A stretch of DNA of 64,000 nucleotides from Candidatus Bathyarchaeota archaeon (GCA_963775465.1 CAVZIW010000015.1:4217-68216); one strand, 5' to 3'; shown: positions 1-64,000, counted from the stretch's first letter. A program made the numbers and translations. Notes: generated by a model not told the origin, from the letters alone.

Positions 1-1
1 A

Positions 2-196
2 AGAGCTGATGAGGTAGGTGTTCAGCTTGGTATAACAATCGACTACGATAGCTTAGAAGATGATACCGTAACCATTCGTGACCGTGACACTTGGCAGCAA
101 GTACGCACTCCAGCCAAAAACTTACCTAAACTTTTACACCAATACTTTGAGAACAAAATAAACTTTGAACAGTTAGGGAGCATAATTAGAAGTTAA
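2..196 (+). CDS. glyS: Glycyl-tRNA synthetase, C-terminal anticodon-binding domain (partial, 5' end outside window)
   Basis: Frame 2 reads [35 protein letters not shown]..., matching the class IIa anticodon-binding domain (DEIG...ITVDYD...TVTIRDRD); stop TAA at 194-196. Confidence 0.85.
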
Positions 197-271
197 GTAG
201 TTAGCTTTTTTAATGCATCCTTATAACAGGGTATTGATTATTTCAAGATAGATAAAAGGGGCTATACAGGT

Positions 272-931
272 TTGGTACTTCCATCAGAAACAGAAGAGCG
301 TGTGAAACGTCGTGCATTAAACGCTTGCCAAGATAACTTACGTAAGGTTTTAGATGTTTCAAGAAAAATTCCACAAATGGTAGAGTTTTTTGCAAGCGGA
401 GACAAAGATGGCGCACGCAGGCTTTTCTCCGAAATCCGTGCAGGAGAAGAAGAAGTAATCAAGGCAAGGCGCATGGTCTCTCAAGAGCTTGCTGAAATAG
501 GTGCCATACTTATTTCTCGTGAAGATTTTCTCCGATTCACCAATCTGTCTAGCGAAATTGCGGATTTCTCGGAAGGTATTGCACATTACCTTGTCGAGAT
601 TATGGAACACAACTGGGTTGTTTCACCCGAAATTAAAAAAGACCTGCTAAAGCTTTCATCAGTAGTTCTAGATTCAGTTTTAAAGCTGCGTGAAACTTTA
701 ATGGTTCTCAATTATGGTCCACAAAAAACATTGGAACGCGCCAAAGATGTCGAAATCGCCGAACGCATAGTTGATGACCATTACCGAGCTCTAACTATCA
801 AAGTCTTAAGCAGCAAGCTAGAAGTACCTGTCCTGCTCCTCCTCCGAGATGTCTTGCAACTACTTGAAAACTCTGCTGATAAAGCTGAAGACGCCGCAGA
901 CGCAGCACGAACAATCTCATTCATCATGTAA
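272..931 (+). CDS. DUF47/PhoU-like phosphate transport regulator
   Basis: 219 aa helical protein with EDFLR...D and DVEIAERIVDDHYR...ADKAEDAADA motifs typical of DUF47. Confidence 0.8.
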   Translation: MVLPSETEERVKRRALNACQDNLRKVLDVSRKIPQMVEFFASGDKDGARRLFSEIRAGEEEVIKARRMVSQELAEIGAILISREDFLRFTNLSSEIADFSEGIAHYLVEIMEHNWVVSPEIKKDLLKLSSVVLDSVLKLRETLMVLNYGPQKTLERAKDVEIAERIVDDHYRALTIKVLSSKLEVPVLLLLRDVLQLLENSADKAEDAADAARTISFIM

Positions 932-943
932 TGAGTCTTTGTC

Positions 944-1498
944 ATGCAAAAAACAAAGGTTGAACTCATCGAAAACTTTTTAGTCGTATGGAACCCCCAA
1001 GAGGGCTCCCAACTCTACAAAAACAGCTACTTTGGCAAACCCATAGGTATTGCTAAACCTAAAATTCCAGAGTTTGACGTGCCTTTGGTTTTGGATCTTA
1101 TGGAAGGGCTTTATCTTGCGGAGAAAGAAAAAATAGAAATCTACCAAAATCCAAACGAAACAAAAGTTAGTTTAAAAAAACTCCGCCAAAAAACCAGACA
1201 ACTCTACGATGAATTTGAAGAAAAATACCTAGTTTATCATGACCTGCGAGAAGGCGGCTTAATCGTCACTCCAGGAATAAAATTCGGCTGCGACTTCGCA
1301 GTTTACAAGTACGGACCAGGAGTAGAGCATGCTCCTTACATGGTCACCGTGAAACGTGCAGGCTCAGACATTTCAGCAACAGAAATAGTAAAAAACGGTC
1401 GATTAGCAACCACGGTGCGTAAACGCTTCATTATAGCAGTACCAGATATGGATTCAAAAAAAATAAAATATTTAATTTTTAAGTGGTTTAAGGCTTAG
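944..1498 (+). CDS. endA: tRNA-intron endonuclease, catalytic subunit
   Basis: VYHDLREGGLIVTPGIKFGCDFAVY...HAPY...K, containing the Tyr-His-Lys catalytic triad. Confidence 0.92.
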   Translation: MQKTKVELIENFLVVWNPQEGSQLYKNSYFGKPIGIAKPKIPEFDVPLVLDLMEGLYLAEKEKIEIYQNPNETKVSLKKLRQKTRQLYDEFEEKYLVYHDLREGGLIVTPGIKFGCDFAVYKYGPGVEHAPYMVTVKRAGSDISATEIVKNGRLATTVRKRFIIAVPDMDSKKIKYLIFKWFKA

Positions 1499-2808
1499 TT
1501 CGCGAGTATGGTTTGGTTTTGAAATTCGCCTCTTATCCGTTGGTGAGGATAAATCTTTGTAGCTGCGAGTGAGCATCCTTCCTCTAAGGTAACATCGTCA
1601 GCGATTACACTTACAGCTGTGATCCTGGTTGGCTTTCGGGCGCTTGAGTTTACCGCGACGTGTCTGCCTATTATGCTGTCGTAGATTTCAGCGTCTTCGC
1701 CAATGATTACGCGGTCCATAACTGCAGAGTTTTCAATTACTGCATTCTTGCCGATTCTAGTAAAATTGTCAATGCAAGAGTTTACAATTCGCGCGCCATC
1801 CTCAATCTGGCAATGGCGTCCAATTAATACGGCACCCTCAATTTCAATTTTTTTCTGCTTGATTTTTTGAATAATGTCTTGTCGACGCTTCTCTGAGTCG
1901 TTGCTATCGCCCTGCACCCAAACCTTTTTTTCTCCGTTTAGTCTTCCGCCAAAATCCTTCAGCGTGGAAAACTCTCCATGGAGAAGGTTTTTCATAGCTT
2001 CCAAATAGTTTTTGGGTGTACCGACATCAAACCAGCTTCCTTTCAGGGAGTAACCGTAAACTGGGTATCCGCACTGAATGACATATGGAATGAAATCGTA
2101 ACCAAAGTCTAAGCGGTTCTTTTCTTTAATGATTTGCTTAACTCCTTTTTCTTTGAAAATCTTTCTTATTTCAGGTGACAAAACATACAAACCTGTGTTT
2201 GCAAGGTTGCTTGGGGCATCTTTAGGTTCTGGTTTTTCAACAAAACGGCGTATTTGTCCATTCTTGTTTATATCGGCTATTCCTAAACCTTCAACATTGT
2301 CGACTTCTCGAAGTACGATTGTTAGCGCGGCGCCTTTTTCTTTGTGGAAATCCATCAAGTTTTTGATCTTAAGGTCAAAGATGTTATCACCTTGAACTGC
2401 AAAAACAGGACAGTTAAGTTCATAGTATTCCATGTTTATTCGGGCGGAATCGGCACTGCCTAAATCGGATACGTTTGGCTGATATTTTATGTGTATGCGA
2501 GGTTTTATGTTGTAGCGGACAGAAAACCCGTATCCTGCCTGAAAATAATCGTAAAGATCCCTGTAGTTGGTGTAGCCTTTGACGCCGAAGATGAAGTTGC
2601 GTATGCCTTGACTTGCCAATGAAAGAAGGGAAAACTCAACCAGTGGCCTATTAAGAAGTCGGAGGCATGCTTTGCTTGTTTCAGCAGTTAAAGGTAAGAG
2701 ACGTGTTGCTTTGCCTCCTACGGGAATTATGACTCTTATCTTTTCTGGACTGTAATTATCGCCGACTAGAGGAGCATAGTTGTTGTTTGTCAAGTTTTCA
2801 CCAAACAT
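1495..2808 (-). CDS. Sugar-phosphate nucleotidyltransferase (NDP-sugar synthase) with C-terminal left-handed beta-helix
   Basis: GGKATRLLPLT...K, QGDN, FVEKP, WFDVGTP motifs plus hexapeptide repeats. Confidence 0.9.
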   Translation of the reverse strand: MFGENLTNNNYAPLVGDNYSPEKIRVIIPVGGKATRLLPLTAETSKACLRLLNRPLVEFSLLSLASQGIRNFIFGVKGYTNYRDLYDYFQAGYGFSVRYNIKPRIHIKYQPNVSDLGSADSARINMEYYELNCPVFAVQGDNIFDLKIKNLMDFHKEKGAALTIVLREVDNVEGLGIADINKNGQIRRFVEKPEPKDAPSNLANTGLYVLSPEIRKIFKEKGVKQIIKEKNRLDFGYDFIPYVIQCGYPVYGYSLKGSWFDVGTPKNYLEAMKNLLHGEFSTLKDFGGRLNGEKKVWVQGDSNDSEKRRQDIIQKIKQKKIEIEGAVLIGRHCQIEDGARIVNSCIDNFTRIGKNAVIENSAVMDRVIIGEDAEIYDSIIGRHVAVNSSARKPTRITAVSVIADDVTLEEGCSLAATKIYPHQRIRGEFQNQTILAN

Positions 2809-2944
2809 TAGGAATAGGGTGTGTAAATGCTTTTAATGTTTCTCCGTGAAAGTTTACCTGCGATTTGTTTTTTGTCTTTACGTGAGTTGTCTTTGTTTGC
2901 GGTGTCATATATCGAATGATAGCACTAACTTTATTAATAATGAT

Positions 2945-2964
2945 GTTAAACGATAATGTTTAAC
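2945..2964. promoter_or_regulatory. Inverted repeat GTTAAAC-N6-GTTTAAC, putative operator of beta-propeller paralogue 1
   Basis: Perfect 7-bp inverted repeat just downstream of an AT-rich TATA-like box (TTTATTAA, ~2930-2937) and upstream of the SD/TTG start at 3031. Confidence 0.5.
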
Positions 2965-3030
2965 GGATATAGTACCTCAAGTAATTCTATTTTTGAGGTA
3001 TTTTATCCATTATTAAAAGGAGAAAAAAAA

Positions 3031-5751
3031 TTGAATACCCTAAAAAAAGAAATTATGGCTATTGTATTTGCAACATTGCTAATCGCTTCTATGTCACTCG
3101 CAGTCATACCTTCCGCTACAGTCAGCGCACACACTCCACCATGGGATCTCACAACATTTGCATACATTAACGTAGCACCTAACCCTGTTGGCGTAGGTCA
3201 ACAAGCCAGCATCTTAATGTGGCTGGACAAAACCTTTGACCCATCAATTTCACTAACAAACGACTACAGATTCCACAACTACAAACTCACCATAACAGCA
3301 CCAGACGGTTCAGTTACAACCCAGACTTTCGAAACAGTAATTGACACAACATCATCACAATTCTTCGCATACACTCCAGACCAAGTTGGCACATACACTC
3401 TTGACTTCGACTTTCCAGGACAAGAATTCAACCAATACTCGCATCCGCCAAACTCAAACTTTGTTAACGACACCTATCTACCTAGTTCAGCATCAACAAC
3501 ACTCGTAGTTCAAGAAGATCCACTACCAGACCCAATTACCAGCTATCCGTTACCTCAAGAATATTGGACACGCCCAATCTACGGTGAAAACACCGACTGG
3601 TGGGCTATCTCATCCAACTGGCTAGGCGTTGGTGCACCAGGCTTCCGAGTTTGGTCTAACGCAGTTTTAGACAGGTATCCAGGTGACGCAGTAGGACCGC
3701 TAACTCCACACATTATGTGGACTAAACCAATTCAAATGGGCGGAGTCGTCGGAGGCACAATAAGCACACGTGAAGACCTAAACGGAAACACTTGGTTTGA
3801 AGGTTCTGCATACAATCAAAGATATGCAAACCCAATCATCGTCGCTGGAATGCTAATCTACAATCCACCAGTATCATACACTGGTTCAAACAGCGGACCA
3901 ACAACCTGCGTTGACTTACAAACAGGTGAAGTACTCTGGTCTCGATCAGATGTACCCGCTATATCATTTGCATCCATCTACGACGTTGAAGACCCACAGC
4001 AGCACGGAGTTTACCCCGCAATATTATATACCAGCAACTTTGGACAAGCCTATGACGCATACACTGGCGAAAAGCTATTTGATGTTAGGAACGTTCCAGG
4101 CAATGCAGGATTCTTTGGCGGTGGAGCTGCAATTGCTCTAGGAGACCAAGGTGAAACCCTACGATATGTCTGGACAAACACAGGCTCATTCTCGAACCCA
4201 AGCTACACATTAGGCGAATGGAACTCAACTTTGCTATTTAACGGTGCAGGATTCTCAAGTGGCACAGGTCTATCACCAGCAGCTGACCTAACTACCGTTA
4301 CTACAACAACAAACGTTACGACAACAACCTACGTGAACGGCTCATTAGTTACGACAATTACTCCAACCACAACAACTTCTCGAAGCGTAGATGCAGGCGC
4401 TGCAAACCGTTATGATTGGGTTGTCGACATGCCAGGCTTCAGAAGCGCACCAAATCCAGTTGGAGTTATCCCAGGCGATATAGCAATATACCAAAACGGT
4501 ACCCTTCCAGGATTAGCAACTTCACAATTCGGTGCAACCAGTGATGTCCCATACACATACTTCGCAGTTAGTCTACTACCAGGTCATGAAGGTCAAGTAC
4601 TTTGGATGAATAGCTACAACCCACCTCCAAATAACATTACTGTCTTGCTAGGCGGAATTGATCCAGTAAACCGTGTCTTCTTCGAAGGATACAAAGAAAC
4701 AATGCAGTGGACTGGCTACGACATGGACACAGGCGCCAAAGTTTGGGGTCCAACTCCAATGCAAACATCTCTAGACTACTATGGCAACCCAGCGTTACCC
4801 TACATTAACGGCCAAGTCGCATACGGCAAACTCTACAGCTCACAATTAGGCGGAATTCTATATTGCTATGATATGGCAAACGGCGAATTACTCTGGACAT
4901 TCGGCAACGGCGACACGTCTGACAACTCTACAAACGCAGGAAGATACGTTGCATATGGTCACTACCCAACATTCGTACAAGCTGTCGGAAATGACGTAAT
5001 CTATACCGTTACAACAGAACACACCGTCAACACTCCAATCTACAAAGGCGCAATGGCACGAGCAATTAACGCAACCACCGGACTGCAAATCTGGGAACTA
5101 TCTGGCTACACAGGCGAATTCTTCACCATGAGCACAGCAATCGCAGACGGTTTCGAAACATGGTTTAACGGCTATGATAACCAAATCTACGTAATCGGCA
5201 GAGGACCAAGTGCAACAACCGCATCAGTCTCGCAAGTCGGCGCAGTTGGCCAAAACGTCGTTATTCAAGGTAGAGTAACTGACATTTCATCCGGCACAAC
5301 CCAAACCGAGCAAGCAGGACGATTCCCACACGGAGTTCCAGTAGCATCTGATGCAAGCATGAGTGACTGGATGGGATACGTATATCAACAGAAACCATTG
5401 CCAACTGACTTCATGGGTGTTGATGTAACAATCGATGTCCTTGACGCAAACGGCAACTACAGAAACATAGGCACAGCAACAACTGACGCAAGCGGATTCT
5501 ACACAATGAGCTGGCCAGCTGACATCTCAGGAGACTACCTAGTAATCGCAACATTCCACGGAACACAAGGATACTGGCCATCATTCTCTGAAACAAGCTT
5601 TAACGTTATGGAAGCAGCAGCAACTCCAGCACCAACCGAAGCGCCACCAGCATCAAACACTGACATGTACGTATTAGCCGCAGCAGTCGCAATCATAGTT
5701 GTCATAATCATCGCTGCTATAGCGATAATTATGCTGCTCAAAAAACCATAA
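3031..5751 (+). CDS. PQQ-like beta-propeller surface protein, paralogue 1 (signal peptide, Ig-like domain, propeller, Ig-like domain, TM anchor)
   Basis: Signal peptide; APNPVGVGQ; YWTRPI; repeated D/N-x-x-T-G-x-x-x-W docking motifs; RFPHGVPVASDASMSDWM; C-terminal TM ending LLKKP. Start moved from ORF-track 2956 to TTG 3031 after AGGAG. Confidence 0.85.
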   Translation: MNTLKKEIMAIVFATLLIASMSLAVIPSATVSAHTPPWDLTTFAYINVAPNPVGVGQQASILMWLDKTFDPSISLTNDYRFHNYKLTITAPDGSVTTQTFETVIDTTSSQFFAYTPDQVGTYTLDFDFPGQEFNQYSHPPNSNFVNDTYLPSSASTTLVVQEDPLPDPITSYPLPQEYWTRPIYGENTDWWAISSNWLGVGAPGFRVWSNAVLDRYPGDAVGPLTPHIMWTKPIQMGGVVGGTISTREDLNGNTWFEGSAYNQRYANPIIVAGMLIYNPPVSYTGSNSGPTTCVDLQTGEVLWSRSDVPAISFASIYDVEDPQQHGVYPAILYTSNFGQAYDAYTGEKLFDVRNVPGNAGFFGGGAAIALGDQGETLRYVWTNTGSFSNPSYTLGEWNSTLLFNGAGFSSGTGLSPAADLTTVTTTTNVTTTTYVNGSLVTTITPTTTTSRSVDAGAANRYDWVVDMPGFRSAPNPVGVIPGDIAIYQNGTLPGLATSQFGATSDVPYTYFAVSLLPGHEGQVLWMNSYNPPPNNITVLLGGIDPVNRVFFEGYKETMQWTGYDMDTGAKVWGPTPMQTSLDYYGNPALPYINGQVAYGKLYSSQLGGILYCYDMANGELLWTFGNGDTSDNSTNAGRYVAYGHYPTFVQAVGNDVIYTVTTEHTVNTPIYKGAMARAINATTGLQIWELSGYTGEFFTMSTAIADGFETWFNGYDNQIYVIGRGPSATTASVSQVGAVGQNVVIQGRVTDISSGTTQTEQAGRFPHGVPVASDASMSDWMGYVYQQKPLPTDFMGVDVTIDVLDANGNYRNIGTATTDASGFYTMSWPADISGDYLVIATFHGTQGYWPSFSETSFNVMEAAATPAPTEAPPASNTDMYVLAAAVAIIVVIIIAAIAIIMLLKKP

Positions 5752-5770
5752 GTAAGCAACAACCAAAAAA

Positions 5771-5793
5771 TTTCCCTCTCTTTTCTTTTTTTT
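5771..5793 (+). terminator. CCCTCTC-oligo(T) archaeal terminator
   Basis: TTTCCCTCTCTTTTCTTTTTTTT right after the stop; near-identical motifs follow the other paralogues (32603, 40284 minus, 43009 minus, 52603) and the DUF996 gene. Confidence 0.6.
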
Positions 5794-5812
5794 AAGCTCT
5801 TAAGAAAATGCG

Positions 5813-6226
5813 TTATTTTCTAAAAGTTGGTAACCTAATTAAATGCACACTTACTCCTAAAGCTATTATTAAGAGGGCAAGTTGCGCAATAAAAAACTCG
5901 TTTACCACCATAATCGCTGAGTAAAGTATCCCTGCCCAAAGAACAGCAACCGCAAGTAATTTTGTTTTAAGTGGAATTCCTTTACCTTCACGGTAGTTTT
6001 TTATGTATTTTCCAAACCACCTGTTACCCAGAAGCCAGTTATACATCCGCTCAGAACTCCGAAAATAGCAGGCGGCAGACAAAAGCAGGAAAGGCGTAGT
6101 TGGAAGAATAGGCAAAAAAATTCCGATCGCGCCCAAGACGAGACAGACTGTTCCCGCAGTCAACAATAATGGTTTGAGTATCCTTTGTTTCTTAGATGTC
6201 GCTGGCCGATTTTGTGAGGTAGCCAT
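5813..6226 (-). CDS. YbaN/DUF454 family membrane protein
   Basis: LGAIGIFLPILPTTPFLLLSAACYFRSSERMYNWLL signature. Confidence 0.9.
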   Translation of the reverse strand: MATSQNRPATSKKQRILKPLLLTAGTVCLVLGAIGIFLPILPTTPFLLLSAACYFRSSERMYNWLLGNRWFGKYIKNYREGKGIPLKTKLLAVAVLWAGILYSAIMVVNEFFIAQLALLIIALGVSVHLIRLPTFRK

Positions 6227-6268
6227 TTAAGACCGCTAAAACAATGTCCTTGTAAAATAAAAACTAGC

Positions 6269-7231
6269 ATGTCTACAAGCTACAATAAGTGGAATTTTTA
6301 TAACTACCAAACTACAACTACAGTAACCAAACGGTTAAAAGGCATGAACAGACTTAACGGCTTCATACGGCTAATGCGCCCAATAAACTGCACCATGATG
6401 GGATTCGCCGTCTTCGTTGGAGCAATCCTCGCCAGCATAGTTCCGACTCAGCCTACACTGCCCCAACTCGGAAATCTCAATTGGTTAAACATCCTCTTCG
6501 GGTTTATAACCGGATTTACTTTTTGCGCAGCAGCCATGGTTATAAACGATTACTATGATCGCAAAATCGATGCCATCAACGAACCCCACCGCCCTATCCC
6601 CAGCGGCATGGTGAAACCCAAGGAAGCCCTTACGTTTATGGCAATCCTAATTGTTGCAGGCTTTGTATTTTCACTATTGGTAGCACCGTTTGGTTTGCTT
6701 TGTTTTATAGTAGCAGCCGCTTCTCTAGCAATAACCGCTACCTACCTCACTGTTGGCAAACGCACTGGGCTACCGGGGAACTTTCTGGTAAGCATATGTG
6801 TAGCCATACCCTTCATCTATGGTAGCGTCACCGTCATTGGCACCGTCGGCTTAAATGTGGTTTTGTTTGCGTCCATGGCTTTTCTCTCCAACACAGGCAG
6901 AGAAATCACTAAAGGCATAGTAGATGTCAAAGGCGATAGATCAGAAAACGTAAAGACTCTGGCTGTACGCTATGGAGAAAACAAAGCAGCCCTAACTGCC
7001 GCGGTATTCTATGTTGCTGCAGTAGTTTTGACGCCTGTTACATGGTTTTTAGGGTTAGTGGGCGTCTGGTTTATCCCGTTTGTTTTAGTGACAGATGTAG
7101 GCCTTGTTGTTTGCTCGGCACTTTTACTTCTGGATCATTCCAGAGAAAAAGCACGAAGAATCAAGAATGTTGTTTTGCTGTTGTTCTTGATCGGGTTGAT
7201 AGCTTACATATTCGGAGTCATTAAACCGTAA
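6269..7231 (+). CDS. Digeranylgeranylglyceryl phosphate (DGGGP) synthase, UbiA family
   Basis: LMRPINC, NDYYDRKIDAINEPHRPIPSG and REITKGIVDVKGD motifs; multiple TM helices. True start probably ATG near 6344. Confidence 0.88.
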   Translation: MSTSYNKWNFYNYQTTTTVTKRLKGMNRLNGFIRLMRPINCTMMGFAVFVGAILASIVPTQPTLPQLGNLNWLNILFGFITGFTFCAAAMVINDYYDRKIDAINEPHRPIPSGMVKPKEALTFMAILIVAGFVFSLLVAPFGLLCFIVAAASLAITATYLTVGKRTGLPGNFLVSICVAIPFIYGSVTVIGTVGLNVVLFASMAFLSNTGREITKGIVDVKGDRSENVKTLAVRYGENKAALTAAVFYVAAVVLTPVTWFLGLVGVWFIPFVLVTDVGLVVCSALLLLDHSREKARRIKNVVLLLFLIGLIAYIFGVIKP

Positions 7232-7251
7232 GATCATCAGCAATTTGGTTG

Positions 7252-7503
7252 TTAATCGATTATTTCTGCATGTGCAGTTTGGCCACTTATTCGAATTATC
7301 TTTATTTTTACATGGGCTCCAAGCTTTGCATTAGGGACATATATAACTAAGCCCTGAACTTTGGCTACGCCTTCCTCTTTAGCACTCAACTCAGAAATAT
7401 CAACTTCCAATTCTTCGCCAATCTCAACGGGATAGCGTTTAAAGCCTTTGCCATGGCCTTGCCTTCCTTCATAGTTTCCCCCTTGTCTTTTTGAATAACT
7501 CAA
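7252..7503 (-). CDS. Single TRAM-domain RNA-binding protein
   Basis: PVEIGEELEVDI...EGVAKVQGLVIYVPNAKLG..VKIKI pattern. Confidence 0.85.
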   Translation of the reverse strand: MSYSKRQGGNYEGRQGHGKGFKRYPVEIGEELEVDISELSAKEEGVAKVQGLVIYVPNAKLGAHVKIKIIRISGQTAHAEIID

Positions 7504-7749
7504 ATTAAAAACCCTGCCTTTGCTACTTGGACTATATACCTTTAAGGGCTTAAATCTTCCGTTGACAAAATGCTGTTAAGCGCTAGTTTTCCGAACAATA
7601 TTTGCGTTTAATTACATATACTTATAAGCTACTAAGCACATTATAGTATATGCACATAAACATATTCGAGCTAACAGAAGAATACACAAAACATCAACAT
7701 AGCCATCTTATGAAGGAATAAGTGCTAAAAAAACAAAAGACGATGAATT

Positions 7750-7893
7750 ATGGGTCGAATAAGCATAGATCTTCCAGATACACTAGAAAAACAATTAAGG
7801 TTAAAAACCGTTGAGCGATTCGGCGGGAAAAAAGGCGACCTATCCCGCGCGGTTGAAGATGCCGTAAAAAAATGGGTAACGACAAAACAATAA
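7750..7893 (+). CDS. Small ribbon-helix-helix (CopG-like) protein, 47 aa; not in ORF track
   Basis: MGRISIDLPDTLEKQLRLKTVERFGGKKGDLSRAVEDAVKKWV, a beta-strand plus two helices ending in the RHH SxAVxxAVxxW pattern. Confidence 0.7.
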   Translation: MGRISIDLPDTLEKQLRLKTVERFGGKKGDLSRAVEDAVKKWVTTKQ

Positions 7894-8068
7894 AGCACCA
7901 TAAGATCCCATTAACCATATTCTAACGCTTTAAAAGAAAAGAATCAGGGGAAAGCCAACTTATTCTCTTAACGCACCAAGATATTAAGTCCATGTTAAAA
8001 GCGAAAGTTGAGGTCCCCCGTTTTATAATGTAGAATAATAATCCGATTCGTAATACGGAGATGAAATA

Positions 8069-8221
8069 GTGATTGATAAAAAATTGGAACTCGTATTTCT
8101 CGATAAAGACGGTAAGTTTTACCCTTTAGACGAGGTTGACAGCGCAGAATTAGCAAAGGGTCTGGAAAAGATCTCCAAGGAAATTGCTGCCAGACTTCAG
8201 CTGCAAAAAGATCAGCGATAA
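8069..8221 (+). CDS. Small hypothetical protein, 50 aa; not in ORF track
   Basis: GTG start after GGAG; MIDKKLELVFLDKDGKFYPLDEVDSAELAKGLEKISKEIAARLQLQKDQR; ends 32 bp before hsp20. Confidence 0.5.
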   Translation: MIDKKLELVFLDKDGKFYPLDEVDSAELAKGLEKISKEIAARLQLQKDQR

Positions 8222-8253
8222 AATTTCAATAACAAATTAATCGAGGTGAAAAT

Positions 8254-8790
8254 ATGAGTAATCAACAAAAAAAGATTCCGTCCAAAGCAATAGCAAAAAC
8301 TGCGTTAGTCAAACCTACGAAAAATATTCCCGTCAAGCACATACCAGCTGTTCATGTTCTGACAACCTTTGACGATTTAATGGATAATTTCCGCAGAAAC
8401 TTTATAGAAAGCATAGCCTTTCCATTTGATTGGATAAGTCTTGAACCAGTTGTTCCAGTCAGAGAAGCAACCGTAGATCTGGTTGATGAAGATAACAGGT
8501 TTGTTGTGCATGCTGAGCTGCCGGGCGTAGCTAAAGACAAAATCGACGTAGCCCTGACTGAGGATGGCATTGAAATCTCCGCTGAAACAGATGTTCAAAA
8601 TGAAAACAAGGGCAAAAACTTTGTTATGAGAGAGCGATTCTATTCACATGTTTACAAGCAACTATCTTTTCCCGAAAAAGTAATCCCTGAGAAAGCTGAA
8701 TCCACATACAAAAATGGACTCCTTGAAGTATGCATCCCCAAAAAGACGATTGCACCCGCGCCTAAAAAACACAAAGTGCTAGTTAGATAG
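8254..8790 (+). CDS. hsp20: Hsp20/alpha-crystallin small heat shock protein
   Basis: VDLVDEDNRFVVHAELPGV.K..I.V and A.STYKNGLLEV..PK motifs. Confidence 0.92.
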   Translation: MSNQQKKIPSKAIAKTALVKPTKNIPVKHIPAVHVLTTFDDLMDNFRRNFIESIAFPFDWISLEPVVPVREATVDLVDEDNRFVVHAELPGVAKDKIDVALTEDGIEISAETDVQNENKGKNFVMRERFYSHVYKQLSFPEKVIPEKAESTYKNGLLEVCIPKKTIAPAPKKHKVLVR

Positions 8791-8805
8791 CATCTTTGAG
8801 AAGCG

Positions 8806-9039
8806 CTATTGATTGGTTCTTTGTCTGTCTAATGTTTCTTTGCTTACTTTTCTTTTTCCCAGACCACCGTTGTGCGCACTCAAAACAAATTGCATCGTGC
8901 TTCCTCGGAAGAATTCTCTAAACTGATTTCCACATTTGGTACAATTATACATTTTAACATGAAAGCGCCCAAAGTCCCATTCTTTATCAGGACCCAAAGT
9001 GTGTTTTTCACAATTAGGACATCTCGGCATAATTTCCAT
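8806..9039 (-). CDS. Small zinc-ribbon protein
   Basis: CPNC...CTKC pair in 77 aa. Confidence 0.55.
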   Translation of the reverse strand: MEIMPRCPNCEKHTLGPDKEWDFGRFHVKMYNCTKCGNQFREFFRGSTMQFVLSAHNGGLGKRKVSKETLDRQRTNQ

Positions 9040-9453
9040 CCAATAATAGAAGAGATAAGAAGACTATTTAAGTTCACTAAATTTAGATTTTAAGAATAGG
9101 CTTTAGTAATACTAAAAATGACCTTAATCCTCTTCTGATTAAGGGAAATGCTCTCTAAGAGCTTCCAAAAGTCTCAGCAAGTTTGGAATGAATTGGGTTT
9201 ACCGCATTAAAATAGGCAATAGTCAAACCTTCCAATTCATGGTAGATTGGCTAAATTTTTTCACTAGTTTAAATCCCAGTGTACCAATATGTATGTTGTC
9301 CAGTCATGGGTTTTGGAATAGTTGAAAGCGTCAAGTTTCCAGTTTTTGTCGGTCAACCCCTCATCATAAGGCATTAAATGGAAGCCGAACGAATTCCAAA
9401 AACGTGGACTAGGCTAAAGAAAAATATCTGAATAATATTGAGGAAAGAATAAC

Positions 9454-11097
9454 ATGGCATATTTAACACAAACCCAAAGTGGTCAACCTGTACTGATCCT
9501 AAAAGAAGGAACAACTCGAAGTAGAGGTAAAGAAGCTCAGCGAAACAACATAATGGCAGCTCGAGTAATCGGTGAAGTGCTAAAAACAACCTTAGGTCCA
9601 AGAGGCATGGACAAAATGCTCATCGACTCTCTTGGAGACATCACCATAACAAACGATGGTGCCACAATTCTTAAAGAAATTGACGTGGAACATCCAGCAG
9701 CAAAAATGATGATTGAAATCGCCAAAACTCAAGACGACATGGTAGGCGACGGAACCACAACCGTTGTAGTTCTAGCAAGCGAACTTCTTAAGAAAGCCGA
9801 AGAGCTCCTGGACCAAAAAATCCACCCAATGGTACTCGTTGCAGGATACCGCAAAGCTGCACAGAAAGCAATTGAAATCATGGCGAAAAACGCGGTGGTC
9901 ATTGATGTTGATGATAAAAAAATGATGATGAAAGTTGCTTTGACTTCCATGGGGAGCAAAGCTGTGGGTGGTGCTAAAGAGCACTTCGCAGAAATCGCCA
10001 TAGAATCGGTAAAGCAGATAGCCCAGAAGAATGAGAACCAGATTATTGCTGACATAGATAACATACAACTGGTAAAGAAAACCGGTAAAAGTCTAATCGA
10101 GACGCAACTAATCCGAGGCATTATCATAGATAAAGAAGTCGTCAACCCAGGGATGCCTAAAAAGAAGGAGAACGCTAAAATTGCGCTTTTAGATATAGCA
10201 TTAGAAATTGAAAAAACTGAAATGACCGCGGAAATACGTATCCATGAGCCAAACCAGATGAAAGCTTTCCTCGACCAAGAAGACAGCACACTCAAAGAAA
10301 TGGTAACAAAGATCAAAGCTTCAGGTGCAAACGTTGTGTTTTGCCAGAAAGGCATTGATGATATGGTTCAACATTTTCTATCCAAAGAAGGCATAATCGC
10401 AGCAAGACGCGTAAAAGAATCGGATATGGAGAAACTCGCGAGAGCTACAGGCGGACGAATATCCTCTAACTTAAGTGATCTAAAGGCGGCTGACTTGGGT
10501 TTTGCCGGCTTAGTGGAAGAGCGCAAAATCGGCGACGACAAAATGATCTTTGTCGAAAAATGCAAAGATCCGCATTCAGTAGCTATACTAATACGTGCAG
10601 GGCTTGAAAGAATGGTTGATGAAGCAGAGAGAGTCATAATCGATGCTTTGTCAGTAATTTCAGACGTCATAGAAAACAATAAAATCGTAGCTGGCGGCGG
10701 GGCAATCGAAATTGAAATCGCCAAAGAACTACGTAAATATTCAACCAAAGTTGGAGGAAGACAACAACTAGCAGTAGAGGCTTTCGCTGATGCCGTTGAA
10801 GTCATACCGCGCACGCTTGCAGAGAACGGAGGGTTAGAACCAATCGACATACTCATAAGTCTGCGTCAAGTACACGACAAAGAGGACGGCAAATACATTG
10901 GCATCAACATATTTACTGGTAAACTGCAAAACAGCATTGAAAACGGCATTATCGAACCAATAGTGGTCAAAGAACAAGCCTTCAAATCTGCAGCAGAATC
11001 AGCAGCGATGATCTTACGCGTTGATGACATCATAACAGGCAAATCTCCGAAAGGAGGACCAGCCGGAGGAATGCCAGGCGGCATGGGAGAAGAATAA
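9454..11097 (+). CDS. Thermosome (group II chaperonin) subunit
   Basis: [28 protein letters not shown]-terminal GGM tail. Confidence 0.97.
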
Positions 11098-11247
11098 TTT
11101 TCCCCCTTTAATTCTATAATGAAAACAACGATCAACACATCATATTTGTCAGCCTGCTTATTGTTTATATCTTGGTTTTGCCTACTTCTATTCGGAAGCT
11201 TTCTTGTGACTATATTTTTAATAGGAATTTGGAGTGTGAAAATTTAA

Positions 11248-11556
11248 ATGGTTAGTTCAATCGTGTCTTTGCCCGTAAAGTGGGAAAAGTATCTGAAACA
11301 GTTAGCTGACGATCATCAAGTTGACCTGAATGGTGTTATCCGAGAATTGTGCGAGTGGGCTTTTTCCAATTCGGAAAGCAAAAAACAGTTTAAAGCATGG
11401 CTAGATGATGCTTTTCCGCCTCAAGGCGAAGCTGAGGACAAAGCAAGAGCTACTGGTGACAGAGAAAGAACGCGAGAGGAAGAATTGGAAGAAAAATCCG
11501 AAGAAGAAGTCCATGAGGACAGAGACTACAGTGAAGACCGAGATATGCGTTCCTGA
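11248..11556 (+). CDS. Hypothetical protein (RHH-like N-terminus, acidic tail)
   Basis: 102 aa ORF with ATG start; low-complexity E/D/R-rich C-terminus. Confidence 0.55.
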   Translation: MVSSIVSLPVKWEKYLKQLADDHQVDLNGVIRELCEWAFSNSESKKQFKAWLDDAFPPQGEAEDKARATGDRERTREEELEEKSEEEVHEDRDYSEDRDMRS

Positions 11557-11773
11557 GTTTATAGCAGCCAACTATTCTTTGTTACATCTCCAACACGCAA
11601 ACAAAAAAATTTAATTTAAATTATGCCCTGCCGCTTCTGCCTGTCTGCAAGACATCGAGCAATCATAAAAAATCCATTTATTCATCTTACCGAAGAAAAA
11701 CAGCGATGTTTGTTTTTATAGATGAATCATATTTAAGTTTGAACAACTTCGAGAGCTCAGGTCTTATCTAATT

Positions 11774-12778
11774 ATGCAACAAAAAATTATTGGTCAATAC
11801 TTAGAACCTCTATGGTTAGGCATGCGGATTTACCGCGGTTTTATGTTGAATTTGTTAGGAGGGAAAGTTCCGTTTTTTTGTGGGCACAAGTTGACTTATA
11901 ATTGTAATCTTAAATGTAAAATGTGTCCTTTTTGGAAAAGATCCGCTCAAGATTCAAGTTTTGAGCAAGAAAAAGTGATTTTGAAACAGATTTATAATTC
12001 TGGGGCTTGCGGAGTTGCTTTTGAAGGCGGCGAACCGCTGCTTAGGCGTGATTTGATTGATATTCTTGCTTTCTCTCGGTCTTTGCCTTTACATACCAGC
12101 CTAATAACTAACGGTACGTTACTCGAATCTAAGATAGATCAGATAGCTCCCTTCATCAACGGGGTTGTTTATGTATCGTTAGACGGTCTTAGGAAAACTC
12201 ATGATTCTATCCGCGGAGTCGATGGCTGTTTTGAGAAAGCGGTTCGTGGCATAGATGCTGCAAAAGAAAAAGTTGCTGTTACAATTAACACTACCATTAT
12301 GGCGGAGAATGTTGATGAGGTTGAAAGTTTGGTGGGCTTGTCTAGAGAGTTAGGAGTAAGAATATCAGTGGCCGTTGCCCATGATTACTGCAGTACCGTT
12401 GCTTCTTCTCCTGCTATTGACAGCATACCAAAAATTGCCAATAGGCTCATTGAAATGAAACGAGAAGGCTACCCGATTGTCAATTCAATTGAATACTTCA
12501 AAGTATTAACAAAAGAGAAAAAATGGCGGTGCAAGCCATGGGCGATGATAAACGTCGATCCTAACGGAAAAATTGTTTTACCATGCTATGTTCACAATGA
12601 CTATGATAGCAGTGTTTCAATAATTGACAGGGGCATTAGTGGTGCTGTTTCTGATTTTGACTGGAAAAAAGTAGAAAATTGCAGTAAATGTAACCTTCAT
12701 TGCTACGTTGAGCCTTCCTTGGTGATTTCAAGAGATATTAAAACATACATACATTGGGCATTTCGAGTCAGCATCTAA
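11774..12778 (+). CDS. Radical SAM protein, PTO1314-like, with C-terminal Cys cluster
   Basis: CNLKCKMC, GGEPLL, SLDG motifs; C-terminal CKPW...PCY...CSKCNLHC. Confidence 0.8.
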   Translation: MQQKIIGQYLEPLWLGMRIYRGFMLNLLGGKVPFFCGHKLTYNCNLKCKMCPFWKRSAQDSSFEQEKVILKQIYNSGACGVAFEGGEPLLRRDLIDILAFSRSLPLHTSLITNGTLLESKIDQIAPFINGVVYVSLDGLRKTHDSIRGVDGCFEKAVRGIDAAKEKVAVTINTTIMAENVDEVESLVGLSRELGVRISVAVAHDYCSTVASSPAIDSIPKIANRLIEMKREGYPIVNSIEYFKVLTKEKKWRCKPWAMINVDPNGKIVLPCYVHNDYDSSVSIIDRGISGAVSDFDWKKVENCSKCNLHCYVEPSLVISRDIKTYIHWAFRVSI

Positions 12779-12885
12779 ATTTTAAGCAATCATCTATTCT
12801 GAAACATATTTTCTTTACTATCGATTTGCTTCTCAAGAATTTGACAAACAAAATAAAAAAAGCTATGTTAGAGCTTAAAAAAAGG

Positions 12886-14913
12886 TTAAGTTAGGTTTAT
12901 TGTTGCGATCTTTGAGAGGTCCGTTAAGCTGTTTAGCTGCACTTCTGAGTTGGATACTGTGTATAGCGTATTGTCGATGTAGAGTGAACGTGTTATCCAC
13001 TGATTAGACGTGTTATAGTACTCCATTGGGTTGGTTAATTGTCCTTGGCTGTTTAGCAAGGTAGCGTTAATCTGCGTTATTGTTCCTTTGAGAGTTATGC
13101 CGCCCGAAGTTGAAACACTAAAGACGTAAGCTCCCTGCCAAACCATATCGCCGTAAGCTGGGAAACTTGACGGATACTGCTGCACTAACGTTTGATTTAT
13201 GATTGCCAAGTCGACTGGTATTACGAGCAGGTTTTTACTTTGGGCAAACAGGAAAGCTTTTGGATCGTTCAACGCTGCCGAATCTGTCCCTCTATCCCCA
13301 ATGACAAAGTTTGCCATCTGAACAGGGTTCGCTACGTCGCTAACATCAAACAACGCAACTTTTAAGCCTTGGTACCATGCAAAATTACTTTGATCTGAAG
13401 CAATAGCTTCTTTGCCAATGCCGATTAAGTGTGTAGCATCTAAGGGATGAAGGTAATCGCTGTATCCTGGGATTTTGAGTTCCCCGAGTACTTTGGGGTT
13501 TTCGGGTTGGCTTAAGTCTAAGACAAATAGGGGGTCCGTTTGAATGAATGTCACAAGGTAACCTTTTTCGCCCATGAATCTGACTGCATGAAGATTCTCA
13601 CCTTGTCCGAGGCCTTCTATTTTGCCGATTGTTTTGAGGGATTGGTCAAGGACATAGACGTTGTTTGTTTGAGATGGAGCTGTTGTTGTAGAGCTGGTTA
13701 TTGTGTATTGGTAAAGGTGGGTGGCTACTCGGAGGTTTCCGTTGTATTCATCCATGGAGTATTGGTCTATTACGTAGCCTGGAATGTTGCCTTGGGCTTC
13801 TAAGCTGAGTTGCAAGCCGTTAATTTTTACTCTGTAGATTGAGGTTAAGTCTGTGCCGTTTGCCCAATTTGGGTAGGCTATGTAGATGTTGTCGGGTGAG
13901 ACATACATGGTGCTTGCGCCGCTCATAAGTACAGTCATGTTGGTGGGTTCCTGTTGATCATCCATTAGGTTTATGCCGTAGAAGCTTGTGAATGAGTAGT
14001 AGTTGGATTGGTTCATGTCTGCATAGTAGATGCTAGTCGGTGAGGAGGCGTATGCTTCTCCATCCTTATAGACTGTTGGAACCAATACAGCTTCATCGTA
14101 CACAAATGCATTTTGACTAGTTACTTCGTACAGGTAGTCGCCTATCATTCGAGAGTTGAAATAGCTTCCACTTACCGTAAAGTTGCGGGTTAAAACTGGG
14201 TTGGCTTTGCTGGTTATATCATAAACGTAGATGGAGGTAGACGCATAACTAAAGTAGGGAAAAATCATTATTTCTCTTGACGCTAAACCCGTGGCGTATA
14301 TGTATTTGTTTACTAGAACTGCAAGTCGACTGCTGTCAGAACTTACGAACAAGCCGATAGGTGTAGAGGTGTCATCAAGAGAGATTTTAGAGACAACTTT
14401 AGCATCTTGAGGATCTGCATTAAGAATGTATATTTTATTGTTTGCTTGTTGAGAGTCACCTAAGTAATGCACATAGCTACCTTGCGCGTTCGATAGTGTG
14501 TAGATATATTGTCCATCAGTTTTTACAGTGTCTGCTTCATCGACACCTGCAACTTGAATGTTGGTGGATGAATAGTCTGAGCTCATGTCATAAGTGCCGG
14601 TGGATTGTGCTGCCGGCATCGGTGCCATGTTTTCAATACCTAAACCTTTTCCTCCAGAATAATATCCTTGCGAGGCGTCAGCAAGATAACTTTTCAATTC
14701 CTCAACCGAGGCAAAAGTTTTCATTCCATCAACGCTGGGAGATTGAATTAAGTTTGTTCCCGAACCAGGCGAGCCATTATCGCCAGGAGCCTGGGAAGAT
14801 GGAAAATTGGGCGTTGAACCGAATGCGTAAACCATCGAAATTAGAATTATTGCGCAAAGAATTGCCGCTGTTCCATAAAGTGTGGTTTTCTTCTTAACTT
14901 CTTTCTGAACCAT
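12886..14913 (-). CDS. Membrane-anchored/secreted beta-propeller protein (Beta_propel family)
   Basis: N-terminal TM; YSSTNIQVAGVDEADTVKTDG, DQYSMDEYNGNLRVAT, TDPLFVLDLS, GELKIPGYSDYLHP. Confidence 0.85.
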   Translation of the reverse strand: MVQKEVKKKTTLYGTAAILCAIILISMVYAFGSTPNFPSSQAPGDNGSPGSGTNLIQSPSVDGMKTFASVEELKSYLADASQGYYSGGKGLGIENMAPMPAAQSTGTYDMSSDYSSTNIQVAGVDEADTVKTDGQYIYTLSNAQGSYVHYLGDSQQANNKIYILNADPQDAKVVSKISLDDTSTPIGLFVSSDSSRLAVLVNKYIYATGLASREIMIFPYFSYASTSIYVYDITSKANPVLTRNFTVSGSYFNSRMIGDYLYEVTSQNAFVYDEAVLVPTVYKDGEAYASSPTSIYYADMNQSNYYSFTSFYGINLMDDQQEPTNMTVLMSGASTMYVSPDNIYIAYPNWANGTDLTSIYRVKINGLQLSLEAQGNIPGYVIDQYSMDEYNGNLRVATHLYQYTITSSTTTAPSQTNNVYVLDQSLKTIGKIEGLGQGENLHAVRFMGEKGYLVTFIQTDPLFVLDLSQPENPKVLGELKIPGYSDYLHPLDATHLIGIGKEAIASDQSNFAWYQGLKVALFDVSDVANPVQMANFVIGDRGTDSAALNDPKAFLFAQSKNLLVIPVDLAIINQTLVQQYPSSFPAYGDMVWQGAYVFSVSTSGGITLKGTITQINATLLNSQGQLTNPMEYYNTSNQWITRSLYIDNTLYTVSNSEVQLNSLTDLSKIATINLT

Positions 14914-14967
14914 GAACTAATTCTCCTGTCATACCATATTTTTGTTTTTATATTATCCTAAGCATGC

Positions 14968-14992
14968 GAACAACCTGTTCTAATTGTTAGAA
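14968..14992. promoter_or_regulatory. Overlapping inverted repeats GAACA-N3-TGTTC and TTCTAA-N3-TTAGAA upstream of the beta-propeller gene
   Basis: Contains AATTGTTAGAA (14982-14992), identical to 15481-15491. Confidence 0.45.
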
Positions 14993-15433
14993 TGGCCTCA
15001 TTTGCCAAACACGATATGCTTCATACCAAAAGATTATGCATACAATTGCCCCAAAAGAAATGATGAACAAGTTATCTCGAGTAAGACTGTGAACCAGCAA
15101 CAAGAGGTAGCTCGCATAGAACACAGTTGAGAACAAAGCGTAGAAGAAGAACCTTGGAAACAAGAGCTTGCCCAATTTTACGTAGTGCCGCAGAACCCCG
15201 ATTTTGACTTCTCCAACCAAAGAGTAGTGTCCGCCCACTTCTTCTTTTTGCACTAAACCTAATTCTTGTAGCTGTTCAAGATGGTGGAAAGCAATGCTGG
15301 GGCTGCTAAAATGTAACGCTCTTTGGACTTCTCGGACACCAACTGGACTGCCTGTTTTCAATAGAAACCAGTAAACTCTCCAGGCTTTGCCTCGTAGAGC
15401 ATACTCAAGCTCTGTTTCGTTGCTCTCCCTCAA
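14987..15433 (-). CDS. Membrane-bound winged-HTH (ArsR-like) regulator with two C-terminal TM helices
   Basis: VYWFLLKTGSPVGVREVQRALHFSSPSIAFHHLEQLQELGLV wHTH followed by two hydrophobic helices. Confidence 0.8.
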   Translation of the reverse strand: MRESNETELEYALRGKAWRVYWFLLKTGSPVGVREVQRALHFSSPSIAFHHLEQLQELGLVQKEEVGGHYSLVGEVKIGVLRHYVKLGKLLFPRFFFYALFSTVFYASYLLLLVHSLTRDNLFIISFGAIVCIIFWYEAYRVWQMRPF

Positions 15434-15480
15434 GAAGTGTAGTCCTCAGAGGCATATCGTAGCTGGCTAAATATAAGTCC

Positions 15481-15496
15481 AATTGTTAGAACAATT
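15481..15496. promoter_or_regulatory. Perfect palindrome AATTGTT-AG-AACAATT upstream of the wHTH-TM gene
   Basis: 7-bp inverted repeat adjacent to the minus-strand TATA-like TTATATTTA (15477-15469). Confidence 0.55.
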
Positions 15497-15613
15497 CATT
15501 CTATTAGCAGTGCATGTTATTTTTGTTGTCTTTGGTTATTTTGCAGTGCCTCTCTATTTTCTGGTTTTAGATAAAATATTGTTTTTTTGTTCTTAGCGCG
15601 TTTAAGTTCAGAT

Positions 15614-17002
15614 TTAAGATTGGTTTTCTTCTAATCCCCAAAAGCTGAGAATAGGTTCATTATCAACATATTTGCGAACTCGAATGTTATCAAAAAAGAC
15701 GCTAGCGCCATAATGATTCTGCAGAGATATTTCCCCATTGTTTGCATATTCGTTGTTGCTAACGGTTGATTTTAACACATCATTACTATACATTTTGAAA
15801 ATGGATCCAATAACTTCGATTCTTACATTTTGCCATTGATTAGGTAAACCACATCTAGTTATTGAGGATCCAAAGCCACCCCACCCATTGTATGCTGGCT
15901 TCATCCATGGAGATTCTGATCCAGATCGACAATCCCATCTTGCTTTGTATCCAACATTGTTGCTGTAAATGCCTCTGAAGCCTATTTCTGGAAGAGCGCT
16001 TGTCGATGGAAAAATATCTGCCTCTATAATTCCATCATGAAAATCAGTGTAGCTAGCACTTGAACCAAGAACAGTGTGACCATAAGGGCTTGATGTGGTT
16101 CCTCCATCAAGAACAAGATGACCAGAGTTGATGTAAATGTGAGCGCCGTTTACTTCTTTTGTCCACTTGCTTAAATCGCTACTGAAGTCGTCATAGAAGA
16201 TGAAAGTGGCACTCCCATTGCTCATCGAAGACGCTTCATTGTTACCATAATACATGAATATGGTCTGAGATTGCGCAGTTAAATTCCCTGGTATTTTGAC
16301 CCAGAATGTGGCAGTTGCAGAATCAATCTTGCTTTCTAACCAATAAGATATCAAAGTCTGCTTATCTGATTGAGCAAATCTTACATCTCCAAAGTCAGTT
16401 TTTGCTTTGTTTTCCAAGTAAACATTTTCGCCCTCATCATCGCCGACTCCATAATTCACTATAAATTTAATTGTATAGTCTGTTCCGGCGGTAGCTACAG
16501 AACCGTCGATTAGAAGACTTTTTCTGAAGTTCCATCCAGACAACCACTGAGTACTGGGAGTTTGTGAACCATCTGAAATGTTGGTTGCTTCAGCGGTAAA
16601 CAAGAGAGTGTTGCCTTTCTCAGTTGTGATTTTTATTGTATATTTTGCATTAGGAGCAAAAGAGTGCGGATTAATAATCAGGACATTTGCGTAAGTGCCT
16701 TTGTTGATGATTAAGCTGTATGTTGGTCCGGTTGTTGTCATGTTGGCTGTTTTGCCGTCTATTGTCGCGCTTTGAAGAGTTACACTTGATGCACCGGCAT
16801 TTAGGATGGTGACGTTCACGGAATTCTCAGGGCTATTTGGGAAGGCTACGTTGATTATTTTTGTTTGCTCGGCATTTCCCATAAGTCCAATGGTCATTCC
16901 ACCCATCCAAGATGCGACAACAACAGCAACTGCAACAGTCACAGCTATAAGAATGATTGAAGCAATGACTGGACTTAGAGCTGTACTATTTCTATTTGTC
17001 AA
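15614..17002 (-). CDS. Archaeal pilin-like N-terminal domain fused to DUF2341 and lectin-like domains
   Basis: A/LSPVIASIILIAVTVAVAVVV class III-like N-terminus; later WNFRK, DFGDVRF and YWLE...ATFWVKIP (DUF2341), IFYDDFS. Confidence 0.75.
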   Translation of the reverse strand: MTNRNSTALSPVIASIILIAVTVAVAVVVASWMGGMTIGLMGNAEQTKIINVAFPNSPENSVNVTILNAGASSVTLQSATIDGKTANMTTTGPTYSLIINKGTYANVLIINPHSFAPNAKYTIKITTEKGNTLLFTAEATNISDGSQTPSTQWLSGWNFRKSLLIDGSVATAGTDYTIKFIVNYGVGDDEGENVYLENKAKTDFGDVRFAQSDKQTLISYWLESKIDSATATFWVKIPGNLTAQSQTIFMYYGNNEASSMSNGSATFIFYDDFSSDLSKWTKEVNGAHIYINSGHLVLDGGTTSSPYGHTVLGSSASYTDFHDGIIEADIFPSTSALPEIGFRGIYSNNVGYKARWDCRSGSESPWMKPAYNGWGGFGSSITRCGLPNQWQNVRIEVIGSIFKMYSNDVLKSTVSNNEYANNGEISLQNHYGASVFFDNIRVRKYVDNEPILSFWGLEENQS

Positions 17003-17411
17003 CGCATATTTCTCTCAGTCTCAAATAATACAGGGTGAACTAATTTCTTATAAGTATTATGACTTAATACTACATACAATATGTTGGGGCGTTACCTACG
17101 ACAAAAAACTTTTCTATATGGCTCTAACCGAATCAATCCCTTAGTACAATGATTCAACCCACTACTAATTTTCCAAAGCCAATGAATCCCTAAAACATGA
17201 AAATTGAACTTGGTCTGTAGATGTGTAGAACATAAATACAAAAAGAAATTCTGACAGGTGAATTCTTTGGCAAATGACCTGCGGTTTCTTCATTTCAACT
17301 AAGTATATCGCACGCCTCAAAAATATGGCAGCTCTGAATTGTTGATTGCAGATTCATAAACCATAATAGCGCTGGCAGCCAAAATGAAATAACGACAAGG
17401 GATACGTCAGA

Positions 17412-17996
17412 ATGAAAAAGGTCAAGATCTTCCTAACGTTACTCACAATCGCAATAGTTGTCGCGCCAATTGCCATAGAGGTTCTACTGTATCATGACAA
17501 TTTGCTTGGCTTAATAATCCCATCAGAGATTACTGACATAGTTTCTGGTAATGATGGTGGCAACTCTAATGGCAATAGCAATGGTCTTGATAGTTTACTA
17601 AACTCAGAATTTGAAATGCCTCAACCTGTTGGTGATCCTCATTATGATCCGGCAACCAAAACTGTAGCCTACACCTTTAGTTTTACGAATCCTCTGCCTA
17701 CAGCTATCGAAGTTGATGATGTTCGAGCGGGTATTATCTCGCATAACGATGGTTTTTTCATAGGCAACATGACAATTGACGAACCATTAAAGTTGGATCC
17801 AGGACAAACAGCGGATATCACTGCCCTTCTAATATTATCTGATGACGCAATAAACTACCTTGAAACTAAGTCTGAAACTCAAAGCTCAATTAATATTGAT
17901 CTTGTGGATTTGAATGTTAATTTGGCGGGACTTCAGGTTCAACTTGATAGGCAAAATGTCGGGGATTTTGACATCCCCTCACAGGTATTTGGGTGA
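17412..17996 (+). CDS. Hypothetical protein with N-terminal TM anchor (LEA/WHy-like extracellular domain possible)
   Basis: 194 aa; N-terminal hydrophobic helix; overlaps the next gene. Confidence 0.6.
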   Translation: MKKVKIFLTLLTIAIVVAPIAIEVLLYHDNLLGLIIPSEITDIVSGNDGGNSNGNSNGLDSLLNSEFEMPQPVGDPHYDPATKTVAYTFSFTNPLPTAIEVDDVRAGIISHNDGFFIGNMTIDEPLKLDPGQTADITALLILSDDAINYLETKSETQSSINIDLVDLNVNLAGLQVQLDRQNVGDFDIPSQVFG

Positions 17997-18574
17997 TGAA
18001 AATGAACGTTAAGCAATTCAATTGGTTTGCTCTGGTCGGGGGAATCCTGCTTCTTATTCTTCTCCCTATATCAATCTACGTATCATGGTGGAAACTAACT
18101 GTCGGCGAAAACTTGGTGACGGTTAATGCCTCACCAGTAAATACTAATTTCAATTTAATGGGTACTCAATTCAGTCCAGCCTTAGTTTGGGCAGCTAATC
18201 TCACTAGTATTCTTACTTTCTTGGCTTGCGGAATCATAATGCTGATCTACGCGTTTATCCCCTCTAAACCTTACTCAAAAGATCTTCTGAGTTTTGCTTA
18301 CAGAAAGCCACTCTACATAGTAATTATCTACATAGCCGCTCTACTGATTACAGCGTTCATAACTCAAAGTGCTCTTGGTATCAGTGTACCTATATCGGGA
18401 ACCTCAACTATCGCTCTGCCTCAAAACCTGACAATGGGCGCACACATTAGCGTGGTGATCTCCTCAGCATTCCAGTGGCCTTTCTGGCTTGCCATAGTTG
18501 CGGCGGGACTTTTCATAACTGCAAGAATTTACCACACAAAACTTTCCTCTTCAGCACTTAAACAGACGCCTTAA
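17993..18574 (+). CDS. Hypothetical multi-pass membrane protein
   Basis: Four hydrophobic segments; GTGA overlap indicates translational coupling. Confidence 0.65.
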   Translation: MMKMNVKQFNWFALVGGILLLILLPISIYVSWWKLTVGENLVTVNASPVNTNFNLMGTQFSPALVWAANLTSILTFLACGIIMLIYAFIPSKPYSKDLLSFAYRKPLYIVIIYIAALLITAFITQSALGISVPISGTSTIALPQNLTMGAHISVVISSAFQWPFWLAIVAAGLFITARIYHTKLSSSALKQTP

Positions 18575-18783
18575 GCAAAAACAACCGCTCCGGGAACTCC
18601 GACTACACAGTTAGAATAAAATTAAACATGTTTTTGCTCTCGTTTTAATTTTTCGAAATTCTGCCCCATAAATCTTTATTTTTATTAATTTTTAGTTGTT
18701 TTCTTTAGGTTTTTCGATAGATAGTTACTGCATCTTTAATAGAAAGCCACACCTTTAGAAGGTCACTTAAACGGTGAATATTT

Positions 18784-19053
18784 TTGTCTCAAAAAGTTTA
18801 TGGAAAAATAACCAATTACCGAACAGGCCCTAACTCACAAATATCAAATGAATGCCTAATAGAATTTCAAGGCATAAATTCTAAATCCTTAGCAGGCAAG
18901 TTAATCGGGCAAAAAGTCGCTTGGAAATCTGGAAAAAGCAACATTCTTGGAAAAATCAAAGGTCTCCATGGCAAAAACGGCATGGTTAAAGTTAAATTCC
19001 GCAAAGGAGTTCCCGGTCAAGCAATAGGTTCAACTGTTGAACTAATGAGCTAA
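18784..19053 (+). CDS. rpl35ae: 50S ribosomal protein L35Ae
   Basis: GKITNYRTG...LIGQKVAWKSG...GKIKGLHGKNGMVKVKFRKGVPGQAIG. Confidence 0.9.
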   Translation: MSQKVYGKITNYRTGPNSQISNECLIEFQGINSKSLAGKLIGQKVAWKSGKSNILGKIKGLHGKNGMVKVKFRKGVPGQAIGSTVELMS

Positions 19054-19123
19054 AACTGATCCTAACTACTTCCGGTAGATATCTTTTGGGCTTTTTACCC
19101 AAGTTAAAATAATTAAATATCAG

Positions 19124-19375
19124 GTGAAGAAAATCAAGACAATTAAAGGTTGGAGGCAGCTAGATCACCAAGGCGGCTACCTCAATGAATGTACAGGGCA
19201 AACCCTGATCATTACAAAAAAACAATTCAGCAGCAACTATCATGTCTTGATCTTTGTCGCGGAACAAACGGATGAAAAAGACGGCAAAAAAATTTCACCC
19301 AATTTTTCAACTGAACCTAAAGCCGAAGCTTACGCCTTTAAGCTAATGACTAAACATCCTAACGGGATAGCTTGA
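19124..19375 (+). CDS. Hypothetical protein
   Basis: 83 aa ORF with plausible composition. Confidence 0.55.
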   Translation: MKKIKTIKGWRQLDHQGGYLNECTGQTLIITKKQFSSNYHVLIFVAEQTDEKDGKKISPNFSTEPKAEAYAFKLMTKHPNGIA

Positions 19376-19613
19376 TACTTATAGTATGGACTCTTGTTCT
19401 TTCTTTTTGTCCGCAAGGATAAAAGAGAAAAATTAAAATTTAATCTCTTATTGCGAATTTGGTTTTGTTGTTTGAGCAAGGCATCATTGAACTAACATTA
19501 TACTCGTAAACAGTTGCATTGGGAAAGAATCTATACTTTGGCAGAACAAAAACAACATATAATCCTCAACCTTTAGCTATTTATATTGCATCCTAAATCT
19601 ATTTTATTAGAGA

Positions 19614-20789
19614 TTGGTTTGTATGGTTGGCAAAATTAAAGTAGGCGATAAGGCGCCCAATTTCTGCTTGCCCGACGTAGAGAATAGACCCAGAAACCTA
19701 AAGGAGTTCTTGGGACAAAAAGTCATCTTGGTTTTTTCTGTTGCTGCTTTTACTTCAACATGCACCAAAGAGAAGTGTGAGTTTCGAGATTCGATGTCTC
19801 AGCTGATTAATTTGAAAGCTCAAGTAGCCGGAATAGACGTCAATGTTCCCTTCGTAAATAAAGCGCTTGCCAAGCAACGGAGGTTAAACTTTCCAATACT
19901 TAGCGATTACAATCGTGAAGTAATCAAGCTATTCGGTCTCGAAGAACCTGATTCCTTAGATGCTCAAGGAGAACTTAGACCTTCAATTTTCGTGCTCAAT
20001 GAAAACGGCATCGTACTTTACATGTGGCTTTCTAACGATCAGGTTCTTGAACCGAATTTTGAAGAAATAAAGAGAATTTTAGCTAACGGCAGATCGGAAG
20101 ATCAAGCGTCAAGAGTTACGCGTACTGTCATTACGATTTCAAGACAGACAGGCAGTGGAGGCGACGAAGTTGCCCAGAAATTAAGCAAGATTCTTGGTTA
20201 CTCCTACTTTGATAAGAATTTGTTGGTGAGCGAGGCTAAAAGCATCGGTGTTCCTGAACATGAAATTGCGGACTTTCCTGAACATGATTACCAAGTCAAG
20301 AGTGTTGTGGATAAAATTTTGCTTCGCAAAAGACCTGTAGCGATTTCTCTTGCCTCAAAAGACAATGCAATAGTTAGCAGGGCTCTTGACGAGGAGGATT
20401 GTTTGTCTGTTATTCGGGCGGTCATCAATAGCTTAGCCAGCAAAGGAAAAACAGTTATTGTGGGACGAGGAGGGCAAGCAATATTGAAGAACAAAGCAAA
20501 CGTTCTCCATGTTAGAATAGTTGCTCCCACGACGGTTAGGGTTAAAAATATCATGAAAAACCGCGGTCTAAACAAAGAAGAAGCTTTGAAGTTAATTGAA
20601 GACACAGACAAAGCAGAAGCTGAATACTTGCAGAGATTCTACAATGTTGATTGGAAAGACCCCGCCATATACGATATGGTGTTGAACATGTCAAAGATGA
20701 ATCTAAACGGCGCGGCAAAACTGATCGCTTCAGTAGCGTCTCCAGTGTCCAAGACCCGAAGTCCTAGCATTAAAACAAAAAAGTCTTAA
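19614..20789 (+). CDS. Peroxiredoxin-like (AhpC/TSA) domain fused to a cytidylate kinase-like domain
   Basis: KVGDKAPNFCL...AAFTSTCTKEKC...LSDYNREV, then ITISRQTGSGGDEVA...IVGRGG...RIVAP...D..YD.VLN. Confidence 0.85.
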   Translation: MVCMVGKIKVGDKAPNFCLPDVENRPRNLKEFLGQKVILVFSVAAFTSTCTKEKCEFRDSMSQLINLKAQVAGIDVNVPFVNKALAKQRRLNFPILSDYNREVIKLFGLEEPDSLDAQGELRPSIFVLNENGIVLYMWLSNDQVLEPNFEEIKRILANGRSEDQASRVTRTVITISRQTGSGGDEVAQKLSKILGYSYFDKNLLVSEAKSIGVPEHEIADFPEHDYQVKSVVDKILLRKRPVAISLASKDNAIVSRALDEEDCLSVIRAVINSLASKGKTVIVGRGGQAILKNKANVLHVRIVAPTTVRVKNIMKNRGLNKEEALKLIEDTDKAEAEYLQRFYNVDWKDPAIYDMVLNMSKMNLNGAAKLIASVASPVSKTRSPSIKTKKS

Positions 20790-21125
20790 AAAACAATATT
20801 CCCTTTTTACCTCTGTCTTCTTCAACTCTTGAAGAGATATTAAAAATTAATTTTTTATCTTTATTCTTAACAATTTAGTTTGCATCAAAAAAATCTCTGG
20901 TTAAATTTTTGCTAAACTTGTTTAAATATTATGTCGCAGTGGATTGTGTTCAATTAAGGCGTCGGGTAATTCACTGAGTTTGGTAACTCTGGCATAGGTA
21001 TCTTTTGATGCTGTCGAGGTTGCTCTGATAGCTATAGTTGGATTATTGTTTTTTTGGGAATATTGTTAACTTCAAAACTTTTCTTAAATACTTTATATTG
21101 ATTCTCGATATTTAGTTGAGGTTCA

Positions 21126-21827
21126 ATGCAGGAAACTAAAACTGACGAAATTACCCTACAAGTTCAGCTAGTTATTGCCGCTTTAAACGAAGAAGAAGGC
21201 ATCGGTGCAACAATCGCAGAAATGAAAGACACCTTAGGAGACATTTCAACCTTAGTTGTCGATGGCAAAAGCAAGGATAGAACGGCCGAATTAGCGAAGA
21301 ACATGGGTGCAGACGTTATTTATCAAGATGGAAAAGGCAAAGGCGACGCTTTTGCAAAAGCTCTACAGCATTTAGATCAAGCTGCTAAATACATCATTCT
21401 AACTGATGCTGACTTCACTTATCCTGCAGAGTATGTTCCAGATATGATAAAGATTCTTGATGAGAATCCAGAAGTTGGTATGGTCTGTGGCAACAGATTC
21501 AACGGGCATGTTGAAAAAGAAGCGCTTCATCGCGTTTTCCATGTTGGAAACAAGTTGATAGCGTTTGCACATAGATTGCTAAATGACGTTGAACTCGAGG
21601 ATCCGTTGACTGGTTTAAGAGTGATTCGAGTTGATGCATTGCGTGGCTGGCAGATAAAATCAAAGGGGTTCGACATAGAAGTTGAACTCAACAACTATGT
21701 TCTAAGAAAAGGCTATAGTGTAAAAGAGATTTTGATTGACTACAGAGAAAGAGTGGGAAAGAAAAAGCTTAAGGCACGAGATGGTTTTGCTATTTTCAAG
21801 AGGATACTAAAAGATGCCTTTTTTTGA
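21126..21827 (+). CDS. Glycosyltransferase family 2 (DPM synthase-like)
   Basis: IAALNEEEGI, VDGKSKDRT, GKGDA, TDADFTYP motifs. Confidence 0.9.
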   Translation: MQETKTDEITLQVQLVIAALNEEEGIGATIAEMKDTLGDISTLVVDGKSKDRTAELAKNMGADVIYQDGKGKGDAFAKALQHLDQAAKYIILTDADFTYPAEYVPDMIKILDENPEVGMVCGNRFNGHVEKEALHRVFHVGNKLIAFAHRLLNDVELEDPLTGLRVIRVDALRGWQIKSKGFDIEVELNNYVLRKGYSVKEILIDYRERVGKKKLKARDGFAIFKRILKDAFF

Positions 21828-22062
21828 ATATTTATCTAGTTTAAGCACATAGTCTTAGCAGAACTAGTTGCGCATCAATTTTTGGGTTTGGAAATAAATT
21901 CTAGTGCCCATTCTTCTCTGCCAACAGCTACAGGGTAACAGTAACCATAACAGGAACATACAAAGAAATAGTCAAGAAAATCAACTGAAGTATTAACATA
22001 AATGCAATCCAAACACCCATATAGTGGATGGTTCTGCTAGAGTCTTGAGTTGTATTTTGTTT

Positions 22063-22419
22063 ATGTCAAAGAATTTACCTAATAGAAAGAAGCACCAAGC
22101 AGTTGCAAGGATTTTAAGGACGGTGCCATACGAGGATGGTTTCATTTTTTATATTGATATTGGTCAACCTACCAAAAATATTGCTTCAAGTCTAGAGCAA
22201 TTCGCTAAGGAACTTTAAGTTGTCGACACAAAGTCAATTGACTTTCATTTTAAGAGAGCAGCCTTTCAAAAATGGGTTGGAAAAAATTTGGAAGATATCG
22301 AATTAACCCGTAGATTGGACAAAATTCCAAAAGACATGGTTGGCGAGCTACTGAGAATAAAGATTGTTGAAATTGTAAAAAATCGAAAAGATGAACTTAT
22401 AAAGTTTCAACTTTCATAA
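22063..22419 (+). pseudogene. DUF5752-family protein interrupted by in-frame TAA at 22216-22218
   Basis: ILRTVPYEDGFIFY...SSLEQFAKEL*VVDTKSIDFHFKRAAFQKWVGKNLEDIELTRRL continues in frame past the stop. Confidence 0.7.
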
Positions 22420-22545
22420 CTGCCCTTAGTTTAACAACAAACAAAGCGAACTTGAAGCTCTTAGAAAAAAATTTTTCAGGTTAAAAATAGAAAGTCCGCT
22501 ACTATCCCAAGGAAGAATGTGCCCTTGAAAATCAATTTTTTTCAG

Positions 22546-23388
22546 TTACAACTTTGTATTTAGCAATAGGTTTCTTTCTTTGAAGAATTCTAATGCTTCT
22601 TTCTTGTCCTTATGTTCAAAATCTCTATAGAGAACATCTATGAGGTCTTCCAAAGCAATCCATCTTACTGCTAACACGTTGTCTCTGATAGTTGAAAGAC
22701 TTCTCCACTCAATGTCTTCCTTTATCTTTTCTGGGTCAGTGTATTCCTTAATCTTGTAATAGTATAGTCTGCTTTTCTTGTCAAAGAATCTGCGAGGAGA
22801 CGATAGAATAATCAGTACTTCTTTGCCATTGTGTTCATTGAGTTCTAATCCAACGTCGATTAGTCTTGCCAATTGATTTCTGGAGGGGTTAAATGTAGTG
22901 TCGTATGCGATGTCTGAGGTGAACTTGATTTCGAAAAAGATAAGCATCTTGTCTGTTTCTATAAATGTGTCAACGTGTGTGTTTGATTCCAGTCGTTGAT
23001 TTGGCTTATGTGCGTTGGCTTGGTCTCTAATGTATTTCACAGGGTGATTTTTCACGTCATCCCTTATCCATTTCAAGTAGCCTTTTGGCGGTCTGCATTG
23101 TCGTTCCAGACCTACATCAACCACATTCTCTTCATATGCACTTACGTTAACCAAGCCAAGTATTCTGTTAATTAAGCCGACCTTGTTTAGACTCAATACC
23201 AAGGGCGAAAAGGTGTAGAAGGCTATGAGTTCTTCGGCTTTGTCGTATTGGTTCAGGTAAGCCTCCAAGTTCAGGTTAGTTGGGTTTCTTGCTATGTTTG
23301 AGTTATCAACCCACGCGGTTAATTTTTTTAAGCGGTCTTCTGGTGGATTGAAACAAGTCTTTATGGCTTCTTTGAAAAGTAACCTCAT
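22546..23388 (-). CDS. Orphan PD-(D/E)xK nuclease-like protein
   Basis: THVDTFIETDKMLIFFEIKF and RNQLARLID motifs. Confidence 0.55.
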   Translation of the reverse strand: MRLLFKEAIKTCFNPPEDRLKKLTAWVDNSNIARNPTNLNLEAYLNQYDKAEELIAFYTFSPLVLSLNKVGLINRILGLVNVSAYEENVVDVGLERQCRPPKGYLKWIRDDVKNHPVKYIRDQANAHKPNQRLESNTHVDTFIETDKMLIFFEIKFTSDIAYDTTFNPSRNQLARLIDVGLELNEHNGKEVLIILSSPRRFFDKKSRLYYYKIKEYTDPEKIKEDIEWRSLSTIRDNVLAVRWIALEDLIDVLYRDFEHKDKKEALEFFKERNLLLNTKL

Positions 23389-23804
23389 AGAGATTTGTTA
23401 AGTGACAACTGCTATTTTTCTTTTTCAGATAGCCAAGCCCAGATACTTGTCTATTTTGTATTTGGTAGTTTGTGTGTGTTTTCTATTTTTGTTTTTTGGA
23501 GAGAGAGTTGTTTAGTTTGAGTTGGGGATTATTATGTTTTAATTGAAAGAAAATGGCAATATAGAAATGTATGCTTGCTATACTTTGTATTGAGAGAATT
23601 TTGTGACTCATCTTAGATATTTTGATTCTCCTAATTGTGGGGGCTGCATGTATAAAGGAAGCAGTTATTGCTGGGGGCAATGCTCCCTAAACATTTGGAA
23701 AAAAGAACGAGAGTATTGATAATATTGAAATTTTTTATTTGCAAAAGCTTGCAGATGCTATATCTAAAGTTTTCTTGCTTTTTGCAAATTAATAACTTTA
23801 GAAG

Positions 23805-24134
23805 TTGAATACAGTTTTGGAAAAGACTAACAAACTCGATGTAAAAGTGGTTAACTTCAAAGGGTGTACACCAATTCAGGATGTTAATGTCAAAGTTTTC
23901 AAAATAGAAAAAGAACCAATAACACCAGAACAATGGGCTGAGAATCTGAAAAATGGATCTCCCTTCAAGAGTTTGGTTCTCTCCATGAACACCGACAACA
24001 ATGGTAAAATAACTGCCCAGATTCCATGGGGTTCTTACGAAGTTAAAGTAGAAAAATACGGGTTAAATCAGGTTTGCGAATTAAACCAAAATATTGAAGT
24101 TCTTTTAATTGTACCAAAAAAGCATTGGTCGTAA
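23805..24134 (+). CDS. Hypothetical protein, carboxypeptidase-regulatory/prealbumin-like fold
   Basis: TDNNGKITAQIPWGSYEVKVEK pattern; no signal peptide. Confidence 0.5.
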   Translation: MNTVLEKTNKLDVKVVNFKGCTPIQDVNVKVFKIEKEPITPEQWAENLKNGSPFKSLVLSMNTDNNGKITAQIPWGSYEVKVEKYGLNQVCELNQNIEVLLIVPKKHWS

Positions 24135-24450
24135 AAGCTTGAATCTTGTTAGAAGAAAATATTATAAAAATTTATCTAATGTAGCTTTGGCTGAATTCTA
24201 AATTAAACCCTTTTTTATAAAAATCTTTGACAAAGCTTAGTCCAAAAAACTTGACGACCTTTTAAAATATGTTTTCTCATATTGTTGTATCGTGTTGTGT
24301 TGTTGTGGGGGCTTAACGGTTAGTAGTACAGTAAGATTTTTTAGATTTAGAGAGAGCTTAAAAATTAATCTGCAAACCCAAACGATTAATCAAGCACTCA
24401 CACATAACATTATTTTTAACCAATGAATAAAATAAGGGTTCTTTTAAGAC

Positions 24451-24778
24451 TCATTTTTTAAAGCTCATTAGAACTTTTCTTTTATCCAAATAGGCTATTA
24501 GGAGCAATATTATGATTGCAAGTAAAACTACGGTTCCAGTAGTGGAGAGTATTGCATGGATCAAGTAGTAAGCTGTTTTTAGATGTACATACAGATAAAA
24601 ATTATTTATTGCATCGATAATTAATATTGCTTCTAAAGCTAGAATGCCTATTACGGTTAGTCGGTCTTTAGTTTTTTGTTTTAATGGATTTATCTTTTTT
24701 AACGCCTCTTGAGATTGTGGGATTTTAGATTCTTGGTATAGCTGATTTTACTCAGTATAGGTGATTTTTATGGCTCAA
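24451..24778 (-). pseudogene. Possible disrupted small membrane protein gene
   Basis: 98-codon start-less open frame (24747-24454) with two TM helices and a KRK tail; removing a 19-nt insert flanked by AAAATCA(C/G)CTATAC repeats joins it to TTG 24778. Confidence 0.35.
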
Positions 24779-25002
24779 CTTCTTTGAGCTCTACGCAGCT
24801 AATAGGTCCGAAGGTGAGTATTATATCCACGAATGAGTTTTAACTTTTTTCTCAAAAATAGAGGAGAGAGAGTAATAGTAAGTAGAAATTAGTTTTAGAG
24901 AGAAAGATCAAAATTTAATCCCCCAAACCTAACTATCTAATTACCCTCTAACTGACTCTCTCAACAAAAAATGCTATTTAGCTTTAAGCCGCTAAAAACC
25001 AG

Positions 25003-25533
25003 TTATTTTTGTTTATGATTCAAGCGTTTTATTCTGATGAATTTGTAGGCTATTGGAGCATAGACTGCTGCAATTCCCATAACTATAGCATACAATCCCA
25101 ATAATATGCGAGCAATTTCATTTGAAATCCATTGCACCAAGAATTTTAGAAAACCAGGTAACAATTCTGCAAAATACGTAAAATCAAAGGGAAAGACCAC
25201 TACCAGCCAAGTTGTAGCCACAGCAATAAAGATGATTCCGCCAAAAGCATCAAACAGTCGAGAGAGGAGTCTTTTGCCAAGTATACCTTCTAATCCAGAT
25301 GTAATAATCCAAGAAACCCAAGAACCATAGAGCATAATCATCTCTGTCGTGCCAAATCTTGAAGTGAAGAAACCTGTTGACCATACCTGATGAGCGGCCA
25401 AATACAAAATCATCAAAACGCTACCAGTAAAAAAGAATCCAACGCTAACAATGCGTTCGTTTTTTGGAATGCCTTTATCTGCTTCTGCCTTTCCTCTTGA
25501 AAGCCAGTTCTCCTTGGGTTCAGTGGTATTCAG
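25003..25533 (-). CDS. Hypothetical membrane protein, probable CTG start
   Basis: Frame open upstream of ORF-track start 25416 to a stop at 25578; AAGGAGG lies 7 nt before CTG 25533. Confidence 0.6.
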   Translation of the reverse strand: MNTTEPKENWLSRGKAEADKGIPKNERIVSVGFFFTGSVLMILYLAAHQVWSTGFFTSRFGTTEMIMLYGSWVSWIITSGLEGILGKRLLSRLFDAFGGIIFIAVATTWLVVVFPFDFTYFAELLPGFLKFLVQWISNEIARILLGLYAIVMGIAAVYAPIAYKFIRIKRLNHKQK

Positions 25534-26030
25534 TTTAGAGCCTCCTTCATTTTTTGCATTTCCTGGATAAGCACCTCAGCAAAAATGAAAACCAGTTAAG
25601 GCCACAATGATACTCATACTAAATCTCTTGTTTATACGTTTTCTCAGTCAGTATCTAAGTTCTCATTTCTATATTGTTTTGATTTTTCTGGTTTTTTTAC
25701 CCTTTCCATCAAAGCGGTAATAGGGGAAATTTCAGCAAAACCTGCAACAAAAGCACCTTGGGATACTTATTCTTCATAGCTTGGAAAAAGAAAGAAATGG
25801 AATTATACCGTGAGATGGCCAAAACTCAAACAATCAACAAGGTACCCAATTATCTAGACTTGCGCATGAACGATAATAAACGAGCCTGTTGAGCCATAAT
25901 GTCTATTGTTATTATGAGCAAATAACTCACTTTTGTCGGCAACATCACGATAGATGTGTGTGCATTATAGTTTAATCCCTATCTCAACCAATCATCATAG
26001 TTAGTTTTATAAACAAAATTCTACACCATA

Positions 26031-26495
26031 TTGTCAGGGATATTTTTGGGATCGTTGAAAACCATTATTGATGAGCTGACAAAACATAGTCTTTTGAAGT
26101 ACTTCATTATTCTTTGGGGTGCATCGATGTTTCTGTATGCGGTGTGTAGCCTTGGCACATATGGATTTGGTGTTGAAGATGCCTATGATGTCTTATGGAT
26201 ATTGGGCAATCTGTTCAACTTAGCTGCTGGCGTCTTATTGATGCTGTTTGGGATAAAGCTGCTGAGCGCTAATTTCCTATCTGGACTGAATGTTGAAAAA
26301 ACGTTAGTTTACTTCCTGCTATTATGGGCTGGGCAATTCTTTTTCTGGGGCTTATCTGACTTACTCTACTATGAAGGGATAGTATGTCTCTTGGCTTCTT
26401 TTGTTCACTTGATTGCAGGAATAGTATTAGCATTGTTTGCTTGGAAGTTGCTAACTGAAAAAGAACCAACTACACCGCCTCCGCCACCAACTTAG
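26031..26495 (+). CDS. Hypothetical four-TM membrane protein with Pro-rich tail
   Basis: Internal two-fold repeat (YFIILWGASMF / YFLLLWAGQFF); PPPPPT C-terminus. Confidence 0.65.
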   Translation: MSGIFLGSLKTIIDELTKHSLLKYFIILWGASMFLYAVCSLGTYGFGVEDAYDVLWILGNLFNLAAGVLLMLFGIKLLSANFLSGLNVEKTLVYFLLLWAGQFFFWGLSDLLYYEGIVCLLASFVHLIAGIVLALFAWKLLTEKEPTTPPPPPT

Positions 26496-26701
26496 GAATA
26501 CCAAAGAAAAACTCCTTTTTTTTCAATTGTCTGTTTTTAATTTTAATCGAACCCAATCCACTAAAATTGCAGCTTTCTAGCAAAAAACAAGTCATATTGA
26601 AACCGAAACTAAACTGCTGATACAAATGAGAATCATGAGAAGAAAGCTCAGATTACTCAACAAATTTTAATGACGCTTAAAAAATACTATGGGGGAAGTA
26701 A

Positions 26702-26977
26702 ATGAGTTTCGAAATAATGATTGAAATGGCTATCGGAATTGGATTGATAGCCACAACAACACTCTTGTTTGCAATTGTCCTGTTGGCATACCGAAGAATA
26801 CGAACAACTCGGATGTTATTCGTAACATTGGGGTTCGGAACTTTCTTTATCGCGGCAATTTTGCATATTCCTAAAATTCTAAGTGAACAATATAGCTTTA
26901 TGATGCCAGAAAACGTGTTTCTTCTCTTTCAGCTAGTAGGTTTAATTTTTATTGTTATCGGTGTGCTAAAGGATTAG
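26702..26977 (+). CDS. Small three-TM membrane protein preceding a wHTH regulator
   Basis: LAYRRIRTTRMLFVTLGFGTFF motif; 5 bp from the next gene. Confidence 0.65.
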   Translation: MSFEIMIEMAIGIGLIATTTLLFAIVLLAYRRIRTTRMLFVTLGFGTFFIAAILHIPKILSEQYSFMMPENVFLLFQLVGLIFIVIGVLKD

Positions 26978-26982
26978 GAGAC

Positions 26983-27537
26983 ATGTTTAAGAAAATTGTG
27001 CTTAAAAATTCAAAAAGAAAAAAAATTTTTGATCTTATCAAAAGCAATCCGGGACTTCACCTCAGAGAACTTCAAAGAAGATCAAAAATGGCCCTTTCAT
27101 CTCTAGAATACCATGTCGACTATATGGCTAGACACAACGTAATATATCGAGAAAGAGAGGGCGGTTTCACACGATATTTTGCTCAGCAACCTACAGAAGA
27201 GGAACATAAACTTATTTCAGCATTAAGACATGAGAAGATGCGAGAAATCGTATTAATCGTTCTCGAGAAAAAAGTAGCAAAATTTCAAGATTTAAAGGAT
27301 TATTTGAATCTTCCTTCTTCTACGCTCTCTTATTATCTCAAATATTTGATGGATAATTGCATCTTGATTAAACAACAGATTGGCTACGAAAGCGTCTATT
27401 CAATTCAAGATCAAAACGTCAGAAAAGCCCTTCTTATGGCCGAGTCAAGCTTCACCGACAAGCTCATCGACAAAGTCTTGCGTTCATTTATGGAAACAGA
27501 CTTCAAAAACCTAGCCCGAAAAACAACTAAAGATTAA
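26983..27537 (+). CDS. Double winged-HTH transcriptional regulator
   Basis: IKSNPGLHLRELQR...SSLEYHV...RYF, then a second HTH PSSTLSYYLKYL. Confidence 0.85.
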   Translation: MFKKIVLKNSKRKKIFDLIKSNPGLHLRELQRRSKMALSSLEYHVDYMARHNVIYREREGGFTRYFAQQPTEEEHKLISALRHEKMREIVLIVLEKKVAKFQDLKDYLNLPSSTLSYYLKYLMDNCILIKQQIGYESVYSIQDQNVRKALLMAESSFTDKLIDKVLRSFMETDFKNLARKTTKD

Positions 27538-27665
27538 CGATACTTCCGAAACAAAAACCTCAAGAAGTGACCCATGTTTATTCAAGGTTTGTCCTAGTTT
27601 GATACAATTTCTGTCCGTCTGCATTTAAATCTACTTTTCCACCATTTTTTTCTAGGTAATAAACC

Positions 27666-28082
27666 ATGAAGAAAATCTCTTTTGTTTTAGTAGCAGTTCT
27701 CTTAGTCTCTATTGCCGCAATTCAAGCTTCTGCGGCTATGGCAGTGCCACCTGCACATTCTAATGCGGGCGGTCGCGAATTCGGCGCGCTTTGGTACGAA
27801 GGATATCAGGTTAGAACTTTTGTCCCTAACGGGAAACCACTGAATAATCCAGGAACTGACCCTCTCTATGCGTTTCCAAACGGAGAGCAAAACAGCGTTA
27901 TTCAATTTGCCCCTGGCGACCCTGAGTATAATGGAGGACATTGGAAAGTCTATGTTGTCACTTGGAATGTAGCACCTTACTTAATTGAATCCTATGACGA
28001 ACTAATGACTGCAGCTGGTGATAGCGACGTGAATATCGATAGAATGCCAAACGCTGATGTTTTGTGCCCAGTAATGCCCTAA
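27666..28082 (+). CDS. Small secreted protein
   Basis: Signal peptide; APGDPEYNGGHW and C-terminal LCPV. Confidence 0.65.
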   Translation: MKKISFVLVAVLLVSIAAIQASAAMAVPPAHSNAGGREFGALWYEGYQVRTFVPNGKPLNNPGTDPLYAFPNGEQNSVIQFAPGDPEYNGGHWKVYVVTWNVAPYLIESYDELMTAAGDSDVNIDRMPNADVLCPVMP

Positions 28083-28611
28083 TCGCTCAGTGCAATCAAA
28101 CCACAAACATAAAGCAAAAAAAGTAACCCACTTTTTTCTATTATTTAGTGAAAGCATTAGACGTTACTAAAACTTTTTAATATCAACATAAAAATATGCA
28201 TTACTCTGATTATGGTTATTGGTGCACTTTTTATTTTCATGGAAATAGGTGAAGCCGTGGCTTTTAGTTAGTAGAGCAGTTGCTTTCGGTGGAACAAAAA
28301 AGATGGAAAACCTCAAAATATTCCCGTTTAGGGGTATCCAGAGTTTTTGCCGATTGAAGATTAAAAAACTGTACCTGCGGAGTTGGAATTATTCATTTTT
28401 TTAGTCTGCTAAAAAATAAAGTTGCGGTGTTGTTTGATAGAAAATTGAAATTTCTGGGTGATCTTGAGAGGTTGGTAGAACAACAACAGTTATTTTTTAG
28501 ATGTTGTTGTTCTAGCAGATAAAGAGTTTTCGGAAAAATAATGATACAACAAAATTCTGCACAACCCTCATCAACAAAAAACACCTTCACTATTCGTAAA
28601 ATGGTTAAGTA

Positions 28612-29163
28612 TTACCTAAGTCCTTTTCCGGCATCCCACGCTTTAGAAAATTTTTCTCCAAGTTTATAGTAGCTTCTATCGTTCATGACAAACAAGATGG
28701 GTTGCACTTTACCAAAGTCAACTTCGCCATCGGTAAGGACCTTTTCATCGCAATAAGTTGCGGCTACCTTACCTACGAAAACATCATGGGTTGGGAAATC
28801 AACTGTTTTGATTAGCTCGCATTCCATGTTAATGGTGCATTCTTCAATCATTGGTGCCGTCTTCAGTTTGCCATAAAAAGTCTTGAACAAGGCCGTTTTG
28901 TCTTTTATCTTTCCAGAGAACAATCCACAATAGTCTGTCTCTTTTACCATTTTGACTGAGGGAATGTTAACGCTGAATGTTCCGTTGGTCTTGATACCAG
29001 CGTTTGTGTAGTGACTTTTGTTCATGCCAAGAGAAACAGAGGACATATCCATTATGCCCACGTGAGCTATTGTTATGTAGTTTGGTTTGCCCTCTACCAT
29101 AGCTCCAACTATGGTTGTTGGCAGTGGATAAAGACAGTTTTTTGCTCCTAATTCTTTTTTCGT
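28612..29163 (-). CDS. Flavin reductase family protein (FMN-binding split barrel), probable ACG start
   Basis: GKPNYITIA, FSVNIPS, DYCGLFSG, APMIEEC..NMEC; conserved KKELGAKNCLYPLPTTIVGA lies upstream of ORF-track ATG 29100. Confidence 0.85.
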   Translation of the reverse strand, partial: TKKELGAKNCLYPLPTTIVGAMVEGKPNYITIAHVGIMDMSSVSLGMNKSHYTNAGIKTNGTFSVNIPSVKMVKETDYCGLFSGKIKDKTALFKTFYGKLKTAPMIEECTINMECELIKTVDFPTHDVFVGKVAATYCDEKVLTDGEVDFGKVQPILFVMNDRSYYKLGEKFSKAWDAGKGLR

Positions 29164-29424
29164 TTCCTCAACGCTCCACTAACCTGTTAACACAAGAGTT
29201 AATTAATTTAATTCTCTTCGAGTTGTACGCTCCATTAGCTGCATTCTAGTTGAATACACACCAAATCGTTGTTTTTGACAGAGATTTTGCTTCTGTTTTG
29301 GTTGACTTGGACTCTGAAACAGTAGTTTCCTGAAAGGGGCCTGATCTAAAAGTCCTGGTTGGATGGGTAGATTCAATTTTAGTTCACAAAAAGAGGTCGG
29401 GCGAGTTCTTTCGAGACATTGCTT

Positions 29425-29652
29425 TCATTTCGTCTGATATTCGAGGTAGAGTTTTCTGCCTTCAGCCGCAGCTATCAAGATGCCCAGGGTCCCTACTGCA
29501 ATGCCCGAAAAAGTGTTTGCAAAACTCAAACCTGGAATCAGAATTAGATCTATTTGTCCATTAGAAAGACCAAAAAGTAACCCTGTTATAGCACCAGAGA
29601 TTCCAATGGCAAATAAAGCAAGACGAACAACTGTTGCTTTCCCTATTTTCAT
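29425..29652 (-). CDS. Small two-TM membrane protein
   Basis: 75 aa, two hydrophobic helices. Confidence 0.55.
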   Translation of the reverse strand: MKIGKATVVRLALFAIGISGAITGLLFGLSNGQIDLILIPGLSFANTFSGIAVGTLGILIAAAEGRKLYLEYQTK

Positions 29653-29921
29653 TCTTTAGCCTTGTTTATACATCTAGATTATTCAGATTTAAGAATTTCT
29701 TAGTGTACTTAAGAGACATCTTAGAGGAGAACACAAAAAATCTTGTCAAGCACAAATAATATTCAAAATTGGCGCGATCTGAAGGCAAAACGACTAAGAT
29801 AGATAGGACAATTTTTCGGTTGACCCGCGATTTTTGTGGTTCTTGGTTTTCCAACTGAGATCTGAAAATAGCAAGACTTAGGAAAAACTTAAAAGAAAAA
29901 TTAAAAGATATAGCAAATTTA

Positions 29922-29944
29922 GCAGACTAAGACAAAAAGTCTGC
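29922..29944. promoter_or_regulatory. Inverted repeat GCAGACT-N9-AGTCTGC, putative operator of paralogue 2
   Basis: Perfect 7-bp inverted repeat between an AT-rich promoter-like stretch and ATG 29966. Confidence 0.5.
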
Positions 29945-29965
29945 AAAAATTCGGAGAAAACAAAA

Positions 29966-32590
29966 ATGAAGCATAATTTTCTAACTATAAAATCCGCTAT
30001 CTCTATCGCTATGCTATTGATGTTAGTATTATCTTCAGCAATAACGCTGTTACCTGCTGCATTTGCGCATACACCACCTGATGATATTCTTACGTATGCA
30101 TACCTTAGTGTCGCGCCTGACCCTATAGGAATTGGACAACGCCTTTTCGTTGTGATGTGGCTCGATTCCGTCTTGCCGGGAGCAACGGTGGAAAACGACA
30201 TAAGATTTCACGATTTCAAACTGACAATTACAAGACCTGATGGAAATACAGAAGTAGAAAATTGGCCCATAGTAACAGACACTGCATCTTCGCAACCCTT
30301 CTTGTACTATCCCGATCAAGTCGGAAACTATACCTTCAAATTCGAATATCCGGGACAAACCTACACTTGGAACCGAGCGAACACACCTGGACTTTCAGCT
30401 GCAAACGCTGCGTATGAAAACGATACATATCTGCCCAGCAGTAAGACAAAATACGTCACGGTTCAGCAAGAACCAGTTTTCACACCTCCAAACAGTTATC
30501 CACTGCCCAATGAATATTGGGCACGTCCAATAGAAGGTCAGAATGTCGATTGGTGGACAATCTCATCCAACTGGTTAGGGAGACAATCCCCTCAACTTGC
30601 AGAAGAAAGACTTAGAAACCCAGACGACGGGATAGGACCCGTAACTCCTCATGTCATGTGGACAAAGCCAATCCAGGAAGGCGGCGTTGTCGGTGGAACC
30701 AATACATTTGTCGAAGGTGAAGGATACTACATTGGAACAACATACAACCGGAGATTTAACAACCCTATAATCATGTATGGAATTCTATATTATACTGAGC
30801 CTGAGAGCATACCCGTGACAACTACAACTGCCGGCGGTTTAACAAAAGCTGTAGATATACGCACTGGAGAAGAAATATGGTCGCAGAGAATCCCTGGTCC
30901 AAACAACCTTTTCCAGTTTGGCTATCAGTACACTTCCGGTGATAATCCCAACATGCATGGGACATGGCCAGGAATATTGTTTACTGCAGATTTTGCACGC
31001 GCCTTCGATGCACGCACAGGTAACCCAATGTTCAATGTAACTAACATGCCTGTAACTAGAGCTATAAGCCCGACAACAAGCGTAGGCACAGAGTACCTTG
31101 GTCCAGATGGTACTGTATATTTGTATCAATACAGTGGGGCAAACCATTGGCTAGCTCAGTGGAATTCATCGAAACTATGGACCTGGGGAACTACACCATC
31201 AATTCCATCAGTTGTTGATGCGAGCATAAACTCGGGACCCAACAATCGTTATGATTGGAACATTTCGATACCAATGAGTATTCCATCGAACGCAAGAATC
31301 GTCTATACCATTCTGGATGACATAGTTCTCTTAACTAACATTACTAGTGCAACCGGTTTTGGTCCTTCCGCATCTGGAACTGCTCCGTACATGGTGGCTG
31401 CTATAAGTTTGGATCCCTCTTCAAGAGGAACGCTGCTTTGGAAAGAAGAATATACTCAACCGCCTCTAACAAGATCCATACCAGGAAAGCTTGTTGACGA
31501 ACAGAACCGCATCTTTTTGACATATGACAAAGAGACATCTCAGATTCATGGTCACAGTCTTGACACTGGCAAAGAATTATGGGCTACAAACCTGCCCGAA
31601 GACTCATCTGACTTTATCCTCTACAGCTACTTAGGCGCTATTGGTCTGCAGATCGGCTATGACAAAGTCTACTTTGGAGGATACGGAGGCATACTTCACG
31701 CCTACGATATTAAAACTGGCGATCTTCTCTGGACTTACGGCAATGGTGGACCAGGCAATACGACATACTCTGGAACAGGCTTAGCTTACGGTAGATATCC
31801 GATATACCCAGGACCAATAGCTAATGGAGTAATATATCTAGACACCGGCGAACATAGTGCTCAACCACCTTTGTACAAAGGCGCATTAGTGCGTGCCCTT
31901 AACGCAACAACTGGAGAAGAAATATGGACGCTGACAGGATGGGGAGGACACCACAGACGTGAAGGATTCGCGGTTGCAGACGGGTTCCTGCTGTATCTGA
32001 ACCATTATGATATGCAGATATACAGCGTAGGCAAAGGACCTAGCGCAATGACGGTTACAGCACCAAAGAGCGGTATACCATTCGGTCAATCAGTAGTCAT
32101 AAGTGGCACCGTTCTCGACATAGCTGCTGGAACCAAGCAGAATGAGCAAGCTGCACGCTTTCCAAACGGAGTTGCTGCAGTGTCTGACGCTAACATGAGT
32201 GCTTGGATGGAATACGTATACATGCAGAAGCCTCGACCCAAAGACATACTCGGAGTTACAGTCTCTATCGATGTAATTGACTCTAACGGCAATATGAGAA
32301 CCATTGGAACAGCGACTAGCGATGGGAATGGATTCTACAGTCTAATGTGGAAACCAGATATTCCAGGAAAATACACTGTTATTGCCTCGTTTGCAGGCTC
32401 AGAAGCATACTGGCCATCAAGAGACGAAACAGCTTTCGGCGTAGAAGATGAATTAGCCCCAACAGATGCACCGCCAGAACAGGCACAATCAATGACAGAT
32501 ACGTACGTTCTAGGAATGGGGGCTGCTATTCTCGTCGCCATAATAGCAATAGGCATTGTTATGGTGCTTATCCTCAGAAGAAGACCATAA
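29966..32590 (+). CDS. PQQ-like beta-propeller surface protein, paralogue 2
   Basis: Same architecture as paralogue 1; RFPNGVAAVSDANMSAWM; TM ending ILRRRP. Confidence 0.85.
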   Translation: MKHNFLTIKSAISIAMLLMLVLSSAITLLPAAFAHTPPDDILTYAYLSVAPDPIGIGQRLFVVMWLDSVLPGATVENDIRFHDFKLTITRPDGNTEVENWPIVTDTASSQPFLYYPDQVGNYTFKFEYPGQTYTWNRANTPGLSAANAAYENDTYLPSSKTKYVTVQQEPVFTPPNSYPLPNEYWARPIEGQNVDWWTISSNWLGRQSPQLAEERLRNPDDGIGPVTPHVMWTKPIQEGGVVGGTNTFVEGEGYYIGTTYNRRFNNPIIMYGILYYTEPESIPVTTTTAGGLTKAVDIRTGEEIWSQRIPGPNNLFQFGYQYTSGDNPNMHGTWPGILFTADFARAFDARTGNPMFNVTNMPVTRAISPTTSVGTEYLGPDGTVYLYQYSGANHWLAQWNSSKLWTWGTTPSIPSVVDASINSGPNNRYDWNISIPMSIPSNARIVYTILDDIVLLTNITSATGFGPSASGTAPYMVAAISLDPSSRGTLLWKEEYTQPPLTRSIPGKLVDEQNRIFLTYDKETSQIHGHSLDTGKELWATNLPEDSSDFILYSYLGAIGLQIGYDKVYFGGYGGILHAYDIKTGDLLWTYGNGGPGNTTYSGTGLAYGRYPIYPGPIANGVIYLDTGEHSAQPPLYKGALVRALNATTGEEIWTLTGWGGHHRREGFAVADGFLLYLNHYDMQIYSVGKGPSAMTVTAPKSGIPFGQSVVISGTVLDIAAGTKQNEQAARFPNGVAAVSDANMSAWMEYVYMQKPRPKDILGVTVSIDVIDSNGNMRTIGTATSDGNGFYSLMWKPDIPGKYTVIASFAGSEAYWPSRDETAFGVEDELAPTDAPPEQAQSMTDTYVLGMGAAILVAIIAIGIVMVLILRRRP

Positions 32591-32835
32591 AAAAATACAA
32601 TATTCCCTCTTCTTTTTTTTCTGCCGATAGTTACTGGATATGCTAATTTCTCTCAAGCTGTCTTTGGAATCTTATTTATTATATAGTTTGGAATTTGACG
32701 GATCATTGTTGAGCTTTTATTAATTAAACTAAATCCAACCAAAATCTTACCTTAAATCCTACTTAGATCAGATTTTAAGAGAGTGACGAACATAATTGCG
32801 CGTTCGATACTCAAAAAAAAGAAAGAGAGGGAGGT

Positions 32836-33444
32836 TTAGCTCATTGGGGGTGGCGGTGGGGGCATCTGATTTTGCTGTGGTGTTTGGTTTGTAGGTATTT
32901 GGAAGAATGCTACGAGTATCAGAATCCAAGCGATGAAAATCAAAATTAATCCTACAAAGACTATTGTGAGAATCGCACCGATGAGTAGCAGTAGACCTCC
33001 GGTCCTAAATAGTCCAACTCCAGATTTGTCTGCAAGTGTCTCGAATGCTTTTCGGATGTAGATGGCTTCAAGTAGGTAAAATATGAACGCGACGACTAGA
33101 AATATGATTATCCCTGCGATCAAACCCACTATGCCTGTCGCATCCGCATATCCTATTGCTGCTCCAGCGAAAACCCCGCCGAAAAATAGCGATGTTAGAG
33201 TTAACCCAGAAGCTGCGATTCCTATGATTCCAAAAATTACGGCGTAGAGTGTGTTTTTCCAGATGCTTTCGTCGTTGTATGCTTGGGAGAGAGTTCTCAT
33301 GCCAATCAAAACGAGTATTATGCCTACGATGCTGAGAAATGGAACTGGAATGACTAGAAATATTGAGCCGATGCCGGCCATATTTTTTCCTGATTCTAAT
33401 GACATTTCATATCCTCTAAGGGTGTGTTTTGTTTTGATCAGCAT
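32836..33444 (-). CDS. DUF996 family membrane protein
   Basis: GIGSIF...GIILVLIG...FRTGGLLLLIGAILTIVFVGLILIFIAWILILVAFFQI; Pro-rich tail. Confidence 0.85.
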   Translation of the reverse strand: MLIKTKHTLRGYEMSLESGKNMAGIGSIFLVIPVPFLSIVGIILVLIGMRTLSQAYNDESIWKNTLYAVIFGIIGIAASGLTLTSLFFGGVFAGAAIGYADATGIVGLIAGIIIFLVVAFIFYLLEAIYIRKAFETLADKSGVGLFRTGGLLLLIGAILTIVFVGLILIFIAWILILVAFFQIPTNQTPQQNQMPPPPPPMS

Positions 33445-33546
33445 AAAAGCTTTGCCGCGATGTAGCGTTGCCTAAACTATTAGGGTTTGAATGTGGCAAA
33501 CTTTAGTGTCGCAAGTCTTTTATCCGAATATCCAGTAGATACTTGA

Positions 33547-34032
33547 TTGAGTGAAATGATGAAAAGCCTAGTTGTGTACTATACTCGAACTGGAAACGCA
33601 AAATTCGTTGCAGAAACCATTGCGGCTGAGCTTGGCTCTGACCTTGAAGAAGTTGTTGATCTAAAGAAGCGAGCTGGTAAGCTTGGCTGGATTTCAGCGG
33701 GTAAGGATGCGAGCCAAGAAAAGCAAACTCAAATCGGTCCCACAAGTCGGGTTCCGCAAGATTACGATCTTATAGTTCTTGGAACTCCAATTTGGGCTTG
33801 GAAACCAACCCCTGCGATTAGAACCTACATAGCTAGAAATGACCTGTCCGGCAAGAAGGTGGCGTTATTTTTCACTATGGATTCAAGTTTGAAGCAAGCC
33901 GTGGAGAAAACAAAGGCGCTGATATCAAACGCTACGTTTGTGGGCGATATAGCGATACCAAAGGCGTTAGATAAGAAGGAAGAAACAGAGAAGCAGATCG
34001 CTGATTGGTGTAGTTCTCTTAAAATAGAGTAA
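33547..34032 (+). CDS. Flavodoxin family protein
   Basis: YYTRTGNAKFVA and DYDLIVLGTPIW motifs. Confidence 0.88.
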   Translation: MSEMMKSLVVYYTRTGNAKFVAETIAAELGSDLEEVVDLKKRAGKLGWISAGKDASQEKQTQIGPTSRVPQDYDLIVLGTPIWAWKPTPAIRTYIARNDLSGKKVALFFTMDSSLKQAVEKTKALISNATFVGDIAIPKALDKKEETEKQIADWCSSLKIE

Positions 34033-34153
34033 ATAGCTGGAGGACCTTTGTGGTAGAGCTTTCAAGTGTTTTCCCGAAAGGTTTATCCACAGATCGACTG
34101 CATTGAATTTAGGGAAATGCATGAAAAAAGGTTTTTTGAAAAATATTAGCGTA

Positions 34154-34777
34154 ATGGACTCTCCTTCATCGTCGACGCCAACTCAAAAGAAATCTCGTAA
34201 AACTCTTTGGATGATCCTTTTAGCTGTCATATTGATTGTTATTATAGCAGTGGGAGCTTTCATTGCCATGGGCGGTTTAGGCACCAACAATTCTGCGGCA
34301 ACACCTACACCAACTCCAGGCGGCAACCCAACACCTACCACCGGAACATCCTCAACGCCAACACCATCAGTTACAGGTGCAGACATCGCAGGAGCAAGCA
34401 GCCTACAATACAGTGTTGAAGCAACCTCTGGCGGAGTCTCTCAGGGATCATATACATACTATGGCAAAAACGCAGGCACAGACAACTTTATGATGCGGAT
34501 AGACTACACAGATGGCTCAGGAGATCAAGGTTCGTTTATCATAAACTCGGCACAACAGAAGGCTTGGTCGTACTCGGATGGAGAATGGACTGATGTCTCA
34601 ATAGCGTTTTCAATGCAATACGACACTTGGAATACATTATGGGAAGGATATGTTAACGCTCTTGGCGCTTGGACAGGATTAGGAGACTACACATACTCAG
34701 CTGGCGGAGACTCGGTAAGAATCTACGGTGTTAGCGTAAATCCATCACTCCCAGACTCACTGTTTACACCCAGCTAA
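34154..34777 (+). CDS. Membrane-anchored extracellular protein with Thr/Pro linker
   Basis: KKSRK plus TM helix, TPTPTP linker, beta-rich domain; start taken at ATG 34154 within ORF 34103. Confidence 0.6.
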   Translation: MDSPSSSTPTQKKSRKTLWMILLAVILIVIIAVGAFIAMGGLGTNNSAATPTPTPGGNPTPTTGTSSTPTPSVTGADIAGASSLQYSVEATSGGVSQGSYTYYGKNAGTDNFMMRIDYTDGSGDQGSFIINSAQQKAWSYSDGEWTDVSIAFSMQYDTWNTLWEGYVNALGAWTGLGDYTYSAGGDSVRIYGVSVNPSLPDSLFTPS

Positions 34778-34932
34778 ACAAAACAAGCTTCAAACCCAAT
34801 TTTTTCTTTTTTTTTTTTTTCTTCCGATATTCTGTCTTGCTTGTCGCATTTCATTAATTTTAGGATTTAATAAGAAAAAAATAATTTTGGATGGTAAATT
34901 AAGTCTATCCGCAGAAGAATCCAAAGAAGTTG

Positions 34933-35262
34933 CTACATCTGCATGGGCATCATTTCAAAGACTTCGATGCTCGCTTTTGGCATCATAAAGTGAGGGCTGT
35001 CAACAATCATAGCTTTCACTGCCTCCATATTCTCTGCCTGCACAATGCTGTAGCCGGCAATTTCGGTCATACTCTTAGAACTTTCGTTTTTGGTATAATG
35101 CATTCCGCTCCCTAGAGGCGTTCCAGCATCAACGAGTGCCGCGCCAGCTTTTTTAAACCAAGCCATCCAGGGCTCCATGCCTTTCTTCATCTCTTCTGGG
35201 CTCACATTCATCTGCTGCTCAGCCGATACAGGCGCCATATATAAAATCATGAATTTTTTCGT
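34933..35262 (-). CDS. YciI-related protein, probable ACG start
   Basis: WMAWF...LVDAGTPL...IAGYSIVQAE...SPH...IEVFE; GGAGGTGA 6 nt upstream of in-frame ACG-AAA-AAA-TTC-ATG. Confidence 0.8.
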   Translation of the reverse strand, partial: TKKFMILYMAPVSAEQQMNVSPEEMKKGMEPWMAWFKKAGAALVDAGTPLGSGMHYTKNESSKSMTEIAGYSIVQAENMEAVKAMIVDSPHFMMPKASIEVFEMMPMQM

Positions 35263-35537
35263 TACATTTCACCTCCACAAAAAACCAATAATACAATTTG
35301 GTTGAATACTATTAGCAAACATTGAAGCGATTTAAGGCATTGTGGTAGTTATCTGCCAATCACATTTAGGATTCTCTTTATTTTTCTAGAATATTGTGAA
35401 TTACGAAATATTGCTTATATACGCTTTTTGGCGCCTGTCTGTTAAGAAGTAAGATGAGGGGAGAGTATGTTTTCAGAAATAATTCTGCCTCTAGTAAAAA
35501 ATCAGTTGCATGCTGAGCATGAGAGCTTTATTTTGAG

Positions 35538-35972
35538 GTGGTTTTGATGGGGAAGAATCGTAATCGCATATGCATTATTGCAGCCATTTTACAGGCTGCC
35601 AACTCCGGGTCAAGTAAAACTCGAATAATGTTTGAAGCGAATTTGAGTTTTAGCGTACTTATAAAGTATTTAAATGTCGCCGAGGAAGTCGGTTTTATTC
35701 GCCTTGATGATTCTAAATACCACTTAACTGAGCTTGGACAAGTATATCTAAAGCAGTATAAGCAGTATGAGACACGTTGCGCTAAAGTTCAGAGGGCCAT
35801 AGAGTCACTACGGGGAGAGCGGGAGAGGCTTGATAAGTTATGTGAAGGCTCAATTTCAAACGGACTCTCAAAGATGTATCTAAACATAGAAGAGATGCCA
35901 GCCATGGAAGAAACAGAAAATAAAACAATTAAGCCAACAAACAAACTCCCTGGTTCTTCAAGAAAAAGTTAA
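35538..35972 (+). CDS. Winged-HTH protein (archaeal HTH_45-like)
   Basis: R.R..IIA.IL...SKTRIMFEANLSF.VL..YL...YHLTELG. Confidence 0.8.
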   Translation: MVLMGKNRNRICIIAAILQAANSGSSKTRIMFEANLSFSVLIKYLNVAEEVGFIRLDDSKYHLTELGQVYLKQYKQYETRCAKVQRAIESLRGERERLDKLCEGSISNGLSKMYLNIEEMPAMEETENKTIKPTNKLPGSSRKS

Positions 35973-35979
35973 ATCTAAA

Positions 35980-36672
35980 GTGCAACGATATAACTTGAAC
36001 ATGATACAGCCAACAGAAGACAACACAAAGACTGAGGATACGACACGGTCTTCGCTGAATAGACTCGCAATAATACTGAAAATTGTTTTTGAAGATAACC
36101 AAGACATTTTCTTGAAAAAGCCAGAAGAAGTAAATGTGGATTCACTGAAACATTTGTCTGATTCATTCATTTCAATTTCTACTCTATTTCAAGAGGTCAT
36201 TGAAGAATGGTTCGGTTCTGATTCAGAAGCGTTTGACGTCATTAAGCAGTCAGAAGAACTTAAAGCTAAACTTGCCACTGAAATAAGCGAGGCTGATAAA
36301 CTAGATTTTGAGCAAATAAGAACAATTATGAATAGAACAAATAGAATCGACGAGGCTCTGGAAGATTTAGAGAAAATATCATACTATCTAAAATATTATG
36401 AAGATTTATGCAAACAAAAAGGTCTTACAACGTACGCCAATTTATCAGAAATTTTTAGAGTCTATGGTGCTGAGGAATTTATTAAAATCCTAAAGAACGA
36501 GGCAAAACGACATAAGCTTCAGATAGAGAGAAACAATTTATACAATAATCTGCACAATCAAACAAAACTCAACACAAAGACTTTGAAAATTGCTTATGCT
36601 GCATTGAGCATCTCGATTGTGTTTGCTGTTATTGCCGTGTTGGATTTGCTTTTGAGGTTTATGGGTCGCTAA
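35980..36672 (+). CDS. Hypothetical coiled-coil protein with C-terminal TM
   Basis: 230 aa, helical and charged, with a hydrophobic end. Confidence 0.55.
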   Translation: MQRYNLNMIQPTEDNTKTEDTTRSSLNRLAIILKIVFEDNQDIFLKKPEEVNVDSLKHLSDSFISISTLFQEVIEEWFGSDSEAFDVIKQSEELKAKLATEISEADKLDFEQIRTIMNRTNRIDEALEDLEKISYYLKYYEDLCKQKGLTTYANLSEIFRVYGAEEFIKILKNEAKRHKLQIERNNLYNNLHNQTKLNTKTLKIAYAALSISIVFAVIAVLDLLLRFMGR

Positions 36673-36731
36673 GTACGATGTTGGTTCAACCTGGGAAATT
36701 GCTCTTGTTGCTTGCTGAGCTTGTTAAAATG

Positions 36732-37322
36732 TTACGTGCTCTGGGGTTTTGTCTCGCTCATTTTTTCGATTCTTTCAGCAGTGTTAAATGTAAGCTGTTC
36801 AAGTCGTATGCTCATTCGCTCAACGTCACAAACGGACGGTTCAATTTTGCACCTGTCGGGTTTTTTAAGTAGTTCAAGTTGGTTTAAATAGCCGCTGTAT
36901 AGAATCTGGTATTGAAGGCTTTTAGCTGCGTTTTTTGTGATTTTTGATTGTGGAGAAATTAGCAGTATCGAGACAAGCGAGGCAACGCCAAGCACAGATA
37001 GAATAGTTGAAAATAATCCCACTCCGTTGAGTGCGCTAAGTATTATTGCATCTAAGATGAGGCTTGCTCCTAACCCCATCATTAAAATGTAGATTGATAT
37101 GTTGATCTTGCAGGCTGCTTCACTTATTGAAATTGCCCTAAGAAATGTATCGTTAAAAGTTTTTTCAGCGTATGCAGCTTTATGTTCTTTGAATTGATTG
37201 GAATCTTTTTGGTCTTCTTTTACTTGTGTAGTTTCAATAGCAATAATGGGTCTGTCTTCTTCTATTTGCATTTTAGCCGACTTGGGGCTCCGGTGTTTTA
37301 ATTCAGTCAAAGCGTTCACCAA
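36732..37322 (-). CDS. Hypothetical two-TM protein
   Basis: 196 aa with a central TM hairpin. Confidence 0.55.
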   Translation of the reverse strand: MVNALTELKHRSPKSAKMQIEEDRPIIAIETTQVKEDQKDSNQFKEHKAAYAEKTFNDTFLRAISISEAACKINISIYILMMGLGASLILDAIILSALNGVGLFSTILSVLGVASLVSILLISPQSKITKNAAKSLQYQILYSGYLNQLELLKKPDRCKIEPSVCDVERMSIRLEQLTFNTAERIEKMSETKPQST

Positions 37323-37563
37323 TAAAATTAAACTGTGCCCTTGTTGGCTAATACGAGTTATGAATTGAGAATAATTATGAGGGCTCTTTATTTGATTTAT
37401 TTATTTTTGGTTGTGCGTGTTAAAGAATGATTGAAAATTGTTAAGGTGATAGAAAACGTGCGCTATTTTTCTAGAAATGTTTTGGCAAAAAGTGCTGTTG
37501 GCTAGATGTTATCACATACAGATTTATTCTGGCGAGTTAACGATTGCATAGAGGAACAACTAT

Positions 37564-39651
37564 TTGAATATGAATTTCTCAATTAAAGGAAAAAACTTTT
37601 TGATAGCTGCATTGCTAGTCGTGTTGATGGTTCTCAGCTCCTTTGCTGTATTCTCGCCAGTTTCTGCTTCTGCGCCAACACTCATGGATCCAACGACTAT
37701 ACCTAAATTCGAAAATCAAATAACAGGTGCACCGCCAGTCTATATTCCCCAGGTAATCCAAAACCCTGAGGGTAAAGGCATTGCGTACAGGTACACTGTA
37801 ACGATGGATGAACAAAACCAACAAGTCTTGCCGCCAGGATATCCTATGACTCCAGTTTGGGGTTACGGAGGATACGCTAAAGATGCCGTTACAGGCAAAT
37901 ACTTAGGTTACGTCTTAAACTCGCCAGGACCAAGCTTTGAAGCTAAAAGAGGAATCCCAACAGTTGTAAAATGGGTAAACAACATCGATGTACCATACAT
38001 GTTTCCAGTTGATCCAACTCTGCACTGGGCTAACCCAACGAACATTCCCATGATGACCGCAACCCAGCAAGCTGGACTTGGTCTAGCACCAACTTATCCA
38101 CCAGGATACAACGGTGTATCAATCGGCCTCACTAATCCAGAGGCTTGGAATGCTCAATCGCCTGTTCCGCTTGTGCCACACCTTCACGGAGGCGAAGTTT
38201 CATCACTATACGATGGAGGCCCAACCGCTTGGTGGACAAATGGCGGAGTAAGAGGCGAAACCTACAACAGCCTTTATCACACATCATCCAACGCAGCAGT
38301 CTACTACTATCCAAACGAACAGCCAGCTACTACCCTTTGGTACCATGACCACGCACTTGGCTTAACCAGAATAAATGTCATGTCAGGTCTAGCAGGATTT
38401 TATCTTTTACGCGATTCAGAAGACGCGTTAGGTAAGAACCTTCCAAGCGGAGCCTACGAAGTACCCCTCGCTATACAGGATAGAACATTCCAAAGCGATG
38501 GTTCATTCTACTTCCCCGCTGACGAAGCAACCAACCCAGATGTACATCCCTATTGGTCACCTGAATTTTTCGGAGACACCATAATGGTTAACGGCTTAGT
38601 CTGGCCAAACATGGATGTATCAAAAACGATGTACCGCTTCAGACTCTTAGACGGATCAAACGCCAGATTCTATACACTTAGCCTTGAAACTGACTCAGGC
38701 GAACCGGTAGAATTCACTCAGATAGGCACTGACGGAGGATACATGAAAAAAGCAGTAAAACTAACTGAACTAACTATTGCCCCTGGAGAAAGAGCAGACA
38801 TACTTATTGATTTCTCAGATCTAGCTCCTGGAACTAAAATTCTAATGAAGAACACTGCAAACGCCCCATTCCCTGATGGCGACCCAGTAGACCCCGAAAC
38901 TACAGGTCAAATTATGCAGTTCACGGTTACAAGAAAACATGTCCCGTATTCGCAACGACAGGATGCATGCCTAACAGAAGCTGCCACGAAACCCTACAAA
39001 ATCATAAACAATGACCTTAAAGGAGCATGGCCAACACTACCGGAACCAACCAACACAAGAACTATGACTCTATGGGAAGTCCAAGGAGATGGAGGCCCAC
39101 TTGAAGTGTTAGTTAACGGTCAAAAATGGGCTGCACCTGTCTCAGAGGATCCACAGGAAGGTTCAACTGAAGAGTGGGTAATTGTCAATTTGACTGGTGA
39201 TACCCATCCGATACATTTGCATCTGACCCAATTCCAACTCGTTGGACGTTACACATTAGCTGACCCAGATGCTTACGCCGCTGATTGGACAACGCTAAAC
39301 GGTGCAGAACCACCATACATGTTCACCCCAGAGGAACTTGACCCCTTCACCGATGGCAACTATATTGTTCCTGGATCATTCGTTGCGCCCGCAGCTAACG
39401 AACATGCCTGGAAAGACACCATACAGATGAATCCTGGAGAAGTTACCATAATTCGCGTTAGATTTGCGCCTATCGACGGATCAGCAAAGTATCCGTTTGA
39501 TCCTACAGAGGGTCCAGGATACGTCTGGCACTGCCACATTATAGACCATGAAGACAACGAAATGATGCGACCGTACATAGTGACACAAGCACCACCAACT
39601 CATCATCACTCAGGACCAAGATACCACAAATGGAACAATTGGAACTGCTAA
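37564..39651 (+). CDS. Secreted multicopper oxidase (CotA/bilirubin oxidase-like)
   Basis: All four Cu motifs present: PHLHGG, WYHDH, HPIHLH, HCHIIDHEDNEMM; signal peptide. Confidence 0.93.
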   Translation: MNMNFSIKGKNFLIAALLVVLMVLSSFAVFSPVSASAPTLMDPTTIPKFENQITGAPPVYIPQVIQNPEGKGIAYRYTVTMDEQNQQVLPPGYPMTPVWGYGGYAKDAVTGKYLGYVLNSPGPSFEAKRGIPTVVKWVNNIDVPYMFPVDPTLHWANPTNIPMMTATQQAGLGLAPTYPPGYNGVSIGLTNPEAWNAQSPVPLVPHLHGGEVSSLYDGGPTAWWTNGGVRGETYNSLYHTSSNAAVYYYPNEQPATTLWYHDHALGLTRINVMSGLAGFYLLRDSEDALGKNLPSGAYEVPLAIQDRTFQSDGSFYFPADEATNPDVHPYWSPEFFGDTIMVNGLVWPNMDVSKTMYRFRLLDGSNARFYTLSLETDSGEPVEFTQIGTDGGYMKKAVKLTELTIAPGERADILIDFSDLAPGTKILMKNTANAPFPDGDPVDPETTGQIMQFTVTRKHVPYSQRQDACLTEAATKPYKIINNDLKGAWPTLPEPTNTRTMTLWEVQGDGGPLEVLVNGQKWAAPVSEDPQEGSTEEWVIVNLTGDTHPIHLHLTQFQLVGRYTLADPDAYAADWTTLNGAEPPYMFTPEELDPFTDGNYIVPGSFVAPAANEHAWKDTIQMNPGEVTIIRVRFAPIDGSAKYPFDPTEGPGYVWHCHIIDHEDNEMMRPYIVTQAPPTHHHSGPRYHKWNNWNC

Positions 39652-39868
39652 ACACCGTTTTCTCAAAACAGAGGCTCTAGCCTTTATGGCTAGATTACCT
39701 TTCTTTTTTATTAAATCAGATAAACATTTTTTTGCTTTCAAGCAAGAAAAAGAGAGCGAAATAATCATGTTAATTCTTCTTGACTGAGCAAAGCTCTATA
39801 AATTCTAAAAACCTATTTTCTATAAGAACTACAATTTGAAAGTAGCAGTGATCAAAGCGCAGGATAGT

Positions 39869-40099
39869 TTAATTTGTGATTGTTACTTTTTCTTCTTTTG
39901 GAATCATCATGAGTTCTACGTTTTCATGTTTTGGTTGGGTTATGTTTGCTGGTTTTTGGTTTTTCTTGTTGTGGGGGTGCCCTATGTAGTAGAGGCTCCA
40001 GCCAACGGCGAATACGATTGCTAATGCCGGTGCAAGTAGGATTTTTGTAAGTTTGCTGCGGTGTTTTCTAGTGGTTGTTTTTTTCAAGTCTTTTCCCAT
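39869..40099 (-). CDS. Small single-TM hypothetical protein
   Basis: Basic N-terminus, LLAPALAIVFAVGWSLYYIG helix. Confidence 0.55.
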   Translation of the reverse strand: MGKDLKKTTTRKHRSKLTKILLAPALAIVFAVGWSLYYIGHPHNKKNQKPANITQPKHENVELMMIPKEEKVTITN

Positions 40100-40315
40100 G
40101 TCATATTACTTCGTAATTCTTAATATATAAGGTTTATTAATTTTGTGAAAACAAAAAACTGCAGTGAAACCAAAAAAAGAAAAAATAGCTGAAAAATAGG
40201 ACACACGCAAAATTTTTCTGCAAGGATTGTGATAATCAGATTCTATATAGTTATGTGTTCTCTAATAACAAAAAAGAGAGGGAATTTTTGAGGTTTGTTT
40301 TGTTAACTTTTTTTG

Positions 40316-42808
40316 TTAACGTTTTTTAAGCACCAGCAGAGCTAAGACAACTGCCACTATCACAATTGAGACAAATAAGCCTACGATTGCGGGAATGAAG
40401 TATGCGTCATATGTGGTTTGTAGGGATATTGCAGTAGGTTGTGGTGTTGTTGCGGGGGAGTCAACTACGAATGAGCTTGTTGCATGTGATGGCCAGTATG
40501 ATTCGCTGCCCGTGAATGATGCGTAGACGGTGTATTGGCCTGGTATGTCTGGTTGCCAACTGAAGGTAAAGAATCCGTCAGCGTCACTAGTGACATTTCC
40601 GATTTCTCTGGAGTTGCCATTAGTGTCAAGCACGCTAATTGAGATGGGAACGCCTTTGGTGTCAAATGGACGTTCAAACTGCATGTATACGTATTTCATC
40701 CAGTCGCTCATGCTTGCGTCAGATACTGCTGGAACTCCATTGGGAAAACGCATTGTCAAAGTTGCATCATTTGTGCCAGGTGAAACGTCTGTTATCATTC
40801 CTCGAATTACTAAGCTGTTTCCGAGAGTTATGCCGGTTGCTGGAGCGTCAACAATTGTTTGGCTGGGTCCTTTTCCTATTGCGTATATCCGTTGGTCGTA
40901 GGTATCCATTAATGCAATTATGCTGTCTCCGATCATTGCCTTTCCGCCCCAACATGTCTGTCGAAGGCCTCCATCTATCTTCCAAATGACATTTCCAGTC
41001 TCTATAGCCAGACATATGAATGGTGCGCCTCGTGGAAGCGGCTGGTTTGGCGAGTGTTCGACGTGTCCTAAGTATACCTTGCCGTCTGAAACTAGGACCT
41101 GTTGCATCCACCAGTTGTTGCCTATGGTAAATTCGGTGTTGAGGTCTTCAGCTGTGTAGTTCCAAAGTAAAGTTCCGGTTTTTGCATCGTAGCATCTTAT
41201 GTCTCCAGCTGCACCTGATGAAACGAGCTTGCCGTAGTTTATCGTGCTTATGCGGTCAAACATGTTAAGGTAGGTGTCTGGTGGTGAGGGTCCCCAGAGG
41301 AATTGCCCGTTGGTTAGATCGAAAGCATAGTAGTTCATGCATTCTTTTGAATTTAGTACTGCGACGTTGTCTGTTAGGCTTGCGGCTGCCCAGTTGATGG
41401 TTTGGTTTCCTTCCGCCCAAGACGATGGAGCGGTCCAAGCGGTATTGTAGAGTATCGATCCGATCTGTCCGTTTGATGAGTTCAGGTTTAGTGCCCATAT
41501 CTGTACGTTGGTAGCATTTATCGATGCACCGACTACTCTGTCAAGTGGATTTACAATCCGAACATTACCAGGTAGCGCTTTAGGGATCGTTACATTCCAG
41601 TCATAGCCCTTTGTTTGTGCGTCAAAAGTTCTGCCCCTGACTTGGCTGCCCCATGCAACTGCCATACCCGCATTGTTTTTAAGCACGACTGAAGAGGTGT
41701 TCCATTGTGCCAGCCATCCCGCATTTTGACTAATTGTGTACTTTAGAATTTCGCCATTGGGACCATAGTAGTTTGTGCCCGAAGGGACATTGGTCATGTT
41801 GTATTTCCAGTCGCCCGTTAAAGGTTCAAATGCATACCAATTTGTTCCGCTAGTTACCCATAGGTACGAGAAATCGCCTTGGTAGTTCATTGAGCTGAAT
41901 CGTAAAACTTGTCCGAAGGCTATTCTTCCGTTGCCGTAGTTAACTCCATTGTTAGCTAAGCTTTTAGTCCATAGTTCTTCTCCTGTGTGCAAATCGACTG
42001 CCACTACTGCTTGTTGTGGTTGACCTGAGTCGTATTTGTTGTAGAACATTACGCCGCTGATTATTACCCCGCCAAATTTGCCTTCGTATGCGTCGCCTAT
42101 GCCATATCCTGTTTCATCAACTCCGCCAGCTAATCCGCCCATTGTGTCTCCTACTGGTCTTGTCCAAAGTATGTGGGCGCTTTCTGGGGCATCTTGATCG
42201 GGTGCATAGAGGTTGTCTGACGGAAGTATGGGTGTTGGCACTAGCCAGTTGCCTGATATTGTATACCATTCTCTTAGTTGTTGATTTATTGGGCGCGACC
42301 AATATTCGCTGGGTAGGGCTTCTCCTGGATAGTATTGAATTTGGTCTTGTTGAACTTCAAGTGCTAGTTGTGGGCTGAAGCTTTCTTTGTAGAGCATCTG
42401 GGACGAGACTGGATTTCCGAAGAAGTCATAACCGGAGTAGTTGTACCATTGTTCAGGAAAGTGGGTCTTTAGGTAATAAGTTCCAACCTGCGTTGGAGTG
42501 TACAGAACTCCAGTGCCTCCTGTGGAGTCAGTCTTGTAGGGTCCAACAGTTTCAGTTGAGTTGTCTGGTTTTGTAACGATGACTGTTAAGCCTGTGAATC
42601 CGTCAGTTGCAGTACTTAATGCGTCGGGAATACCTACGTGGAGCATTACTGTCTGGCCCACTCCTACCGGGTTGGGCATAGCCCCGATATATGCGAAAGT
42701 TGATTTCGATGATGCTGCCGCGTTTGCAGGCAGAGTCGCGAATGGAAGTATCATAGTTAATACTAGAATCATTGTAATTATAGTTGCCATTTTTTGGTTA
42801 ATTTTCAA
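40316..42808 (-). CDS. PQQ-like beta-propeller surface protein, paralogue 3
   Basis: Same architecture; RFPNGVPAVSDASMSDWM; TM ending LVLKKR. Confidence 0.85.
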   Translation of the reverse strand: MKINQKMATIITMILVLTMILPFATLPANAAASSKSTFAYIGAMPNPVGVGQTVMLHVGIPDALSTATDGFTGLTVIVTKPDNSTETVGPYKTDSTGGTGVLYTPTQVGTYYLKTHFPEQWYNYSGYDFFGNPVSSQMLYKESFSPQLALEVQQDQIQYYPGEALPSEYWSRPINQQLREWYTISGNWLVPTPILPSDNLYAPDQDAPESAHILWTRPVGDTMGGLAGGVDETGYGIGDAYEGKFGGVIISGVMFYNKYDSGQPQQAVVAVDLHTGEELWTKSLANNGVNYGNGRIAFGQVLRFSSMNYQGDFSYLWVTSGTNWYAFEPLTGDWKYNMTNVPSGTNYYGPNGEILKYTISQNAGWLAQWNTSSVVLKNNAGMAVAWGSQVRGRTFDAQTKGYDWNVTIPKALPGNVRIVNPLDRVVGASINATNVQIWALNLNSSNGQIGSILYNTAWTAPSSWAEGNQTINWAAASLTDNVAVLNSKECMNYYAFDLTNGQFLWGPSPPDTYLNMFDRISTINYGKLVSSGAAGDIRCYDAKTGTLLWNYTAEDLNTEFTIGNNWWMQQVLVSDGKVYLGHVEHSPNQPLPRGAPFICLAIETGNVIWKIDGGLRQTCWGGKAMIGDSIIALMDTYDQRIYAIGKGPSQTIVDAPATGITLGNSLVIRGMITDVSPGTNDATLTMRFPNGVPAVSDASMSDWMKYVYMQFERPFDTKGVPISISVLDTNGNSREIGNVTSDADGFFTFSWQPDIPGQYTVYASFTGSESYWPSHATSSFVVDSPATTPQPTAISLQTTYDAYFIPAIVGLFVSIVIVAVVLALLVLKKR
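40697..40777. repeat. 81-bp perfect repeat shared with 52132-52212 (inverted orientation)
   Basis: Reverse complement is identical to 52132-52212; flanks have diverged. Confidence 0.85.
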
Positions 42809-42830
42809 TTTTTTGCTTTCTCCTTATTTA

Positions 42831-42964
42831 TTAAACGAGAGTATTTTCTAGAAATACAATCGTCAGAAGCAGAGTTTCTGTCTATTAGTTATTTAAAAAA
42901 GAGCCGTAAGTTTATCTTACGACAATGACAAGTTGATTCTAAAGCATTTGACACCTTAGTTATG
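42831..42964. repeat. Duplicated divergent-promoter block (homologous to ~45641-45773) containing CAGAA-N7-TTCTG
   Basis: Shared TTAAACGA, CAGAAGCAGAGTTTCTG (42864-42880 vs 45670-45686), TATTTAAAA, GAGCCGTAAGTT.ATCTTA.GACAA. Confidence 0.8.
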
Positions 42965-42993
42965 TCATTGGCAAGAAACTATTTTGAGGATTG
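42962..42993 (+). pseudogene. C-terminal remnant of a deleted TrmB gene
   Basis: Encodes MSLARNYFEDC vs VSLGRNYFEDC of the intact TrmB; 26/29 nt identical to 46518-46546. Confidence 0.7.
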
Positions 42994-43059
42994 TAAAAAA
43001 AGGGAAGGGTTGAGTTTTGTTTTTGTCTTTTTGTTATCGCTTTTTTACTGCTTGCAAGA

Positions 43060-45621
43060 CTACGAATCGCCGACTATTGCGATAGCAAGTATGATTGCTA
43101 TAACTCCGACGATTAGCGGGATTGTCAATGCGTTGGTTGTGTCGAGGGTTACTGGCTCCTGTGTTGGTTGTGTTATTGGGGCATCAATTACTGATGCATA
43201 AGTTGTGGCCCATGAGCTTCCGTAAGATTGGTCGCCTGCAAAGGTTGCGGTAATTTTGTATTGCCCTGCGATTTCGGGTGTCCATGAATAGCCGAAGTTG
43301 CCTTTTTCATCGCTAGTTACTGTGTCAAGGTGGAAGAAGTTGTTGTTGGGATCGATAACGTCGATTGAAACTGGGACGCCTGTGACTGTTACGTTGTGGA
43401 AGAAGCCATCGATTGGTCGTTGCATGTGCAGGAACTCCATGTACGTGGACATTGACTCTTTGGATACGCATGCTGCACCCGGTTGAGCTGGCGATTGATC
43501 TAAAATGGTGCCAGATATTATTGTTGTCTCTCCTGTAGGGATTGCTGTTTGTGGAGCGGAGACTGTTGCTTGGCTTTCTCCTTTACCGAACACGTACATG
43601 TAGCCGTCGTATTTGTTGTCGTATGTGAGGTATCCGTCTGCGACTGCTCCTGCTGAGCCTCCGCCTGAGATGTCCCATATGTATTCGCCTGTTGTTGCGT
43701 TAAGTGCCCAGAGTCTCCAGCCTCTTGCGAGGGGTTCTGTAGGCGAGTGTTCGCCGTTTGCGTAGTAGAGTATTCCGTTGGCGATTTGGGGTGAGTTGCT
43801 AAAGAGTGTACTTGAGGGGTAAGTTGCTGATTCAAAGGGCAGAGTTGGTGTTGAGTAGTGCCATACTATATCTCCTGTGTCCCAGTCTAATGCATAGAAG
43901 CCTGCGTATGAGAAGTCGTAGACTAAGCCACCGTAAGAGGCGATCGTGTAGGCTCCGAAGTCTCCCCACGGATATTCTGTTCCGCCTGTTTCACCTGGTT
44001 TAGCGCTTTGCCAGAGTAGTTTTCCAGTTTGTTGATCCCAGCAGTCCCACCATCCGCCGAGAACGCGTGTGGTGACTTTTCCGTGGTCTGCACATAAGCC
44101 TGTGGGGAAGAATATGTCGTTGGTCGTTACGTTCCAGAGTAGTTGGCCTGTTGTTATGCTTGTTCCCATTAGGAATTGGCCGAGTGTGTGTCCAGCGCCT
44201 GCTGGAACGATTGAGGCTGAACTTACGTCGATTCCTGTTTCATAATCGACTGAGCCTAGGCGGCTGAAGGGGTAGCTTATGTTGCTTATTATTCTGGAGT
44301 TGAAGTTTGTGCTTGTTCCTGTTGTTGTCCAGTTGATTAACCAGTTTTGGCCGCCGGAACTTGCCACGCTGAGAACGTATGGGTCTTTGTACATTACTCC
44401 TGAGGAAACTGGTAGTGAGATGTTTGCTTTTACTGCTCCGCTCCATGGGTCATATTTGATCATTCTTGAGGATCCTATGTATACTAGAGAGTATGTTCCT
44501 GTTCCCATTCCTGTTTGGTCTGCTCCTGGTACTGAGGTGCCTACTTCGTTGAAGGTGACAACTGTGGGTATTTGGGTTATGCCTGTTTGTTCCCAGTATA
44601 TTTCTCCTGTGCGGATGTCGTAGCATGTCCATGCGTTTGTGGTTTGTGTTACTGTGACGCCGTTTACTGTTGTTGTCATTGGTTTAGCTATGGATTGGTA
44701 TGCGCGGCCTTGGAATATGATGTTTGGTGTTCCTGCGTATGTTGATTCGCCGGGTCCAACTGAGCGGTATCCGAATTGTCCGCCGACAATGCCTGCGAGT
44801 GCGCCTTGTCTCATCCATGCGATGTGTGATGTTTCTGGTCCTTGGACGTATGGGGTGTATTTGTAGTTGCTTGCGTATGTGTTGGTGTTTGCTGGCCAAT
44901 CGGGTCCTCCGCCTACACCGGTGAACGGGTATTGTCCACCTATAAGATACCATTCACGGTCTTCGATTGGTATGGGGCGTGTCCAATAATCATTTGGTAA
45001 GGGTGCTGCTGGCCATGAATAGACCAAATCCTGCTGTACAGTTAGCGATACTTCTGGACTGATTGAGGCTTGATACCATGCAGACTCTAGGTTTGCTGGT
45101 CCGCCAAAGCCCATTCCGCCTGTGTTGGTTCCTGGTGGAAGATCTGCTGTAGTGGCGTAGTATATGCCGTTGTAGTACCATCCTGCTTGGAAGTAGTTGC
45201 CTGGGAAGTTAAACTTGAATTTGTATGTGCCTACTTGGTCGACGCTGTATTGGACCCATGCTGTTGAGTCGCCCTGGTAGGAACTTAGTGGTCCGATGGT
45301 TTCTGTGGCGTTGTTTGGTTTTGTAACTGTTATTGTGTATCCTGAGAAGAATCTGTTGTACTGCACTGGAGGTTCGAGCCACAGGTTGATAAGAACGGTT
45401 TGTCCTTGACCTATCGGGTTGGGGCTAATACTAATGAAGGCTGTAGTTGCAATCGTAACGTTTGGGGTTACTCCTTGTGGGGGGGAGGTTGGCCATGGTG
45501 TTAGTTGTGGTGCTCCTATCTGTTCAACTGCTGCATTTGTGGATAGAAAGATAGCTGAAGCTGACATTAACAGCAACGAAAGAAACATTAGTGCCATAAC
45601 TTTGTTCTTTATTTGTTTCAT
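43060..45621 (-). CDS. PQQ-like beta-propeller surface protein, paralogue 4 (C-terminal tail frameshifted)
   Basis: Same architecture; ends ...IAIVGDS*, while an alternative frame gives FVVLQAVKKR* (stop 43034). Confidence 0.85.
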   Translation of the reverse strand: MKQIKNKVMALMFLSLLLMSASAIFLSTNAAVEQIGAPQLTPWPTSPPQGVTPNVTIATTAFISISPNPIGQGQTVLINLWLEPPVQYNRFFSGYTITVTKPNNATETIGPLSSYQGDSTAWVQYSVDQVGTYKFKFNFPGNYFQAGWYYNGIYYATTADLPPGTNTGGMGFGGPANLESAWYQASISPEVSLTVQQDLVYSWPAAPLPNDYWTRPIPIEDREWYLIGGQYPFTGVGGGPDWPANTNTYASNYKYTPYVQGPETSHIAWMRQGALAGIVGGQFGYRSVGPGESTYAGTPNIIFQGRAYQSIAKPMTTTVNGVTVTQTTNAWTCYDIRTGEIYWEQTGITQIPTVVTFNEVGTSVPGADQTGMGTGTYSLVYIGSSRMIKYDPWSGAVKANISLPVSSGVMYKDPYVLSVASSGGQNWLINWTTTGTSTNFNSRIISNISYPFSRLGSVDYETGIDVSSASIVPAGAGHTLGQFLMGTSITTGQLLWNVTTNDIFFPTGLCADHGKVTTRVLGGWWDCWDQQTGKLLWQSAKPGETGGTEYPWGDFGAYTIASYGGLVYDFSYAGFYALDWDTGDIVWHYSTPTLPFESATYPSSTLFSNSPQIANGILYYANGEHSPTEPLARGWRLWALNATTGEYIWDISGGGSAGAVADGYLTYDNKYDGYMYVFGKGESQATVSAPQTAIPTGETTIISGTILDQSPAQPGAACVSKESMSTYMEFLHMQRPIDGFFHNVTVTGVPVSIDVIDPNNNFFHLDTVTSDEKGNFGYSWTPEIAGQYKITATFAGDQSYGSSWATTYASVIDAPITQPTQEPVTLDTTNALTIPLIVGVIAIILAIAIVGDS

Positions 45622-45770
45622 TTTTTTTCTCCTAACTTTTTTAAACGAAATATCTAGTGATATATCGTTCAGAAGCAGAGTTTCTGGGTATTACTTATTT
45701 AAAACAGAGCCGTAAGTTGATCTTATGACAAAAGCTAGTTTTAAAAGCATATCACGACATTATAGCAGCT

Positions 45771-46589
45771 ATGCAGCTATTCCCTGAGAACGATGATATC
45801 GGTTTTCTCTCAGAATTAGGGCTGAGCAACAACCAAATAAGAATATACCTCTCACTTCTCAAGATAGGTTCTCCAGCCAAAGCATTCATAATATATCAAA
45901 CTTCAGGTGTTCCACGACAAGATGTCTACCGAGTACTTTTTGAGTTGCAGCAACTCGGCATAGTTGAGAAAAAAATAGCAACACCAAACGAGTTTAGTGC
46001 CGTTGAACCCAAAAAAGCAGTTTCTATCCTAATCGAAAACAAACAACAGCAAATCTCTGAGTTGAGTTTTAAAGCAGAAATATTCTCCAGAAAAGCAACT
46101 GAACGCTACTGCAAGCTAAATCCGTTGCCAGATAAAGACCGGTTTACGCTGATTACGGAAAAGCAAGCAATAATACATACCATCAAAGAAGCCATTGAAA
46201 AATCACAAAAGATATTCTGTTTCATTGTTCCAAAAAGAGAATTCCTACAATGGTTAGCTGTTCTTTCTGAATCGTTAATTTTGATCAAAGACAAAAACAT
46301 AAAAGTTAGATGGATAACTCAAATGCCTGACCAAGCTGATGTTCCGAAAATTTATGATATATTAAAGCAAAATCATCATATTCAAATCAAATTCATTTCC
46401 AATACTGCTTCAGTGAAGTTCGCATTGTCCGATGAAAGCGAAATTGTGTTAGCTGTTTTAGAGGGAGGCAATTTTGCTGAGACTCCAGCTCTTTTGACCA
46501 ACAGTCCAGCGGTCGTATCGTTGGGAAGAAACTATTTTGAAGATTGCTGGACAAGGGGAAAAGATCTAAACACTATCAAACTGGTTTAA
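45771..46589 (+). CDS. TrmB family transcriptional regulator
   Basis: LSELGLSNNQIRIYLSLL...SGVPRQDVYRVL..L...GIVEK HTH plus C-terminal effector domain; divergent from paralogue 4. Confidence 0.88.
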   Translation: MQLFPENDDIGFLSELGLSNNQIRIYLSLLKIGSPAKAFIIYQTSGVPRQDVYRVLFELQQLGIVEKKIATPNEFSAVEPKKAVSILIENKQQQISELSFKAEIFSRKATERYCKLNPLPDKDRFTLITEKQAIIHTIKEAIEKSQKIFCFIVPKREFLQWLAVLSESLILIKDKNIKVRWITQMPDQADVPKIYDILKQNHHIQIKFISNTASVKFALSDESEIVLAVLEGGNFAETPALLTNSPAVVSLGRNYFEDCWTRGKDLNTIKLV

Positions 46590-46604
46590 CGTTGAATTTG
46601 TACT

Positions 46605-46869
46605 GAAAGGGTAGCTGCTTCTAAAAGGATAGCTGAGAAGATAAACTCTACTGAGAAAATAAATCCTCATGAATACGAAGAAGAACTTGAACAGAGAAAT
46701 CCCTAATGCTTTACCTAAACGCAAACGTCTTCATCTATGTAGCAATAAACGGCGAAGAGATTGGAAAACAATGATGAGATTATCCTAGAAATCGCTTAAG
46801 GACTTTTTTGATAAAGAACCTGACATTTACACAATTAAAGATATAAAAGCCGAGGTTAAAGGCGTTTGA
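46605..46869 (+). pseudogene. Start-less and stop-interrupted antitoxin-like fragments
   Basis: ERVAASKRIAEKI...EYEEELEQRNP* with no start; DWKTMMRLS*KSLKDFFDKEPDIYTIKDIK with in-frame TAG at 46786. Confidence 0.4.
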
Positions 46870-46929
46870 AAAGTTGCTTTAGAATAACTTATAACCTTCC
46901 GGTTCCTTATCGGTACCTGGTGAGTTGCT

Positions 46930-47139
46930 ATGGCTGAAACAGTTTCAATTCCTCGTCCGCTATTAAAAGAGCTCTACGAACATTTTGACAGAATAGAGGA
47001 GATTCTAGCTACATTGGAAGAGCTTTCAGATAAAAAAGGGCTAAAGAGAATTGAAAGAAGTCTTGAAGAATACAAAAATAAAGAATGCGTTACCCTCTCA
47101 AGTTCTGAGAAAATCAGAGAAGCCCTCATGAAGGACTAA
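46930..47139 (+). CDS. Putative RelB-like antitoxin
   Basis: 69 aa; IEEILATLEELSDKKGLKRIERSLEEYK; directly precedes a RelE-like fragment. Confidence 0.6.
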   Translation: MAETVSIPRPLLKELYEHFDRIEEILATLEELSDKKGLKRIERSLEEYKNKECVTLSSSEKIREALMKD

Positions 47140-47141
47140 GT

Positions 47142-47267
47142 TTGCAATACAAGACGATTTTCACCAAAAGCTTCAAAAAGGAATTTCGTAAAATTCCAAA
47201 AGGCATCCGAGAGATTATTCTTAAGACTCTGGAAAAAACAATAGTAAATAAAGTCACGTTCCGATAA
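47142..47267 (+). pseudogene. Truncated RelE/ParE-like toxin (41 aa)
   Basis: MQYKTIFTKSFKKEFRKIPKGIREIILKTLE matches the RelE N-terminus and then stops. Confidence 0.65.
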
Positions 47268-47298
47268 GGAAAGCTGGATTAACTCGATTGATGGTTAG

Positions 47299-48678
47299 AT
47301 GAATCTTCCTAGAATAATCATTGCGGGCGCTCAGAGCGGAGTGGGTAAAACAACTATTTCTATAGGGTTGATGAGTGCACTAAAGGATGCGGGCTTCAAC
47401 GTTCAAGGATTCAAGGTGGGTCCAGACTACATCGACCCAAGTTATCATAATGTCGTAACTGGACGCCAATCCGAGAACTTGGATGTTTGGATGGTGCCGC
47501 CAGATCAAATCGTAGAAGTGTTTCTTCGTGCAACAAGGGATGCCGACTTCGCTGTTATCGAAGGTGTTATGGGTCTTTACGATGGACTTAGCGGGTTGGA
47601 TGAGACTGGGAGCACCGCGCAGATAGCAAAAATCCTAAGGTGCCCCGTAATCTTAGTTATCGACGTTCATGATATGGCTAGAACAGCTGCTGCAGTTGCA
47701 TTGGGCTACAAGAACTTCGATAAGGATGTCAACATTGTAGGAATCATTCTAAACAATGTTGCCGGCAAAACTCACGCGGCATGGTGCAGGGAAGCAATAG
47801 AGGCAATTGTGGGAATACCCGTAATCGGTTCATTGCCCGTCAACAAAGAAATCGAGTTGCCACAGAGGCATCTGGGTCTTATCCCGACAGCAGAAAAAGA
47901 AACCTTCAATTCATTCTTTCCCAAAATTAAGGATTTCATTCGAACCCACATAAACATGGATGCGGTCATTAAGGTGGCAGAGTCAGCTGGAGAAATGCCG
48001 CAAGTCCAACACCCAATTTACCCAAAAAGAAATCATAATAAAAACGTCGTGGTCGGCGTGGCTTTTGATGAAGCATTCAACTTCTATTATCCTGGGAATC
48101 TTAGCCTTCTTGAAGCGTATGGGGCAGAAATCGTTCGATTCAGCCTAATCCACGATAGAGCACTTCCCGTTGGTGTTGAGGGATTGTACATTGGCGGTGG
48201 TTTTCCCGAAATGTTGCTCAAGGAACTGGAGGCAAACCAGAGCATGCGTGAGGACATAAAGAAAGCGGCTGAAAACGGCATACCCATCTATGCTGAATGT
48301 GCTGGATTAATGTATCTCACTGAGTCGATAACTGATTTCGATGGAAACAGCCATAAAATGGTAGGTTTCTTGAAGGGCAAAACAGTCATGACCCAAAAAA
48401 CGTTGGTTACCTACTCCCTCGCAGAAGTCAGCCGCGACAATTTGCTCTGCAAAGCAGGAAGCCAGTTGAAAGGTCATGAGTTCCATAACTCAAAAATTAT
48501 TGACATTGCTGCTGATGCACAATTTGCTTATATCATGAAAATGGGCGAAGGGATAATAGACAAAAAGGAAGCATGGATGCAATACAACGTTTTAGCATCC
48601 TACATGCACATTCACTTTGCCCAAAACCCTGAAATCGTCGTAAACTTCCTTAAGAATTGTAAAAAACACAAACGATGA
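47299..48678 (+). CDS. cbiA: Cobyrinate a,c-diamide synthase (CbiA/CobB; CfbB paralogy not excluded)
   Basis: SGVGKTT, FKVGPDYIDP, IEGVMGLYDG, AECAGLMYL, HEFH, YMHIHF. Confidence 0.88.
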   Translation: MNLPRIIIAGAQSGVGKTTISIGLMSALKDAGFNVQGFKVGPDYIDPSYHNVVTGRQSENLDVWMVPPDQIVEVFLRATRDADFAVIEGVMGLYDGLSGLDETGSTAQIAKILRCPVILVIDVHDMARTAAAVALGYKNFDKDVNIVGIILNNVAGKTHAAWCREAIEAIVGIPVIGSLPVNKEIELPQRHLGLIPTAEKETFNSFFPKIKDFIRTHINMDAVIKVAESAGEMPQVQHPIYPKRNHNKNVVVGVAFDEAFNFYYPGNLSLLEAYGAEIVRFSLIHDRALPVGVEGLYIGGGFPEMLLKELEANQSMREDIKKAAENGIPIYAECAGLMYLTESITDFDGNSHKMVGFLKGKTVMTQKTLVTYSLAEVSRDNLLCKAGSQLKGHEFHNSKIIDIAADAQFAYIMKMGEGIIDKKEAWMQYNVLASYMHIHFAQNPEIVVNFLKNCKKHKR

Positions 48679-48734
48679 TCTGGTCTGTGTGGAATTTGTT
48701 GTTTACTTTTAAAACAGGTATGTTCGATTAACAA

Positions 48735-48950
48735 GTGTTATATACTGTCTCAATACATACTATTCCTAAAGAGGCGAGGTTAAACTTTATGGAATCACAA
48801 TTAGCGGTTTTTAGAAACCAGGAAGCAGCAGAACTCTTCAACTACATAGTAAGTTACACTCGCTTAATCGCTGAAAAACATCCCCAAAACGAAGAAACCT
48901 GCAACATAACGCTCGAAGTTATACCAGAAGAACAAAAAATAACTGTATAA
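48735..48950 (+). CDS. Small hypothetical protein
   Basis: Probable ATG at 48789 after GAGGCGAGG. Confidence 0.45.
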   Translation: MLYTVSIHTIPKEARLNFMESQLAVFRNQEAAELFNYIVSYTRLIAEKHPQNEETCNITLEVIPEEQKITV

Positions 48951-49998
48951 TTATCAAATTAGCATGGCTGGGTTAGGTATATTTTTTTTATTTCTACCTT
49001 CTGCGAGAGGCAGATCATTTTTATGTAAACTTTTTTTGACAACTTTCATGTAACTGATTACTCAGACATTTGCTGCTTTTTTCAGGATTATTCAAAGTTA
49101 AGTTCCTTTAATTATGATAATTGAGGCAAGCTTTGCTTGCCTTCTTCTTCCTGTTTCTAGAGCTTGTTTGTGACAGAACACTTTCACTTTGAAAATATAT
49201 ACCCCCAGCGTTGATAAAAAAATTACCATTTTAGAAAAATGTTGTTGAAAAGTTAGAAATTATTGTATGATTTCTTGATTGAAAGCGAGATTTTTTTGCT
49301 GAAGATTTGAACGCTTTCTTTGATCGAATGGTTGGCACTGACAGAACCGAAGTTGGAGAAGACAAACAATCAAAAACTATAATCAGAGAAATGGGCTCAA
49401 TTGATTTTGTGGGTATATGATAAATAAGATAGTAATACCCAATTATTTGTTGACTGAAATAAAAAAAGAAGTTGGGATTTGGAAATTTATTTTTATGTCA
49501 CTATGTATGGTCGTCTCATTTCGTTGTCTTCATGGTTGATGATATGGCAGTGCCAGACGAAAGACAAGGTGCAAGGCAAAACTACTGCCGCCAGCGCGCG
49601 CTGACAAAAAGACTAAGGCTCCGAAAATTATAGAAAGTAATTAGTAAGCCCATGGATTAATTTTTGTCGAAAAAAGAAATTAAAATAATAATTTTTCTCC
49701 TTCAAGTTCAATTAGGGGGTTCGCCCCCAACCAACTTAAGCGTTAATGTAAGTTCAACAGATCTAGAGGTATTTTAGCCAACAATTTTAGCTTTGGCGCT
49801 ATCATTATTGTGTGTTGGCGCATTGGTCAGAAATCGAAATAACCGTTATAATTTAAAATAAAAAGCTCTTAACATCTCAGTAATATTTGCCTATCTCAAT
49901 TCTTTAATCTAAATAAACTATATTAACCCTGAAGAATAATTTTTATTGAGCACTATTTTTTCATCTTTTGCTCAAAGAATATCGTGAGAAAGGAAAAA

Positions 49999-52590
49999 AT
50001 GAAAGAATTAAAAATTGTGTTATCAAGAGCTATTGCTTTACTTCTAATATTCGCAATTGCACTACCAATTTTCGCAATGCAAACCACAAGTGCACAAAAC
50101 TCCAATGTCAAAACCTATCCTTTCATAAACGCCACACCCAATCCAGTACAAGTAGGAACCGAAACCCTACTACACCTCGGTATAACACGTCCACTACTCT
50201 TTGCAACCCAAGGCTGGACAGGACTAACTGTTACTGTAACAAAACCTAACAACACGACCCAAACTCTAGGTCCATTCACAACAGACTCAACAGGAGGAAC
50301 AGGCACAGTTCTAGTCCCTGACGAAGTAGGAATCTACTATCTGCAGACAAATTTCCCAGCTCAATGGTTTAACTACACAGGATCCGATGGTCGTGGAGGT
50401 CAAGTTTCTGTTTCAGTATATGCAGAAGCCGGAACAAGTGAAAAAATACCTCTAATAGTTCAGGAAGAACCACTACAATATTGGCCAGGCGTTCCGCTTC
50501 CAACTGAATATTGGTCAAGACCAATAGACTCACAAGCCAGAGAATGGAATACCATCAGCGGAAGCTGGCTAGATACAAACCGTAGAAACCCATCCTACAT
50601 GCCTTACAACAACGGCCCCGAAACTGCACACGTCCTATGGACTAGACAAGAAACAACCGGTGGGCTCGTCGGAGGAGCACTCGATAACGCTTTGACTCTG
50701 AGTGATAACTCATACGAAATGGGCGACGCATACGAAGGAAAGTTTTCAAGTCGTCTAATTATCGACGGAAAACTAATTTACAACGTCTACGCGGGTCCAT
50801 CCATCGGTGCTGTAGATAATCGAAGAGAATACGCCTGCATTGATATACACACAGGAGAACTGTTATGGTCCAGAGTTTTGTTAAACAACTTAACATTAAG
50901 CCGCGGACAAACGATGTACTGGGATACTTATGACTTCCACGGAGTCTACGACTACATTTGGGCAACCGCCGGGTCTACATGGTACGCCTTTGATCCATTC
51001 AACGGCGATTTAGTATACACCCTAACCAATGTACCCTCAGGAACAGTCACTTACGGACCAAAAGGCGAAATTCTAATATACACAATCAACTTGCGCCAAG
51101 GCTGGATGACATTATGGAACTCAACAAACATACCCGAACTATACGCCAACACAGAAGCAGGTTCAATGGGATTTGCCCAGTGGAGACCTTACCAGAAAAC
51201 CATCGACGCACAAGAACCAATCAGTACACCATTCAACCCAATAGGATTAACAGGCTATATGTGGAACAAAACAATACCAACAGCTTCTGTTGGGAGCGTA
51301 AACTACATCTACCCAACGGACCGAGCCATCTGCACTGATTTAGTTACACCCTTCCCAGGACCAGTATCAAATTCCGTCACAGAAATTACATCATGGGCAA
51401 TTGACCTATCCATTGGACATGAAGGAGCACAACTATTCAAAGAAACTTGGACCGCACCAGCTTCATGGGTTGAAGGTAACCAAACTGTAGTATTTGAGGC
51501 GATCAGCCCACAGAGCACAAATGGAGTCTTCGTCTTAGGAGCACGAGACGACCGACAACATTACGGATTTAGCACTGAAACAGGAAAATACCTCTGGGTA
51601 ACTGAACCAGAAATCTACCTAAACTGGTACGGAGCAGGCGGCATCGGTGGAGAACGACCACCTCAGATCGCTTACGATACATTGATGACAACAGGAATCG
51701 GAGGAATAATCTACGCATATGATACTACGACAGGGCAGAGAATCTGGACTTACAACGCAACAGACGATTACCAAGAAACATTGTTTGCAAACAACTGGTG
51801 GATGTATCCAGTGTTCATCACCGACGGAAAAATCTACTACGGCAGCCTTGAGCACTCCCCAGTCAATCCAATTCCTCGAGGCGCACCATTTTTAGCGCTA
51901 GACGTGAAAACCGGCCAAGAAGTGTTCCGAGTAAACGGTATGTTCCGACAAACCCTCTGGGGCGGTCTCGCAATAATCGGCGATAGCATCATAACGACAC
52001 AAGACACATACGACTGCCGTATATACGCAATAGGCAAAGGTCCAAGCGCCACAACACTCTCAGCACCCAGCAGCGGCGTTAAATTAGGCGATAACATAGT
52101 ATTGTCCGGAACCGTAAACGACATATCACCCGGCACAAATGATGCAACTTTGACAATGCGTTTTCCCAATGGAGTTCCAGCAGTATCTGACGCAAGCATG
52201 AGCGACTGGATGCTCTATGTTTACAAACAGTTTGCACGCCCAATGAACGCTTTAGGCGTTGATGTCACGCTAAGCGTTATCGACTCAAACGGGAACTTCA
52301 GAGAAATCGGTTCAGCAACAACCACTGATGGCTTTTTCGCATTGAACTGGAAGCCAGACATAGAAGGACAATACACTGTCTACGCCAACTTCAACGGCAC
52401 AGAATCCTACTATCCCTCATATGCTCTTGCCTCATTCACAGTAGATCCAGCCCCAACATCGCAACAAAGTACTCAAACACCAGGTAACAACGACACCGTC
52501 ATGGCAATTACCTACGCTGCAATCGCAATAATAATTGTCATAATCCTTGTTGGAGTAGTATTAGTACTCTTACTCAGAAGACGCCCATAA
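49999..52590 (+). CDS. PQQ-like beta-propeller surface protein, paralogue 5
   Basis: Same architecture; TM ending LLRRRP; ATG 49999 after AAGGA. Confidence 0.85.
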   Translation: MKELKIVLSRAIALLLIFAIALPIFAMQTTSAQNSNVKTYPFINATPNPVQVGTETLLHLGITRPLLFATQGWTGLTVTVTKPNNTTQTLGPFTTDSTGGTGTVLVPDEVGIYYLQTNFPAQWFNYTGSDGRGGQVSVSVYAEAGTSEKIPLIVQEEPLQYWPGVPLPTEYWSRPIDSQAREWNTISGSWLDTNRRNPSYMPYNNGPETAHVLWTRQETTGGLVGGALDNALTLSDNSYEMGDAYEGKFSSRLIIDGKLIYNVYAGPSIGAVDNRREYACIDIHTGELLWSRVLLNNLTLSRGQTMYWDTYDFHGVYDYIWATAGSTWYAFDPFNGDLVYTLTNVPSGTVTYGPKGEILIYTINLRQGWMTLWNSTNIPELYANTEAGSMGFAQWRPYQKTIDAQEPISTPFNPIGLTGYMWNKTIPTASVGSVNYIYPTDRAICTDLVTPFPGPVSNSVTEITSWAIDLSIGHEGAQLFKETWTAPASWVEGNQTVVFEAISPQSTNGVFVLGARDDRQHYGFSTETGKYLWVTEPEIYLNWYGAGGIGGERPPQIAYDTLMTTGIGGIIYAYDTTTGQRIWTYNATDDYQETLFANNWWMYPVFITDGKIYYGSLEHSPVNPIPRGAPFLALDVKTGQEVFRVNGMFRQTLWGGLAIIGDSIITTQDTYDCRIYAIGKGPSATTLSAPSSGVKLGDNIVLSGTVNDISPGTNDATLTMRFPNGVPAVSDASMSDWMLYVYKQFARPMNALGVDVTLSVIDSNGNFREIGSATTTDGFFALNWKPDIEGQYTVYANFNGTESYYPSYALASFTVDPAPTSQQSTQTPGNNDTVMAITYAAIAIIIVIILVGVVLVLLLRRRP
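52132..52212. repeat. 81-bp perfect repeat shared with 40697-40777
   Basis: GGCACAAATGATGCAACTTTG...GAGCGACTGGATG. Confidence 0.85.
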
Positions 52591-52785
52591 AAACAAAAAC
52601 CATCCCTCTCTTTTTTTGTTAAACCTCAATATCTCATCAAAAAATAGTTCAGTCTGCTTTTATCATACTTGACTCCAACATTCTTGTATTTTATTCTAAA
52701 AACTGAAGACAAAAGTCTAAGCTTTTTATTTTTAGCAATTTAACTATTCTTAAATAACCGACAAATCAATTTTAACTAGATCAAT

Positions 52786-53585
52786 TTGATGAAGCGGCAC
52801 TCTTCTGTTGCAACTGCAATTATTGTTACCGTTTTAATTTCAATATTACTTAGCATGACCACAGACTCAATAGCATGTTCAACTGCGATCAATATAGATT
52901 GGGAACTCACCATAACAGGCCTAGTTGATAACCCTTTAAATTTAAAAATAGCTGATTTAATGAATATGCCGCAGACCAGCCTTTTCGCACAAATATACTG
53001 TGTTGGTCCCCCAGGGTTTTTTGTCGAGGAAGGCAATTGGACAGGAGTTAGACTTAGCTACCTTCTGGCCCAAGCTGGGGTTGACCCTTCTGCAATCAAG
53101 ATTGCTTTCTATGCTACTGATGGATTCTCCACAGACCTCACTCCAGAATTGGCGATGGATAGTGGCATTGTAGTGGCCTACGAAAAAAACGGCTTGCCTC
53201 TCGATGAAACACTTCGTTTAGTAGTTCCGGATAGATGGGGATACAAATGGATTTATCATCTTACCAGAATCGAAGCTGTAAACTATAATTTCCTGGGTAG
53301 GTATGAGAGCCAAGGTTACTCAGACACTGCTCTTACGACAATGAGTGGTGGACCTGGAGATGTTGGAGACCAACTGCCAAACCCAACTGCTTTAACAACT
53401 AGGACTCCTTCTCCGACTCCGATCAGTTCCCTAGTTATTCTCCAACTCCAAGCAGTTCTCCTAGTAATTCTCCAAATCCATCCCCTGCAATTCCAGAGAT
53501 TTCATCCTTCACAATTTTGTTCTTACTACTTTTTTTGTTACTTTTTGTAGTCATTCTTAAGTATCGAAAACAACATTTCCTTTGA
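52786..53585 (+). pseudogene. Secreted molybdopterin-binding (sulfite oxidase/MsrP-like) domain protein with frameshifted PEF-CTERM-like anchor
   Basis: IYCVG, WTGVRL, LRLVVPDRWGYKW; a 1-nt deletion at ~53429 removes SPAIPEISSF-TM-KYRK (stop 53585). As sequenced, the ORF ends at 53550. Confidence 0.75.
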
Positions 53586-53746
53586 TTGTAAAGTTTTTAT
53601 TTGTTGCAAAATTCTACGCGTCTGTTTTCCTTCTTACGTATCGTGGAATTAATTCTGCGGTCCATAGAAAAAAAGCATTCAACACAAGAAAAAGGTATAT
53701 GTTTATTGTTCACGAAAACCCGAAAACTTGTTTTCATGAGTATTAT

Positions 53747-53998
53747 TTATAGAGCGCGTTTTTGCAGGTTAGTGTCTGAAAGGGCAATAGTCCTCATAAC
53801 GCCTCTAAATCTCGCAGAACAACTCCTACATCGTTTCTGATTTGCAGGAATTTCCCGCCACTTTGGAGTCTTTGCTCGCGCTGACAGTTTCTTTCCACAA
53901 TCACAACAGTAATATTTTGCGGGTTTTTCCCTAATCCCAATAACTTGCAAGTTGAAAAATAAATGAGGAGAAATCAGTACTAAAGAAAATAAATACAT
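53747..53998 (-). CDS. Small zinc-finger-like hypothetical protein
   Basis: CCDC...CRSC with a basic spacer. Confidence 0.45.
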   Translation of the reverse strand: MYLFSLVLISPHLFFNLQVIGIREKPAKYYCCDCGKKLSARAKTPKWREIPANQKRCRSCSARFRGVMRTIALSDTNLQKRAL

Positions 53999-54135
53999 GT
54001 TGCATCAGTATAACTTGAAATACGGATACTAAGGGATAAGACAACTTCATTAAAATCATATGGTCTAAGAGAGCTTCCTTTGAACTTGAATTATGTTGCT
54101 ATTTTATTTTTTTATTTTAATATTGGACCAAGGGA

Positions 54136-54645
54136 TTATTCTGTTTGATGTGCCCCGTGCCATCGTTCTTCTAGGTATAGGATCAAAGTAAATAGGCCTC
54201 TGCTGAAAATTACCAAAATAAGTAAAATAAATTCTTCATAACTTCTAACTGCTACTGTTCGAATTATCTCTGCGCCGATAAAAAAGTTCAATCCTAACGT
54301 CAAATATCCAGATAGATTTCGTGTTGAGAAAGTTGCTTCGTTGGGGTCTTTTGATTTGATTTGTATGAATCTGACTGTAACTAGTATGGCGCCAAAAGCG
54401 ATGACTCCTCCTCCGAAAATGTAGAGTGCATCAGTTGCCACAGTTAGAATTACGTATATAGCATCGTAGATTGCCCCGCCGGAAACATAGTTTGCTCCAG
54501 AAAGCAAGATAATGATATCGGGGTAAACTAAACTTAAAACTGCACTTATCGCAGCGCCAACAACTATTATTATCAGTATTGCTGCGGCCACAGAATTGGT
54601 GGTCTTCTTTTCTTGAACTTTGCCGTTGTCAGTCATCGCAGGCAA
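54136..54645 (-). CDS. DUF1622 family membrane protein
   Basis: YLTLGLNFFIGAEIIRTV, resembling the LGLEF..AADI..T signature. Confidence 0.75.
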   Translation of the reverse strand: MPAMTDNGKVQEKKTTNSVAAAILIIIVVGAAISAVLSLVYPDIIILLSGANYVSGGAIYDAIYVILTVATDALYIFGGGVIAFGAILVTVRFIQIKSKDPNEATFSTRNLSGYLTLGLNFFIGAEIIRTVAVRSYEEFILLILVIFSRGLFTLILYLEERWHGAHQTE

Positions 54646-54723
54646 CTGCCCTACTGAATTAATTTAACTAATACTGTTAATAAGCATAATTATCAAGGAG
54701 AATTCAACATAATTCTAATTTTC

Positions 54724-56187
54724 TTATTGGTTGAGTTGTTTTTGTAATTGTTTCAGCTTTCTTATCTTTGTAGTTTTTTGTATTCGTCTTACTATTAGCC
54801 AACTGGCTACAATGATTGATGCTGTCGCCACTATTGCAATTATGATGAGTGTGTTGTTTGATGCTGAAGAGTCAGCAATGAGCATGAGGGTGAGTGCTAA
54901 TTGGCTGCTTTTGATGTTTAGGGTTTGATTTATGGGTAAGAATCCTGTTTTTTCGATTTTGAAGGTGTATGATCCCGATTTTAGGCCTTGGAATGATAAG
55001 TAACCTTCGCTGTCGCTGACGTTGGCAATTGTGGTCATTCCCGAGGGTAAAGCAATTGAGGTTGCCAGGGCATCTTTGATTGGGTTTCCATTTACATCTT
55101 TGATCTGTAGAGTCAACTTTGCGTTGTCGATGACTGGGGTAGCTGTTGAGCTGAGGTTAACCTGTATTTTTCCTTGTGTGCTTAGGTATTGGTCTTTTGA
55201 AACGCTTGCGATGATGGTGCAACTCGTAATCTTAGTTGACGCTGGGGCAGTAAAGTTTGCTTTGTATGTGCCATCACCTACCTCTTTAACTGAGGTGAAG
55301 GTTCCGCCGTTGTCAGAGGCAAATTTGACGTTTGCGCCGACTATTGGGTTTCCATCAGCGGTTACATAAGTTGTTAGTATGGTTCTGTTTCCGTAAGGTA
55401 TGGTTTGGGGATCTGCGGTTACTTGGGCTTTTAGGGCAACAAAATCAATCAAGCTTGTTGTAATTTTTGCTTGCCCAACTGTGTAGTTTGATGCTTGGGC
55501 TGTAATCAATGAGAATCCAGGGTTGCTTGTGGTTGATAGTTTTTCGGTGACTTGGACTTTTCCAGCGGGAATCCATAAAGAATAGGCAACGGTTGCGACG
55601 GCTGGGTCTGAAGAAAACAAATTCACGTATAGATCTTTGTTAAGTGTGGCTGGGTGTCCCTGTGCATCCTGAAGTTGCAACTGAAACACTGAATACTGTT
55701 GATTATCTGCAGGTAAGAATGCTGGGGTGCAGTAAACCATTAGCTTAGTGGGTAAGGTTCCGGTTGTTGAGGTTGTTATGGTTGCTTGTACTGTTGCAAA
55801 ATCTGTTGCTGTAGCAGATATGGTTGTGGATCCTGTGGTGGTGGTTGGGTAGAATTTAGCTGTTCCGTAGGTGTCGCCGGGCTGGATTTGTATGTATGAG
55901 TCGACGTCTCCGATGTTTGTTTGTGATGATGATAGGCTTATAGTCGTGTAGGCTGTGGCTCTGGCGGGTTTTCCTGTGGAATCCAGTAACTGTACAGCTA
56001 TGCAGTCGTAGGCGCCTCCGTCTGCGGGAATTTTGTTGGGGCCTATATGGAGTTTAATGCTTACAGGATCGGTCGTGGCAGCAGAGGATGTTTGATTGAA
56101 AAATAGGCACATTGATGAGAGAATAATTAGGAGCATTGCTATTTTTAATATTTTGAGAGACATTCTAGTTGGCTCTTGTTGCTGCAA
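54724..56187 (-). CDS. Surface protein with tandem invasin/Ig-like domains and C-terminal TM anchor
   Basis: Signal peptide; repeated PxxxPADG..Y...AVQL.D..G.P; GTY.A.FTAP; TM plus basic tail. Confidence 0.7.
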   Translation of the reverse strand: MQQQEPTRMSLKILKIAMLLIILSSMCLFFNQTSSAATTDPVSIKLHIGPNKIPADGGAYDCIAVQLLDSTGKPARATAYTTISLSSSQTNIGDVDSYIQIQPGDTYGTAKFYPTTTTGSTTISATATDFATVQATITTSTTGTLPTKLMVYCTPAFLPADNQQYSVFQLQLQDAQGHPATLNKDLYVNLFSSDPAVATVAYSLWIPAGKVQVTEKLSTTSNPGFSLITAQASNYTVGQAKITTSLIDFVALKAQVTADPQTIPYGNRTILTTYVTADGNPIVGANVKFASDNGGTFTSVKEVGDGTYKANFTAPASTKITSCTIIASVSKDQYLSTQGKIQVNLSSTATPVIDNAKLTLQIKDVNGNPIKDALATSIALPSGMTTIANVSDSEGYLSFQGLKSGSYTFKIEKTGFLPINQTLNIKSSQLALTLMLIADSSASNNTLIIIAIVATASIIVASWLIVRRIQKTTKIRKLKQLQKQLNQ

Positions 56188-56527
56188 ACTATCGGCAACT
56201 GTTTTTAATTTAATGGTTATGTAATTCTTTTATAAGGTTTCTGAAGCTAAGATTCATCAAATTGCAGGATAAATTTATTCGATTAATAGAATCCGCCTGC
56301 GAATGAATAGATAGCATCTGCAAAGTAATGTCTACTGGGTTTGAAAAAATTGATATTTATGTGATTCTATTGAAGGTGATTACCTATTATTTGATAGATT
56401 TTGAGGTATTTTTTATGTTTTATTTTCGATATATTACGAATAGGAAACGTGTTTTATAAACAAGTTTTAGCACGAAAGGGTAATGAAAACGCTAGGCTCG
56501 AGAGGGCTGGGAGGTGTCAAGAAAAAA

Positions 56528-56978
56528 ATGAATAAATTTAAACGATTCATGAAAAACACAAAAGCAATATCACCAATATTCGCCACCCTAATACTTAATC
56601 GCCATAGCAGTAATCGCAGGAGTAGTAGTATACGCATTCACAAGCGGAATGTTATCAGGAATGACTGGGCAAAGTACAGTTGGCCAAGAAAAAGTGTCGA
56701 TTCAAGGAGTTGACACAACAAACTCGGTAGTCTTTGCTCAAAATACAGGCTCTAACGATGTTGCAGTTAATGGATGGCTAGTCAAGAATAGTGCAGGTCA
56801 GACTGTCAGTGCAAGCGAAGATGATTTTGCAGCAGTGACTTTACCAGCTGGGGGCGCTTTAACAGAAGTAGGTTTCACTCCACCAGCAGCTACAGGTTCT
56901 TACACAGTTACTTTAGTGACAACAGCAGGCGGTAATTTCGTTTCTCCATCCTTCACAGTCACAACAGCAGGTGAGTAA
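56528..56978 (+). pseudogene. Archaeal type IV pilin (probable major pilin) with +1 frameshift in the H-domain
   Basis: MNKFKRFMKNTKA/ISPIFATLIL, then an extra base at ~56596; the other frame continues IAIAVIAGVVVYAFTSG...AQNTGS..V...GGNFVS. Confidence 0.8.
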
Positions 56979-57080
56979 TCCATCGACGGGCTATAACTCA
57001 ATAATAAAAATTTTCCCCTTTTATTGAAATAAAATTTAATCAAAAAATCAAAATATTAGCCAAGAATCAGGGCGAAAAAA

Positions 57081-57647
57081 ATGAAGAAACAAACTTCCAA
57101 GAATAAATTGATCAGCTACAATAAAAGAGCCCTGAGTCCAATTTTTGCAACTTTGATTCTTGTTACGATCGTTATTGTTTTTGGTGCGACGGCTTATTAT
57201 TATACGAGTAATCTAACTACAACCGCTACCAACAGCTATGTTGGTTCTATTACTGATAGCCAGCAAACTATCTCTGAGCGAGTTGGGTTTGAAAGTGTAT
57301 ATTTCATATCGAGTGATGATTCAAATCCTCCGGGTGTAAGTCCCACATTAACTGTTTACATAATTAATTGTGGAAGCGCAAGCAATCTGAAGGTTAATGC
57401 TATTTTGCTTAAAATTTATGACAGCAGTGACAATCTTTTGAGTACTCAACCCTATAACATTGAACCTGGCATTAAATCGGGCGCGCAAGTTCAGTCAGGA
57501 ATGAAAAACCTAAACCAAAATGCGCTTGGTGTTGGTGAAGAGGGTTATTTTGTTGTTAAGTTGCCTTCAGGCACTTCTTTGACGACTGGTTTGTACACTA
57601 TTCAATTAATAACAAAGAGTGGGAGTAGCTTTGAATACACCCCGTAG
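57081..57647 (+). CDS. Archaeal type IV pilin (minor)
   Basis: NKRA/LSPIFATLILVTIVIVFG class III signal peptide. Confidence 0.85.
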   Translation: MKKQTSKNKLISYNKRALSPIFATLILVTIVIVFGATAYYYTSNLTTTATNSYVGSITDSQQTISERVGFESVYFISSDDSNPPGVSPTLTVYIINCGSASNLKVNAILLKIYDSSDNLLSTQPYNIEPGIKSGAQVQSGMKNLNQNALGVGEEGYFVVKLPSGTSLTTGLYTIQLITKSGSSFEYTP

Positions 57648-58662
57648 ATTTAGAAGAAATAACAAAGCGGTCAGTACCGTTTTTGGAATGGTGTTTTTCC
57701 TTCTTATAGTTGTCATTGTGTTCGCGAGTTTCATGACGGTTCTTAATTATAGTGTAAACTTGGAGGGCACCATGATTCAGATGCGGGAATTGGATAACGA
57801 GAAAGCAAAGGAAGCTTTGTTTCTTAAAACCCCTCAGCAATATAACGGTGTATCTGTGTCTTATACCGTTAACAACACGGGAACTATCTCGGCTAGGGTG
57901 GTTCGTTTATGGGTAGCCGATATCTCAAAAGGAACCTCTGGCTCTTATGCTGTTCCGCTCTCTGAACAAACGCTAAAGCCTAATGAAGAAAAGACAATTT
58001 CCGGTCCAATTACTGTTGATGGTGCAGATATTGCGAATGATTTGTTTAGGTATTATTTCGTAACCGAGAGAGGTAACCAATTTACTATATTGCTTCAGGG
58101 CGGGAAAGGTGAAGATGGCGCAAACGGAATAGATGGTCGTGATGGAGCAGATGGAGATGCTCTAACAGCACAAGTCGCAAACGGCATTGGATTTATCGCG
58201 ATGGATTTCAATTCTTTCAGAACCTACCAAGCATCAAAATATCCCTTAGACACTGCATTTGTTTCTCAATCATATCAAGTTAGCCAAAGCAAGTATTCCG
58301 CTTTCAGCTTGGATGTTAGAAATGTTGATCCGGACGAGCGAACTATTACGCTTAATTATCAGTCAGCTTTTTGGGCAATTAATCCTCCTTCAAGCAGCGG
58401 AGCCACTAAAGGATACGGCTGGAACATTGCAAAGTTGTCTGGAAACACGATAAATCTCTTTGCTCCAGGAGACACGTTGGAGCTTCCGTATAACCAGACC
58501 GTTAAGCTCTATTTTACTAACCCATCAAAGCCTGGCCAGAATACAATTAACACTGGAGCTGCCGCAGTAAATCTGCTTTTGACCGGAATCATACATAACA
58601 GTACCCATACTGGCGATTATGGGCAAAATCTACCCTTCATAGCAATAACGATTGTCGGCTAA
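57631..58662 (+). CDS. Large minor pilin with collagen-like linker
   Basis: RRNNKA/VSTVFGMVFFLLIVVIVF; 7 Gly-X-Y triplets at 58099-58161; start at TTG 57631. Confidence 0.75.
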   Translation: MNTPRRFRRNNKAVSTVFGMVFFLLIVVIVFASFMTVLNYSVNLEGTMIQMRELDNEKAKEALFLKTPQQYNGVSVSYTVNNTGTISARVVRLWVADISKGTSGSYAVPLSEQTLKPNEEKTISGPITVDGADIANDLFRYYFVTERGNQFTILLQGGKGEDGANGIDGRDGADGDALTAQVANGIGFIAMDFNSFRTYQASKYPLDTAFVSQSYQVSQSKYSAFSLDVRNVDPDERTITLNYQSAFWAINPPSSSGATKGYGWNIAKLSGNTINLFAPGDTLELPYNQTVKLYFTNPSKPGQNTINTGAAAVNLLLTGIIHNSTHTGDYGQNLPFIAITIVG

Positions 58663-58674
58663 AGTGAGATCTTT

Positions 58675-60312
58675 ATGAAATGGATAAATTCAGTTAAAAA
58701 CTTCCGTAAAAAAACCGATAAAGACAAGACTCTAAGTCAACGACGAAAACTAGATGTTACCGTTAAGGCTGTTTCGGATATAACAGGAAAAATTAACTCA
58801 ACTACCCCCATTGCACATCAAGTTTCAGAAACTTTTAAAGAACATTACAGTCTTTCTCCGCCTTTTTCGCATGCGGCAATCGTGGAAGATTCAAAGAACG
58901 ATTTGCAGTATTCTGTTCTTGAGCCTACTTTAACTGATTTGGACAAGAAATGGATTCAGGAAATTAAGAGTATTCTTTGGGATGAGCTGTCAATCAATAC
59001 GAAGGGGTTTAGGGATAAGCAAGAGGCTGAGGATTTCCTTAAACTTAAGGTTCTGGAGACTGCTGTAAATTATAAGATTAATGTTGATGCCAACACTTTA
59101 GGAAAGTTTCAGTATTACATTACTCGGGATTTTCTTGGTTTTGGCAAGATAGATGGGATAATGCTTGATGACAACATTGAAGACGTATCTTGTGATGGTA
59201 TCAATTCTCCGGTGTTTGTTTGGCACCGAAAATATGAATCTATTCCGTCCAATGTGACATATGAGTCTCCTGAAGAGCTTGAAAATTTTGTTTTTAAACT
59301 TGCTTACCTGTGCGGCAGACACATTTCAATAGCTCAGCCTATTCTTGATGGCACCCTTCCAGATGGCAGTCGAGCTCAAGTAACGTATGGAACCGAAGTC
59401 ACGCCTAAAGGTAGTACCTTCACCATTAGAAAGTTCAAGAGAAGCCCCCTAACAATCGTCGACTTACTAGTATACAAGGCGTTGTCAACTGAAATAGCCG
59501 CGTACTACTGGTTCCTAATTGAAAACAGACACTCAGTAATGATTGGAGGAGACATCGGAGGAGGAAAAACCTCGATGCTCAACGCCATTAGCCTATTCAT
59601 CAGGCCCACTCTAAAAATTGTGAGCATCGAAGATACCCAGGAAATACGTTTGCCTCATAAGAACTGGGAAATGATGGTTACAAGGCAAGGTTTAGGTACA
59701 GGTGGAGGTGCAGTTGGCGAAGCAGGAATCGGCAGCATAGGCATGTTCGATTTACTCAGGGCTGCGCTAAGACAAAGACCAGACTTCATTATTGTGGGGG
59801 AAATCAGAGGCGAAGAAGCCTATGCCCTTTTCCAAGCTATGGCGACTGGTCACTTAGGTTTGACAACAATACATGCAGAACACGTACAAGGAGTCCTCCA
59901 TAGATTAACTACAAAACCCATGAACATCCCGCAAACACAAGTTGAAAACCTAAACGCCATCTCAATTGTTCGGCGATTAGTAGTAAACAACGTTTCTTTG
60001 AGAAGAACAACCAGCGTCTCGGAAATGGTTGGTTGGGATAAAAAGACTAAGGATTTTAAAGTTCAGGAAATTTTCCGGTGGGATCCAGAAAAAGACATCT
60101 ACCTAAACGTAGCCAGGAGTCCTCTTCTAGACAAAATAGCTGCTCAATGGGGATACTCAAAAGAAAAACTTGATCAAGAACTTGAAATGCGAAAAACAAT
60201 ACTCGACTACATGGTTAGAAAACACATACGCTCCTATGAGGATGTTTCAAAACTAATTTTGGATTACTTCTCTAACCCAAAGCAAATATATCGAAAGGCA
60301 AAAGTGAGTTAA
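58675..60312 (+). CDS. Type IV pilus assembly ATPase (ArlI/PilB/VirB11-like)
   Basis: IEDVSCDG, Walker A GDIGGGKTS, SIEDTQE, ALRQRPDFIIVGEIRG, TTIHA. Confidence 0.95.
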   Translation: MKWINSVKNFRKKTDKDKTLSQRRKLDVTVKAVSDITGKINSTTPIAHQVSETFKEHYSLSPPFSHAAIVEDSKNDLQYSVLEPTLTDLDKKWIQEIKSILWDELSINTKGFRDKQEAEDFLKLKVLETAVNYKINVDANTLGKFQYYITRDFLGFGKIDGIMLDDNIEDVSCDGINSPVFVWHRKYESIPSNVTYESPEELENFVFKLAYLCGRHISIAQPILDGTLPDGSRAQVTYGTEVTPKGSTFTIRKFKRSPLTIVDLLVYKALSTEIAAYYWFLIENRHSVMIGGDIGGGKTSMLNAISLFIRPTLKIVSIEDTQEIRLPHKNWEMMVTRQGLGTGGGAVGEAGIGSIGMFDLLRAALRQRPDFIIVGEIRGEEAYALFQAMATGHLGLTTIHAEHVQGVLHRLTTKPMNIPQTQVENLNAISIVRRLVVNNVSLRRTTSVSEMVGWDKKTKDFKVQEIFRWDPEKDIYLNVARSPLLDKIAAQWGYSKEKLDQELEMRKTILDYMVRKHIRSYEDVSKLILDYFSNPKQIYRKAKVS

Positions 60313-60314
60313 AA

Positions 60315-61196
60315 TTGAAGTATAAACCATGGCTAAAGGCACATGATCTGCTCAGCAAAAGGCTGGAGAGAGCCTACCCGCTGTTTGACGAGTTGCATAT
60401 TCAACTCAAAAAAGGCGGCGTGCTGATTGCTTACAAAGCCTATGTTGCTCTTATGGTTTTTCTTTCAATGCTGGCTCTTATAATTGCAGTTCCCGCAGCT
60501 TTCATTTTGCTGCCGTTTGTCGCTGGGATTGCTATGCTTTCGGTCATGAATTTGTTGCTTAGCTTTGCGATCGGGGTGTCAATAGCCGCAATTACGCTTG
60601 TTATTATGTATCTTTATCCTGGAATGAAGGCAAGTGGCAGAAAAAGACCGATAGAAAATAACCTTCCCTACATAGCAAACTTTCTGACGCTTCTTTCTAG
60701 TTCAAATGTGCCTCCTAGTGTAATTTTCAAGTCGATAGCTCGAATCGATACTCTAAAAGAAATTCGTTACGAATTTACAAGCATCATCAGAGATGTCGAG
60801 ATCTTTGGAAGCGACTTGATGACGTCTATCTTGCAGAATGCGAAGTTGACTCCAAATGACAACCTCAAAGAGATATTGATTGGGTATGTGGCAACGGTTA
60901 GAACCGGCGGAAGCCCCACTGAATACCTTAAGGTTACTTCAGAGAAAGTTACCAAAGAACGGATAGGCAAGCTTGATATGATGCTTGAATCGTTATCCGC
61001 GATAGCCGAGATCTACATTATGCTCTTGGTTGCAGCCCCCCTGCTTTTTGTTGTTCTTTTTGCAACTTTAGGTATGGTAGGTGGAGGAGGATTCCAAGGA
61101 TTGAGTATGGGTACAATACTGTATCTGCTCATCTATCTAGGCATCCCAATCATGGGGGCAATAATGATCGTAATAATGTCAACATTTGAGAAGTGA
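60315..61196 (+). CDS. Type IV pilus membrane platform protein (TadC/PilC-like)
   Basis: IENNLPY, SILQNAKLTP, multiple TM helices. Confidence 0.88.
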   Translation: MKYKPWLKAHDLLSKRLERAYPLFDELHIQLKKGGVLIAYKAYVALMVFLSMLALIIAVPAAFILLPFVAGIAMLSVMNLLLSFAIGVSIAAITLVIMYLYPGMKASGRKRPIENNLPYIANFLTLLSSSNVPPSVIFKSIARIDTLKEIRYEFTSIIRDVEIFGSDLMTSILQNAKLTPNDNLKEILIGYVATVRTGGSPTEYLKVTSEKVTKERIGKLDMMLESLSAIAEIYIMLLVAAPLLFVVLFATLGMVGGGGFQGLSMGTILYLLIYLGIPIMGAIMIVIMSTFEK

Positions 61197-61202
61197 CCAG
61201 AT

Positions 61203-62030
61203 ATGCGCATTACAAAAACCCAAATAAGAAAATTAACGATATACTCAGCGATACTTGGCGTAGTCTTCTTTGCCATATCTGCAGTCTTCTTCCTAACATC
61301 TCCAACGTTGGATTACATGCTTATAGTTGCGCTCACGATTGCTGTTGCTCCACCGAGCGTTGCATCCATCATTCACAGCAGATGGAAACTAAAAATTGAG
61401 CGGGCAACTCCTGAGTTCTTAAGAGATTTAGCAGTTGCCTCGCGAACTGGTATCCCCCTACAGGTTGCTTTGGAGCATGCTTCAAAGCGTTCGTATGGTC
61501 CATTAACATATGAGCTTCAAGTTTTAGTTTCTCACATGAGTTGGGGGATGAATTTTAATGAAGCTCTAACAGCATTTAGTGATAGAATAGATTTGCCGCT
61601 GATAAAGAAAGCAACCGTGCTGATAATTGAGGCAGGTAAACACGGCGGCGATCTTTCAAATATCTTTGATTCTACAGCTCAGTACGTTGAAAACGTTAAC
61701 GCTTGGACTGCAAAAAGAAAAATGCAAACCATGCCCTACGTAGCTATGCTGTACTTCTCAGTCTTCATTTTTTTGTTCATAATCATAATCATCTCCAATC
61801 TGATGTTTGGACCTATGGCTAGCATGTCCTCCTCAGGCTCATCCTTAATTAAGCCAATCTTAAACCCAGAAGATGCAAGAAGATTGTTTTTGCATACTGC
61901 GTTACTTGAATCTCTTTTCGGCGGTTTAATCGCTGGAAAAATCAATGAGGAAAACTTTGCTGACGGCCTAAAACACGTAATGATACTATCAATTGCGTCA
62001 GGAATAGCATTCTATCTCTTCCTCCACTAA
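61203..62030 (+). CDS. Second type IV pilus membrane platform protein (TadC/PilC-like)
   Basis: PEFLRDL...YGPLT.EL...SWG...LIIEAGKHGGDL; FGGLIAGKI. Confidence 0.88.
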   Translation: MRITKTQIRKLTIYSAILGVVFFAISAVFFLTSPTLDYMLIVALTIAVAPPSVASIIHSRWKLKIERATPEFLRDLAVASRTGIPLQVALEHASKRSYGPLTYELQVLVSHMSWGMNFNEALTAFSDRIDLPLIKKATVLIIEAGKHGGDLSNIFDSTAQYVENVNAWTAKRKMQTMPYVAMLYFSVFIFLFIIIIISNLMFGPMASMSSSGSSLIKPILNPEDARRLFLHTALLESLFGGLIAGKINEENFADGLKHVMILSIASGIAFYLFLH

Positions 62031-62076
62031 ATTAACCGTACAAAAACCTAACCCTAATCGAAAAGGATGAATAGGA

Positions 62077-63252
62077 ATGAACGTAAACGATCAATGGAAA
62101 GACAGTTCAGCTGATGATAACAAGTATAGGTTAAAGGTTTCCTTGGATAAAAATAAACATGCAAACAGAAAAGCAGAAGAAGATGATACTGTAGAGCTTG
62201 AAAGAAGAGAAGCCTACATTGAACCCTTAACGCGCATACTCTTAAGAAAAATCTTGGAGAGCGGTGAAGATGAGGAAGTCACTCCGGTTTACCAGCCAGG
62301 TTTAGGATTTGTCTACGAGTTAAGCAATGTAGATGGCCAAGACAACTCCGCTGTAATATCAAAGAATTTTTTGGATAATCTTGTACGATTGGATATTTTA
62401 GAGAAAACTTTCTTCGAATCAGTTTCTGAATGTCCCTATTGCGGATCCACAACCATTACAATCCACAATAAATGCCCAAAATGCAAAAGCCACAACGTTG
62501 ACAAAACAAGCCTAACAGAGCATATTCCCTGTGGAAACATTGATCAAAAAAACATGTACGTCGACAATTGTTGCCCAAAATGTGGCGAACTCTTAGTTGA
62601 AGGTCAGTACAGACATATGGGGCGTTGGTTTATTTGCCGCGAATGTGGAGAGCGATTTGAAAACTTAGATTTAGAGCTTATTTGCAGAAAATGCGGAAAA
62701 AACTTTTCGTTAAAGGAGTCTACGTTGGCGGAGTTTCCAAAGTATTCGCTAAATAAACATAGAAGAAAGGAAATTAGACAGAACGTCGCAAGCCTAGAAG
62801 ATATCACCAAGATTTTTACTGAATTAGGTTTTAGTTTAGAAGTTCCGGGGCTAGTGGTGGGGCAAAAAAGTGGAATGGAACATCATTTCAGCCTTATAGC
62901 CCGAAAAACTGTGAACCAGAAGGAAATAACCGTCGCTCTTGATCATGCCATTAGCGAAGTAGAAGTTCAAGCACAGCCGCTGATACTGTACATCTATAAA
63001 ACCTCTGAAGTAGCAGTTGATTTACCCGTCTTTGTCGCCATCCCCAAGCTTAACGAAACTGCAAAGAAAATTGCACAAGGACACAACATACTCTTGATCG
63101 AAGGATTTATCGGAGAACAAAAAATCTACGAGGAAATTAAGAATCAAATAAAACAACGCATAGACGAACTTGCCCCACAAAATGATAAGCAAAACAAAGC
63201 AAGCCATAACAAACTCAAAGGAATAAACCGGCTGAAAGGTCTAATAAAATAA
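62077..63252 (+). CDS. TackOD1-like multi-zinc-ribbon protein with C-terminal restriction-endonuclease-like domain
   Basis: CPYC, CPKC, H..CG, CPKC, CREC, CRKC array; C-terminal GQKSGMEHHFSLIA pattern. Confidence 0.7.
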   Translation: MNVNDQWKDSSADDNKYRLKVSLDKNKHANRKAEEDDTVELERREAYIEPLTRILLRKILESGEDEEVTPVYQPGLGFVYELSNVDGQDNSAVISKNFLDNLVRLDILEKTFFESVSECPYCGSTTITIHNKCPKCKSHNVDKTSLTEHIPCGNIDQKNMYVDNCCPKCGELLVEGQYRHMGRWFICRECGERFENLDLELICRKCGKNFSLKESTLAEFPKYSLNKHRRKEIRQNVASLEDITKIFTELGFSLEVPGLVVGQKSGMEHHFSLIARKTVNQKEITVALDHAISEVEVQAQPLILYIYKTSEVAVDLPVFVAIPKLNETAKKIAQGHNILLIEGFIGEQKIYEEIKNQIKQRIDELAPQNDKQNKASHNKLKGINRLKGLIK

Positions 63253-63313
63253 GCATAATAGGTGAATTGTTGGAACCGGCCGCATGATAAAAGAATGGCG
63301 ATCAGACAGTTCT

Positions 63314-63742
63314 TTAGTGCAGCTCAACGATTTTGATTTCTGCATTGAAGCGTTTTAGGTCTTTATCTTGGGAATATATGAGGTCGACTTCTTGGTTAAG
63401 TGCCGTGGCTACGATTAAAGCGTCGGGTAGTCTTCCACCTCTTTTCGCTCTCAGGTTGGCAGCCAAATCGGCGATTTCAAAACTAACTGGCACTATTTTG
63501 AAGCTGCATAGAGTTAAATCGTTTAGAAGTCTCTTAATTGTACCTGCCTTTTCGTTATCATCTAACATGTAGAATCCGGTCAAGATTTCAGCGACTGTTA
63601 CTGTTGAAATGACGCCTTCATTTTCCGATTTCATGAAGGTACTTAGTATCTTCTCAGTTTGGTTTGCTTGAGGCTCAATTCCTTCTAAGAAGTAAATCAG
63701 GATGTTGGTGTCTAAACATATTTTCAATGCTGGCATTCCCAT
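63314..63742 (-). CDS. vapC: VapC PIN-domain toxin
   Basis: LDTNILIY, TVAEI, PDALIVATA, SQDKDL. Confidence 0.9.
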   Translation of the reverse strand: MGMPALKICLDTNILIYFLEGIEPQANQTEKILSTFMKSENEGVISTVTVAEILTGFYMLDDNEKAGTIKRLLNDLTLCSFKIVPVSFEIADLAANLRAKRGGRLPDALIVATALNQEVDLIYSQDKDLKRFNAEIKIVELH

Positions 63743-63957
63743 TCTTCACGAAGTTTTTTCTGGTACTTGATTGGGTCCCCGAAGACGCCTTCTCCAAGAC
63801 CCTTCATTTCGCCTACGGGATTGAAAGGTTTTAAGAACAAACCTTCGTTTGTTTCGTTAATTTCAAGGATTATTCCTCTTTCAATTTTTAGTTTCTTGCG
63901 AAACTTTTTTGGAATAACTACTTGCCCACGTATACCGACTTTAATTTTTTCTGACAT
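63724..63957 (-). CDS. vapB: AbrB/SpoVT-type VapB antitoxin
   Basis: KVGIRGQVVIPKKFRKKLKI; overlaps vapC. Confidence 0.88.
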   Translation of the reverse strand: MSEKIKVGIRGQVVIPKKFRKKLKIERGIILEINETNEGLFLKPFNPVGEMKGLGEGVFGDPIKYQKKLREEWECQH

Positions 63958-64000
63958 ACGAATTATCAGATAAATAATAGTTATGCGTAGAAATAAAGTT

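Follow-up and report, generated by a model that had tools for sequence, protein, structure and literature searches.

A tract of 81 nt shared by two members of a surface-protein family, here called P3 and P5, very probably arose by a single recent gene conversion, in which 69–81 nt of P5 were copied without reciprocity and without crossover into P3, an inverted paralogue 11 kb away on the same chromosome. The tract was foreign to P3 and present in the P5 lineage. Recent gene conversion between dispersed surface-protein paralogues, as put forward in the original prediction, was borne out by a permutation test, by quartet comparisons and by the orthologues of both genes.

Genes in the window and the paralogue family

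The window, i.e., the whole stretch of 64,000 nt that was analysed, corresponded to C15:4217-68216 in a metagenome-assembled genome of 2.42 Mb (G000; 15 contigs, 92% complete). It contained five paralogues, P1–P5 (Table 1), all of which combined a PQQ_2-type propeller with a C-terminal Ig-like domain and carried a membrane anchor at the C terminus. The Pfam matches of P3 were PQQ_2, Big_3_5 and CarboxypepD_reg. When the genome was searched with an HMM of P1–P5, 38 ORFs matched, and one of these was left out since its match was much weaker (E = 8e-22). The 37 copies that were kept, some of them fragmentary, represented ~4% of the genome. The ORFs of at least 100 aa between 37 and 54 kb encoded a multicopper oxidase, P3, P4, the TrmB-family regulator, CbiA, P5 and a molybdopterin oxidoreductase; no recombinase gene was found among them, either within or beside the interval between the tracts. 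The cbiA gene was missing at the orthologous locus of a JGI metagenome contig (L123), where the alignment showed a gap at 46571-48690. In the alignment of the paralogues, the segment GTNDATLTMRF was missing from P4.

Table 1. Features of the window that are referred to in the text.
Feature	Position	Strand	Remarks
P1	2956-5751		Family paralogue
P2	29966-32590		Family paralogue
P3	40316-42808	-	830 aa
Converted tract in the recipient P3	40697-40777	-	Maximal extent, 81 nt; P3 residues 678-704
Minimal tract in P3	40703-40771	-	69 nt; bounded by diagnostic sites
P4	43060-45621	-	Between the two tracts; no part in the conversion
TrmB-family regulator gene	45771-46589	+	Between the tracts, divergent from P4; Pfam TrmB, 1.3e-13
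CobB/CbiA-type cobyrinic acid a,c-diamide synthase gene	47299-48678	+	Between the tracts; Pfam CbiA, GATase_3
P5	49984-52590	+	868 aa; inverted relative to P3
Probable donor tract in P5	52132-52212	+	P5 residues 717-743

The AlphaFold model of P3 (mean pLDDT 78) predicted, from the N to the C terminus, a signal/TM helix, a beta-sandwich (33-153), a propeller (~210-645), a C-terminal beta-sandwich and a TM helix (801-828). In the predicted C-terminal sandwich, strands 649-674 were split from strands 721-783 by a helical insert (677-709), and it is this insert that the tract would encode (local pLDDT 78-90). The best Foldseek matches of the P3 propeller were BamB, YxaL and tetrathionate hydrolase; these are generic eight-bladed PQQ-type propellers and the nearest solved folds. 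The sequence search of the PDB returned a weak filamin match alone. Other assemblies contained no exact match to P3 or P5, for which differing start-codon choice is a possible cause, and a literature search on beta-propeller paralogue families of Bathyarchaeia found nothing relevant.

Identity of the tract

Direct comparison confirmed that the reverse complement of 40697-40777 was the same as 52132-52212 at 81/81 bases, and the perfect tract that had been claimed is thus real. It was read in frame in both ORFs, with the product GTNDATLTMRFPNGVPAVSDASMSDWM. The single synonymous mismatch that had been reported before the tract was also present; it was CCT/CCC (Pro), at 40778 vs. 52131, directly upstream, and beyond it five further bases (TCACC) matched. 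Over the whole gene, the identity between P3 and P5 was 48% at the protein level and 57% at the DNA level, and the residues that they had in common were encoded by the same codon in only 49% of cases. Within the tract, all of the 23 informative codons were identical. In the 2.4 Mb of the genome the 81-mer was present only in P3 and P5, and the next-best matches reached 79-87% over sub-segments only.

The identity could not be attributed to chance or to constraint at the nucleotide level, both of which were excluded as its cause. A GENECONV-like test was run on a codon alignment of the 30 full-length paralogues of the genome with 300 column permutations. In P3 and P5, 68 polymorphic sites in a row matched. 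The longest run obtained by permutation was 21 sites for this pair, and among all 431 divergent pairs it was 30, so that the observed run was globally significant. The tract does sit in the most conserved protein block of the family, as would suit an RNA element, a recombinase site or a regulatory target that holds the 81-mer identical in both genes. In the other 434 paralogue pairs, however, codon identity given the same residue was 0.455 in the tract block vs. 0.437 gene-wide, which is no more than background; the block is therefore free of synonymous constraint. Given the block background of 0.455, the probability of the synonymous part of the tract alone was ~1e-8. Against such a function also stand the lack of a recombinase gene in the interval and its neighbourhood, and the orthologues: those of P3 and the farther one of P5 were merely 68-79% identical across the tract. 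The data already contradict this explanation, which retains practically no probability. Synonymous identity in distant orthologues had been named beforehand as the sign of constraint; what was found instead was that the P3 alleles had no such tract and that the farther P5 orthologue matched at only 79%, which indicated conversion.

Orthologues of P3 and P5

In the database search, the proteins of the P3 clade were 93, 86, 77, 76, 75, and about 70% identical to P3. All eight of these proteins (70-93%) had GT..YAL.ARFP where P3 reads GTNDATLTMRFP, and NDATLTM occurred in none. The 93% protein, encoded at L123, was the closest P3 allele. This locus had the same TrmB-P4-P3 arrangement as the window, with 89% DNA identity over 39869-46570 (6.7 kb). 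Immediately outside the tract it was nearly the same as P3: 68/69 nt matched upstream of the first P5-type site and 35/35 nt after the last one. The flanks were ~97% identical to those of P3, whereas the tract differed at 26/81 sites. In the G058 orthologue (76% identical), 24 diagnostic sites of the tract differed from P3. The tract was absent from all P3 orthologues and alleles that were compared (L123, L124, G058, G013, G050, and P0001-P0008).

In the sister genome G022, whose DNA was typically 92-96% identical to that of G000, the P5 orthologue was collinear, with 96.6% identity over 49820-53763. The gene itself was 97.8% identical throughout, and its tract showed one difference, which was synonymous (AAT/AAC). 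On account of the 96.6% identity, a recent lateral exchange between G022 and G000 in the P5 region was considered; it was rejected, because the two genomes reach 92-96% at other loci as well and the value is unexceptional. The part of G022 that diverged from the window lay in the left-hand segments (79-86%). G022 did not have 40281-46414, which holds P3, P4 and most of the TrmB gene, and no P3 orthologue was found elsewhere in that genome. The farther P5 orthologue, L045, had 72% protein identity and 79% DNA identity in the tract. It reads GTQEYALTARFPNGVPAVSDESMSDWM at the tract, with QEYALTA where P5 has NDATLTM, and NDATLTM is therefore the derived state of the P5 lineage of G000 and G022.

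Quartets of sequences expressed this incongruence in numbers. With P3, L123, P5 and the P5 of G022, sites inside the tract joined P3 to its own allele in 0 cases and to the P5 clade in 26; outside the tract, the counts were 879 and 70 (Fisher P = 2e-28). When the G058 orthologue took the place of L123, the counts were 0 and 24 inside the tract vs. 607 and 173 outside (P = 7e-16). The tract of P3 thus sided with the donor clade and its flanks with the orthologues of P3.

An error of assembly or polishing was also weighed, in which P5 sequence overwrote the consensus of P3 or a contig was a chimera of strains. The assembly is a MAG in 15 contigs, which has, away from the two genes, a 3.6-kb A/T homopolymer block and near-duplicate contig ends. 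However, native P3 and P5 differ at 26/81 sites in the tract and at ~45% of sites in the flanks. At such divergence, P5 reads would not have been mapped to P3 over P5, and a k-mer path from P3 flank into P5 tract would be formed only if it were real. In addition, the patch was in frame with clean junctions, and comparable identity islands were found at the matching gene position in other assemblies that are independent of this one; among these is the complete genome of Ca. Bathyarchaeum tardum. An artefact is accordingly very improbable.

Extent, direction and age of the conversion

The switch points fell in hexamers common to both genes, GGCACA and TGGATG. Compared with the L123 allele, eight residues of P3 were replaced (GTETYALGA..E...A to GTNDATLTM..A...D), namely E to N, T to D, Y to A, A to T, G to T, A to M, E to A, and A to D.

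The transfer was non-reciprocal: P5 carried no P3-type sites, and its tract was that of G022 bar the one synonymous site. The direction was in all likelihood from P5 to P3, which is suggested by parsimony together with the absence of any difference in 81 nt. The P5 tract predates the split of G000 and G022, the nearest P3 allele has no such tract, and over the left part of the locus the window is more similar to L123 (88-91%) than to G022 (79-86%). Taken together, these points place the acquisition by P3 after P5 had the sequence. The tract copies of P3 and P5 had 0 differences, while the P5 genes of G000 and G022 differed by 2.2%; this also points to P5 as the donor, and we read the event as younger than the split between the two P5 genes. 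Were it as old as that split, a complete lack of differences would still have a probability of ~0.06-0.17. The reverse transfer, from P3 to P5 in the common ancestor, would call for a later loss of P3 in G022; it takes a greater number of steps and is improbable.

Crossover, inversion and programmed variation

The flanking markers were not exchanged. On both sides of the tract P3 was collinear with L123 and G058, and P5 with G022. Since both genes retained their native sequence on either side of the patch, no crossover took place. It had been proposed that the tract was a crossover point at which N-terminal variable parts are swapped onto a constant anchor; this was not upheld for the P3/P5 event, as the patch is short and internal and native sequence resumes on both sides. 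Nor did mosaic diversification agree with the data, because the tract lies in the most conserved block and its effect was to homogenise, not to diversify.

An inversion of the ~11 kb between the tracts, which had likewise been predicted, is right in principle for tracts in inverted orientation, but no product of it was seen. The orientation of 40.8-52.1 kb was compared with that in relatives, and the order and orientation of segments were as in both G022 and L123. G022 was collinear with the window at 32.8-37.4, 39.87-40.28, 46.42-46.55, and 49.82-53.76 kb, and L123 at 35.96-37.43, 39.87-46.57, and 48.69-48.97 kb.

These results bear on whether the tracts serve programmed diversification or inversion, as a joint at which ectodomains are swapped onto anchors or the 11-kb interval is turned around. 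Inverted repeats inside surface-protein genes, and the identity islands that recur at the matching relative position in other Bathyarchaeia, would agree with such a programme. However, each gene has its own sequence on both sides of the patch, G022 and L123 agree with the window in segment order and orientation, and neither silent cassettes nor a recombinase were present. In cassette-type systems (pilE/pilS, vlsE), a single expression locus is fed by donors that are silent, promoterless or truncated, and variable regions are converted; P3 and P5, in contrast, were full-length ORFs with their own upstream regions, and the tract was in the most conserved block. A site-specific invertible segment or shufflon would have a recombinase gene beside short inverted repeats and would occur in both orientations among relatives; it is opposed by the missing recombinase gene and by the collinear relatives. 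The N- and C-terminal parts of the family, moreover, clustered equally by genome (see below). A programmed function is thus very unlikely, and we infer that the conversion served none.

Mechanism

The most likely course is that a break or gap in P3 was repaired by recombination with P5 as the template. Repair may have proceeded by synthesis-dependent strand annealing or gap repair with the archaeal RadA machinery, and it would have begun in the block that is most conserved in the family. The eight residues that the patch replaced would lie in the helical insert of the membrane-proximal beta-sandwich, in a surface protein with a beta-propeller and a membrane anchor. P3 and P5 remained intact and in frame.

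Native P3, as represented by L123, and P5 had a longest perfect match of 17 nt, AATGGAGTTCCAGCAGT, and were ~68% identical inside the tract and about 55% in the flanks. Bacterial recombination of the RecA type normally requires far more homology than is available around the tract, and this leaves room for a template-switch mechanism. Here, microhomology-mediated switching during replication or break-induced replication, independent of RadA, would give the same P5-templated patch, with the nascent strand leaving for the inverted paralogue at GGCACA and returning at TGGATG. The 6-nt microhomologies at both junctions and the inverted orientation of the copies are consistent with this pathway, and a flanking identity of ~55-68% with 17 nt as the longest match is low for canonical homologous recombination. 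However, 26 diagnostic sites in 81 nt force any endpoint into a short shared interval, and with sites so dense the microhomologies are uninformative. The distance of 11 kb is also long for switching within a fork, and short patches from moderately diverged DNA have been reported for archaeal homologous recombination (PMC3367456). Template switching is a live alternative for the pathway, albeit an unlikely one beside recombinational repair; the two would leave the same sequence, which by itself does not separate them.

Other tracts and a possible hot spot

Further exact tracts were found between divergent paralogues of the same genome. One was 116 nt (C3:101577-101692 / C3:106782-106897), in a pair 61% identical in protein, and others were 47, 42, and 38 nt. 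In other Bathyarchaeia, islands of 100% identity were observed at P5 residues ~700-780 between paralogues that were 62-65% identical in DNA. There was a 104-nt island between convergent neighbours in Ca. Bathyarchaeum tardum (complete genome), a 173-nt island in A05DMB-2, and islands of 134-182 nt common to four genes in SRP185410_co2_368.

Islands of 81-182 nt with 100% identity, in paralogues 53-65% identical in DNA, came from the same relative position in at least four independent genomes. They raise the possibility that the hinge block (P5 residues ~700-780, RFPNGVPAVSD.SMS.WM.YVY.QF and its neighbours) is a recurrent hot spot of conversion across Bathyarchaeia, which we consider doubtful. 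The comparison loci were retrieved partly by the peptide pattern DWMLYVYK, which is itself inside the block, and the apparent hot spot is therefore partly a matter of ascertainment. In G003, a complete genome of the same genus that was sampled by similarity over whole proteins, most of the exact tracts (40-119 nt) lay in the C-terminal fifth of a gene or in the adjoining non-coding DNA, not specifically at the motif.

For 30 paralogues from G000 and 15 from G003, separate trees were built from 1080 N-terminal columns and from 149 C-terminal columns. The genome label changed four times in the N-terminal tree and four times in the C-terminal tree, vs. ~12.8 times when labels were shuffled. Concerted evolution confined to the C-terminal module was rejected on these equal counts, and the anchor module is therefore not specially homogenised. 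Paralogues grouped by genome throughout both trees. The turnover of the family is mainly lineage-specific birth and death.

Significance and comparison with known systems

The P3/P5 tract is a clean natural case of ectopic gene conversion in Bathyarchaeia, an abundant and almost uncultured class of archaea. It indicates that a very short patch can pass between paralogues that are only 57% identical, and it bears on the homology tolerance of archaeal recombination and on the evolution of large surface-protein families such as this one. There is also a practical warning, in that trees and domain-level orthology assignments for this family can be misled by such patches. If the hot spot were true, recombination in Bathyarchaeia would have to operate at a much lower homology than the bacterial RecA type accepts. 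The significance would grow only if the hot spot and the low need for homology were general in Bathyarchaeia.

Gene conversion has been described in several systems. The tufA and tufB genes of Salmonella are nearly identical, their conversion is blocked by sequence differences, and it has been modelled as double-strand-break repair (PMC5485169). They resemble P3 and P5 in the non-reciprocal copying of a contiguous tract with native flanks between paralogues on one chromosome. However, P3 and P5 are only 57% identical, and their tract is just 69-81 nt long and confined to the most conserved block.

In Sulfolobus acidocaldarius, short conversion patches arise from moderately diverged DNA (Mao and Grogan, 2012, PMC3367456). 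Archaeal recombination, short patches and tolerance of divergence are common to both cases, and recombination of this kind is compatible with the low homology of P3 and P5. The setting differs, since there transformed DNA entered pyrE in a cultured crenarchaeon, whereas the P3/P5 conversion is a natural intragenomic event, which we infer from comparative sequence. In the polyploid Haloferax volcanii, intermolecular gene conversion equalises the genome copies (PMC8223754, PMC11276520). The likeness is the efficient non-reciprocal transfer in an archaeon; the difference is that the copies there are allelic, on a polyploid chromosome, and that P3 and P5 are diverged paralogues at separate loci.

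Surface-protein paralogues also swap segments by conversion in Helicobacter pylori (babA/babB) and Neisseria (pilE/pilS). In these systems variable regions are converted, and in Neisseria silent promoterless cassettes give rise to antigenic variants. In contrast, P3 and P5 are both full-length, and the patch is in a conserved membrane-proximal segment. The process is thus well known, and the conversion between P3 and P5 is a new example of it that is confirmatory rather than surprising.

Gene Gain or Loss at the Surface-Protein Locus

Apart from the multicopper oxidase and CobB/CbiA genes, the orthologous locus on metagenome contig L123 was collinear with the window and shared 89% identity with it. 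The two segments carrying these genes had no counterpart in L123, and the genes were either inserted in the window locus or deleted from L123. Upstream of the surface-protein paralogue P5, amid 1.3 kb of otherwise non-coding DNA, a 23-residue remnant (WHCHIINHEDNEMRRPYIVT...) matched the multicopper oxidase at residues 652-674 with 83% identity. This short sequence is left over from a second oxidase gene.

In the sister genome G022 (locus L029, contig C5), the paralogues P3 and P4 and most of the regulator gene TrmB were missing; 136 nt of the TrmB 3′ end persisted as a stub with 83% identity to the window. Therefore, a surface-gene/TrmB cassette was deleted in G022. Upstream of both P3 and P4 there was a copy of an 88-nt direct repeat (81% identity), and the window also held a copy, ~40 nt long, of the 3′ end of TrmB; together they are consistent with a duplicated surface-gene/promoter/TrmB cassette. 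In genome G058 (locus L043), a frameshift at about residue 390 divided the P3 orthologue in two; either the gene is a pseudogene or the frameshift is a sequencing error.

Coordinates of the features at the locus and elsewhere
Feature	Sequence	Position	Strand
Multicopper oxidase gene	window	37564-39651	
Segment with oxidase gene, absent from L123	window	37430-39868	
Segment with CobB/CbiA gene, absent from L123	window	46571-48690	
Oxidase remnant	window	49496-49564	-
Segment missing in G022	window	40281-46414	
Match of TrmB stub in G022	window	46415-46550	
88-nt repeat, upstream of P3	window	42847-42934	
88-nt repeat, upstream of P4	window	45653-45740	
Copy of TrmB 3′ end	window	42965-43004	
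Split P3 orthologue	L043 (G058:C7)	8836-11193	
116-nt tract, first copy	G000:C3	101577-101692	
116-nt tract, second copy	G000:C3	106782-106897	
Homopolymer block	G000:C1	35638-39243	
C8/C10 overlap	G000:C8; G000:C10	139898-146745; 1-6843	
C6/C10 overlap	G000:C6; G000:C10	311190-316754; 101553-106865	
Surface-protein gene syntenic with L047	G000:C1	191261-193750	

Assembly of the Source Genome

Outside the window, contig C1 of the source genome (G000) contained ~3.6 kb made up solely of homopolymer runs of A, T, and then A. This block almost certainly arose as an artefact of assembly, and it may mean that the assembly was built from long reads or is unusual. The ends of C8 and C10 overlapped at 96.6% identity over 6.8 kb, and those of C6 and C10 at 99.5% over >5 kb; these are probably strain-variant or redundant ends within the MAG.

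Possible Conversion and Turnover in the Surface-Protein Family

Two neighbouring paralogues on C3, with 61% protein identity, shared an exact 116-nt tract in the C-terminal anchor region, which is a candidate second conversion event. Further tracts of 38-47 nt were carried by other divergent paralogue pairs.

In G000 the family numbered 37 copies; in G003, a complete genome of the same genus, it had at least 15. Their paralogues grouped by genome (four label changes vs. ~12.8 after shuffling), a pattern suggesting that the family expanded and turned over separately in each lineage. One family member on C1 shared just 66% DNA identity with its syntenic counterpart in G022 (L047, contig C28), and the flanks of the two were 92-95% identical. 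The gene at this locus was either replaced or diverged very fast.
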